Below, in pieces: positions 1 to 64,000 of a stretch of 64,000 nt of DNA. This stretch comes from Takakia lepidozioides (lineage: Eukaryota; Plantae; Bryophyta). The notes under the pieces are model-generated. The model saw only the letters and a list, made by a program, of their open reading frames with translations, made no database searches and was not told the DNA's origin. How positions within the stretch are numbered: position 1 is the first letter of the stretch; each line of letters opens with the position of its first letter. Both the position numbers and the translations under genes were made by a program. The stretch is taken from contig CM060733.1 in assembly GCA_030704615.1 (NCBI GenBank), positions 30,318,001 to 30,382,000 of the forward strand, written 5' to 3'.

Positions 1-40
1 CCGCATTTCGAACGTGCTAGGGAGGGTATGAGTATCTTAC

Positions 41-1437
41 GAGTTGAGGTCCGCCATGGCATTCTTGAGCAGGGAGGAGTCTGCCGCCTTCACCTTGAGG
101 ATGACACACTCCACCATGTAATGCCAGCCAATGTGCTTGGCATGGTTCTGCTTGATGTACTCCCACCAGGCGAGAAGTCGGTGATTCCCGTCCCACACAA
201 AGAACATTTTACCCGACATATGGCCGAAGTCGGGATCACCCTTCAGCGTCGCCTCGAATTCGTGGTTGCGAGTGTGCCAGTGGGTATCCCATGTTGACAA
301 TTCATCGGCAGTGGGTCCACGAGTTTCGCCGTCCTCATTCTCAATGGAAACGTAAAACGCTGCCGATCCCAGACGGTACCCTTCTCGAAATGCGAACTTG
401 AGCTTATCCACATCTCCGGGAAGGGCCTGCCTGACGATGGGAAGGGAGACCATGCGACAGAGTGGGATTCGAAGAGTCCGCTGGAATACCCTGCTGCCCA
501 GAACTCTGCCAATGCTACTGTGTGTCTCTTCCAACATTTTATCCGCTGCACTTTTGAAATCCTCCGGAGACATGTCTGTAGGTGCCGGTAGTGGCTGAGC
601 AGCTGGAGCATCCTCAACTGGAGCTGCACTCTGGGGCCTGTCTGTGGGCAATTCTGCCATTGCAGAGGCCTCCTCCGGGCCTGCTTGCTCATCGGTGGTG
701 AGGTCTTGCTGCGAAAGTTGAGCGGCAGCACCCTCCTCCGGTACCAAATCGAGATCAACGGTCGATCCCATTGCCTTCGCTGCAGCAGAGTCGGCCCCCA
801 ACATCTGCAGGCGGGAAATCCTCCAGGAACTGAGCTTCAGCTCGTGGAAGCGGTTTTGCGGGAGATTGTTCGCCCGTCGCCCTGATTGCCTTCTGCTTCC
901 TCATCCTTGCAGGTGAAGGTGTCTGCTGCAATTGAATCTGTCTTCTACCCTGCTGCTTCATTCGCGTTGGGGGGGGTGAATCGGCCTGAGCCGGTTCAGA
1001 AGCCAGTAGAGGGACGGGCTGCTTCTTCTTCGACTTTGCTGGAGAAGGGCCCGACCCCTGCTGGCGATTCTCCATGACCGAAGAACGCGAGTCGATCTCG
1101 CAGAGGGCTAGGCCCGGCAGGAATACCCGCGCTCGGGGATCGGGTGGGTGTACGTGCTGCAGCTAGCTCCTCGGACTCTTCCTGCGGCTCTTCGGATTCC
1201 TGCGATCCCTCCAGCACGTCCACCTTTCCTGTTAGGCATGCAAACATGTTCTGCATTCAAGTCTCCTAGCATTCAGTCTAAGAATTACAGAAGCAAAATG
1301 GGGGGTTCGGTGCTCGATCAGCTGCGCGCAGCCCGATCGCATGGAGCTCTCACTGGTGGTTGGGTTGCCTGAGTGGCCTGCTGCTCGGAGATGGCAATCT
1401 CCTCCTGTAGACGCATCTGCTTCCTCCCCTTCGGCAT
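41..1437 (-). CDS. ParB/Sulfiredoxin-like (DGNHR motif) protein with a low-complexity N-terminus; multi-exon, two frameshifts, continues past the window start
   Basis: Exon 1 runs 1437-1354 (MPKGRKQ..., GTGAGA donor). Acceptor TGCAG at 1251, then ORFs 996..1256, 755..1075 and 37..804. The last contains FFVWDGNHRLLAW, the ParB/Srx signature. A GTAAGA donor at position 40 indicates further exons to the left. Confidence 0.6.
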
Positions 1438-1861
1438 TGGCCTACGTCCGAAGTATAATTTCCGGAGCTTGCGACGAGGTCTCCTCGCTGGTGCACGAAC
1501 TCCCCCCCTCTCAAGTTCGAGCATAAGAAGAACAGAGAGAGGGAAAAGGGCCAAAGAGTGCAAGGGCGCGAGAGGGGTGACTGAGGAGACACGACAAAAG
1601 TAGATGAAACGGCGGTGATGCACCACTTGGGTTCGAAAGGGTTGGACGAAAGTGTCTCCTCGGGGAGTTTGCGTCATTACGAAATTCGAATCGTTGAGGG
1701 TACGCCTGCCGTCCGAAAAACAAACATCATTATCGAACGGTCAGGCCGCGCCGCCTCATGCCCCTTCAGTCAGATGGAGTGCCGACATGTGCAGCAATTT
1801 CGTTGCTCCACGTGTTCACATTTCAAGGTATTTCCGTCCCAGCGTCTGATCAGTTGGAGCG

Positions 1862-3522
1862 AAAATGCAAATGCGGCGCCGCATTTCCGTTAAGTACCAT
1901 CACGAATCTACACATCCGTACTTGTTGGAAGAAAATGCGGCACCGCATTTCCGTTCCACCTTCACATACCTTAGTTGTTGAACGGAAATACGGTGCCGCA
2001 TTTCCGTCCCACAGCTCCAAGTATGAGATTCAAAAGGGAAATGCGGCGCCGCATTTCCGTTCTGGAATGTCGAAAGGTGCGATTGGGACGGGAATGAGGC
2101 ACAACATTTCAGTTCCCGTGGTTCATGATTTTCAATGTGAACGGAAATGCGGTACCGCATTTCCGTTCCCACTTCACATCCGTTAGATGATGAATGGAAA
2201 TGCCGTGCCACATTTCCGTTCGGGAAAGTATAGAGGTCTCACCTGGACAGAAATGCGGTGCCGCATTTCCGGTTCGGAAAGTTTGAAGGTCTCACATGGA
2301 TGGAAATGCGGCTACTCATTTTCGTAGCACAGCTCCAGGCCCAATATACAAAACGGAAATGCGGCGCCGCATTTCCGTTCTAGAATGTCGGAAGGTGCGA
2401 CTCAAACGGAAATGCGGTGCCGGATTTCAGTTCCCGTTGCGCACGATTTTCAGTCAGAATGGAAATGCGGTACCGCATTTCCGTTCTGTAGAGTATTAAC
2501 GTCTGACGCTGGCGGAAATGCCGTGCCGCATTTTCGTTCCACAGCTCCATGCCTCACATACAAAACGGAAATGCGGCGCCGCATTTCCGTTTTGGAATGT
2601 CGGAAGGTGCGACTCCGACGGAAATGCGGTACCGCATTTCAGTTCCGAGGTTTCAGGATATTTCATCAGAACGGAAATGCGGTGCCGCATTTCCCTTTTG
2701 AATCTAATACATTCCGTTCTGGAATGTTGGGAGGTGCGACTCGGATGGAAATGCGTTGCCGCATTTCAGTTCCGACAGTTCACGATTTTCAGTCAGAACG
2801 GAAATGCGGTACCGCATTTCCGTTCTGGAATGTTGGTAGGTGCGACTCGGATGGAAATACGGTGCCGCATTTTAGTTCAGATGGTTCACGATTTTCAGTC
2901 AGAACGGAAATGCGTTGCCGCATTTCCGTTCTGGATAGTATGAATGTCTCAAGCGGTCGGAATTGCGCTGTATAAAGCTGTCGGAATCGCACTCGGCTCC
3001 ATGCATCAGATACAAAATGGAAATGCGGCGCCGCATTTCCGTTCTGGAATGTCGAAAAGTGCGACTCGGACGGAAATGCGGTGCCGCATTTCTGTTCCCG
3101 TTGTTCGTAAATCTCAATCAGAACGGAAATGCGGTACCGCATTTCCGTTCCACCTTCACATACCGTGCTTGTTGAATGAAAATGCGGTACCGCATTTCCG
3201 TTCTGGAGAGTATGAATGTATTTTAAGGACGGAAATGTGCTGCAGCATTTCAATCCCTCAGCTCCATGCATCAGATACAAAATGGAAATGCGGCGCCGCT
3301 TTTCCGTTCTGAAATGTCGGAAAAGTGCGACTCGGACGGAAATGCGGTGCCGCATTTCTGTTCCCGTTGTTCATAAATCTCAATCAGAACGGAAATGCGG
3401 TACCGCATTTCCGTTCTGGAGAGTATAAAGGTTTCCCCCGGACGGAAACTCGGTGCCGCATTTCCGTCGCTCTGGTGCATGTCCAAGATGCAATACGGAA
3501 ATGCGGCGCCGTATTTCCGTCC
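1862..3522. repeat. Array of ~30 palindromes (consensus GAACGGAAATGCGGYRCCGCATTTCCGTTC) with ~23-bp spacers, 53-bp period
   Basis: Perfect 30-bp palindrome at e.g. 3121-3150. Centres at ~1941, 1994, 2047 ... 2683 and ~3029 ... 3507 are 53 bp apart. Spacers fall into ~5 recurring classes. Confidence 0.95.
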
Positions 3523-3947
3523 ACCAGCAATCGAAAGAATCACTCGGGACGGGAAATCTGGAACCTGAATGGGTTGCATTGTTCCGAAACAACACAATTG
3601 CGGCCAGTCTTGATGAGCACAACTTGGTTGTCTGACCGTTTTAACCAGCAGTCCTGGCACTTGTCAGTGCGAACGTTCCTGTCTGCACCGAGAATACTGC
3701 TGGATCCACCCTCAGGAGAAACTGTCAGGAGATGTTATTTCGTCGCCGAATCGGCCATCATTGTCATACTCACTGGCTATGGAATCAAACCTCCCACCTT
3801 CATGCATGTAGCTTGAAACAATACTTTCCACTTCAATGTGCGACTTCCAATCGTCGATGGACTCCGCAGATCCACTTAGATGGTGCTTGTGAGCCTTGGT
3901 CTGTCGCTATACTGAACCTCGCACTTGCCAACTCCGTGCGGTGTTCG

Positions 3948-6900
3948 ATGGCTCCGAATTCCTACGCTATAGTTAGCTGTCCTCCGCAACTTGGGAGAGC
4001 CTGGATCCCAAACGAGGGAGGACTTTGCAGAGTGACTGAAACTTACCTTTGTTCCAAATTCAAGCTCAAACCGGGCACAGTTTATTTGGAAGAAGAAAGG
4101 AAGGATGTTCCTGGACAGGTTGACGAGACCATTGTCGTGCTAGGTAACGACGGAGGTTGCGGAATCGAATGGCACGTTCCCCCGTCAGACACCATCCTGT
4201 ACCGAGCTGTGGGAATGCCCATTCCCTTTCCGAATCAGTCGCTGCCCACACCATCCACAAAGGAGTCCGGAAACCGAGAGGCGGCCACTGCCAACAGAGA
4301 GGTATGCAAAGATAATCATTCCCGACCTGGACCGTCAAGACCCTCCATAGCTTCTCGTGTGGACGTATTCGACATTTCCGACGAGGAAGATGATTGCATT
4401 GAGGTACCCATGTCCTCCACACGGTCGTTCAAATCCGGCATGGAGTCTCTGTAGGTGCTACGTATGTGCCCTCGAGCATAACTCCAACCCGGTCCATTGT
4501 GCAGCTCCTACGACAACATCACCTCGATGGTTCTCGCTCCGAGCTGGCTGCTCTCGACTATGCCAAATTCCCAGTCAGAAAGGTAGTTTCTGCCTCCCGA
4601 AGTCGATGGCAATGTCATCTTCGAGTTTCCACCTGTTTCTTCGTCAAAGAAAGCCTCCGGGATGTTAACAGACATGGATCGAAAGCATGACGGACACCCC
4701 TGGTGTGTGACGAAGACCAGTAGCACGAAAATTGCTGATGGTGTTCGTGTACGATATGTCCTCTGTGCGGGGAAGCTGAGGTGCCTCAATCCCACCTGCT
4801 TCCACTTTCTCTCCAAAGGAGGGCGGAGAAACGAGACGGATTGGACTGGCACAACGCATCATCCATTCATTGTCTCCAGCCAAGCTCCTGCGGGTTCTTT
4901 CAAGTGTGCACATTGCAAAGAACCACCAACGTGCATGTCCATGTGCAGAGCCAAGCAATACTACGTTATCCATTTGCTCCCGGACTTGACTAGAGCTTGC
5001 ATACACGTTGGGGTCCACTGCCACCCCTTGGCGAGAGGCAACATGCGTGAGGCTGTGCAGGAAGCACACGACATCATAAAAGAGGAGGTGAAATTGAGCC
5101 CCGGAGCCAGACCAAAGCAGATTCAGCTGAAGGCAGCTCACAAGATTGCTCTTGGCAAAATCATGTCTGAAGATGGTTCCGACCGAGAGCCCTTGACCGA
5201 AGACGAGATGCGTGACCTCTTGGAGTCCGTCTCGCACGTTTGTAGTCCGAATGTGCGGAATCACATCGTATCTTGCAAGCAGGAGTTCGGCAGGGGGTCG
5301 GACATGTACTCAATCCTGGAGGTGAAACGAATGACTGGATATGACTACATCCAAGGTAGCAGGTTTCCAGGGCAAGGCAGCGAATCCGATCGTTGTTACA
5401 TTTTCAAAATGTCGACGTGTGGGCCTGGGAGTGGAGTCGATTTGGTCACTCGCATGACAACTGGAAACTTGTCGAATGCTTGGGTGATGTTTGATCACAT
5501 CAAGCGAATTACAAACCATCAGTGGGTGACTATGGGTGCGCATGTTTATGACTATCACTCCAAGAGGCTCATGACAATTGCAATCTGCGAGATGAAAGGG
5601 GAGGACACACAGTCCGAGATGCATCTGTGGGAGGGCATAAACGAGCAGATGGCAAGGGCGGGATTGCCAGAGCCCAATTTCAGGGGATTCATGGCAGACA
5701 ACGCTCAGGCCAACTGGGCAGCGGTGCGGCGTGTGTACGGTGAGGACCCCAATGTTCCAATGGAGGGGAAAGAGAGATCCTGTGGATTCCATTGGATGCA
5801 GAGTCTATCCCACTACACTACCAAATTTGTTGCTAGCTCATTCCAGGCTGAACACCGTGTCCTTTGTACGGTGTGGAAGGATGCACCCACATTTGATGAC
5901 GCGGAGGTTAAGTTTGCTATCATCGAGGCTTGGTGGAACACGTCAGGTGCAGTGGAGACAACCAATCTGGGAGCATTGCACAGCTGGTTGGGGTGGTGGC
6001 ATTTTCGGTATCGACAGTTCGGACAGTACATGCGGGAGGTAGGCTGCTGTCAATTTCGTTCATTTGTCTTTCTGTTACGGACATTTCGATTGGTCCCTCA
6101 CCATTGTTTGTGTCCTTCTAGGAGCGGTGCTTGGATTCCGACACGGACATGCCGAACACGAATATGGCAGAATCGGTCCACTCCTCCTGGCGAGCGTCTT
6201 CTGCCGCACATCTGGTGGACGTAGTCACGGCCACAACGGAGGACATCGACAGAGCAATCATGCAGCAAGCCACGTACTACAAGTTCCTGAGCGGCAAACA
6301 ATGGGGCTTTGGGCCGGACAGGGAGGAATTGTTGGTACGAACAGCTTCGAGGTCCAAGAATCCAGTGAAATGGGCGACAGCATTGCGAGAGAAGATCAAA
6401 GGGACGCCTCTGCACCGCAGAGGTGAACACCTAGAGGGGGACGTCCGGACTCGCCCTGTCAGGCGGAGGATTGAAGAGGAACCCGGGTGCGAAGAGGATT
6501 CCTGGAGATCCGACAGGAACATTCGAACAGCACCTCGAGGTCCCGTCATGTTGCCGCACAATGTGTCGTCCAGCAGTGGAAGTCCAAGAAATTCCAGATC
6601 GCCGTCGCCTTCAACCGGGGATTTCGTGCAACAAATTCCCACCGCTCCCTTGCCCCACATTCCGCCCGCTGTTATGCAGTATGGCCAAGCCATTGTGGAG
6701 ACGACTGTGTCTGCATCACAGTGGAGAATTGCTCGCACAAAGCCGTCGTTTCGAGGAAGGTGTTCCGCAATTCGTGTGGATACACGGCAACGTTGTTTAG
6801 AGATGATAAGGAGGAATCCAGATGGGGCTGTCCCTGCTCCTACTTTTACAGGAAGATTTGTCCATGCAAATTTGCGGAGGCGACAACCACCCAGTTCTGG

Positions 6901-7551
6901 TTCTGCAGGCACGACATTATGACTTGCGTGTATGGAAAGCCCAAGTACGACATACAAACAATGCCAGAGGCTCCCCCGGTGTGGCCGGTGGAACCAGGCT
7001 GCGATCTGAGTCAGGTTGAGACCGACGCCCTTACCGCCGCAGGATTTCGGATGGTGCAGCGCACTGACGTCCCCAGACAACCATTTCCGCTTCCACAGCC
7101 TCCACCACCGACCCCTGTGAGAGCAAGAACAATGGGACACGACAACTCTAAGCATCCTACACACCGTTGGGGGAAACCGAAGAGGCGGCGACCTCCCTCA
7201 AAAGTGAACGAGACAAGGATGGGGAATGCACTTCGGATGAACTGTACAATCCAGAGCTCGACAGAAGTGCCCCCACCAGGATTCGGGCGTGTGTATCAGA
7301 TGGCCACGGCGGGCTCAGCTGTTCGCAATGAGGTGTACACCATCACCATTTCAGAATTACCCACCTGCAATTGCACCGACTTCCAGATCATGGCGAACAA
7401 GGGGGCATCATACTGCCCTTGCAAGCATTTGTACTACGTGTACCTAAAGAGACTCCGTTGTAATTCCACAACTCATCACTTCATACATGCACCAGGGTTG
7501 AGCCCCCAGGAGGTTCACACTCTTCTGAATATGGATCCAGGGGACCAGTGA
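3948..7551 (+). CDS. MULE-type DDE transposase with N-terminal Cys/His (WRKY/GCM-like) zinc finger and C-terminal SWIM finger; one intron, ~3 frameshifts
   Basis: Motifs VMFDH (D1), FMADNAQ (D2), CGFHW (CxxH), NMAESVH (E) and CNC..CPCKH (SWIM). GT-AG intron 6039-6121 joins ORFs 4662..6224 and 6131..6922 in frame. Frameshifts near 4445, 4590 and 6880. Confidence 0.8.
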
Positions 7552-8297
7552 GCTTGGCTTGCGGTCCACATACAATGGTACGCCCATCCTTTTCGGATAG
7601 TAGAACTGTACTGCTGCCAGTACCTCAGACTCTGGCCACAGAAAGGTCCGACATATGTCTTGCCTACCAGTAACCTGTTTTGATCGAACTAAGATATTAC
7701 TATATCGTTCACTTGTTTCCACGTGCATGTATTTTTGTATGTTGGAGGGTTCATGTTTTTCTGCTTTCCGAAAACTTGCTCTCCTCATTCGACCTCCGAC
7801 AAGGAAATGCGGCGCCGAATTTCCAAGTATCGTCGTAGGTACCCCCAGAGGCGGCCTTCGCCAACACCAAACCGCTCCGAAATTTCGCACGTGCGAACCC
7901 TAATGCGGCACCCTATTTCCCAGTTCAGTTGCAAACCTTTCCCGCCGAATACCCGAAGAAGACAGAATTGTGAAGTACTGCAGACTGTATTGGTGCAGAC
8001 TCCATTGGTTCAATCGCGGCAAAAGGGTCAGCTTCATTCCAATGTTAAGGCATGTAAAACCGCGGAATACTCTATACAGGCCAGTATGCGACGTCCTTTT
8101 GCAGTGGTATACTGGATTTCCCGTTGCACGGTCACTTATTTCCATGAGCGGATCTAAAAAACCATGAGCGGACTTGTTACTGACGACATATCTTCGCCGC
8201 ATTACATGATCTGGAACGTCCAAAAACGGCAAGGTCAAATAAAAAACTATTATTTTAATACTTGTTTAATCTGCCGCATTTCCAAATTTGGAGGAGT

Positions 8298-8400
8298 CCG
8301 CTCATGAAATCCGCGTATCTTAGACTTCGGCTCACCGCTCATGCGGCTCATGCGGCTCATGGCTCATGGCTCATGGTTTCTGCTCATGAAATAGTAAACC
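8298..8400. repeat. Subterminal (GG/CG)GCTCATG short repeats at the putative right end of the MULE
   Basis: About 6 GCTCATG copies. Inverted CATGAGCGG copies at ~8143 and ~8163. Confidence 0.6.
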
Positions 8401-8549
8401 TCCATGCGACAGGTAAACTATCATGTCCCATCTCATCGGGAACATGAAGGGAAACTGTTAATGGTACTTTTGGTTCGAGGGCAAGAACATGCTATGGAGA
8501 TTCCCAAAAGGAGTTCGGTACCTTCTCTATTAGAATTATTTCATGCTTC

Positions 8550-8725
8550 GACAACCAGCATGTAGCCCAGTGGTAATGGGCACATACCACGTTGGATGTG
8601 GTTGTGGGTTCAAACCACCGTCTGGTGTGTCATGAAGGTGTCCACCTTCCTGCTGGAAGGCAGTAGCCCTTCGGGGTCAAGTGACACCATAAGTTACGCT
8701 CCCTTCGGGAGGCGTCATATATATA
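8550..8725 (+). mobile_element. tRNA-derived SINE with 13-bp TSD
   Basis: A box TAGCCCAGTGG, B box GGTTCAAACC, (AT)n tail. TSD TATTTCATGCTTC at 8537-8549 and 8726-8738. Confidence 0.85.
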
Positions 8726-8738
8726 TATTTCATGCTTC

Positions 8739-9586
8739 ACTCTATGCTGCACATTTAGGGGTACACAAGACCGTCAAAAGGTTGCAAGAAAAATACTATT
8801 GGAAGGGCCTACATCAGGATGTATCGACCTTCATTCATCAGTGTGTGCCTTGTCAGACTAAAACCCTGCTACCTAGAACCCAAGCTCCTCTTCCACTTCA
8901 GCCAATCCCTATCACTGAATTCTTTGCTCGGGTTGGCCTTGATTTAGTCGGACCTCTCAAAACCACGGCCAAGGGCAATAGCTACTTTGCAGTAGCCACT
9001 GATTACCTGTCCAAATGGGTTGAGATCCGGCCTCTGGTTGCTAAGGATAACGATGAAGTGACACAATTCTTTTTTGATGAAGTTATACTTAGGCATGCAT
9101 GTCCTGCTGAGATACTAACTGACCAGGGGACCGAGTTTTGCAACCAATTGATGGAGGTCATTTGTTTCAACATTGGGGGTCAAGCATTGCTTGACTGCTC
9201 CCTATAATCCTCAGTGCAATGGGCTCACTGAAAGGTTTAATAAGACAATGTGCCAGCTCTTGGAAAAGAATGGGGCTCTGATATATGAGTGGGACATCAC
9301 CTTGCCTGTGCTTATCTTTGCTTATAGAACTTCAGTTCATGTTAGCATTCGATTTTCTCCTTTTGAATTATTGTATGGTAGAAAGGCTAGGACCCCGTTA
9401 CATGTCCCTGTCTTACAGGTGCAAGTGCATGAACCTCCCGATTGGGATCTGTTTTTGGAACAACTAACTGCTCACAGGTTGAGCTTGCGGGAGACTGCCA
9501 AGCACAACATTGCAGTGGCTCAGGTTGCCAAGGCTAAATACTACAACCGACGGGTGGTGTACTCTGAGAGTTTTGTCATCAGCTAG
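8739..9586 (+). pseudogene. Gypsy integrase (zinc-binding + rve core), frameshifted
   Basis: Integrase motifs split over two frames at ~9180. Confidence 0.85.
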
Positions 9587-11642
9587 ACCGTGTGTGTTCA
9601 TCTTCAACCTGGTTTCCAAGGCCAAGCTTCGAATTGATGGGCCCTATTTGATTGCAGGATACTTCCTGGCAGGCAATATCGTTTGTTACCTCAACATGCC
9701 TCCACTGCTACGCTCAAGGACACAGTTCATGTGTCTCAACTCGTCCCCTCTCGTTTGCAGTTCGACCTCACCTGTTTGAATGTTGAAAATCGACATGTGA
9801 TTCTCACACCTCGCAAGCGGCTTGCGACAGAGGACCCTGCTGCTGACGATTCTTAGCATAGTGACAAATTGTTTTGGACTGGCTTTGTTTTGATTTGAGA
9901 TCACTTGCTGGTAGTGTAGCTGTTTTGTTGGCCTCATCACCATGCACTTGGGATTTTTCCAGTGATGTGGTTTTATCCTTCGCTCAACTTGCAGAGCAAG
10001 GTTTTCCTTGTCCTGGTTTTTTCATCCCACTTGCTTGAGGTCTTGCACTGGACATGTTTATTGCAGTAGCTCGCAGGAGCTCGCTTGCAAAGGCTTCACA
10101 TATGTGAAGGACCAGATTCCTCTCTAGTCTTTATTCCCCATCAATGAATGTTATGACTCTGCGGGGATGAAGGCGACTGTTACAATGGATGTGTCAGTGA
10201 TGAGCCTATAAACTTGTCTTATATTAACCGGTAGTAGTATATTAAGCAACAGCCTTGTTGGCGGCCTAGCTGTCACGACATCTGGATAACAATATGAGGA
10301 GCCAATGAGTGATAGCCATCTGGCCATGCAGATGAAGGATGAAAAGACTATTTAATCAAGGGGGACTTGAGCCCTGGTGTGCTGGTTTTGGAGTGTTCAT
10401 CTTTGTGTGTACCTGTGTGGATGAAAGTGTCTCAGTGTACGGTGTGTGATTAAGTCTGGGGAATCGTTCCTTAGGATCTGCAGTCCTCTAGAGTAAGATC
10501 CCTCATCCTATGCATAGCTATACTCCCCCTTTAAGCGCCTCCACCATAGAGGAAGGGAATCTCTGGTGGGCGCCAGAATCTGGCTTCACAGGGATGAAGC
10601 CCGATTACTTTATTATAAGTGGGGAAAAATGGTACACTTGGATGATAATGGTTTCACAATCTGGGTTGGACATAAAACCCTGACTGAAAAAATCACTGAG
10701 ATAAAAATCCAAATTCATACCTCTGATTATTTTCAGACCAAACCACCAGTACATGGCACATGCTCTCAGGAAAGGAAGTGAAAGTATCTACACTGTGAAG
10801 GGCCGGTGTCCCCTCTATGTTTCCATGGCTTTTCTGCAGCAAGGTTAGTTTTTCCTTGCTCTTTTAATTCAATTTACCCCTTTCTCTTAAAAAAGAAAAA
10901 AGAAAAAGAACAAGTGAAAGAATCATGGTTTGGAACACCAGAGTAACTTTGCCAATTGGCAAAGTGCCAAGAAATAGATGGGTGTAGTTCTCAGGTATTG
11001 GATCCCAGACTGGATAGCTTACTGACTGTCATCTGCTTCATTCTAATTTTGATATCCAACTCCTATTGGTTTATAGTGAGCTACTAATTAGCTATGCATC
11101 AGTTGAATAGTAGATCTAGTTCTGTTAACCAAGCAACCACAAGTGCAGTAGCAGAGGACATCATCAACTCGACGGCTGATTCCACAGTGCAGAGAGAAGG
11201 GGAACATCTGCCTACTAGATCTTGTGCCAACTAGGGTCTTAGATGGTATGCATAGTGCCAGCTAGGATAGTGTTCACTTGCGCAGGTGGACGATTTTGAA
11301 TAAGTAGGTTCCCGCCTATGGCTAGCTTCTTCTGGTCTCGCACCTTAAGGGATATGTATCAAGGCTGCTTTGCGATCTGTGACGTATGCTTTCAATTTGC
11401 TAGTTATCAGATAGAACAGACTGTGTTTGTATGTCCATTCAAAGCTGTGTCGAAGCACTACATATAGACTGCATGTTTCTATTTGTGCTTTAGGTTATGG
11501 GCCCACATACGTTGTTAAAGCAATGTGGAGTAGTGAATTATTACAGCATTCACACTGTAGAGAGCGGAAGCGTGGTAGTTCTTTGAAGTTTCTTGATCAA
11601 GAAAGTACTGTCTAGAGCGCTTGTGATTAAGACTCAGTAAAC

Positions 11643-12296
11643 ATGTCATCGATCACGGAATACAAGGAATCGTTGGGGATAGAGAAGTTCAATGGAGATA
11701 ATTTTTCGTTGTGGAAATTTCAGATGCAAATTATATTTCAGGCACGAGAGATGTGGGAGATTGTGGATGGGAGTGACACTAAGAGTGCTACTACTGACAA
11801 AGTTCTGTGGGAGAAGAGGGACAAGAGAGCTGCCTTCGCCATTTTACAAGCCGTAGATAGAAGCCATATGCAACAACTTGTGAACTGTGTGACCGCAACA
11901 GAGATGTGGTCTACCCTATTAACAGTCCATGAACAAGCCGCTGATGAGGATATCACTCACTTGCAAGAGAAGTTCTATCGTTGCCAGATGATAGAAGAGG
12001 ATAGCATCGCATCATACTTTAGCAATATGTCTTCAATTAGGAGACGGCTTAAAGATCTTGGTGAGAATATTAGCGATCGTCAACTTCTGTCAAAGATAAG
12101 GTGTGGTCTGCCGCCAAGTTATAGTCCGCTATTACTTGCTTGGGACAATGTCGATCAGAAGTTGAAAAGCTTTCAAACACAATTGCTTAGTTACGAGAGT
12201 GCCATGAAGTTGAAAGGAGTTGATAATGAGGCTGATAAGGCATTTTTTTGTTGTAAATCAGAAAGGAGGTCAGTCACAAAAGGCAGAGAGAAATGA
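11643..12296 (+). CDS. Copia gag (UBN2-like)
   Basis: IEKFNGDNFSLWKFQM...W..RDKRA...TATEMWSTL...GLPPSY. Confidence 0.85.
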   Translation: MSSITEYKESLGIEKFNGDNFSLWKFQMQIIFQAREMWEIVDGSDTKSATTDKVLWEKRDKRAAFAILQAVDRSHMQQLVNCVTATEMWSTLLTVHEQAADEDITHLQEKFYRCQMIEEDSIASYFSNMSSIRRRLKDLGENISDRQLLSKIRCGLPPSYSPLLLAWDNVDQKLKSFQTQLLSYESAMKLKGVDNEADKAFFCCKSERRSVTKGREK

Positions 12297-12459
12297 CAAG
12301 ATTAGTGCGCTCAAAAGAACAACGCAGTGTAATTGTTGTGGACACACATGACATTGGGCAAGAGAGTGCAAATGCCCTAAGTGTCAAGCTAAGAGGCGAA
12401 ACAAAGAGAAGAGCCAAGCTAATGTTACCGAAGAATATAATGCAGATACTCCAACCGTT

Positions 12460-13085
12460 GTGAGCGATGCTTTTGTAGTGGGTCGACAAAATTTTTGGAG
12501 AGGATTTTACAGCGAGAGAGTATTATCCCGATCTGCGAGAGAGAGAGAGCCAGTTGCATGTGGTGATGTGTTTGCTACAATTCACGAAATTCATGAGGAT
12601 TTGAGTCCTCCAAGGATGGAGTTATTCTCAAGTGAGGTGTCTTACGTTAGATCTACAACTGACAAATGGTATGCAGATTCGGCTGCTACGCAACACATGA
12701 CAGATAAGAAGCATTGGTTCAGTGAATTAGAACCTGAGCGAAAGGGTTACTGGGGAGTTGCTGTGGCCAATGACCAGACCAAGTGGGTTGCAGGTGTTGG
12801 AGATATTAAGATCCTTTCTCTTGTACATGGTCAATGGCAACCAGGAGTTATTCAAAGAGTTTTGTATATCCCTGGATTGTGTCGAAATCTGCTGTCCGTA
12901 GGACAAATGGATGACAAGAAAATTACAGCGGTATATGAAAATGGTCGTGTAGAGATGAGAGAGAAGTCCAAGAATGGACCAGTCATGATGGAAGGAGTTA
13001 AGATAGGACAACTTTACAAGATGAATATGAAGGTAGTTGTTCCAAAGTCACACGCCAATTCTGTCCTAGAAGTTGGGAGCTCTAC
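12460..13085 (+). pseudogene. Copia protease region, truncated
   Basis: WYADSAATQHM and VLYIPGLCRNLLSVGQM motifs. Confidence 0.8.
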
Positions 13086-13134
13086 GTGTGAAGTCTCAAA
13101 TCTTGAGAGGCCTAGAAAGGTCCAAATGTTGTTA

Positions 13135-15469
13135 CTCTGCATACCTTGTGATTTCAGATAGGCATCAATTTTGGCGTACCACGCTCTAGGGGCGTGCTTC
13201 AAGCCGTACAAAGCTTTGAGAAGTCCACATACCAATTAATCATCCCCGTTGAATGTTCCCTCCGGTTGTTCCATGTATACTTCGTCATCAAGGTCTCCAT
13301 TGAGAAATGTCGTGTTCACATGAAGATGGTAGATGGGCCATGTGTTGTATGCGGCTAGAGCAACTATGGTCCGAATTGTTCCCCACTTGACTACTGGCGC
13401 AAAGGTCTCATCAAAGTCGATTCCCTCCCTTTGCTCAAATCCACGAGCAACCAGCCGAGCTTTGAGTTTTTTTGGGGTGCCATCAGCCTTGTGTTTCACT
13501 TTGAAAATCCATTTCGTAGTGATTGACCTCTTTCCAAGAGGAAGAGGGACTAGTTCCTAAGTCTGATTCTTGGCAATGGAGTCTAGCTCCTGTTTCATTG
13601 CATCCCTCCAGCCAGAAATTTTGTTAGCCTCGGTGAAGGTTGAAGGTTCATAAGGAACCTCGAGTGTGTTTACCTCATAGTCCTGTAGATGTGCAGGGCG
13701 GCGTCGTCGTCGTCGGGCTGGACGAATGAGGGAGACAGGTCTGTACAGTGCAACTCTGGGAGATCCAAGTTCGGGCCCTGATTTCTCAAGTGGTGGATGT
13801 GCTGGGACAAAATCTGGTTCTAAAGTGACTTGAGATTGGAGTGTAACCTCCTTTGAGCCCTCCTTATCAGCATGAATCGGAAGATCAACATGTAGATCTA
13901 GGGCCTTCGGTGATGAGGATGTTGAGTTAACATCAATGACTAGGGGAGACTCTTCCAAGTTGTCTGTCGGTGGAGTAGCATAAATAGTTGGTGGATCTAT
14001 ACTTACGGGCTGTTCTATGAATCGGACATCTCTGCTGATGAAAATCTTCCTTGAGAGAGGATTATACAGCCTGTATCCTTTCGTAGTGGTGTCATATCCA
14101 ACAAAAATGCATTCCTCAGACTTAGAGTCTAATTTGTTGCGTTTATGTTTTTCTATGTGAACATATGAGATGCTCCCAAAGACTCTCAAATGGCTCAAGT
14201 CTGGTATGATACCTGAGAAGAGTTCGTAAGGAGTTGACCCTAAGTTCGCTTTTGATGGAGATCTGTTCAGCAGATACACCCCTGTATTCACCGCTTCAGT
14301 CCACAGATACTTGGGTAGAGTTTTTTTCCAGTAAAAGACTTCTTGCATGTTCAAGAAGCGTTCTATTTTTTCATTCGGCAACACCGTTTTGTTGCGGTGT
14401 ATGGGGCTGAGTAAGTTGGCGTTGGATGTTGGTTGCTTGCAGAAACGCAGTGAACTCTCCTGATAAGAACTTTCCGCCCCTGTCTGTGCGAAGCTTGACA
14501 ATAGACATGTCAGTGGCATTTTCTATCATAGCTTTAAACACTTTGAAGTGTTTCAAGGCCTCACTCTTAGCCTTTAGGAAATACAAGTAAACCTACTGTG
14601 GTCGTGCATGATGGTCATGAAATACCTTGATCTTGAGAGTGATGGCACTGGGAGTGGACCACATAGGTCCATATGTACCAATTCGAGGATTTTCTTTGCC
14701 CTGTTTTGAGATGACCAATGAAATCTTTCCCGGTGTTGCTTCCCCATGAGACATTCACACCACACCTCTTTCAGTAATGGTAGTTTCGGTATTCCTTCCG
14801 TTTTGTTGTGATTTGACAGATAGTGGAGTCTGTGAAAGTTTAGGTGCCCAAGCCGTCTATGCCATAATCTAGCAGAAGTATCATCTTCTACAGAGAGAAC
14901 TTCAGTACTGTCTACGACATGAGATTCTAGTGATCGTGAAGGTGTGATTCTACTTTATACAAACTATTCTTTGGGTCCCTATTACCACTGAGTCTAATCG
15001 TGTGTGGAGATTTTGAGTCTACAAAACTACATTTTCTAGAACTAAAAATTCCTATGTGACCTGAATTTATCATGGCACCTACAGAAATCTGATTTTTGTT
15101 AACTCCAGGCATGTAGAGAACATCAGTTATCTTTTTTATTGCTCCATTTGAAAGCTACATGTTGGCATGGCCTTTGCCTGCCACATTGTGATGTTGTCCC
15201 CCAGCTGATCTCACGGTGTTTGTACGAGCTGGTATTACTACGTTCTGTAGCAGGGACTTGTTCCCAAAGATATATCTACTAGCTCCTGAGTCTACGTACC
15301 AATCAGACTCTTTCCCTACGTCCATGGAGGTTAATGCGACTTCTAGCATATGAGCTGAGTCGGCAATATCATCATCCTCAGGGCCAGAGCCGTCTTGATC
15401 ACTTTGATCATCTTCAATCATGTTGGCTTGCTGTGTGGAGCGAATCTTGAGGACTTCCTCATATGGCAC
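13135..15469 (-). pseudogene. Copia pol (PR-INT-RT N-terminal half), fragmented
   Basis: ORFs 15155..15469, 14574..14765, 14371..14586, 13557..14519, 13236..13499 and 13014..13235. Confidence 0.9.
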
Positions 15470-16725
15470 AGTGCAGTTTCGAGCTCAGTGGTCGGGCTTG
15501 CCGCATCTGTTGCAGCAAGATGTGAATTTCTTGATGTGAAAGTTTCCGTGATTGGCCCCTCCTTCTTTTTGATGAAATTTCTTGAACTTCACCCAAACGT
15601 ATAACAACATTCGTCGTCAGCACGTGGACTATGTCCGATGATCTTGCGCTTGAGCTCTCGTCAAGATTCCTTCGAATACATAAACACACAGAAAACAAGA
15701 AAGTTCTTCGAAATCCGGCAATTCTCTTTGTACGCATCTCATGATTGATTGAGTGTAAAATGCACGTATGCAATTTGGAAGGGGCATTCATACCATCTCT
15801 GAAAGAACATCATTCTCATATGGTCTACTCCAAAACAAGCAAGTTGATTCACCAAGTCAGTGACTGTGCCTAGAAAACAGATACTCCATGGAAGTGGTCA
15901 TCAATCTTTTTTGAGAAGAGATAATTTCGTTCTGTGTTTGACCTTCTAGAGTTTAGATTTGACCTCAAACACCTTTGCTAGATGATCCCAGCTCCATATA
16001 ATGCAGTTGACGACTCACTGAGGGGATAGTCTGTCACCAAACAGAGTGTCCCGAATAAACGACAAGGGCTTTTCCCATTTGTATGTTTGTTTCATCCAAA
16101 GGAAACAATTCTTCAGTGTCCTTAGTTACTTCAAACTGGAATCAGAACATGGATAAATGGTCATCTCTCATCAGATGATTCTTAACCTGAAAACGCCCAT
16201 ACAGCATAGTTAGATCTACCAACTAACTTGTTTTGTTTAGAGAATCCTAATCCCATATTCTCCCCGTTAGTAGTCATCGTGACTGAGAAGAAGAACAAAA
16301 GGAAAGAAAAGAAACACTATCTATGTTAGTGATGCATGTGTAGAAAGAGATTTTGCAACGTTAGTAGCAGAGGATTAGTCGACAACCAAATAGTCGCAGG
16401 TTAGTACAGAAGCAGTCAGATGGAGCACTGCTCACAACAGATTCAAGATAAAAAAAACAACTCAAAAGATATCAGTATGGTGGAGCAAGGCTACACACCA
16501 AGACAAACACACAGAAATCTTCCTAGTGATTTCTAACACTTAGTAAAGTGATTCCCAAGGTCTTCCCCCTAGCTCTGATACCATGTTGAACTCACGAGTA
16601 CTATTCCAGAGGATCCATTGGACCTGAATACAAAGAGAGCAGGAACTAACCTATTTAACTACATGACCATGGCCCAAAGGTATACTCTAGAATTAGCAAA
16701 GCCTATCTTTAACATAAAGCTAACA
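13135..16725 (-). mobile_element. Ty1/Copia element, 5' half (5'LTR-PBS-gag-PR-INT-RT N-terminus), degenerate
   Basis: 5'LTR 16584-16725 (internally deleted). PBS TGGTATCAGAGC at 16572-16583. WYVDSGAS protease, HMDLCGP/LRTDRGG/QNGVAE integrase, KARLVARGF and LYGLKHAPRAW RT. Confidence 0.9.
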
Positions 16726-17513
16726 AGTTCATGATCCAGCGTGAGACTTAAACTTGGATAACTTCCCCAATGATACAGGTATAGTGTGTAGTAACATTCT
16801 TCTGGGGACATTTGGAATTCTATCGAAATCATAATATTGATGTCCAAGATATATACATATATACGCACATTGGTACGTATCCATATACGTATCCAACTAG
16901 ATTGGTGGACTATTCTATGAAAGGAATATAGGAGATGTACGCAGTACCACACAAGAAAAATTTAAAGCTGAAGACAATAGATGATTGAAGGACTAAACCC
17001 TAAATGCAATATTGTATTAAATTACCTTCAGATAGGTAATTAAACTGACAAAAATCAAAGTAACAAACTAATTTGATTGGAATTGAACACATGCATATGC
17101 TTGTCACTCTAAACATATATCAACTTGAAAGTAACCATGTATGACTAATGTAGTTCTCATGCGACATGTAGTGGTCTAGACTTGTTTTTTTTCGTCTTTG
17201 TCGCACAAAGAGTAGGAGGTGCCTTAGGGTTTTTGACTCTCTATTTCCTTGAAATCGTCAAACTTGATCGATTAGGAAATAAGCAACTTTTTGTACTTTT
17301 AATCCCCATTGAGCCATTGAATTAGAGATAGGGAAATTTGAAACTAAATAGGAACAGATGGTTCTGGGGTCAAATCCTGCTACCTGGACGGGTTCGATAT
17401 GTTCTTCTCTCCTTTCCTTTGGGCGGTGTCCCATGCGAAAGCCTTCAGGGCGAGGTACTCTGAAAGAGGTTAGTTTTCTCCTCTCACTATAATTAAGGGG
17501 CCTGAATTTTGAG

Positions 17514-18015
17514 GCCTCTCATACTTGAATAATTGGGAGTTTAAGGCTGACGTGTGAGCCAAGCAGTAGGCCCCATGCATGGATGTCGACCACCCGCCGG
17601 GTCCGGGTCTGCTCAGGGTCTGTTGGCAGGTCAGGGGTCGGATCTTCTCGAGGGTAGGGTCTGCTCACAGGTGTGCAACACCAGCCGGAACCATCATTAA
17701 TGCTCATTTGGCGCAGCCGGAGTTGAATCCACAACCTCGTAGGTACCACTGAATGCGCCCAACCACCACACTACCCGCTACTTACTACTACCCCAACATT
17801 TTTTTTTTAATCTCTTAACCTAGAAAACAGCCGCAGTCAGCCCCAATGCCGCCTAGGTCACCATACCTCGGGGCAGACCCATGCTCGCGGCAGACCCACC
17901 CGGGTGGGTCATGGGTCGCGGCGGGGCCACCCAGGGGCGCCCGACGTCCGTGCATGGGGCCGCTGCCTGGCTCACATGTGAACCTTAAACTCCAAATTAT
18001 TCAACAATGAGAAGC
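17514..18015. mobile_element. Mutator-type MITE with ~75-bp TIRs
   Basis: 17514-17588 is the inverted complement of ~17942-18015. Near-identical 9-bp flanks AATTTTGAG / ATTTTTGAG. Confidence 0.75.
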
Positions 18016-18098
18016 ATTTTTGAGCTGTCACTCCCATGTGTTTTCCAGTGTTCGACCAGTATATAGGTCCAACCAAGGTATCAATACTTAGGTGATAC

Positions 18099-18693
18099 CA
18101 GCGTTGGGCGGATATAGAGTCATCAGGATATCAATAGTAGGATATCAACCCGGATATCAATGTATCCGGATCCGGATCCGGCAACTATTTGATATCCGGC
18201 TATTGTTTATATCCGGCAGATACATAAAATGGAGAATCCGGATAGGATCCTACCCACCGGATATAAAAAGGTTTAATAACCGGATTGTATCCGGATATGT
18301 AGCCAAAATACCAGATCTCAACCGGATACAAGAAAATCAAATCAAATATTAATATTTTATTAGAATTTTAATAATTTCAATTGATTAAATAAAATTAAAA
18401 ACACAATTGCGAGTAAATCTCAATAAAGTCAAATCAGGGCTACAATCCCCCTATTTAACAAAAAGTTATATTTCATGATTATTTATATCCGTATAACCGC
18501 CGGATATTAAAATCTAAATATCCGGACTTATTTATATCTGGCAGATTCTTAAAAACTTCCACTATGCATAACCGGCGGATATTAGAAATGCAAATTATTC
18601 TAATATCCGGATCCGCATGATATATCATTCACTAATTTGTCAAGTATCCGGACCCGGCGGATATTAAAAAAAACTAAGAACCGCCCAACACTG
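18099..18693. mobile_element. hAT-type MITE
   Basis: TIRs CAGCGTTGGGCGG / CCGCCCAACACTG. 8-bp TSD GGTGATAC / GGTGAGAC. Many ATCCGG/CCGGAT subterminal motifs. Confidence 0.85.
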
Positions 18694-19569
18694 GGTGAGA
18701 CCATACCCGGCTGGTAGGTAGGGTGGCCAATACCTTGGGCAATACCTTATTAGGGGCAATACGTACCTTGCTCCATATTGTGGTAGATACTATATACCCG
18801 GTTGGTATTGCAATGGACGAGATTGTTATTGATACCAGTATTGCTACAATGAGCCTCCAAACGACAGAGTAGTAATAGTGATAGTAATAATAATAATAAT
18901 AATAATAAACCAATAATTGGGACGTTATGGCGCACGCGCGAGTTGACCGGTGGGCCCCGCGCACGGACGCCCGGCTCCTCCCGCCCGGACCGCCCCGCCC
19001 GCCGCTGCCGCGGCCCCAGCAGCCGCGGCCCACCAACCGCACCCGCGCTCCGCCGCGCCCTCAGTCCGACGCGGCCAGTCCGCCCGCCAGTCCGCTGCCT
19101 GTGAGTCCAGTTCTCCTCAGTCCGCCAAACCGCCAGTCTGCCAGCCAGTCCGTTGTGCATGCCCAGTCCCCGCAAGTTCACCCAACAGTCCGATGTGCCC
19201 GTCTGCTGCCCCCCAGTCTGCCAGTCTACCAGTCCGCGCCGGCCGAAGGATCTGGATCGTCCATTCTAAGAAATCCATCCGCGCCATCCATGCCAGTCTG
19301 TTGTGCCAGTCTCGGCCAGTCCACCCAACAGTCTGCCCGCCAGTCCGCCGCCCATGAGTCCGCTTTCCTCCAGTCCACTGATGATGCCGCATCTAGACCG
19401 TCCGTTTGTAAATGCCATCTGAGCCCTTCATTTTTAGGGCATAAATTCAAACCTTATCCCTGCTGCCTGCCACTTGCCAGCAGCCGTGAACGTGCGCACT
19501 GATGCTCCTTGCACGTTGTCCATCGTGTCTAGTGTACTGCGGCGCGTTTCTTGCAAGTTCTGAAGCGTG

Positions 19570-20755
19570 TCCTCTGTACTGTACAAGGCATGGACGTGGA
19601 AGCAGAAGGTGATGATATACTAAAAACCAAATGTTGGATTATACGGCCTCTTCAACAAAGTTTGCAAACACCCAAACCAGGACCCTTCAACATGAAGGAC
19701 CTCCAATGGAAGAGAGACACGCAATATGGTTATATCCAGGTGCCAGACAGAATGTTTAGAAGGCCTGCATACCGTGGGATAGAGATGATGACTTTTTCCT
19801 TGGAGAGGAGAGTTTGGTGGACTACCCCGCTCAGTTTTGGGTGAATGTCCATACTAAAGTGCAACCCGGCATGCTAAAAGAGCCGAGAGCCAATAGTTTT
19901 CTGAACAGTATCATGTGTGCACCATCCTCATCGTCTTTTTGTAGTCTGATTGCATGTCTATTGCCATTTTTCGTACCCACGTTCTATGATTTCATGCTTC
20001 CAGAAGTTGATGGATATCTTGTGATTTTTATGTTAAGGTATCAATGCTGTTATGGTCCAGATGACAAGCGCACCAACAATGCGATAGTGGAGGATCCCAA
20101 ACTGAAACGTGGAGGACCTCTTGTGGGTGCTGGAACATCTCACCCTCATAAAGGCGTGGTTGTCAATGTTGTTTCAAGGTCCAGCAATGCTATCTCGCCC
20201 CCGACATTTGTGTCCTCACGTACTACAACAATATGGAGCATACAGACACGAAAGGGAACGCCTGTCATGGGAAGTCCGCTGAGTTCAAGAACACTCGCCA
20301 CGCCTATGCACCACACATTAGCGAGGAATTGAAAGCATGGGTCATGGAGTGTCTGTGCCGAGGCCTGTCAGTCGCCCAAATCATGATGGAACATAAAGAG
20401 CACGTCATGAACAACACCGGGTTGGGGGATGCATGGACACGAGACAATTTTTTGTTGGAGCAGGATGTGCGCAACCTGACCGAGAAACGGGCGTGGCAAT
20501 TGTTCAAAAAACATGCCAACGATGCGGAGAGTGTCCGCATGTGGAAAGACCAAAACCCGAAATCGGTCTTTTTCTATCAAGAGGAGAAATTGGCGCCAAC
20601 ATTCAAGCACTACGATGGCGACTTAACATTCACAATCGACATACAAACTGAGTGGCAGAAGAAGCGAATACTTCAATTAGGCCATGCTCGTATCGTTGCA
20701 TGCGATGCAACCTTCGGGACAAATCACCACAAGGCACTCTTCATCCCTTTCACAA
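19570..20755 (+). pseudogene. MULE/SWIM-family transposase, N-terminal part to first catalytic Asp; intron-containing, truncated by Gypsy insertion
   Basis: KKHANDAESVRMW...FFYQE...IQTEWQ...VACDATFGTN, typical of plant MULE-like SWIM proteins. Confidence 0.7.
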
Positions 20756-20811
20756 TTTATCCACTTGCAGAAGTAGTGGATGTACGCACACTGGCAGCAT
20801 CTGACATTATG

Positions 20812-21535
20812 TGTCGCGCACCTCACTTCGGTAAGCTCCCCTTCAAGTCATAGTTACTCACTTTGATGCGCGCGCCTAACTCCCAACCTGGCCGCCGAGC
20901 CAACTCGGAGCTTCGGCTGCTCACCGGGACATAATGGTCCCCCTTCACTCTTCCAAAAGACCCTCCACCAATTTGGGCCTAATGGAGATTCCTTTTGGTA
21001 GATGGCAGTCCGGAATAGCTCCCCACTCCTTGGTCGCTTTCCGGCTCGCTCGCTTACTCACTAGTTTTTGGTCACCAACGGGCTTGCACCGTTCTCGTGG
21101 TTACTACTCCCTATATATACTTCTGTGACTGTCCGCGGGGGTTTCACAAACAACCATGCCATTTTCTGGCGAACCACCACGAAGACCATCGATTCCCGGT
21201 GATGAGTCGCAGTGAGTCTTGGCTCACCCACCACGGCCCCATTGGACTGTGATGAGTTCCAAGACTCCCCACGACTCCCCACCACAAGGTCTCCGCCCAT
21301 GGTGCGTCCTATGCCACCCCCACTAAGTCCCACTAAGCTACCACCACCCCTCGTGGAACCACCCCCACCGCAACCCGGTGTGCGGGGCTCCACCTAGTGA
21401 GCGCCTCCGCCTCCTTGAGTGCCTGGGCACTCAAGGGTGCTTCAGCCCCCGCATCTATTGTTGCCACTGCCCCCACCACAGGGGCAGCCCCTCTCGTGTC
21501 CCGACCCCCTGCCCTCAAGGCAAAGGGCCGCGACA
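20812..21535 (-). repeat. LTR (3') of Gypsy copy 1
   Basis: TGTCGCG...CGCGACA, homologous to the LTRs starting at 26516, 47223 and 53494. Confidence 0.9.
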
Positions 21536-22331
21536 CACACCCCTACCAACAGGGAGTCGATGTCCTCATCGACTTGTCCATTTTGTAGAAACAAACATCC
21601 AAGTTGTGGCGTCCCACATCAAGGAGTTTGTTTCCGTGCCATGGCGTGCTATGGCAAAGAACCAAACCCCCACTTGACTCTACTCTCCACTAGCTAGTTC
21701 GGCCGACTTCCTCCAAGTTCCGGCCAAGGGTGGAGCCTCTCAAGCTCCTCCCAGTGCACTCTTCTTGGCCCACTTCAAGGCCAAGGAACGATCCTCCCCG
21801 AGGATCAAATCGCCTTACTGCAACAACTTTTGCTTACGACCGCTCATGATGCTGCTTTTGACATCACCTTGAGCAAGGGTTCACCTTGAACCCCTTTTTT
21901 TGATTAGGAAGATAACCTTGAACCAACCGTGCGCCCCAATCACTACAATTGGGTCCATCTTGGAATGTTGGCCTGAGGTATGGGAATACGCCGAAGCCGC
22001 ACTACGACTTCGTCCCGAGGCTACACGATTATAGTACGTGAACGGAAGCACGTAGCTTCCGCGTTAACCCGCACTACAAGGCAACCCCCTCGGTAGCGCA
22101 GTTATAGTACGCGCACGCGCCAGGTGCGCACTAGCACGTGAACTCCCAAGGAAGGCACAAGTTTCCTTGCCCCTTGGATGGGAGTCACCCGATTTCGGCA
22201 CTGCGCAAACACACGATCAACCCAATTTACCTCTCCCACTTTTGTAAGCTAGCATGCATTCTACACACTAGCCAACCATACCATGCATCACCATTCAAAC
22301 AAAATAAGACACACAACATTTGGAAACCATT

Positions 22332-25300
22332 TCATTTATACGAAGATACGAACTTTGGACTCACTTCGGGAGGTAGTCGGAAATTCTTGATGTTCAACCA
22401 GACCTCCATGCCTGCCTCAAACTTAACTTCCCTCCGCTTCCGATTCGCCTGCCATTCATACCGTTTCCTTGCTTTCGCAATGTTGTACTTTGCGGAGTGT
22501 TTTGTGTTATTATAACAGAACTTTGCCGCATCCAAGTGCTTCACCCAGTCCGATTGGTCTGCCGACACGTAATTCCGCAAGATCTGTTTCACCATGGAAT
22601 TCACCATTTCCATTTGGCTGTCCGTCGTAGGTCGGAAGGCGGTGCTCATCTTGAGCCTCGTCCCCATTTTCTTCCAAAGTGCCCTCCAAAATTTACTTGT
22701 AAACTTTGGATCGCGGTCCGAGACAATATCCTTCGGGAGTCCATGATGCTTGAAGACGTGGGTGAAGTAAAGTCGCCCCGTCTCCTACACCGTTGCCGTC
22801 TCCTTGGTGGGGATGAAATGGCCCATTTTACTGAACCTATCCACCACCACCATGATTGTACCGAATCCTTTTGACAGCGGCATAGCAGTCATGAAATCTA
22901 TCGAGACACTTTCCCAAGACCCCTCTGGAATCGGCAAGGGTTGTAACAGCCCTGCTTGCTTTTTGTACTCACTCCGATTTTGTTGGCATGTGGTGCATGT
23001 CTTGACATACTCCTCGGCCTCCTCCCTCAGTTTGGGCCATAAATACTCTTTCTTCAAGAGTGCCACGGTGCGCTTGGCTCCGTCGTGGCCCGCAAGCGGG
23101 CCATCATGGCATTCTCTCAAGAGACTATCTCTGATCCCTCCCTCGGCACGTAGAGACGCTTTTGCTTATACCGGAGCAGTCCATGAAACTGAATGAAGTG
23201 GAGCGAAGGTGGCCTACGCACGAGAAAGAAATGAAGGCGGTGATGCATTGCCTTGAGCTTTGGCGCCACTATGTTGGTTCCAACCCGGTAAAGGTGTTCA
23301 CGGACAATATCACGGTGAAGTATTTTGCCACGCAACCTAAGTTGTCCCCAAAACAACTTAGGTGACAAGACACTTTGGCGGTGTTCGACGTGGATATCCA
23401 GTACAAACCGGGACGGGACAATGTGGTGGCCGATGCGTTAAGTAGAAAATAGCAACTCATGTTGGTGTACAGGGGCGAGACGGTGCTCCAAATGAAGATC
23501 CGGAAGGCTTACCGGAAGGATGAGATGGCGAAGTCCGTGATGCAGGACTTGAGGATGGGGGTTAAATCGTTCGTAAGCCACTGGACGTCCATCCTGCATG
23601 AGCGCACCCCCTATTGCGAAGTCCGACGCATCCGTATGAATCTCAAATGGACGGTCGAACTCCGGGATTTTGAGGACTGGAGCTTCCGCCATCCGTTGTT
23701 TCAACTCGGCAAAAGCTTGGCCACAGAAGGTGTTCCATACCCAGACTTTGGATTTACACAGAAGGTCTGACAGCGGCCCCGCGATCTTGGCGAAATTTCT
23801 CACATACTTCCGGTAATAGGAGGCGAGTCCTAGGAAGGATCGCACTCCCGGGACCAAAGTCGGAGGCTCCCAGTCCAAGATTGCCCTCACCTTCCTGTCG
23901 TCCATTTTGATCATATCCTGTGTAATCACATGCCCCCGGAACTCCACCTTTGTGACCCTGAATTCGCACTTTGAAGCTTTGGCATACAGCTTCCCTTCCC
24001 GCAATTTCTGGAACACCCTTTTGAGGTGCTCCAGGTGCTCTTCCTTTGTTTTTGAGTACACCAGTATGTCGTCGATGTATACGATCACAAAGTCATCCAA
24101 CCACTCCTGGAAAAGGCTGTTCATCAGCGTGCTAAAGGTTGCGGGTGCGTTGGTGAGCCCAAAAGGCATTACCAAGAACTCAAATGAACCATACCTTGTC
24201 CTGCATGCGGTCTTCTCCTCATCTCCTTCCACTACTCGAATTTGATGATAGTCGGAGCGCAAATCGATCCGGCTGAAATACTTCGCTCCCGCCAACCGAT
24301 CAAAAAGGTCGTCGATCCTTGGCAAAGGGCACCGGTTTTTTATAGTCACGTTATTCAGAGCCCTGTAGTCGACACACATCCGCAGCGTCCCATCCTTCTT
24401 GTTTGCGAATAGCACTGGGGCTCCATAAGGTGACTTACTCGGCCAGATGTACCCCTTTGACATTAGATCCTTGAGTTGAGTCTTCAGCTTGACCAACTCT
24501 CTGTGGCTCAACCGGTAGGGCGCCTTGGCAGGCGGCTCCAATCCCGGTATCACCTCAATCTTGTGGTCAATTCCTCTTCGTGGTGGCAAGCCGCTTGGTA
24601 AATCCTTCGGCATCACATCCTGGTATTTGTCCAAAATCCCCTTGATCCAATCTAGGCTCGGCTCCCTATCGCCTCCTCCCATCACTTGTCTTACGTAAAG
24701 CAAAAACTGGGGCTCGTGTGGCTCCTCCATGGCCCACTCCTTTGCTGACAACAGGTTTATTTGCCCTCCCACTGGGTTGGGCGTTTCCGACACTCTTAAA
24801 ACTTCGCCACCATTCCCACACGGTAACGTGATTATTCTCTTGCGGCCATCTATGACCGCTCCGGATTTGCTCAAAAATGTCATCCCCAAAATGAGATCCA
24901 CTCCATCGATCTCGCAAATGGTGAAGGTCTCACGTCCCTCCCAACTCCCCAGCTGAAAATGAACATCGAACGCCAACCTCGTCGCCAATTGTGGTTCTCC
25001 TTTGGCAGAACGCACCTCAATAGAGGCCCCCACATCACTCGTCGGGAACACCAGCTTCCGTGCCATTGTCGGTGTCATGAAGGAGTGCGACGCTCCTGTG
25101 TCCACCAACAACGACACGTTAGTTCCGGAGATTATCCCACTCACAAACATTAACTAACTCCCTTTACGCAAAGCGTCAGTTTCTTTGATCATGTGGAATA
25201 TAATGTTGGTAGGATTTACCAAACATGGGTGTGGTAGGAATGCTTTGGCGACCTATGAGCACACAATAGTAGTTGCCTATCTTGCAAGTGTTGGCGACCA

Positions 25301-26514
25301 CCGCCTCTATCAAGCGGCTAATGGAAACTTCGGACAGCTCCGTGGCTGCCCGAGTCATATTCAATTGTCGGGGTTTTGTGCACTTCTTGGCCATGTGCCC
25401 GGGCTCCCCGCAATTAAAGCACACTCCATCGAACGTCGCATTCTGTCCGCCATAAGCCGCCGCACCTGATTTTCCTTTCGGAGCACCGGGTGCCACCTTG
25501 ACGTGTGAAGGCCCTCCCTTCGATTTCCATGTGCCATTGTCGCCGCGTGGCCTATTCCACTTCTTTTCCGGTCGGAAAGAGTCACCTTCTCGCCGGGTCT
25601 TCTTGTGGTTCAGCTCCGTACGGCCTTGTCTTTTGCCCCTAGGGACATCCAAGAAACATTCAGCCCTCTCAATTGCCTCGTTCAAAGTCTTAAGTGGCTT
25701 CTCCTCCAACTTCCGCCACAAAGTTGGCTTCTTCTCCGTCTTAGGTGGCTTCTCCCGCCACAAAGTTGAAGACCATTTCTGGTTCTGCCATGTCCGCGAC
25801 TTCGAGTAGCAGCACATTGAAAGCTTGAACATATTCCCGAATGTCGTCCGTTTGCTTCAAATTCCTCATCTTGTCCCGAGCGAGCCAAAACGCGTTGAGG
25901 GGCACAAACTGTCTCTTCATAAGTTCCTTGAACCCACTCCAGTTCAAGGTTTCCGGGTTTGGACCTTGGTCGTGAAGGTGTTTCTGCCACCATTGTTGAG
26001 CATAGCCCCTCAAATAGGTGGGAGCCACTTCCACCCGATCCTCGTCACTCAACTTGGCCGCCCGGAAGTACTGCTCTAGCTCCAAGAGCTAGGTGTTGAG
26101 TGCCTTCCGATTTCAGACGCCCTCGAAGGTGCCGGGTTCCTTAGGCTTCACCTTAAGCTTTGCCTTAGTGGAAGTGGCATTAGCCGCCTTTAACACGTTT
26201 TTCAGCGTCCCGCCAAACTACGCCAATAACCCTTTCCAAAAGGTTGCTGGCATTGGAGGCATCTGTTGGTCTGTAGGAGCTCTAAGGAATTCCTTAGGCT
26301 CCGACTCCTCAGATTCCTCCCGTTCTTGAGTGGCCTCGCTTTCAAAAGCATGCATTGCTTCCTCAAATGGCCGCTTCGGTGACTCGTCGCCCCCATCGGG
26401 CTCACCAGGATCATCATCTTTCGGGCCGTTCCGCTTTCGCTTTGGCTTGTCCGACCCCATGATGAGGCCGATCCCAAGGATGATCGCGTACTGAACTCTA
26501 AGCTCTGATACCAA
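22332..26514 (-). pseudogene. Gypsy gag-pol, fragmented
   Basis: ORFs 25741..26085, 25176..25832 (CCHC), 23438..25150 (LVDTGA, YIDDIL), 22785..23120 and 22332..22667. Confidence 0.9.
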
Positions 26515-26515
26515 G

Positions 26516-26903
26516 TGTCGCGCACCTCACTTTGATAAGCTTCCCTTCAAGTCATAGTTACTCACTTTGATGCGCGCGCCCAACTCCCAATCTGGCCGCC
26601 GGGCCAACTCGGAGCTTCGTCTCCTCACCGGGACATAATGGTCCCCCTTCACTCTTCCAAAAGACCCTCCACCAATTTGGGCCAAGTGGAGATTCCTTTT
26701 GGTAGATGGCAGTCCGGAATAGCTCAACACTCCTTGGTCGCTTTCCGGCTCGCTCGCTTACTCACTAGTTTTTGGTCACCAACGGGCTTGCACCGTTTTC
26801 GGGGTTACTACTCCCTATATATACTTTTGTGACTGTCCGCGGGGGTTTCACAAACAACCATGCCATTTTATGGCGAACCAACACGAAGACCCTCGATTCC
26901 CGG
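26516..26903 (-). repeat. Truncated 5' LTR of Gypsy copy 1
   Basis: Matches 20812-21199, then stops abruptly. Confidence 0.9.
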
Positions 26904-27146
26904 AGTAGAATGATGAGTACTCAAGATGTGCGAACCTGCAACAATTGCGGTCAAAAGGGACACATAGCGGTCACATGTCCGAACTATGAGTCCATCCTGC
27001 AAGTGTGGATGAAGCAACTTCAGGACTCAGACTTGATGCTTGCACAAATTGCCCTTCATTGCCCATGGGAAGTGCAAAAAACCCATTCGCATCCGGGGTT
27101 GTAAACAATGTAAATTGTGTTTGGGTGATTGGTGCTTAGAACATAG

Positions 27147-27560
27147 GCCAGTCTGCTGCGACCTCAATCTGGTCCAGCAAGTCCGCTGGAGGGGACTGTT
27201 CGCAAGTAATCCGCTGCAAGACTCACGTGCGCCAGTCTGTTGCGACCTCAGTCTGGTCCAGCAAGTCCGCTGGCAGGCAGGTCCGCCGGAGGGGACTGTT
27301 CGCAAGCAGTCCGCTGCAAGATTCACGTGCGCCAGTCTGCTGCTACCTCAGTCTAATCCAACAAGTCCACTGGCAGGCGAGCCCGCCGGATGGGACTGTT
27401 CGCAAGTAGTCCGCTGCAAGACTCACGTGCACCAGTCTGCTGCGACCTCACTCTGGTCCGTTGGCAGGCGAGTCCGTCGGAGGGGACTGTTCGGAAGTCT
27501 GCTGGCAACCCAGTCCGCTCGGGATGCCCTCTGGCCAAGTCCGTTGCAAGACTCACTTAC
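27147..27560. repeat. ~100-bp tandem repeat, ~4 copies
   Basis: (G/A)CCAGTCTGYTGC..CCTCA recurs at 27147, 27231, 27331 and 27431. Confidence 0.85.
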
Positions 27561-29069
27561 GTAAGTCCGCTGCGAGGTCAGCGCGGTCAGGTTTGCTGGT
27601 GGTGTCGTGAGGGCAACACTCATGGCAGGTCAGAGTGGGCGAGTCTGCTGCCTGAATCCGTTGGGCAAGTCCACTGGAACAGACAGGCAAACCAATCAAC
27701 CAGAGAGTCTACTGGGTTAGTGCCCAAGTCCACCGGCGAAGTCCTCTTTGAAGTCTCTCATGGTTCATGCAAGTGGTGGCGACGAAGAGGGTTTGGGAAA
27801 TGCAACAGAGGGCCCTTCCACAGATGACTTCCCCTATGATGCGGAGCCTGTCCTCGTACCATCCTCTATGGATGAAGAATTTGCAGACATACTTCGTATT
27901 GTTGGTGACGACAAATACCTAGAGAAACATGTGTTGTCTTCTCTTCGTATCTGTAGGGGGCAGCTTGTTGATATTCTCGCCAAGAGTACTGCATGAATGT
28001 TGCACCCTGCGGCAGTAAAGAGCTTCCGTCCTCTAAATGACAACAACAATATGTTGTTGAGAATGAAACGGGATTTCGTTGAGGCATGGAAAACGCGACC
28101 CAAGGTCTTACGCAAAATAGGGAAGAGGGTTGGTGCCCCAACACCTGCAACACACATATACTCCAATATCCGGAGGGTTGCAGACCGTATACCAGTTGTA
28201 AAGTAGAGTAGGAAATGGTACTGTATCATTCTCCCGATAAAATAAAATTTTGGCGGTACGATTGCATGTGCACAACCCTTCCAACCTGTCTGCCAACCAG
28301 CCTAGTAAACCAGTCTTCTAACGTCTGAACCAGTATGCTCAACCAGTTTTCTACCGTCTGCACCAGTATGCTCAACCAGTCTTCTGGTGTCTGAACCAGT
28401 CTGCTGTACCAGGCTGGGACTCAGTCTTCGAACAGTCTGTTGTGCCAGCCTTCTCCCGAGTAGACCAGTCTCCTGGTTCTGAACGTGCCTGCACGCAGGT
28501 GACCAGTGAGCCTCATGCAGTCTACCCATCAGACTGGCCATTCTGAGTACGGTGGACTCTCACTTACTCTACTGACCAGACTTGGCAGACTACTGGCCAA
28601 TGCCATCCGCCTGTACTTTACCTGCACTCCGGTGACTCTCGACAGTCTGCTCACCAGTGCAGACTCATGGTTCCCAATCGCATCTGCCAGTCTGCCGGAC
28701 TGGTCCCAACTCCTCAGTCTGTCAGACTCTCGTCAGTCTGGCGACATTGCCCTCTCCTAACGTCTACTCACCAGCCTAGGCATACCCTCTTCCCGTACTC
28801 TGGCAGGTTGCTGACTCTCGGCTATTTGCTGACCAGTGGATTCCCTTGGTATGTTAAACAAAATGATTGTGTGTGCAGGGGTAAGTCCGCTTAACAACAT
28901 GCAGTGAATTGGTCACAAGTCTACAGCGAGTACTCCACACTGCACTCATAATCGACCAATAGGATGTGTATGCAAAGTCATCTTTTATTTCATTGCAAAT
29001 GCTCAAAAGCATGCTTACATGACAAATGCGTCCTATGGTGCATCTCTAATCTCCGGCCCAGATGGATAT

Positions 29070-29465
29070 CTATGAGAATACTGCTTTCTCAGCAGCGGCC
29101 AAACCAGTCAAGCTGTACCTAAGACACTGCATCCGTTGGCCAAGTGCAAACTTGAACGTAAACCAATATTTCGTGAAAGGTACTCCTCTCTCTGCCCTTT
29201 TAGAAGAGGTTTGACTATGCCCAGTTTGTAGCCATTCATAATATCCTTGGATGAAGGACATGATGTAAAACCCGCATTCCCAGCTGAATGGTTGTTGGGG
29301 CACTTCAGGCTGGTTGAACTGAAATGCCCTAACCTCCTCCCAACCCGGTGAATCAACACTGTAGCCTAAACACTCCGCATGCAGCTTTCGTATCCATGAC
29401 AAAACATATGGGCGACCATGCAAGGACTCGATGGAGTTCATATGAATGTAACAACCTTTCCGCAC
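29070..29465 (-). CDS. Ulp1/C48-family SUMO protease C-terminal part (transposon-borne)
   Basis: VPQQPFSWECGFYIM matches the Ulp1 PQQxxxxxCG catalytic Cys motif. Confidence 0.65.
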   Translation of the reverse strand: MRKGCYIHMNSIESLHGRPYVLSWIRKLHAECLGYSVDSPGWEEVRAFQFNQPEVPQQPFSWECGFYIMSFIQGYYEWLQTGHSQTSSKRAERGVPFTKYWFTFKFALGQRMQCLRYSLTGLAAAEKAVFS

Positions 29466-30668
29466 GTCGATGACAACAACACTCCAGTGCCCCCTGCAAG
29501 ATGATTCTCATGAGTCTCACGGCAGCAATCCTCTCAGCAGACCACTCCAACTGCCTCTCCAACAGACTCTACAAACTCACAAGTAGGCTGGGTCCTGGTC
29601 CTAGTACACTCAGCCAACTCAGCAGAGTCACGACTCAGCAGACTCAGAAGACTCATCACTCAACAGACTCGGCAGATTGAGCAGACTCATGAGAGTGGGC
29701 AGACCGAGCACACTGTCCTCATTCAAAAGACTGGGCAGATTTGCCAGACTGAGCAGACTGAACGGACTCAACCAGCGAGAGGTAGGTGTGAACGGAGTGA
29801 CGTCATTCAAAAGACTAGCCCCAGAGAACAGACTGGGTATGCGAGATCTTACTCCTCCACAATCAGAACGATTATATGATGGCAGTCTTTTATGTCGACT
29901 TTGCCGAGCCCAGGGACGCTCCAGCAAGAATGCAGATTGTCCACTAGCCTTTCCCGTGGCCCGTCCCAATATGTCATCACATGAGACCACGTTGAGGCTG
30001 GCAGAAGAGCAACAGTACTTGAGTACTTCTCCTCAACCGTCTTCTCATAGAAACGACACCACAGCTCCAACATTCTATCTGTGTACTCCGACTCCACCGT
30101 CTCAAGTGGCTTCAAGTCCGGAGGCCCGATGGAGCACTCATACCAGGGGTTGTCTTCATAAAAGTGAACCATGCAATGGCCGGCCCCATGTACGCAACGG
30201 TTTGAGCGGACTAACTCCATTCAACAGACTGCCCATACCAAGCGAACTGAGCGGACTGACCAGACTCACCAGACCGAGCGGACTGAGCAGACTCACACTT
30301 CTGAGTAGACTGGAGTGATCAGACTCAGCAGACTGGGAGGACTACTCACTGGTGCATTTGTTGCTGAAGAACCACTTTCTTGTCCGTATCCAATGTCATT
30401 TTGCGGTCCTTGTTCATGAAGACAGCGGACTTGCCTTTCTTCGCAGGTTTCTTGGCAACAGGACCCTCCCAAATTTCCTGAGTCTGCTCCACGACGGTCC
30501 GCTTCTTCGCTCTACTTGTGCCCTGGGATTTGGTGACTACTGTGGCCCGGTTCGATTCAGGAGACTGACGAAGTGATGCGGTCCTGCTTCACAAAATGAC
30601 TGTGTCTACAGGTTTGTTCACACTTGCAGGACCTGTATTGGCAGCCTCACGGGTCGCATGCGTTGAAC

Positions 30669-31745
30669 CACTATAAGAAAAACGCGGAATAACCACTGGC
30701 CCCCTTAACCACTCTTGTCTTTTACCACTTTATAAATCACTCCAAGTAATGGTAACCACTGGCCAGTGATCAATTCTGATGAAATGCCACGGTGGCGTCA
30801 TATGGAGTGGTTGGAAGTGGTTTCAACCACTGAGTAATCCACGTGTAATATTTAATTTTATATTTATTATTCGACATTTGGTCAAATATTTATATTAATA
30901 ATGATAATATCCGACATGGTACAGTGATAAATTATGAGTGGTTAAAGACACCTCAGTGATGGGAAGTGGTTGAAACCACTTTCTACTCCACGTGTAATAA
31001 TTTTTTTTAAAGATTTTTATCATTTCAAAATATATTATTCCACGTGGACGAGGATAATATACGTAGATCTGGAGTGGTTAAAGACCCCCCAGTGATTGGT
31101 ACCACTTGCACAGTGTGGAATGTGAGTGGTTAAGACCCTTTTGTAACTGGAACCACTCTTCAAGTAGGCACTTGTGAGTGGTTACATACACGTGAGTGAT
31201 TGGTACCACTTCTGTGGTGGGTTGTGAGTGGTTGAAGACACTCGAGTGATGGGAGGTGATTGAAACCACTTGCTACTCCACGTGTAATAATTCAATTTTT
31301 ATTTAAGATTTATCATTTCAAAATATATTTTTATTATGAACTATATTATTCCACGTGGACGGGGACAGTATACGTAGATCTGGAGTGGTTAAAGACCCCC
31401 ATTGATTGGTACCACTTTGAGAGTGGTGTAGAGTGAGTGGTTACAGACCATTATCCAAGGAGTGAATTTGGGAACCACTTGGCCAGTGGTTACGCGTGAG
31501 TGATTACATACACACCAGTGATTGGTATTACTTCTGTGGTGATACATGAAAAACTTTAGTGGTTTGTGTGTTGATGGAAAACCCAAAATCCATCCATCTA
31601 TCGCTACATTCATCCATCCAGTCATGAGTAGAAGGGACTTAGCGGTTTTTTTGTCTTCCCTACCACTATGGCATCTGTTTGTTTTCTTTGTGTCGAGTTG
31701 ATCGTGAGAGACAAACATGACAGAGCTGTGTTTGTTCTTATAGTG
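30669..31745. mobile_element. Non-autonomous CACTA-like element
   Basis: CACTATAAGAA at 30669 and TTCTTATAGTG ending at 31745. Dense ACCACT/AGTGGT subterminal motifs and an internal duplication. The 3-bp TSD does not match. Confidence 0.55.
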
Positions 31746-31775
31746 TCGAGTCTGATCATGAGAGACAACGGGCGG

Positions 31776-32256
31776 AGCTAGTGGGATAGGGGCAGACAAG
31801 GACTCAAGACCTAGAATCGGGGCATGAAGATGTGCACGATGGTGGGATAACCGCGATCGCAAGGTGTGGTTTTTTCTCAATGTACAATGACGAGCAGAGC
31901 TGGTGGGATAGGGGGCAGACAGGGACTCAAGACCTAGAATCGAGGCATGAAGGTGTGCACGATGGTGGGACAACCGCAATCGCAAGGTATGGTTTTTTCT
32001 CAATGTACAATGACGAGCGGAGCTGGTGGGATAGGGGGCAGACAGGGACTCAAGCCCTAGAATCGGGGCATGAAGGTATGCACGATGGTGGGACAACCGC
32101 GATCGCAAGGTGTGGCTTTTTCTCAATGTACGATGACGAGTGGAGCTGGTGGGATAGGGGGCAGACAGGGACTCAAGCCCTAGAATCGGGGCATGAAGGC
32201 GTGCACAATGGTGGGACAATCGCGATCGCAAGGTGTGGCTTTTCTCAATGTACGAT
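31776..32256. repeat. 123-bp tandem repeat, ~4 copies
   Basis: AGCT(G/A)GTGGGATAGGGG recurs at ~31776, 31898, 32021 and 32144. Confidence 0.9.
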
Positions 32257-32450
32257 GTGAAGAAGTTTGTCCATCCTGCAAATGCGGGCTCTTGGCTCAT
32301 GTTAGACATACCATGATTTTGTATTATTCCTGATGTTTACAAGGTTCTTGGGAGAGTCAGGTTGGTCTTAGCAGGTCGTGTTTCAAGGTCGTGTTTCAAT
32401 CTCTGCTCGCTCAGCTGCACCGTGGTGGTTCTCATGGACCAATCCGCCAT

Positions 32451-33450
32451 TACCACAGATCATAACTTGTACTACTTCAGAATAGATGGTATGATCATCA
32501 TTCTAGTTCTTTATGTGGATGACTTACTTATCACTGGCAATCACCACAAGAAGATTCAATGGTTGAGAGATTGCATTTGAAAGAAGCATTTGAAATGTCA
32601 GATCTGGGACTTGCTAGTTTGTACTTGGCGGCTGAGTTATTGCATCTAGAAAGAGGAATACTGATGACACAGAGGACATATGCGAAGAAGATGATTGAGG
32701 AATTCGGTCTTTGGGATGCCAATCCTGCCACTGTGCCCATGATTGAAGGACTGAAATTGTCATTGGATATGGGATCACCTGCTACCGAACCAGCTGTGTA
32801 TCGTAGGATGGTAGGGAAGCTCGTGTACCTAACGAATACAAGACCGGACTTGATGTTTTCTGTCTCCATAGTCAGCAAGTTTTTGTCGGCTCCACAACAA
32901 GCCCATCTCGATGCAGTTAAGCAAGTGATGAAGTATCTAAGAAGAACACTGGACTACGGACTATTCTTTCGCAACGGAGATGAGAGCATTCTAAATGCAT
33001 TCACTGATCCAGATTGGGCAGGAGACAATGATTCGAGGCACTCCACATCAGGTTACGTGGCTCGATTAGGGGAGAGTGCAATAACCTGGATGTCGAAGAA
33101 GCAACCAACTGTTGCTTTATCATCAACCGAGGCGGAATATCGTGCTTTGACAGAGGGAGCCAAAGAGATTACTTGGCCGAGGAGACTAGCTGAAGAATTG
33201 GGCATTTTGGAGGTTGGACCTACTGCTCTCTTTTGTGATAATCAAAGCAGTGCAAAGATTGCAAAGAATCTAGTTTTCATGCCAGGACAAAGCACATTGA
33301 GGTACATCACCACTATATTAGAGAGAAAGTCGAGAGTGGTGAAATTGACCTCATCCATGTTCCAACGCAAGACCAGATTGCAGACATACTCACCAAACCA
33401 CTCGGCAAAATCAAATTTGAGAAGTTCAGGAAAGATCTTGGAGTTCACAG
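32451..33450 (+). pseudogene. Copia RT (C-terminal) / RNase H
   Basis: ORFs 32362..32580 and 32559..33500, with frameshifts. Confidence 0.9.
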
Positions 33451-33590
33451 CTTGTGCACCATTCAAGAGTGAGGGCATCAACTGCTTCGAAATTTTCTAA
33501 CCGGAGCTTCCCTTAGCCAATTAGTTTGCAACATTGTCAACAGATAGAAGAGCTATTGTGGTGGTTTGAGGATTGAGGGAGGGTGTTAGC

Positions 33591-34333
33591 GGGTGAATGC
33601 AGGGTTGACTGGACCAAAATGGACGTTACCAGTACAGTTTTAGATGACTGCAATTGATGGTGTCATCAATTGAAATTGAATTAACTCATTAAAACCAGCA
33701 AATATATATGTCATTGGATTCCTAGCTTCAATACGCACCCATAGCAACTCTCCAATCATGAATCCGATAAGAAATGACTCCGCTATGGACTTTTGAACAC
33801 CGTCATTTTGGACTGTTACCGCAATGACTGGAATTACAATGGACTCAAGTTCTCATATGTGCCATTGGTGAATTCCATTGAAATTTGGACATAAGGTGGC
33901 CATTTTGGTCCACATCATAGGTATGTATTTGAAGTGGCAAAATCATTTGTCATTTGACTCATATGGACTAATATATGTAAAACAAATAGGCGTTTTTTGA
34001 AAAGTCCATAGTTCATCTTGTTTTTTGGATTTTGGGTGTCATTTGTTTTCTAAAAGTATAAAAACCTATAATCTTCAATGGCTAGGTGTCATATTGAAAT
34101 GTTTTTGTAAACTTTAATTTTTAGTTTTTCATAATTTCTCTAAATAATAGATTAAAATGTTTAATGAATTATATCTTTAATATTTGGGGTAGGATTCTTT
34201 ACTAAATATGTTCAATATACCATTATCTATCATTAAATTTTTTTGGGATAGTATCATCAACTTTTGTTTTTTGGTCGTGGACTTTCATGAGCAGGATATG
34301 CCGTTTTTGGTCCATTCAACCCTGCAACTGCCC
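33591..34333. mobile_element. MITE with GGG...CCC termini and 4-bp TSD, inserted in the Copia 3'LTR
   Basis: TIR core TGCAGGGTTGA.TGGACCAAAA. TAGC duplicated on both sides relative to the uninterrupted 5'LTR (TGTTAGCTTT). Confidence 0.8.
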
Positions 34334-35291
34334 TAGCTTTATGTTGAAGATAGGCTTTGCTAATTCTAGTAGATCAGTCCTCCCTTAAGTATCGGAGCTT
34401 TATGGCACCGAAACTGTTCTGTTTCTATCCCATAGTTAGATTACTTTGCCTTCATGGTTGTTGACTTTGGGCCATGGTCATGTAGTTAAATAGGTTAGTT
34501 CATGCTCTCTTTGTATTCAGGTCCAATGGATCCTTTGGAATAGTACTTGTGAGTTCAATAGAACTAGCTCCTCATATGATACAACATGACCCACCACTAA
34601 ACCATGCCTCCACCATGCATGACTGAAACCAGTATGTTGGAAAAGGAGGAAATGTGTATTTTAAGTAATCAGTGAAGCCTGCAGTCTAAGTATGGGCTTG
34701 CGACTTTGAAGAATTGTACGTGGGCGCAGGTGTTCATGCAGATCTTTCCCAAGAGTTTCTGAAGAGGGACTGGTGCAGTTCGGTGAATCTGATGTAATCA
34801 CCGAGTAGTTGCAGCTTAGGCAGAGGCTGGGTAGACAGCAAAGCCAGCTAGGCAAGACAAGCTTAAGTTATGCTAGCCTAGACTAGGAAGGCTAGTACCT
34901 GTTGACTCCTTATATTATGGGAAGCTGAACTGATGTGTATTGCAGATAAATAAGGAGTTGAACCGGCAGGATGTTGTGATTTGTATGGTCGAGATCAGGA
35001 GTTCCCAAGATTAGAAAAAGCTCCAGCTTCAGTTCTCCCCAGAGGCCAACTGGGGAGAACTTGGGCAATAGAAGCGAGACAAGCTTCTAGAGCAGTGCAA
35101 ATTAGTTGCCTGGATACTAGGGCGCACACAGACTGTAATCGACGGTGATGTCGATATTGGACAAAAGCTTGTGTTCTCTTCGAAACAAAGATTAGTTTCA
35201 CAGCTCTTGTCACAGTCCGGATCTTTGACAACGTGGACGCTACAAACTTAGTGCTAATCTACGGAGATCAGCTTCAGTCCTAGGTTACAAT

Positions 35292-37559
35292 ATGGTAGCC
35301 CCCATAGAAGACAATGGCAGTAATGGTGTAGCTCAGGAGATTTTACCTCCAAGAAAAAGAGTACCTAACCAGGGATTTCTTTCTCAACGCAGGCCTGTGA
35401 CAGACCTGGAGAAGAGGAGGGCTCTGGAAAAAGCAAATGAACATGCCTTGCACCTTCCCAATCCCAACATTGTGCTAGTGATGACCAAGTCGTACGTTTA
35501 CTACGGATTCTTGCTGGTAAATTGCTGACCCTGTTAGACCTATAAGGATATGACAATGTCTCTGAGCGAATTGTCATTGACGGCTCTAGGTCGTCAAATA
35601 AATAAACGTTCACAGCCTGGACCAGGATCTCACAGTACAGCTGTGGGATAGAGGAAAGCAAGAACAAGAAGAAATTACCTCCACAGCAGACAAGGCCTAT
35701 GAGACATATTTGCTACAATATTCAGTACTACTTAGCATTCCAGGAATGCCCCTCAGGAGTTCTCTTATGAGCTCCTATAAAGAATGCACTCCCATAAGCT
35801 ATAGACAATTGATCCGAGTTTTCCAGCTATCCTCTAGAATTCCCTTCACACAAGCAACAATCTTCTGTGTGTGATTCGCCCACTAACTAGACCCCAAAAG
35901 GGCCTGGATTTTGGCTCAGCCTCGAGATTTTCAAAGTTGGTAAACAGAGGTTCAGGAACAAATCCCTTGATGGATTTGAAGAGGGTGTCTCTCTGGTGAG
36001 AGTACCCAGGAAAATGAATCAGGTAAGTGGATATTTTCTTCAGGTTGCCCAACCAACGGGTACTTACAGTCCGCCTTTCCTCTCCGCGTCTGTTTGCTGT
36101 TCAAAGGTAGGCTACCCGCCCTGAGTTTGAATTTCAATCCTATTTCAATCTAGTACCGAGAGTGGGTAAACGCTTGAGATCATCCATGATGGCCTCACCC
36201 ATGTAACAGACTGGAAACAGGTTCACCTGGGGAAGTTTTTCTGGCTAACTTCATTTCCATGATCAGACAATTTCCTGGCAGAAGACATGACTTCGGAAAC
36301 TTCAGCCTCTAAGTCAGATCTATCCAGCAGGGTCATGGCAAAGAAGTGAGCACTAGCAATAGGCTTGGGAGGTCCTCATCCACGGACTCTTCGCATACGA
36401 CATTGACCCGATGGAAACATGACTCCTAGAGATGGTTGTGGAATGAAATTCAGCCCCAACAGCCCGCATATAGACAGGCAATCAGAGACAACAAAATTCA
36501 ACTTAAGACCCTAAGGAATTGATGTGATGCAGGCACTACCTAGAAAATTTGTCAAAGAATGGCTGCCCTCGCAAAAGACGCCAATGACATTACTAGATGC
36601 TGCTGGGAAGAATTACACGGTCACATATATTCATAGTACTAGAATTAAAGGTGCATTCAGTGGGGGCTGGAAAGGTTTCGCGGCCGACCATAAGCTGGAG
36701 GACGGAGATGTGTGCGTGTTTGAGATGATCGAGAGAACGTACTTCGCATTTCAAGTTCACATTTTCAGGGTGGTGGATGGGGATATTGAGACTCCAGCAA
36801 AGGGAGATGGAGGGGCGGTGGCCATTACAACGAGACAGCTACCGTCAGAATACTCCAAAAGAAACAATCCCACTTGCATTGTGGCGAAGCGCTACTTTCG
36901 TGCTGCATACCCTTCATGTGGAACTGGCGACGCACCGCCTGCCTGCGTTACCTGTAGACCTGCTGTACTATTCATCGCTAAGATGTCTGGATATTTTGCT
37001 GGATGTAGGACCGCTACAAGAAATTTCCCAGTACCATATATGTGAGGGGAAGTCAACTTGCCACCAAGCCAACTACAAGCACAATCGCCCAGAGAAATGG
37101 CCCCCCTTCCATGATGGGGGGGGGCGATCCTCCACTTTTCTCTTTACACCTGCACTATTGCTATAGTTCATCACTACACTCTTGAACTTTTCCTTTTTGG
37201 GTATGGGCCCACTCCTTGAAATCTTCCCACACCGGATACGGTAGGTGGAAGATCGGCGCCCTGAACACATCTTTCTTGAACTTATCTCTACAAATTGCGT
37301 GCGTGAACTTCCAGTGAGTGAACAACCTGAGGTATATGGCAGTGAACAAATATCAATAATGTTGAACAATTTCGTGTATTCAATTACGTTTCTCAAATTA
37401 TGTACTTTTAGTATGAAAGTATATTCACTGGGTGAGACGCCAAGAGCGTATTGTATATCCCGCTCTCTTGGAAGATTTATCATGCAGCTAATAAAGAGAG
37501 TAGCTAGGAAGAGACCTAACGAGATAGTTCGTGACCTGATCCGCTTGAAGAAGCCTTAG
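35292..37559 (+). CDS. B3 DNA-binding domain protein (REM-like); spliced, 3' part uncertain or frameshifted
   Basis: Exon 35292-35516 (..VMTKSYVYYGFLL) splices in phase 0 to 36533 (ALPRKFV...FSGGWKGFAADHKLEDGDVCVFEM...VHIFRV), giving a complete B3 domain. Confidence 0.8.
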
Positions 37560-38392
37560 CAGCAGCCGACTGTGCCATGCTCCCTTTCTGTACAGTCCCA
37601 GTGGCACGGGCCTGTTCCGACCGCATCCTGGCGGCTGCAGCGGCCTGCGGATTGTATTCTGGAAGCCGCATCCTGCGTCATTGGGCTTTTGTCCCCACCT
37701 GCCCAGAAATAACAAATTAGGCTTGTAATTCTGTAGGCTGAGAGCACCAAAACTGGACTTCTGCATAAAAGGGGGGCCACTAGCTTATAGAGCTCCGATT
37801 TACCTCCACAGCTAGCTGTTAGTTTCAACAAAACAATCCGAGGTCAGACAGTTATAGTTAAAACGCAGTCAACGCTAGAAGTTTATCCATCAGAGCCTAA
37901 TTGGACTGTGCAATCGAGAGGCAATCGATCGGCCTTTTCCACGCTTGCTTACTGAATGTCTGACTCGATACTTGCATGCATGTTATATTACATACTAGAT
38001 AATATCTTGACAAGTTGGGTTGATTTCTTCTGAATTCATTTGGCTTCTCGTGGATCCCCTGTGATAAGATCAAGCTCCTTGGATCGGAGCCTTGCAAGCT
38101 TTGCATGACTGCCACACTTCATCCTATCAGTTAAGATTCAAGAAAATTCGGAAGAAGTATGAGGATTCCAACCTCCCATATCCTGCTAGATTCAGTGAAT
38201 TTTGCTGTACATACAGATGGCTTCACGAACCGCCCACACTTATACTGCAGCCCTTCCGTTTCTCAAAACTTAGGAATTCAGAAAACGAACTGTTTGTACG
38301 GACAACAGAACTAGAATATGGATCTCTTTCTCCCACACAAAGCGACAAAACTCAATCTTCCCCGATGTAAACATAGATCACAGCAATCAATT

Positions 38393-38580
38393 TGACAATT
38401 CATTAAATTCTGGAAAACCACCACTGGGCGTGTGGTCGGGCTAGGGGTTGAACCTAGGATCTCTCCCGTTCCGGTGGGGTGCTCTACCACTAAGCTACCT
38501 GTCCCGTTCTATCTTCAAAGTGTCGTGCAAGGGCTATAACCTTGACACTCCAACACTCCCCTCTCAAGGCATAGCCCTTA
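38393..38580 (-). mobile_element. Short LTR (~163 bp) preceded by a PPT and containing a tRNA-like sequence
   Basis: Minus strand: TTGAGAGGGGAG PPT, then TGTTGG...TGTCA (38555-38393). Internal A box TAGCTTAGTGG and B box GGTTCAACCC. Confidence 0.6.
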
Positions 38581-40660
38581 TAGCTAATGCTCGTTTTTAA
38601 ATTATAGATTCATGTAGGAAATAATAGTTTACGACTATCCTTCACTAGTTTAAGAGGCCCCAAAAACACAATAAAAGAAGAGCAGGCTCCTCTTGTTCTT
38701 CAATCTAGTCTCATTTCCTTGTTTTGGCCTCTTGCTTGTGTAGTTAGTTTTGAGCTTGAGGGAGCTAGTTCCTAAAGAGTTGAGCTTGTGACTCTCTAGT
38801 ATTAGAAGCAAGCATAGTGAGAGCAGGATAGTCCTAGCTCAAGGCCTTGTGGCCATTTGAGGCAAGAAGTAGAGGAAGCACTCCATGAAGTGGGAAACTT
38901 GATGACGAATATGAGTGCCGGAGGAGGACCAGGCTTGAGTACCATTCTACCGAGCGATTTAGTGCATCCCAAGCACCACTTGTTTCAGCACCATACATTC
39001 TTGACATTTGAATTCATTCATTTCATTTCATTTGTTGTTCAAGCTTTGTCTAAGAATGGACCTTATAAGCATTGTTTGCTAAAAATCTATAAAAACTAAA
39101 CCTCTTTCAAAGAGGATGTGTGTGCATCTCTATGTACATGTGTGAAGAGCACAGGTGTGAAGCCCCAAGAGACAGGGCCTTAGGAATCTAACCCAATTAC
39201 GTCATGGAAGTGAGGGTAGATGTCCATTATTATGTTTAAGGAGAGGGCGAGCTTGCATGAAGTGGCGAAGCTCTTGTCAAATTTCCCTTGATCAACCGTT
39301 AGTACTTTGTCTATCCTAGGCTGCAGCGGAAGAGAAAACCAAGAATAGACAATAAATTTGTGCATGAAACTTATTGTATTCTAGTGTTGATTTTGCCCAA
39401 GCACAGTAGGAAATATCATCCCTTTGGAGTTCATATGTCGTCTCGTTTCCTGCACTTCAATATCCTGGCATTCCATTTGCTGAAGAACGTTCAATGAGTG
39501 CCACTTAGTTAGTCTTGACCTGAAGAGATCAGTTATCATCTACTGATGCTTGGGTCATGACTAATGCATTTCTTAATACATGACATGCAAGGGAGTTATA
39601 TCTAGAAAGCTTCAGCTCTACTAATTATATGAGGTATGTGAACTATTGGCAATTTTACTTGCTTCATGGATCATACTTCTCTCCACTAGGCATTGCTATT
39701 GCATATAATTTTCTGATCTTAATATCAGTAAAGAGTTAGTCCATTAATCAGGGACCAAATCAGATTACTCTATGTCATATTTCTTGCCTCTACTCTATGC
39801 CTCTATAGTAAATCAGTTAATATAATACTAGTCTAGCTAATTGTTAAATCCATTTATCTATGCTGAAAACATCTTGCATATAATCTGATGATGTTATTAT
39901 TCTAAGTACAAACAGCCCTCATCATTGGTGCTAGTGAAGAAATAGATCCTAGTAATTCTATGAGATTAGTCTAGTACATAGTGAAAGAAATAAATAACAA
40001 AGCTTAGTCTAAATTCCCCATTCTCCCATGACCATGAGACTCCAAGGCATAGATCAAAATCATCACTATATATTCAGCCAAACAGGCCTAATACACCAGC
40101 CTACTCACTAGTTATGAAAACAACAAGGCACACTACATGCTTACACCTTCCTCGCTTCTCAATCCACTCCAAGTGTCATATGTAAACTGGTGCTATCTTC
40201 TTCCTAGAGCTCTCATTTATACGTGCTCACTCTCCTTCTTCACCACACAACACCACTGACTGCCCACATGGGCTCATAATATACTACAAACAGAGAATTT
40301 AAATCAGATTCTTCATCGTGGAATGTCATGACAAGGCCGGGTATTATCCCCCTTTGCCTTATCCCCACCTAAACATAAAATTGCGGCTACATTAATTCCT
40401 TATCTCCTCGATCTTAGTTTGGTCTCAGACCATCCCTTTGCCCATACGGTGCGCCGATCATAACTTAATTCGCCATTTTTAGGATTCAAATAGTCAACCT
40501 GTCAATTAAATTCCTTTGTCAAATTTTCATCCATGATTTCACTTTTCAACCCCTACTTCCATCCGTTGACAAACAGATGAATGTATTTCAAGATTTTGTT
40601 TTCATCCTCTTCTCCATCCGTTGTATGAATTTCACTTGTTTCTCCATCTGTTCTCCATTT

Positions 40661-41497
40661 TCATCCATAAGCACCATCCCACTGAAACACAAGATTAGGC
40701 CGGCCACGGAAAATCCACTCCACAACAGGTTGGAAGTTGCGAAGTGTCATGCAAGACCACACTGCCACCTCAAAGTGCGCAAAACACTTGTTCAAAAAAT
40801 CAATGCAGCCAGGCCTCATCAACACCATTTTACTGCCACAGGTTCTGCCAACAAAGCCATCTGGAATATACCCTACAGCACTACCAACATGTACGCACTC
40901 ACAAAGCAAGCCATCTACATCTAGAATCAGTAAATGTTTTGCACTGGTCGGATCTCTGTCCTTCTTCTTCAACAAATAATGGGGAGTGGTAGGGACAACC
41001 TGAGGGGAACCAAGATCAATTGCACAATCATCCCCCTTCATGCCCAGTGATTCTCCAGCTGCCTCTGAATCAAGGCATGCTACGTTTGACATGGGATCCA
41101 TGAAGCCAGACACAGGTAGGGATCCTTCAGCATGCCAGGTAATTTGTCTGCGTCCTCATTTCCCGTGCCATCGCAGGGGGAATTGCTCACCTGCAATTGA
41201 TCATGACAGACATGGGGGGGAGACAACACTGATGGAACTGCAGGGGGTGTCTCGAGGTTGTCCTCTAGGCGCCTGGATGTGCGAGCTGCGTCTATGCACT
41301 CGCTGGTTGCTGCAGATGTCCCCACAGCCGAAGACATTGATATAGAGATGCCAAACTTGTTGGCTATCGCTTTTTGGTAAAGCATCATCTGCGAGACACA
41401 AGCCTCCAAATCGATGATGTCTTCTCGCTGACTTGTGGTTTCTCTTCCTAGCTCCTCGACTTTGCGCACAATACTACAATAGCCCTCACTTGCCGCC
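40661..41497 (-). pseudogene. Coiled-coil + FCP1/NIF-like HAD phosphatase domain exon, frameshifted
   Basis: KHLLILDVDGLL...RPGCIDFLNKCFAHFEVAVWS, the FCP1-homology pattern. Acceptor TTGGCAG at ~41498. Confidence 0.7.
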
Positions 41498-42914
41498 TGC
41501 CAACAACAACACTATTGAATGAGAAAAAAAAAATCACCACAACCACGATGTTGCATGCAAATAAATGTTGTCATGAAGTGGAGGTTTAAGGGAATCCTGT
41601 GCAATCGAATGGATCCGCTCACACATCCTAATGGGTGCACACCATTGATATATGCAGACTCATTTGCAACTGAGTTGAGATTTACAAAGAACTCACCATT
41701 CTCTCTGATGTCATTGTTTTGCTCACAGACAACTCCTGGATGTCTTGCAGCTCGACTGATCGCCCGCAATGGGCTTCCTGCAAATCAGCCAGCAAAGTCA
41801 AAATGCAGCCACGTACTGAACGACAATTTACTAACATGACATGATATAACATCCTGAGACAATGAAAGCCTTCACGCAATGACACAAACCTACCATATCA
41901 AACTTGCAAGATGTCTAGGAGCATTCAAAAACCACCTAGACAGAGAGAGACCCTCTCATTTGGTACAAGACACTTTCTTTTCTTCTTTCATGCATGCCTT
42001 ATCCTGTCCCATAAGCTCTTTGAGCTTTCCAATGACGTTGTAAAGTATCCTGACATTTGGGTCAGATGTCAGCGCCAGCTGAAATACCAAATACCTTAAG
42101 ATGATCCACTCTATTTCGCAGAAGAAAGACCATCTTGTGAAACAAATCAAATACCTGCAATATCGAGCAAAAGAGATTCTCAATGAAACAAATATTAGGC
42201 AGGCAGCACTGAGCATGGTAGATGAAGGTGATTTGGAGGCTGAAGTGGCTAAGGGCAAGTTGGAAGCACATTAATTGTTCCAGCAAAATCAGGTTAGGCA
42301 TTAAACTTCCCTGAACGCGTCGGTCTGAAAAAGGCGAGGACCTTAAGGATGGCCTGAAGGGCCACTACAACAGATCGCGGTAGTTATGACTGCCAAACCG
42401 TGGTAGTCATGGTTTTCATGACTTTGACCATGACTGTACCTTGTTTTTATATGAAATTGACCTCCCGCAGTCGTTCATACGACTGTAGTCATAAATAGTC
42501 GTCTGTATGACTACATGGCTCCGGAATGGGCGGAAGATTGGTCAACGGCAATTGACCAGATTTAGCTCACCATTCATAGTCATTTCCATGACTACAATGT
42601 ACATGGATGAGGATACATAGTCATGATGACTGCTGGGGATTTTGTAATTTGGTGTGTATAATACAATTAAAACACCATATGATCATATGAATGACTAATG
42701 GGTGTATTGGTTAACAGGTAGTGAACTATAACTCTTATAGTAAAGAGGTTGCAGGTTCAAACTCTTCTAAGTACAATCAAATGGATAAGATGGCCCTAGG
42801 TGAGCTAGGGATAACACGTGGTACCCTAGATGGATTGCCACGTGGTTTTTTCATTATTATAAAATGCATTATGCCACATGGCACAACGCGGTGCGACGCG
42901 GCATTTGACATATG

Positions 42915-42946
<32 letters not shown>

Positions 42947-43011
42947 TTGTAAATCAATTGCTTCTCGCCACGTGGCACGGCAGCGGCGGCTGCAGTATGC
43001 TATATATGACT

Positions 43012-44064
43012 TATCGCGCGGCTTTTACTCACCCATCCCTTCGCTATCCGAGGCGGAAACTCCAAGATAGAAGAGTTGGAAATCTCTAAGTACTCAGCCC
43101 GCTCAGAACAATCAGTCATGACCTACAGCTAGTGTATCATGGGGGTGTTTCCTATTTGTTTTCATTTCCGCATTCATGTTAGCTACCTGGTTATTGATAA
43201 TTAAGTATCAGTTTGCTTCATCAATCTATCGGATTCTATCAACTCATCCATTCATTCCACAGCTTCACTCAGATCTCTCTACACAGTGTGATTGTATCGT
43301 ATAAGTATCAGATTATGATTTATCAGGTATCAGGCCGAAGCCATTGTGTCTCATATCTGTTCTACAATATCACTACAGCTTTGCATATAACAAGCATCTA
43401 CTAATCATCTCTCCTCCTTCACCGTGCTCTCCATGCTTGCTTCCGTTCCTGCTCTCCGCCCGATCCCCTCTCATGCATGACCAAGAAGTCCTCCCCCTCA
43501 AGTGCTTCCAAGAATCCCCCTTCTCAGTCCTTGCTTCTCCCTTTATCTTCTTACCCGTGGCTCTAACCGTTTCCCTCACTAACCGTCGTCCGTGAACTAA
43601 CATGTTCCATTAGCAGGTGTTGTTCCCCACAGTCATTCCCTGTCCTGCTCTCCGTTCCCTATGGTCGTGACAGTTGTGTCAAGCTGTGACTGGCTGTGCG
43701 ACTGTGTTTGGCTGTGTCGGGCTGAGACTGGCTGTGTGGCTGTGTCGGCTGAGACTGGCTGTGTGGCTGTGTCGGCTGTGACGGGCTGTGTTGGCTGTGA
43801 TGGCTATGTCGGGCTGTGACGAGCTGTGCTGACTGTGTCTGGCTGTGTCGGCTGTGACGGGCTGTGTTGCTGTGTCGGCTGTGACGACTATGACGGGCTG
43901 TGTTGGCTGTGACGGGCTGTGTTGGACTGTGACGGACTGTGTAACCCCCCTTTACAGTGCGTTGTTGTCACCCCTAAGGCTCCTGTTGGTCTCAGTCTGT
44001 GCAAAAATTAAGGGTACCCTACAGATCCCGTATAAGTGTCTAAGTCCCAGACAGTCCTCTAACA
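43012..44064 (-). repeat. 3' LTR with internal GGCTGTG(AC) repeats
   Basis: Near-identical to 59786-60757. Confidence 0.9.
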
Positions 44065-44102
44065 TTACCCCTTCCCCTCTCAAAAAACCGTGTCCTCACG
44101 GT

Positions 44103-45297
44103 TTACTGATTGCGATTAGCAAACCTTTGTGAGTGAGCACCTTTCTGACGTTGAGAGTTTCGTGGCGGACTGTGTGTACGAGCCCGAGGTCTGTCACTGG
44201 TTGACGGAGATGTTTGAACACTACCCGGATAAGTGAGGCCCTCTGGAGGCTGATATTGAGGTAACCTTTCAGGCATAGGAGACCCCCGTCGCTTCTTCTC
44301 TGCCATCTGAATTGCATAGTCTTCTCCCATGTCAAAAGAATTCGCTGAAGAAACAGTTGTATCAGAATCCTCATCGCCTCTCAGGTGTTTTAATTGTCGA
44401 ACTTTTTGTGGAATCCTCTGGGGCATACAATGTTGTCCTACCATGTCTGGAAGTTTATATTTTACAACTTGCTGTAAACGCTGAACAGCAAAATTGGTGA
44501 AGACACTGAGCTCCTTGTCTGTCCATCAAGTATGCTAGAATCAAGAATTATTTGAGCAATGATTGGGCCAGACACTATGATAGGAGACTTTGCGGTAGTA
44601 CCTTGTAATCTTTTCATCTCCTCTACCAGTGCGTTGTACATTATGTCCGCCCATTCTACCTCTTGTCCTTTCAGGGCTTTGAGTATTTCCTCCGTGAAGG
44701 ATCTGCTCAAATACTGTTGGTTCTGTTTCATGGCAATCAGAACGTTCAATACCTAGCCTACCTCCTTTAGCCCTGGGTACACGGCCTTGATACAAGCATA
44801 ACCCTGAGTTTTAAAGAAACTCCCTTCTTGGAATAAGTCCCCTATTTGCAGTCTTGCCCTGTGCTCCTCCACATGCACCTGACCTGCTGGCAATCGAAAC
44901 AATTGCTGGAGGTATAGGGGAGTAATTACTAATTGAACTCCCTTCACCGTTGTTGTTCCTGTCCTTGGCTCAAAGTTCTGCAAGAATTGTAACATGTACT
45001 GTCTATGGTGCAATGTCCAATCTATGCTTTGCAATCCTTGCAATCTATGCTTTGCAATCCTTGCAATCTCAGCTCCTTCAGTATTTGTATCGCCTGTGGG
45101 GTAGCAATCGTTTGTTTCTGCAGAATTGTGGTGCTCTTCACCCTGATTTCCTCCATTCCTCTCACTCTCTTCATTTTAGATCCACAGAAATGTTTTGGCT
45201 GTAACAACTGCAAAAATGCCTGTAGTGCACAAAGCATAAATGTATGGTTGCCACAAAAAGCTATGGGTAATTTCTTGTAAGCCTGCGGGGCTTGCAA
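44103..45297 (-). pseudogene. Extra ORF between integrase and 3'LTR (plant-transposon-protein-like), broken
   Basis: Consecutive ORFs 45022..45297, 44753..45043 (FLQNF..TVKGVQLVITP..LFRLP), 44462..44749 and 44103..44444. Confidence 0.5.
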
Positions 45298-45884
45298 GCA
45301 TCGATCAAGAGAAAAGCTCCGCTTTGTTCTTTCGTGTCTATGTCACTGCGTAAGTAATATTGCGAGCGTATAGTCTGTTAGTTCCTCCATAGTTTCCAAG
45401 CTATAGCATTGATGGTCTGTCCCGTCGAGACGCCCGTTACTCAGAACGACGCCGCCTCTTGCGCTTAATTTCCCTCCAATTTCTTGATCCTTTCTCTGGC
45501 TTTCTATTGGCTGTAACCGCTGTGACTGGATTTAGATTTCATTTTCTTTAGTGGACTTTCCCTGCTGGATAGTCCACTAGGATCACATATGTGACAAGAA
45601 TTTCGTTTTTCTGTACTTGTCGTTTGTTCCGTTCCCCTTTTTCCGTATTCATTAATGGGCCCGCCTTTCATCCAATTTGACGCGCTGATTAGGTATTTTG
45701 ACGGTCATTCTTGTCCTCTTTCTTGATGACACCTGTTCTTGCACTTCCTTCTCAGCTGTGTGTCGCGCCCTGACTTCCACGTGTCTATTTTTAAACTGGT
45801 TTCCGTCTTTTCTTCCGTCAGCCATTTTCCTGAAGTTATTGTGCGCCCACCTGTCACTGATTCTATGGATCGTGTAATCCTAGT

Positions 45885-46080
45885 AGGCTGTGTCATACTG
45901 TGGTATGCTGTGATAGGCTGTGATGCACTGTGGTTAGCTGTGATAGGCTGTGACACGCGGTGGTAGGTTGTGATAGGCTGTGTTGCGCCGTGCTGGGCTG
46001 TGATAGGCTGTGTCACGTTGTGATGGACTGTGATAGGCTGTGTTTCGTCTTGATAGGCTATGATAGGCTGTGTCACGCTT
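45885..46080. repeat. 30-bp tandem repeat (TGTGATAGGCTGTG core)
   Basis: About 6 units at the end of the integrase ORF. Confidence 0.8.
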
Positions 46081-47222
46081 ATTCTGCCCGCCCTGGTCAT
46101 ATATGCTTGGCCTAGTGACAAGTGCTCCATACTCCGTTGGTAACACTGGTGCAGTCCGTGTCTGCTCTTGCGTTTCAACATGCAAATCATGCTGCAATGG
46201 TTTGTCATGGATACCACTGTACCCCTTCAACTTATTGGCATTGACTCTTCCCAACATCTCTTTGTTAATGGTTTGTAACATGGCGGTGTTGTTATCATAC
46301 ATCTTTTGTATGACATAAGGTCCTTTCCATGGTGATTTAAGCTTAGAAGCTTTAATTTTTCCCTTCTTCTGCAACCATAGAACCAAATCTCTCGTCTTAA
46401 AAGTTTTTAACTTGTTTTCGTCAAACTGTTCCTTCCTCTTCATCTGAATTCTGGTCATATTATCAGCTGCATCAGCACGTACTTCTTCCACATGGTATAA
46501 TTCATGTTTCCTGACCTTAATGGAATCTTGCAATTCCATTCTCTTTCCCCACTCCGTTCTCATGGTAGGTAACAGGAATTCCACTGGAAGTAAGGCTTAC
46601 ATACCATAAACTAATTGGAATGGTGTATACTTAGTGGTGACTTTATATGAAGTCATGTATGACCACAAAGCTGTCAACAGCTTTGTATCCCAATCCGTTC
46701 TGTTTGCATTGACTATCTTAGCCAAGATAGTACATAGTATTTTGTTGGTAGCCTCTGCCTGCCCATTACCCTGTGGGTAATATGTTGTACTCTTTCTATG
46801 CACAATCATAAACTCTTAAGTCAACAACTCAATGGTCTCATTCATGAAGTGACTTCCCTGATCACTGATAAATTCTAAGGGACAGCCAAATCGTGTAAGT
46901 ATGTTCTCGTACAGGAACCTTGCTGTGGACTTGGCTATGTTGTCCCTCAAAGCTTTAGCTTCCACCCACTTCGTAGTATAATCAGTGGCTGTAATTATGT
47001 ACCTGTTCCGTGTATTCTTGGCTGGTGAGTTAATCGGTCCAACAAAGTCTAGTCCCCATTTCTGAAATGGTTCCGTAGGCATTGTAGGATGCAAGGCCAT
47101 CCTTCCAGATCTCTGCAAAGGTCCTAGCCTCTGACATTCATCACAACTCTGACAATACTCGTGTACATCTTTGAACAAAGTAGGCCACCAGTAACCTGCG
47201 AGTAGTATCTTCCTACTGATAG
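45934..47222 (-). pseudogene. Gypsy integrase with GPY/F motif
   Basis: WGLDFVGP, SDQGSHF, GNGQAEATNK, WKGPY. Confidence 0.9.
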
Positions 47223-48879
47223 TGTCGCGCACCTCACTCCGGTAAGCTCCCCTTCAAGTCATAGTTACTCGCTTTGATGCGCGCGCCTGACTCCCAACCT
47301 GGCCGCCCGGGCCAACTTGGAGCTTCGGCTGCTCACCGGGACATAACGGTCCCCCCTTCGCTTCCCTCTAAACCCTCCACCTCTTTGGGACTAGGAGAAT
47401 TCCCTTTGGTAGATGGCAGTCCGGAACAGCTCCCCACTCTTTGGTCGCTTTCCGGCTCGCTCGCTTACTCACTAGTTTTTTGGTCACCAACGGGCTTGCA
47501 CCGTTCTCGGGGTTACTACTCCCTATATATACTTCTGTAGCTGTCCGCGGGGGTTTCATAACCAGCCATGCCATTTTATGGCGAACCACCACGAAAACCC
47601 TCGACTCCCGGTGGTGAGTCGCGGTGAGTCTTGGCCCACTCACCGCGGCCCCAATGGACCGTGATGAGTCCCAAGACTCCCCACGACTCCCACCACGAGG
47701 TCTCCGCCCCCACGGTGAGTCCTATGCCACCCCCACTAAGTCCCACTAAGCTACCACCACCCCTTGTGGAGCCAACCCCACCGCTTGTGGAGCCACCCCC
47801 ACCGCAACCCGGTGTGCGGGGCTCCACCTAGTGAGCGCCTCCGCTTCCCTGAGTGCCTTGGGCACTCAAGGGTGCCTCAGCCCCCCCCATACCTATCGCT
47901 GCCGCTGCCCCCACCACAGGGGCAGCCCCTGATGTGTCCCGACCCCCTGCCCTCAAGGCAAAGGGCCGCGACACACACCCCTACCAACAGGGAGTCGATG
48001 TCCTCATCGACTTGTCCATTTTGTAGAAACGAACATCCAAGTTGTGGCGTCCCACATCAAGGAGTTTGTTTCCGTACCATGGCGTCCCATGGCAAAGAAC
48101 CAAACCCCACACTTGACTCCACTCTCCACTAGCTAGTTCGGCCGACTTCCTCCAAGTCCCGGCCAAGGGTGGAGCCTCTCCAGCTCCTCCCAGTGCACTC
48201 TTCTTGGCCTACTTCAATGCCAAGGAACGATCCTTCCCGAGGATCGAATCGCCTTACTGCAACAACATTGCTTGCGATCGCTCATGATGCCGCTTTTGGC
48301 ATCACCTTGAGCAAGGGTTCACCTGGAACCCTCTTTGACTAGGAAGATAACCTTGAACCAACCGTGCGCCCCAATCACTACAATTGGGTCCGCCTTGGAA
48401 TGCTGGCCTGAGGTACGGGAACACGCCGAAGCCGCACTACGACTTCGTCCCGAGGCTACACGATTATAGTACGTGAACGGAAGCACGTAGCTTCCGCGTT
48501 AGCCCGCACTACAAGGCAACCCCCTCGGTAGCGCAGTTATAGTACGCGCACGCGCCAGGTGCGCACTAGCACTTGAACTCCCAAATAAGGCGCAAGTTTC
48601 CTTGCCCCTTGGATGGGAGTCACCCGATTTCGGCACTGCGCAAACACACGATTAACCCAATTTACCTCTCCCACTTTTGTAAGCTAGCATGCATTCTACA
48701 CACCAGCCAACCACACCATGCATCACCATTCCAAACACAATAGGACGCACAATATTTGGAACCCATTTCCTTTATCACAAATTTTTGTACAATACAAGTT
48801 TTTGCAATCGGATTCCTGAGCTAGCTAAACCGGGCTAAGCATGCATTTCCTCCCCCACGCTCCAAGGTTGATGTCCCCA

Positions 48880-50502
48880 TCAACGCTTCTTCCGCTTTTG
48901 AGGTCGCCCTTCGAACGCTGCAACTGCCTCGGATGCGTTTCCCATTTCTGAGGCACGCACCCAAGATGCCTCCACAAGATGATAGCCCTTCCATTTGACG
49001 AGATACTCCGTTTCTCGGTTCTTGAACCTCCTCGACTTAAGTATTGCCTCCACCTCGTACTCGGGTTCATTTTCATGATCCAACAGCATAGGTGGCGGAC
49101 GCAACACTTGCTGCCGATTCGGACGTGCTTCATCTTTGAAGTAAGGCTTCAAAAGGGAGACATGGAATACTGGGTGCACCTTGCTGTTTGCTGGCAGCTC
49201 CAATTCATACACATCCTCATTCATAACCCTCCGAATGCGAAAGGGACCCGCATACGGAGGTACGAACTTCGGACTCATTTCCGGAGGTAGTCGAAAATTC
49301 TTGATGTTCAACCAGACCTCTGTGCCTGCCTCAAACTTCACTTCCCTCCGCTTCCGATTCGCCTGCCTTTCATACCGTTTCCTAGCTTTGGCAATGTTGT
49401 ACTTTGCGAGCTTCAACAAACGCTCGCGTTCTTCCAGTACCGCCGCTACTGCCGGTTCCTCAACGTCCTGGGCGGCCCAACTTGTCGGCACCAGAGGTGC
49501 TTTTCCATAGACCAACACAAAAGGGGAAACTCCCGTCGCGGAGTGTTCTGTGTTATTATAACAGAACTCTGCCGCGTCTAAGTGTTCCATCCAGTCTGAT
49601 TGGTCTGCCGACACGTAATTCCGCAAGAATTGCTTCACTACGGAATTCACTCTTTCCGTTTGGCCGTCCGTCGTAGGTCGGAAGGCGGTGCTCATCTTCA
49701 GCCTCGTCCCCATCTTCTTCCAAAGTGCTCTCCAGAATTTACTCGTAAACTTTGGGTCGCGGTCCGAGACAATATCCTTCGGGACTCCATGATGCTTTAA
49801 GACGTGGGCGAAGTAAAGTCGCCCTGTCTCCTGCGCAGTTGCCGTCTCCTTGGTGGGGATGAAATGGGCCATTTTACTGAACCTATCTACCACCACCATG
49901 ATTGCATCGAATCCTTTTGACAGCGGCATAGCAGTCATGAAATCCATCGAGACGCTTTCCCAAGTCCCCTCTGGAATCGGCAAGGGTTGTAACAGCCCCG
50001 CTTGCTTTTTATACTCGCTCCGGTTTTGTTGGCATGTGGTGCATGTCTTTACATACTCCTCTGCCTCCTCCCTCAGTTTGGGCCAGAAATACTCTTTCTT
50101 CAAGAGTGCCGCAGTGCGCTTGGCTCCACCGTGGCCCGCAAGCGGGCTATCATGGCATTCTCTCAAGAGACTATCCCTGATCCCTCCCTTTGGCACATAG
50201 AGACGTTTTTGCTTATACCGGAGCAGTCCGTTTTGCAAGTGGAACTGCGATTTAACCCCCATTCTCAAGTTCTGCATCACGCACTTTGCCAGCTCATCCT
50301 TCCGGCAAGCCTTCCGGATCTTCCTTTGGAGCGCCGTCTCGCCCTTGTACACCAACAAGAGCTGCTGCTTTCTACTTAAAGCATCGGCCACCACATTGTC
50401 CCGTCCCGGTTTGTACTGGATATCCACGTCGAACACTGCCAAAGTATCTTGCCACCTAAGTTGTTTTGGGGACAACTTGGGCTGCGTGGCAAAATACTTC
50501 AC
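48880..50502 (-). CDS. Gypsy integrase + chromodomain
   Basis: [42 protein letters not shown]. Confidence 0.93.
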
Positions 50503-51482
50503 CGTGACATTGTCCGTAACACCTTCACTGGGTTGGAACCAACATAGTGGCGCCAGAGTTCAAGGCAATGTACCACCGCCTTCATCTCTTTTTCGTGCGT
50601 CGGCCACCGTCGCTCCACTTCATTCAGTTTCTTACTTTCGTAAGCCACTGGACGTCCATCTTGCATAAGTACACCCCCAATTGCGAAGTCCGATGCATCT
50701 GTATGAATCTCAAACGGACGATCGAACTCCGGGATTTTTAAGACTGGAGCTTCCGTCATCCGCTGCTTCAATTCAGCAAAAGCTTGGCCACAAAATGTGT
50801 TCCATACCCAGACTTTGGATTTACACAGAAGGTCCGACAGCGGCCCCGCGATCTTGGCGAAATTTCTCACATACTTCCGGTAATAGGAGGCGAGTCCTAG
50901 GAAGGATCGCACTCCCGGGACCGAAGTCGGAGGCTCCCAGTCCAAGATCGCCCTCACCTTTCTGTCATCCATTTTGATCCCATCCTGTGTAATCACGTGC
51001 CCCAAGAACTCCACTTTTGTGACCCCGAATTCGCACTTTGAAGCTTTGGCATACAGCTTCCCTTCTCGCAATTTTTGGAACACCCTTTTGAGGTGCTCCA
51101 GGTGCTCCTCCTTTGTTTTCGAGTACACCAAGATGTCGTCGATGTACACGATCACAAAGTCATCCAACCACTCCTGGAAAAGGCTGTTCATCAGCGTGCT
51201 AAATGTCGCTGGTGCATTGGTGAGCCCAAAAGGCATCACCAAGAACTCATATGAACCATACCTTGTCCTGCACGCGGTCTTCTCCTCATCTCCTTCCGCC
51301 ACCCGAATTTGGTGATAGCCGGAGCGCAAGTCGATCCGGCTGAAATACTTCGCTCCTGCCAACCGATCGAAGAGGTCGTCGATCCTTGGCAAAGGGTACC
51401 GGTTTTTGATAGTCACCTTATTCAGAGCCCTGTAATCGACACACATCCGCAGCGTCCCATCCTTCTTGTCTGCAAATAGCAC
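50499..51482 (-). CDS. Gypsy reverse transcriptase / RNase H
   Basis: [26 protein letters not shown]. Confidence 0.93.
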
Positions 51483-51573
51483 CGGGCTCCGTAAGGTGAC
51501 TTACTCGGCCGGATGTACCCCTTTGACATTAGATCCTTGAGCTGAGTCTTCAGCTCGACCAACTCTCTGTGGC

Positions 51574-53435
51574 TCAACCGGTAGGGCGCCTTGGCAGGCG
51601 GTCCGATCCCGGTATCACCTCAATCTTGTGGTCAACTCCTCTTCGCGGTGGCAAGCCGCTTGGTAAATCCTCCGGCATCACATCCTGGTATTTCTCCAAA
51701 ATCCCCTTGATCCAATCTGGGCTCGGCTCCCCATCGCCTTCTCCTTTCACTTCTCTAATGTAAAGCAAAAACTGGGACTCGTGTGTCTCCTCCACGGCCC
51801 ACTCCTTTGCTGATAGAAGGTTTATTCGCCCTCCCACGGATTTGGGCGTTTCCGACACTCGTAAAACCTCGCCACCATTCCCACATGGCAGCGTGACTAC
51901 TCTCTTGCGGCCATCTATGACCGCTCCGGATTTGCTCAAAAAGGTCATTCCCAAAATGAGATCCACTCCATCGATCTCGCAGATAGTGAAGTTCTCACGT
52001 CCCTCCCAACTCCCCAGTTGAAGAGGAACATCAAACGCCAACCTTGTCGCCAACTGAGGTTCTCCTTTGGCAGAGCGCACCTCAATAGAGGCCCCCACGT
52101 CACTTGTCGGGAGTCCCAACTTTCGCGCCGCCGCCGGCGTCATGAAGGAGTGCGACGCTCCTGTGTCCACCAACAACGACACATTAGTTCCGGATATTAT
52201 CCCATCCACGAACAATAACTGACTCCCTTTTCGTAAGGCGCCAGTTTCCTGATACAACTCACAAGAAAATTTGCCTACCTTGCAAGTCCTGGCGACCACC
52301 GCTTCCACCAAGCGACTGATGGTATCTTCCGACAGCTCCGTGGTCGCCCGAGTCATGTTCAATTGCCGGGGCTTCGTGCACTTCTTGGCCATGTGCCCGG
52401 GCTCCCCGCAATTGAAACACACTCCATCAAAGGTCGCCTTCTGTCCGCCATAAGTCGCTCCACCCGCTTTTCCTTTCGAAGCACCGGGTGCCGCCTTGAC
52501 GTGTGAAGGACCTCCCTTCGATTTCCACGTGCCATTTTCGCCGCGTGGCCTATCCCACTTCTTTTCCGGTCGGGAGGAGTCACCTTCCCGCCGGGTCTTC
52601 TTGTGGTTCAGCTCCGTACGGCCTTGTCTCTCACCCCTAGGGACATCCGAGAAACATTCAGCTCTCTCAATTGCCTCGTTCAAAGTCTTGGGTGGCTTCT
52701 CCTCCAACTTCCGCCTAGCCCATGGGGCCAGTCCCGCCACAAAGTTGAAGACCATTTCTGGTTCTGCCATGTCCGCGACTTCGAGCAACAGCACATTGAA
52801 AGCCTGGACATACCCCCGAATGTCATCTGTTTGCTTCAAATTCCTCATCTTGTCCCGGGCAAGCCAGGATGCGTTGAGGGGCACAAACTGTCTCTTCATC
52901 AATTCCTTGAACTCACTCCAGTTCAAGGTTTCCGGGCTTGGGCCTCGGTCGTGAAGGCGTTTCTGCCACCATTGTTGAGCATAGCCCCTCAAATAGGTGG
53001 GAGCCACTTCCACCCGATCCTCGTCACTCAACTTGGCCGCCCGGAAGTACTGCTCTAGCTCCAGGAGCCAGGTGTTGAGTGCCTTCCGGTTTCGAACGCC
53101 CTCGAAGGTGCCGGGTTCCTTAGGCTTCACCTTAAACTTTGCCTTGGTGGAAGTGGCATTAGCCGCCTTCAACACGTCTTTCAACGTCCCGCCAAACTGC
53201 GCCAACAACCCTTCCCAAAGGCTGCCGGCATGGGAGGCATCTCTTGGTTTGTCGGAGCTCTCAAAGATTCCTCGGGCTCCGACTCCTCGGATTCCTCCCG
53301 CTCCTGAGCGGCCTCGTTTTCGGAAACATTAATCGCTTCCTCAAACGGCCGCCTCGGTGACACGTCGCCCCCATCGGGCTCACCGGGATCATCATCTTTT
53401 GGGCCGTTCCGCTTTCGCTTCGGCTTGCCCGACCC
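51574..53435 (-). CDS. Gypsy gag (CCHC) + aspartic protease
   Basis: [22 protein letters not shown]; frameshift near 53220. Confidence 0.9.
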
Positions 53436-54237
53436 CATGATGAGGCCAATCCCAAGGACGATCGCGTACTGAACTCTAAGCTCTGATACCAAGTGTCGCG
53501 CACCTCACTCGGTAAGCTCCCCTTCAAGTCATAGTTACTCGCTTTGATGCGCGCGCCTGACTCCCAACCTGGCCGCCCGGGCCAACTTGGAGCTTCGGCT
53601 GCTCACCGGGACATAACGGTCCCCCTTCGCTTCCCTCTAAACCCTCCACCTCTTTGGGACTAGGAGAATTCCCTTTGGTAGATGGCAGTCCGGAACAGCT
53701 CCCCACTCTTTGGTCGCTTTCCGGCTCGCTCGCTTACTCACTAGTTTTTGGTCACCAACGGGCTTGCACCGTTCTCGGGTTACTACTCCCTATATATACT
53801 TCTGTAGCTGTCCGCGGGGTTTCATAACCAGCCATGCCATTTTATGGCGAACCACCACGAAAACCCTCGACTCCCGGTGGTGAGTCGCGGTGAGTCTTGG
53901 CCCACTCACCGCGGCCCCAATGGACCGTGATGAGTCCCAAGACTCCCCACGACTCCCACCACGAGGTCTCCGCCCCCATGGTGAGTCCTATGCCACCCCC
54001 ACTAAGTCCCACTAAGCTACCCCACCCTTGTGGAGCCACCCCACCCTTGTGGAGCCACCCCCACCGCAACCCGGTGTGCGGGGCTCCACCTAGTGAGCGC
54101 CTCCGCTTCCCTGAGTGCCTTGGGCACTCAAGGGTGCTTCAGCCCCCCCATACCTATCGCTGCCGCCGCTGCCCCCACCACAGGGGCAGCCCCTGATGTG
54201 TCCCGACCCCCTGCCCTCAAGGCAAAGGGCCGCGACA

Positions 54238-54850
54238 GATATAGATTCACCTGTGTACTATGCTAGCAGGTTGATGAACAGTGCTGAAAGGAACTATAGC
54301 ACAACGGAAAGAGAAGCATTGGCAATGATCTATGCAGTGAAGAAATTCAGGCATTACCTTTGGGCAAGAAGTTTATGTTCTATGTGGATCACCAGGCTCT
54401 GATATATTTGGTAAACAAACCTATGATAAGCGGAAGAATAGCAAGATGGTTGATAATCTTGCACGAGTTTGAGTTCGAGGTTGTTTACAAGCCTGGGAGA
54501 CTGCATCTTGTGGCGGATCACTTATCACGGTTATCAACAGGAGAACCAGCCACAGGAATAGATGATTAATTACCAGATACGAGTCTATTTGCAGTGGAGG
54601 TGTAGGGAAGTACAGATGAATGGTTAGATTGGCAGTGGCCAATCAGATACTACCTTGCTCATGGTCAGTGCCCACCTAGTTATGGTAAGGAGCAGAGGAA
54701 GAGAATCGCTATCAAAGCTTTACCTTATACTATGGTAGGAAGCAGAATGTATAAGCTAGGACCTGATGGAGTACTAAAACGATGCTTGTACCACCATGAA
54801 GTAAATAAAGTTTTGGAGGAAGTTCATAAAGGAGTGGCTGGAGGTCATTT
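54238..54850 (+). pseudogene. RNase H-linker-integrase zinc segment of the host Gypsy, locally inverted
   Basis: Plus strand reads YYASR..ERNYSTTEREALA..ADHLSR..HKGVAGGHF, whereas the host pol is on the minus strand. Confidence 0.88.
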
Positions 54851-57800
54851 TGTAACACCGCTCCCAACGCTTCTCCTGATGCATCGCAATGAACATGAAA
54901 TACTACATGCCAGTGAGGGTTAATCAGCACAGGTGTAGTTGTTACTGACAGTGTAAGTTCCTCAAAAGCCTGTTGACATTCAGCTGTCCAGGCAAACACT
55001 GCATCTTTCTTTAGAAGCTTGCTCAATGGTGCTGCTATTTGTGCATACCTTTTGACAAATCTTCTGTAATAACTGGTTTGCCCAAGGAATCTCCTTAAAC
55101 TCTTAACAATCACTGGTGGTGGAGAGGCTTTAATGGACTCTGTCTTCCTGGGATCCACAAGAAGTCCATTCTTACACACAATGTGTCCCAGAAGCACCCC
55201 TGAGTTCACACAGAAAGTACACTTCTCTGGATTCAGGCCCAGACCTCTCATCCTGCATCTGGCCAGACATAACTCCAATTTATGTAAGTGCTCATTCTTA
55301 GAGCTGTACACACTGAAATCATCCAGATACTCATGAAAAGATTCACTTATTACTCTCTGAAAGGTTGCTGGTGCATTACAAAGTCCAAAGGGCATGACTT
55401 TGTATGCATAAGCACCCCAGTCTGTGATGAAAGTTGTCTTTCCTTGATCTTCTTCTGCCACTTGCACTTGATTATAACCACTGAAACCATCCATGAATGA
55501 GTACATCTCATGGCCTGCCACAGTGTCCAATACTGCTTCTGTGAATGGCAAAGGGAAAGGATCTTTCTTCGTACAAGCATTCAGCTTCTTGTAGTTCACA
55601 CATACTCTTAGTTTACCATTCTTCTTGGGAACTATAACAATGGGTGACAACCAAGTTGTATACTCTATTGGGTATATAAACTTAGCCTCAGCCAACTTCT
55701 TAATCTCTTCTCCAACCTTCTGTGCGTAGTTGGGATTCATTCTGTACCTCGCCTGCTTGATTGGTACTGACCCTGGTTCCAGTTCAATCTTATGCTGACA
55801 GACTTCAGGTGGTATCCCTTTTAGATCCTCATAGCTCCAAGCAAATACATCTCTGTATTTGATGAACAAACTTTTAGCTTCTTCAAAGAATTCCTGCTCC
55901 AAATCAGTTCCTACTTTCACCATCCTCGGTTCCTCTTTAGTTCCCACATTCACTTCCCTCACCTGCTCATCAGCTGTGATTGTCCAACCAGTCACCACTT
56001 CATCCTGTAAGCTCACAGTGGCTGGTTCCTCTAGGATTTCCATTTCTCCTTCTCTTTCTTCATAGAAATGTGATGGGTAACTGCTGGTTTCCTCTTCAGT
56101 TGGTGTTGCTGTCACTACACCACAGCAGATACCTCTTAAACAACTTAGGTTTTTCAGCCGCATCTCTGCAACCTGCTCCCACTCTGGGTGTGCAGCAAAT
56201 AGGGTAGCTTCCTGCTCCTCATCCAGTCCTCCTTTCCAGTCATACTCTCTGACTCCTCGAGGTCTTCTCGTAGCAGGTAATCTACTAGATTTCTTTGTGG
56301 TAATTTGTATCTCGTGTATCCCATTATGCACGGTTAGTAACTGAGAATTCCAGTCATGGAATACCCTGGCCTGTTTCAGCCGGACGTCCCAATAATAAGG
56401 AGTAAGCCTCCATGACTTCATCCATCTTCAACACAGTTACTGTGATCATAAAGATCATCTTCTGTATCTGTATCTTAACTCCTCTTATTAATCCCAATGG
56501 CTGTACACTTCTTTGATCTGCCATTGTTACTGTAAATGGGGCTGGTTTCATGTTACTTAGACCAAGCTTCTTTCTTAATTGGTCTGTCATGATATTCACT
56601 CCAGAACCTCCATCTATCAGTACATCAGTTAGTTCTGTGCTTCCAATTCTCAATTGGATTACTGACATAGAATCATCAAAGTCCATGACTGTTTCTCGCC
56701 CTTCCGGCTTCACATTATAACTGGTCACCTTGCTGTTCAGGTCTGTGTTTCCTGTCTCCTGGGCAATTCGATTGATTGCTTGATACAGCCTGTGCCTACA
56801 ATAAGGTGCCACAGCTAATAGCTGTCCAATGGTAATCTCTGCTTTGGTCCGGCATATTACTTCAGCCAAAGTCTCTTCATAACTTTGCATGTCTGCATCT
56901 TCTTTCTTTCTTTCATCCTCACTCACTTCTTCTTCTCCATCAGAATCAGAGGAATCTGCCACAGGAATATCAGTACTCTTCTGCATTTCCCTTATAGTAT
57001 CTGCCACTTCCTTGTGCAGTTCCTTCTCATCTTTCCAAGTCTCTTCATCTTCAGGCATATCACTGCCATCTTCATTATCATCATCTTCCTCAGCTACTGG
57101 GAGGTTTAGTTTGGCTTTGCTTCTGGTTACTATCATTGTACTTACTTCTGGTACAACACATGGCCCAACCATGTGAGCTGCCACCACTGGGCCCTCATTC
57201 ACAGGAGCTCTCATCTCATTCTGGTGTCTTATCCAGAATGAACAGGCTGCCCTACGATGTCCTGGCTGATTACAATAGTAACATAGTTCTTCACCATTGG
57301 GTCTTCGCCCTTGGTCTGTTTCTGGATTATTTCTGTAATCCTGATTCCCAGGCTGGTAATTCCCCCTTGGATTACCCTGATAGTTGTCCTCTGGAATTTC
57401 CTTGGTAATTTCCTCTTGAATTACCTCTCCCTTCCATGCCATTGTTATAACCACCAGACCTACCATAGTGGTCCTGATCATTGTTTCTTCTTGGCTGGGG
57501 CTGCACCTGATGCACCCTTACTTGCCTAGGTTCTCTTGCAGCTGTCCTTCTGTTGTAGTAACAATTCTCAGTAGAATGGTTATCCATTTTACAGATAGTA
57601 CAATGTTTCTCCTTCATGTGGCATTCTGTGGTGGTATGGCCTTCATTCTGACACTTTGCACACCATACACCCTTCCTCCAATGTGTTGCAGCCTCTGTGG
57701 CATACTTCTTCAAGATTTCTTCCAATCTTTTTTCATAGTTATCCCTCTTCAACTTCTCCTTTCTCTTACTCTTCCTTTTTAGTTCTTGCTCTTCTTCTTC

Positions 57801-58370
57801 ATCTGACTCATCCTCAGAGTCCCCATCATCCTTTTTCTCTCTCCTGAGCATTCCCAATTGCTCAATTCTGTTTGCAGTTTCAAATGCCTCCTCCACTGTA
57901 TTATGGGGTAATATATCCACTTTCTTTTGCAACTCTGGTCGTAGTCCACTCACAAACCAAGTCTTCTGTAAACTGGGTGCTGGTACTGCAGCCAGCTTTT
58001 TCATCATCAATTCCATCTTTCCATATACTCCTCAACAGTTTCATGCTTCTTTTGCTTTAACTGTTGTAAACTTCCATACACTTCATCCTCAGTTTTACTT
58101 GTCCTGAACCTATTTCGAAATATTGTATTCAAGCCATTTCAGGTTAGGAAATGATTATCAGGGAATCTTGCATATCATTCACTTGCTTTCTTGATAAGTG
58201 AACAAGGAAACAATCTCATCTTGGCATCATCGCCATTCTCATTGTTCACTATACACATGTGCTCAAATTGGCTAATGTGTACATCGGGATCCCCTTTTCC
58301 TGAATATATTGGAAAGGGTGGTTTGCCCGTGTTGGTTGTAACGCCATCTGTGGCCCTACCTTCTGCCCAC
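54851..58370 (-). pseudogene. Host Gypsy gag-PR-RT, frameshifted
   Basis: ORFs 57372..58016, 56354..57481 and 54730..56421. Confidence 0.9.
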
Positions 58371-59785
58371 TGACAGGTGCTGGCACCCTTGCTGGTGCTG
58401 GTCCTTCTGGACCTGTTGTTTTTGTGGTGGATCTTCCACCAAGTGGTGGCCCTTGAGCACTCCCTGCTACTGGCCCCACGATATTCACAATATTCCCAGC
58501 TTCAGTTGCACTATTTCCCACACTCCCTGTCCCCCCAGAGCCAGATCCAAGCCGCCCGCCTGATCCCCCTGAGCCGACACCTTCATTGGCCTGTGATCCA
58601 AGTGCTCCACTTGATCCATTTCCAACGGGTTGGGATGTCCTGGTTGTAGTCTCAACCTCAGCTGTTGGGTCTACTTCTTCATATTCTTCCTCTTCCAATT
58701 TCTTCTCTCTGTTTTCATCCTCCAAGTTCTGCCCTTGGGTTTCTTCTTCACTCATGTAACTCAACTGTAATGGTGTTGGAGAGTCTGAACTCTCCGTTGG
58801 CTCTGCCACATCCTCTTCTCCTTCTTCACCTTCCGCTTCAGAAACTGGAGTTCGTGCTTTTGGTGTTCCATGCCAACTCTTATCAAAGATTTCTGTCAAA
58901 TCTTTTATCCAGGGATGTACCTCAGATCTTTCACCTCGTGATTGATTTTCTTCCTGTACCAATTCCCTTAATCTTTCTTGCAAAGAACAGAAGGAGTGGC
59001 ATCCAACTCTAGTTCTTCCGGTATGGGTGATGTACTCTTTGATCTTAATGGTGTGAGAGGTCCAGATGATTCCCCTATGTCTATTCCTCTCTCCCAAAGA
59101 TATGGATAATTACTTTCAGATAGCTTTCTCTTTTTGCTGAATATCTCTGGCGTCTAGCTTCTCTTTCATCACTCATGTCCCATGTCTTTCATTTCTTTTT
59201 AATGTGGCAATAACCAAAACTCTCTTCTGTAATATCTCTCGTATATGCCTGGGTTTCTTTCAAGCTTCAATGCACCCTTGGCTATACTTGAAGTCTCCGT
59301 TACCATATAACCATATGGCAAACAAGTCTGGAAAGCTGTTCTTGGTGTGAGTTTGATCCACAAAATATCCTTTGGAATCCAATTCTTTACCAGTACAAGC
59401 TCTTCATGCATATGAGTATAACATTCACTTTTCTTTCTTCCCAGCCTTCAAACTCTACTCGCTTAATGGATAGCAATGCTATCACATATACCAATGTTGG
59501 TAACCAACGTGCTCTTCCTCTACAGGCTACCTGATAAATCTTTATCACTCCTTTCTCCAGACCCCACTCAGGGTCAGCATCATGCACTCGCTTAAGAATA
59601 TTTTCTTTACAACCGTCTGGCAATTCCAAGAACCTTTGAAAGAATTGTTTGGACAATCTTTCTTCCTTCGTTCCACAGGGAATTTGATTCACTTCAAATT
59701 CTTTAATGGTCCAACCACCATGATCCCACCAGATGCCTGTCACATCTGGTTGTTCTTGACTCAGTTCCCCAGTATCGTCGCCAAA

Positions 59786-60757
59786 TGTCGCGCGGCTTTT
59801 ACTCACCCATCCCTTCGCTATCCGAGGCGGAAACTCCAAGATAGAAGAGTTGGAAATCTCTAAGTACTCAGCCCGCTCAGAACAATCAGTCATGACCTAC
59901 AGCATGGGGGTGTTTCCTATTTGTTTTCCTTTCCGCATTCATGTTAGCTACCTGGTTATTGATAATTAAGTATCAGTTTGCTTCATCAATCTATCGGATT
60001 CTATCAACTCATCCATTCATTCCACAGCTTCACTCAGATCTCTCTACACAGTGTGATTGTATCGTATAAGTATCAGATTATGATTTATCAGGTATCAGGC
60101 CGAAGCCATTGTGTCTCTAATCTGCTCTACAATATCACTACAGCTTTGCATATAACAAGCATCTACTAATCATCTCTCCTCCTTCACCGTGCTCTCCATG
60201 CTTGCTTCCGTTCCTGCTCTCCGCCCGATCCCCTCTCATGCATGACCAAGAAGTCCTCCCCCTCAAGTGCTTCCAAGAATCCCCCTTCTCAGTCCTTGTT
60301 TCTCCCTTTATCTTCTTACCCGTGGCTCTAACCGTTTCCCTCACTAACCGTCGTCCGTGAACTAACATGTTCCATTAGCAGGTGTTGTTCCCCACAGTCG
60401 TTCCCTGTCCTGCTCTCCGTTCCCTATGGTCGTGACAGCTGTGTCAAGCTGTGACTGGCTGTGTGAAACTGTGACGGGCTGTGACTGGCTGTGCGACTGT
60501 GTTTGGCTGTGTCGGGCTGTGACTGGCTGTGTGGCTGTGTCAGCTGTGACGGGCTGTGTTGGCTGTGATGGCTGTGTCGGGCTGTGACGAGCTGTGCTGA
60601 CTGTGACGGGCTGTGTTGGCTGTGACGGGCTGTGTAACCCCCCTTTATAGTGCGCTGTTGTCACCCCTAAGGCTCCTGTTGGTCTCAGTCTGTGCAAAAA
60701 TTAAGGGTACCCTACAGATCCCGTATAAGTGTCTAAGTCCCAGACAGTCCTCTAACA
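59786..60757 (-). repeat. 5' LTR of host Gypsy
   Basis: TGTCGCG...CTCTAACA, adjacent to the PBS. Confidence 0.9.
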
Positions 60758-61161
60758 TGACTGCAGTGAGAGATATCACTTGGTTCATATGACTGTAGTC
60801 ATCCGGACCGTACCATCCTATACTAATTGTATTGACTTGGTTTGCACGACTTACAGTCATAGAAGTCATATGTACCGTTTATGACTGCAGAATAGTCATA
60901 TATACAGTCATAAATACCACGATCTGTTGTAGTGGGCCTAGCTACCCTGGGTAATTGGCTGATATTTAAACTCGGAGCGGGAAGACAAACCAGTCGTGTT
61001 CAAGAATTAAATCAATCAATCAACCATCAATCAATCAGTAAACCAATCAATCAACCAGTCGGGTTGAAGAAATAAATCAAATTGCAGGTCTGGTTGAAGA
61101 ATTGATGCCACATATCATACTGTTGAAGTACCTTAGCAATAGTTTGTGTCAGGGGATGTGA

Positions 61162-61716
61162 TCAATAACTTACCAGACGTGCCTCCACAGATGTCTTCCC
61201 ACCACGACTAGTTTTTGATGGATTTTGTATACACAAATTTGCCTTCTTCATCTTGGTTGATATGGTGCTGAAACTTGGGGTTGACCAGTACGCAACAAGC
61301 CTGGTCCATTGCCCTTCGTCCACATACCAAGGTTTGCCCTCCCCTGCCTTAAACTTTGCATACAGTTCACTTCGTTGTGTCTTCAAAGCTTTACCAATGG
61401 TGTGTCGCATGTGCTCGTAGTCCAGACTGCGTGGAGTGTATGAAAAAGTGGACGCTAGCACGCGCTGGACTGCCTTAATGTCCTCCTCATCCTGCTCTTG
61501 AATGGCCAGTGATAAGTCACACAATTGAAACATCTGCCCTTTAAGAGCTGCATGCCAAGAATTGCGAGAAGAGCCTACTGGCTCCCCAAACTTGTTGACA
61601 AGAACGATCTGCGAGGGAAGGCCGAACTGCTCCCGCTCCACTTTCACCTTTGTTGCCGCTGCCTTTGCTCTCCGGTTCTGACGCCGCAGTTCATTGGCTC
61701 TGTCCTTCTTGGACAT
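61162..61716 (-). CDS. CACTA/En-Spm TnpA-like (Ptta/Transposase_24-like) exon
   Basis: FGEPVG...KPWYVDEGQWTRLVAYW....S.KMKKAN...SRGG pattern. GTAAGT donor at ~61173. Confidence 0.65.
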   Translation of the reverse strand: MSKKDRANELRRQNRRAKAAATKVKVEREQFGLPSQIVLVNKFGEPVGSSRNSWHAALKGQMFQLCDLSLAIQEQDEEDIKAVQRVLASTFSYTPRSLDYEHMRHTIGKALKTQRSELYAKFKAGEGKPWYVDEGQWTRLVAYWSTPSFSTISTKMKKANLCIQNPSKTSRGGKTSVEARLVSY

Positions 61717-62088
61717 TTCAATCGGGGGCTCGGGGATATCACTAGGGAATTCATCCAGTGGGGGCTATGACTGGAGCTGGGGAGATGTGACATAGGGCCC
61801 AGGGTAAGGGGCATAGGGTGGGTATGGCGGTCGCACATTTACCAAGAAGTCATGCAGGTCTTGGGCAGAAAATCGACCAAATGCAATAGGCCTCACTCTT
61901 GTTGCGCGTCCGGTGCATGGTTTTAGGGAATGGTTGGCTTTCACCCTCTTTTGGCATGCTACCAATGCCTCTTCCCCCTGGAATGCTAGAGAGGTCAATT
62001 CAATTGCTTCTTTTTGGCAAATGCAACCACCATATTCTCATGCACTGTGTTTGCCCCCCTGTAATAGGGTATGTATTCTTCCTTTCCA

Positions 62089-62170
62089 GACAACCAGCAG
62101 CCCAGTGGTAATGGGCACATACCACGTTGGATGTGGTTATGCTCCCTTCGGGAGGCGTCATACTTTTTTA
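62089..62170 (+). mobile_element. Internally deleted copy of the SINE at 8550
   Basis: Same 5' part (GACAACCAGC..CCCAGTGGTAATGGGCACATACC) fused directly to the 3' hairpin GCTCCCTTCGGGAGGCGTCATA. Confidence 0.85.
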
Positions 62171-63107
62171 CTTTATTCAGTGGAACCCAAACTCTCACTG
62201 ATGTCTTCCACTATGAGGATCAGAAATGCTTGGCAGCCTACCTGCATGAGGCCTTCACCCTTACACAATCGCTAGAACATTAATTGTGGTTTCAGGATTT
62301 GTTCCTCTCTCATGTTTTCTTCCATTTTGTCCCACAAGCTCTATGAGCTTTCCGCAGACGTTATAAAGTACCATTTCATTTCATTTCATTTCCTTCCTTT
62401 CCATATAGTACTTGGCAAGTACTTTCAAAATTGGGGCAATGCAACATTGCGGCAATGCAACTGTGGACGGGCAGTTTTCCTATCTAGCTGGATACTTACA
62501 CTTGACGTACACTGAGCTGGGTACTTACAGATGGAGACTCCGCAGCTGCTGGGTGTTTGTGCGAGATGGTGGCTAGGGCAGGATCACCGCCGGGCATGTC
62601 TTCGTCAGAGTCCCCGATGTACTCCATTGCAGGCACACAGAGGTCGTCGTCATCGTCATCATCAATTGCATATCTCCGTGTGGGGGGGGCCATGGACTCT
62701 ATTCTTCCACTGCGTCTTGGGGGACCAGAGGGGCGGGCTGGTGGCCGTTGTCTTGCACGCTTTGGCTTCTCTCCCACAATCCTGCATTGGACGCCCCATG
62801 GAAGGTGTTGTAAACCCTAAAGCAACCACTAGTTCCCTGAGTGTAACATGACAAAGAAAACATAATGGAGGAGATGACGAACTAATGCACCCCTCAACCC
62901 TAAAAGTGTAGCCACTTTCACGACCCGCGACATGCGGCGATCTCCCGCCCACTCCACCATGCGAGCATAACCTACACTGCGCTCTCACTCATCTCATCCT
63001 CTTCATGGTGTCTTAGGAACTCACAAAGCTACCTACATTGCATGAAATCAACCTCCGCAAGCTGCAAACCTCTGCGGAAAGAGTGACTTTGATAGTTCAA
63101 TGTGAAC

Positions 63108-63223
63108 TCACTGTCCTATGTCTTTCAGCAGCTCCGCTTCAACGAGCTTGATGCGAGCAATGTTAGCTTCTCTTAGCCTCTCATAGTCGGTAATGGGTGC
63201 AGTGGCCGCGTGCTTGACCATCG
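63108..63223 (-). CDS. Probable first exon of the TnpA-like gene
   Basis: MVKH..TDYERLREANIARI motif, common in CACTA-associated ORFs. GTGAGT donor at ~63111. Confidence 0.4.
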
Positions 63224-63316
63224 CATGAGCACATCGCCTCCCTAAACGCAACATGACGATCAAGATGTACAGAAGGGGGGGGGGGGGGGTCGAGTATGAC
63301 AGGGGATAGGCGGAGA

Positions 63317-63498
63317 ATGAGTTTGCGAGACCACAACCTGTGGAGGTTTGAGGACGCCTACGCCACAGCAAACAACCTGAAGAAAATGTTGTGTAGTTGC
63401 TCAGAGTGCCATGGTGGCAAGTGGCAGCTACGCAAGACAGTAAAGAATCACCTCCTCTTGCATCGCAGGGACCCGAACCTGAGGTACCCTACAATTCC
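63317..63498 (+). CDS. CACTA transposase-associated (TnpD N-terminal) domain exon
   Basis: LCSCSEC...TVKNHLLLH matches the CPCxxC..V..HL pattern. Confidence 0.55.
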
Positions 63499-64000
63499 GG
63501 TACGCACTCCATACTTACTCCACACGCATTTCCGACCTGATGTCTCTGCTCAAGATGGGGTCCCATTTTTTCAAATCACCGCCAGTCAGGAGCGCCAGGA
63601 CTGCCTAACAAAACACGTGTCTCACAGACGTTGGCTGTGGGGCCGTGGGTAGTCATGGCCGTGACTACACTTTATGCCGTTGGCAGTCCTAAGCACGGCT
63701 ACACCTGTTTTCACGATCACGTGACGTGTGTCCTAACCTCCACACATGCACCAAAACACTTCAAGTAAGTAGATTAACGGGGGCGTTTCAATCCTAGATT
63801 AGACTAATGTTGCGATTAGAGTTCGAGGATGAACCTCAAAGACAACCTTAGATCCGCAAGGATAAGTATTGATAATAGCCAAGCGCATTGTTGAATGGCT
63901 GAAGTGAATGAATCAAGCACAATTCCAAGAAGCAAAAAATGGCTTCGTTCCTGAACATTATTTGAACTGGCCCAAGGCATACCAGCTGACAACACTGACT

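Follow-up and report, generated by a model that had tools for sequence, protein, structure and literature searches.

An array of 30 palindromes in the genome of Takakia lepidozioides forms an internal non-coding section of a Mutator-like DNA transposon, with a transposase gene on one side and a ParB/methyltransferase (MTase)-like gene on the other. From comparison of sequences we consider it probable, at roughly two chances in three, that this section acts as an array of helically phased binding sites for the ParB-MTase-like protein. From the comparison come candidate operator sequences for six families, one per family, together with a rule for their spacing and one naturally recombinant family, which favours the ParB-MTase protein over the transposase.

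The host element and its two genes

The features below are those of the window, by which we mean the whole stretch of 64,000 nucleotides that was analysed; negative positions in the text refer to DNA upstream of its first base.

1..11, no strand: right half of one isolated palindrome, within the intron after the ParB exon
40..900, minus strand: exon for a ParB/Srx-like N-domain (VWDGNHRL; Box II GxxR), part of a multi-exon ParB-helical-MTase-like gene
1863..3522, no strand: palindrome array of 30 units, core GGAAATGCGG-YR-CCGCATTTCC, 53-bp period, five spacer classes
3548-3577: degenerate 31st palindrome unit, adjoining the array
3645..4454, plus strand: open frame just upstream of the transposase core, likely the 5' part of the transposase; out of frame in the window copy
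4587..6029, plus strand: transposase, with a GCM-like zinc domain and then the catalytic core (FD..., MAD..., CGFH)
6122..7548, plus strand: 3' part of the transposase, with the TNMAES glutamate and then a SWIM-like finger
7803..7824, no strand: isolated palindrome lying 3' of the transposase; another, in a more decayed state, at 7899-7920
8337..8402, no strand: right terminal inverted repeat (TIR) with CATGAGC-type sub-repeats, a motif unlike the array palindrome
8403..8410, plus strand: target-site duplication (TSD) of 8 bp, its twin beside the left end, ~13.9 kb upstream of the window start

Comparison with nine other copies delimits the element at -13923 to 8402, a length of about 15.3 kb once a nested 7-kb Ty3 retrotransposon is subtracted. 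Its ends are short imperfect TIRs, bordered by TSDs of 8 bp in four copies, 8-9 bp in two and none in one, a scoring in which seven of ten further end pairs did not have both ends in the DNA compared; these lengths are shorter than the 9-11 bp typical of Mutator-like elements (MULEs). At least 150 near-identical copies exist, and the family is young, as all 150 scored ParB-exon matches are at least 98% identical. Outside the array, single copies of its palindrome are found in three introns, in the gap between two ORFs and beyond the 3' end of the transposase.

Several further observations concern the element and its surroundings. A second, looser cluster of about 10-12 palindromes lies near the left end, at -11520 to -10750 (L032), with intervals of 32, 33, 83, 53, 63, 63, 113, 137 and 84-86. 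Element positions 467-2145 (in the L047/L048 copy) hold two divergent ORFs that resemble each other at about 46% and flank a single palindrome; this pair is present in the window family (F1) and in one locus related to family F3, and is absent from families F2 and F4. The nested Ty3/gypsy element (G000:C3; -8931 to -1954, L031) sits inside the MTase exon, has 731-bp LTRs that are 99.45% alike and an open frame of 1405 aa, and has relatives at 23438-25153 and 48880-53328. The element families are often nested in one another, several times inside transposase genes or arrays (L043/L044/L091, L109, L112, L147, L155). Elsewhere the window contains further tandem repeats at 27177-27459, 31768-32257, 43683-43942, 45884-46079 and 60438-60635 (100-bp, 123-bp and GCTGTG-rich 10-bp units), and fragments of integrase, Copia-like and Gypsy-like genes at 8566-9586, 11631-14522, 32523-33500 and 54730-59109.

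The transposase appears to follow the layout described for MULEs, in which a GCM-like zinc domain is followed by a DDE core and a SWIM finger (PMC1702500): a WRKY-GCM1 domain, a DDE core with CxxH and a C-terminal SWIM can all be discerned, each signal being weak alone. The N-terminus is placed by Atlas, at 0.96, in a GCM-containing cluster (PF03615 in 12% of members); Pfam matches are weak (SWIM at E 0.024; Transposase_mut in 2 of 35 homologs, best E 0.034); and the FD, MAD and CxxH motifs occur in the families scanned, with TNMAES in F1 and F3. The frame of the window copy changes near 6870-6920, and an independent contig has one extra base at 4444 relative to that copy.

The gene on the opposite strand encodes, in order, a ParB/Srx-like domain (Atlas 0.94; Box II GNHR), a helical middle and an N6_N4 methyltransferase-like end, and is kept in all families with an intact neighbourhood. 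It extends left beyond the window, where the 7-kb Ty3 element interrupts the MTase exon of this copy, and the frame of its ParB exon is open to about 1256 in most copies. That exon has 863 relatives at E<=1e-3; ten were looked up, of which eight are species-named, all from Riccia and Adiantum, and several relatives keep the whole architecture. A model of a Riccia homolog (pLDDT 71) supports a ParB fold for the N-domain with moderate confidence: Foldseek ranks 1-10 are all ParB, KorB or Noc (E 0.05-0.14), and alignment with the KorB N-domain gives a VIA Z of 7.5, which is within that tool's common range, with rmsd 2.9 over 95 residues. No helix-turn-helix was matched in the helical region after the N-domain of a 570-residue homolog model, and the string GVKSR, considered as a ParB HTH marker, is unsupported by homologs or model. 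Pfam at E<=1 gave nothing for the six window frames flanking the array and nothing significant for 12 homologs, nor did sequence searches of solved structures return a significant match.

Beta-class N4C/N6A DNA methyltransferases carry the catalytic motif (D/N/S)PP(Y/F/W). The methyltransferase-like end (Atlas 0.91, with 10 of 10 best family matches in agreement) has the N6_N4_Mtase fold with motif IV before motif I, the latter reading LDLxxGTG, and a Riccia homolog matches PF01555 at E 5e-5, short of the curated cutoff. The catalytic consensus is not matched, the corresponding residues being DIPDG in F1, F3 and F4 and DLPTG, DVPFG or DFPIG in homologs; catalysis is doubtful, since motif IV reads DIPD and not DPPY. 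Fusions of ParB with N6N4-MTase domains are described as common in phages, and the nucleotide used by ParB-like proteins as not predictable, in the portion of that study available to us (10.1101/2025.10.10.680097). In the third exon of the ParB-MTase gene, the helix before a conserved IADP motif has one residue (SAF-D/G/V-KQ) that varies with palindrome type (F6, F4, F2/F7), which makes this helix a candidate recognition helix.

Array geometry, sister families and helical phasing

A sequence-only reading of the array had described a conserved 30-bp palindrome, a 23-bp spacer and a period of 53 bp, and this geometry is confirmed, with 30 palindromes and 25 of the 29 intervals at exactly 53 bp (the other four being 64, 74, 113 and 54). 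The pattern GGAAATGCGG-NN-CCGCATTTCC, with up to 3 mismatches, has 29 matches in the window, 28 in the array and one at 7803, and none in 100 shuffles. The same reading held the palindromes to be more conserved than the spacers, and monomer comparison agrees: across the 25 regular units the 30-bp palindromes have a mean pairwise identity of 81% and the 23-bp spacers one of 36%, the best-kept portion of the palindrome being a 22-24-bp core outside which the bases show only partial symmetry. Clustering recovers the five spacer classes that had been reported, but their cycle is irregular, since the class order along the array (?DABCDEEABCEABCbCBCaBCDEABCEA?) is a higher-order repeat of 5-, 4- and 2-mers from which a strict 5-mer is absent. 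The palindrome centre does track position in the cycle, as proposed, with 6 of 7 GGCGCC centres at the A|B spacer junction. The notion of unrelated spacers of constant length stands as regards length, which is constrained, but not entirely as regards unrelatedness, classes B and E having 10-14 of 23 bases in common.

The same constraint on spacer length is seen in other genomic copies of the array. From 699 candidates 40 were scored, and in the best 30 of these an interval of exactly 53 bp is found 698 times in 884 and one of 52-54 bp 771 times; class order is nearly identical, with whole units gained or lost. Many of the 52-bp intervals are probably one-base assembly errors, to judge from scattered frameshifts. 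Some copies (G000:C326:697-3005 and L025) contain extra blocks of 265 bp comprising five units, so that the 5-mer counts as one expansion unit. Long frames span the array on both strands; a coding role was rejected because 53 cannot be divided by 3 and the units follow no regular order. A scan for bacterial promoters and terminators gave a signal no higher than in shuffles.

F1 has five sister families, and each of the six has its own palindrome around a common CG[G/T]-NN-[A/C]CG core at the dyad, located in the same intergenic place and/or in introns of the ParB gene. F2, whose ParB and transposase proteins are 44% and 42% identical to those of F1, has in the same place as the F1 array a different palindrome, of 34 bp, with a period of 116 (182 of 275 intervals; 237 at 115-116). 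F1 and F3 have their TIRs in common but not their palindrome, that of F3 differing by one base per arm and recurring at periods of 53, 64, 74, 85 and 96. The palindromes of F4, F6 and F7 are again their own, and are partly dispersed among unrelated spacers and in a ParB-gene intron; those of F4 are dispersed in an intron and upstream (one stretch without an element, L131, being excluded from the F4 counts). Two side observations place repeats on the far side of the transposase gene: the right end of family F6b (L162) has a second kind of palindrome 3' of the transposase, at spacings of 42, 84 and 42 bp (4, 8 and 4 turns), and F3 has a 74-bp array in the same place.

Metagenome relatives from other organisms were gathered from 69 loci forming 43 clusters; 28 clusters reach 3 kb or more. 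Of these 28, 7 have the ParB gene and the transposase in the same divergent layout, and a strict scan found a palindrome group in only one. A looser scan of 15 clusters found groups of at least three palindromes in seven (shuffles 1-2), about five of them credible; in these 15 the palindromes were dispersed and CpG-decayed, and no phased array was present. The dispersed palindromes of L200, L246, L253, L222 and L254 look like CpG-decayed forms of a CGG-YR-CCG core. Phasing is seen in the Takakia genome, and elsewhere no phased arrays occur among the metagenome clusters scanned.

The suggestion that a 53-bp period would place all sites on one helix face holds, and extends to the sister families, the tandem periods of which are also near whole helical turns. 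Counting as tandem the units amplified at least three times in a row, the main periods 53, 64, 74, 85, 96 and 116 each differ from n x 10.6 by no more than 0.6 bp (p=5e-5 for the 10.3-10.7 band and 2.5e-4 when any period of 7-16 is allowed), for a six-period set that was first chosen by eye; a rule-based listing also gave 32 (3.03 turns) and single values of 51, 52, 75, 84, 95 and 115, which were treated as variants. When all recurrent intervals are taken, 13 of 18 distinct values fall within 2 bp, and the best period between 7 and 16 is 10.55 (p=0.004 in the helical band, p=0.07 for any period); one F3 array full of indels (L109) was excluded from this and from the compensation analysis. In families added afterwards, 12 of 17 interval values lie within 2 bp (p=0.014). 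The 7 new values from these later families, a subset biased against phasing, are unphased (mean cos -0.18), the 25 distinct values pooled give p=0.41, and dispersed sites at 113, 111, 121, 90, 141 and 164 bp are off phase. Since tandem periods fit n x 10.6 and the pooled values do not, phasing is tight in tandem arrays and loose in dispersed sites.

The probable partner of the palindrome and competing explanations

A family that helps to assign a partner to the palindromes is F6b, which is intact in three copies that are 99% alike. Over five ParB-MTase exons it is 74-83% identical to F6a and F6c, with 57-63% in the transposase, and its transposase is 69-80% identical to those of F4 and F7, with 52-61% in the ParB gene. 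Accordingly F6b falls beside F6a/c when the tree is built from the ParB gene and beside F4/F7 when it is built from the transposase, with bootstrap 100 in each, and in AU tests of six topologies each gene is rejected on the three topologies of the other (p<=3e-4; the 5000 replicates are below the number that the program recommends). The palindrome of F6b is that of F6; sites of F4 or F7 type are absent in all three copies, the ends are F4-like, and the spacers have no detectable match to F6c. Sequence comparison shows that in this recombinant the palindrome goes with the ParB-MTase gene, whereas the ends go with the transposase. The simplest reading would be that the ends serve the transposase and the palindromes serve the ParB-MTase protein, with the qualification that the case represents one recombination event, that physical linkage joins the palindromes to the ParB gene, and that an F6-type transposase could act in trans. 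Among the other families, F4 and F7 have transposase N-halves that are 78% identical and different palindromes, and F2 and F7, which pair in the ParB tree (support 73), have inner arms that resemble each other. A family lacking ParB, which would have served as a negative control, was not found among 15 transposase loci; the 3 of 15 loci without a linked ParB exon match F2 or F4 copies cut by other insertions, and F2 and F4 normally carry that exon.

These relationships bear directly on the possibility that the GCM-like domain of the transposase itself binds the palindromes, as an autoregulatory or anti-silencing array. The assignment of the transposase N-terminus to a GCM-containing cluster speaks for this, as does the presence in the palindrome half-site of ATGCGG, which we take to be close to the animal GCM motif. 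The transposase of AtMu1 is reported to bind and hypomethylate its own elements, and yet the binding peaks, in the part of that report available, are located at the TIRs (10.64898/2026.08.24.746577). One transposase clade (F4, F7, F6b) is associated with three palindromes and two transposase clades with a single one, and the element ends have a motif of their own that tracks the transposase. We regard binding by the transposase as unlikely.

Palindromes might alternatively be retained for their secondary structure, as cruciforms or as hairpin RNA giving rise to small RNAs, with no sequence-specific protein involved; the sequence-only reading had envisaged serial hairpins and small RNAs of this sort. 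A 301-nt piece of the array does fold strongly as RNA (z = -13), and in F3 each of the 5 pairs in which both sides have changed is compensated. However, the predicted fold pairs palindromes with distant units and forms no local hairpins, compensation is seen for 0 of 38 arm deviations in F1, 0 of 113 in F2 and 5 of 147 in F3, and the 12 Rfam matches to the array are generic hairpins, every one under its gathering score. Structure alone, moreover, predicts neither family-specific sequence, nor a shared core, nor helical phasing, and as an explanation it is very unlikely.

The pattern of change points to selection on the sequence of the palindromes and not on their shape, and CpG sites bear on this as well. 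Within the array, CpG persists in 54 of 62 arm half-sites and in 7 of 31 centres, the rest being TG, CA or TA (the units are related and not independent), and in all non-CpG units the centre changes are deamination products of CpG. Across the 30 copies, shared CpG variants are rarer in cores (5 of 154) than in spacers (11 of 57; p=3e-4), while shared variants outside CpG are, among recent copies, equally frequent in the core and in the spacer (p=0.77, or p=0.06 when all sites are counted). Decay of the central CpG suggests that the sites are at times methylated, and hence that any protection is partial.

An ordinary internal minisatellite, in which a chance palindrome was multiplied by slippage and conversion without function, would accord with the similar singleton rates of core and spacer in recent copies (0.0026 vs 0.0039 per site and copy) and with a unit order that shifts through duplication and loss. 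It does not account for the palindromes of F4, F6b and F7, which are retained without any tandem repeat, both within introns and between unrelated spacers, for the phasing of tandem periods, or for the survival of arm CpGs where the central one decays; we consider it highly improbable. Equally improbable is the reading of the array by a host factor, or its use as a nucleosome-positioning signal, with the ParB gene a bystander. Phasing at ~10.5 bp is also a property of nucleosomes, and the array does lie between two divergent genes, but six different family-specific sites that go with the gene tree of the element itself are not what one would expect of a host factor. The analogy with a CRISPR-like memory array acquiring spacers, drawn in the sequence-only reading from geometry alone (a conserved palindrome and fixed-length spacers), can be set aside as practically negligible, because the spacers recur by duplication in five related classes with an order inherited across 30 copies, sequences representing the five classes had matches in 1.09 Mb of searched DNA only next to palindromes, and the array is flanked by a transposase and a ParB-MTase-like gene with no cas genes among the flanking ORFs. 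Overall, that earlier interpretation, which did not recognise the transposon or its neighbouring ParB-like gene, is partly supported.

Proposed mechanism and relation to known systems

In the binding array that we propose for the ParB-MTase-like protein, each palindrome would bind one dimer, and in-phase spacing would put neighbouring dimers on one helix face and allow them to cooperate, as has been proposed for sopC. Tandem amplification of any in-phase unit would then be favoured, so that spacer sequence may drift while spacer length changes in steps of ~10.5 bp. By analogy with VANDAL/VANC, the coated region between the two genes may resist host CG methylation, through occlusion, base reading or the writing of 4mC/6mA; such an anti-silencing role is plausible at somewhat less than even odds. 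A fuller version, in which a bacterial-style ParB/parS module operates in land-plant MULEs and a nucleotide-gated ParB clamp-MTase loads on the array, spreads, writes or reads 4mC/6mA and blocks silencing, is tentative and on balance rather unlikely. That the protein is an active 4mC/6mA writer is doubtful, owing to the DIPD catalytic motif.

ParB-like genes accompanied by inverted-repeat arrays are already in print for algae; the phasing and the comparison of partners are added here. The accounts of these algal elements and of the other systems below are taken from the portions of the cited texts available to us. One is Plavaka PAG3 of Bostrychia, a DNA transposon of giant size that carries a ParB-like gene as an accessory and, next to it, tandem inverted-repeat arrays; its authors propose that the protein both binds and modifies its own element (10.1101/2025.02.11.637652). 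Features of such ParB-accessory giant transposons, namely a ParB-like N-domain and tandem inverted repeats alongside the gene, are found here as well. PAG3 differs in that its ParB domain is joined to a 2OG oxygenase, with the methylase encoded by a gene of its own, and in being an EnSpm/Plavaka element of a red alga; the available portion of its account holds no analysis of phasing or co-variation, and its Supplemental Fig. 13 and Table 6 may give array periods. Sola1-1_Ec32 of Ectocarpus likewise has a fusion of a ParB-like domain with an N4C/N6A methyltransferase on the strand opposite the transposase (PMC12477816), but with a Sola1 transposase and in a brown alga, and the word 'palindrom' is absent from the text of that paper. 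Our literature search found no land-plant version or helical phasing of such arrays; Iyer et al. 2011 may cover land-plant relatives, and the element is not described in the available portions of PMC4738411 and PMC12973397.

With six families at hand, the proposal of self-binding is opened to a simple comparison of cognate and non-cognate pairs. If it is true, the system would represent a second, independent form of self-targeting in plant transposons in addition to VANC, perhaps the first case of a ParB/parS-like clamp acting on eukaryotic chromatin, and a source of orthogonal protein-site pairs for epigenome tools. With thousands of candidate matches to the ParB exon in a genome of 325 Mb, it could also shape the host epigenome.

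Two further systems provide parallels. In the sopC/SopB locus of the F plasmid (ParABS type Ia), palindromic tandem repeats recur every 43 bp, or four turns (PMC3177203), with one palindrome per repeat, a whole-turn period, non-palindromic central bases and a nearby ParB-family gene, as in the array described here. The whole-helical-turn spacing of sopC and parS sites is found here for tandem periods and is looser for dispersed sites. In contrast to sopC, the core is 22-34 bp rather than 16, its centre is pyrimidine-purine and the spacers diverge, and the element is a eukaryotic transposon without need of partition, the protein of which has an MTase-like fusion and no HTH match. VANDAL elements of Arabidopsis are MULEs with an accessory protein, VANC, for which anti-silencing is proven (PMC5735166), and they share with the element described here family-specific motifs that are amplified as tandem repeats, lie in introns and intergenic regions, and evolve with the protein. 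The VANC motifs, however, are of 8-9 bp, with no occurrence of 'palindrom' in the available text of that paper, whereas here a ParB fold and an MTase-like domain are predicted and anti-silencing would be inferred by analogy. Taken together, the array most likely resembles sopC/SopB in its geometry and VANDAL/VANC in its logic.
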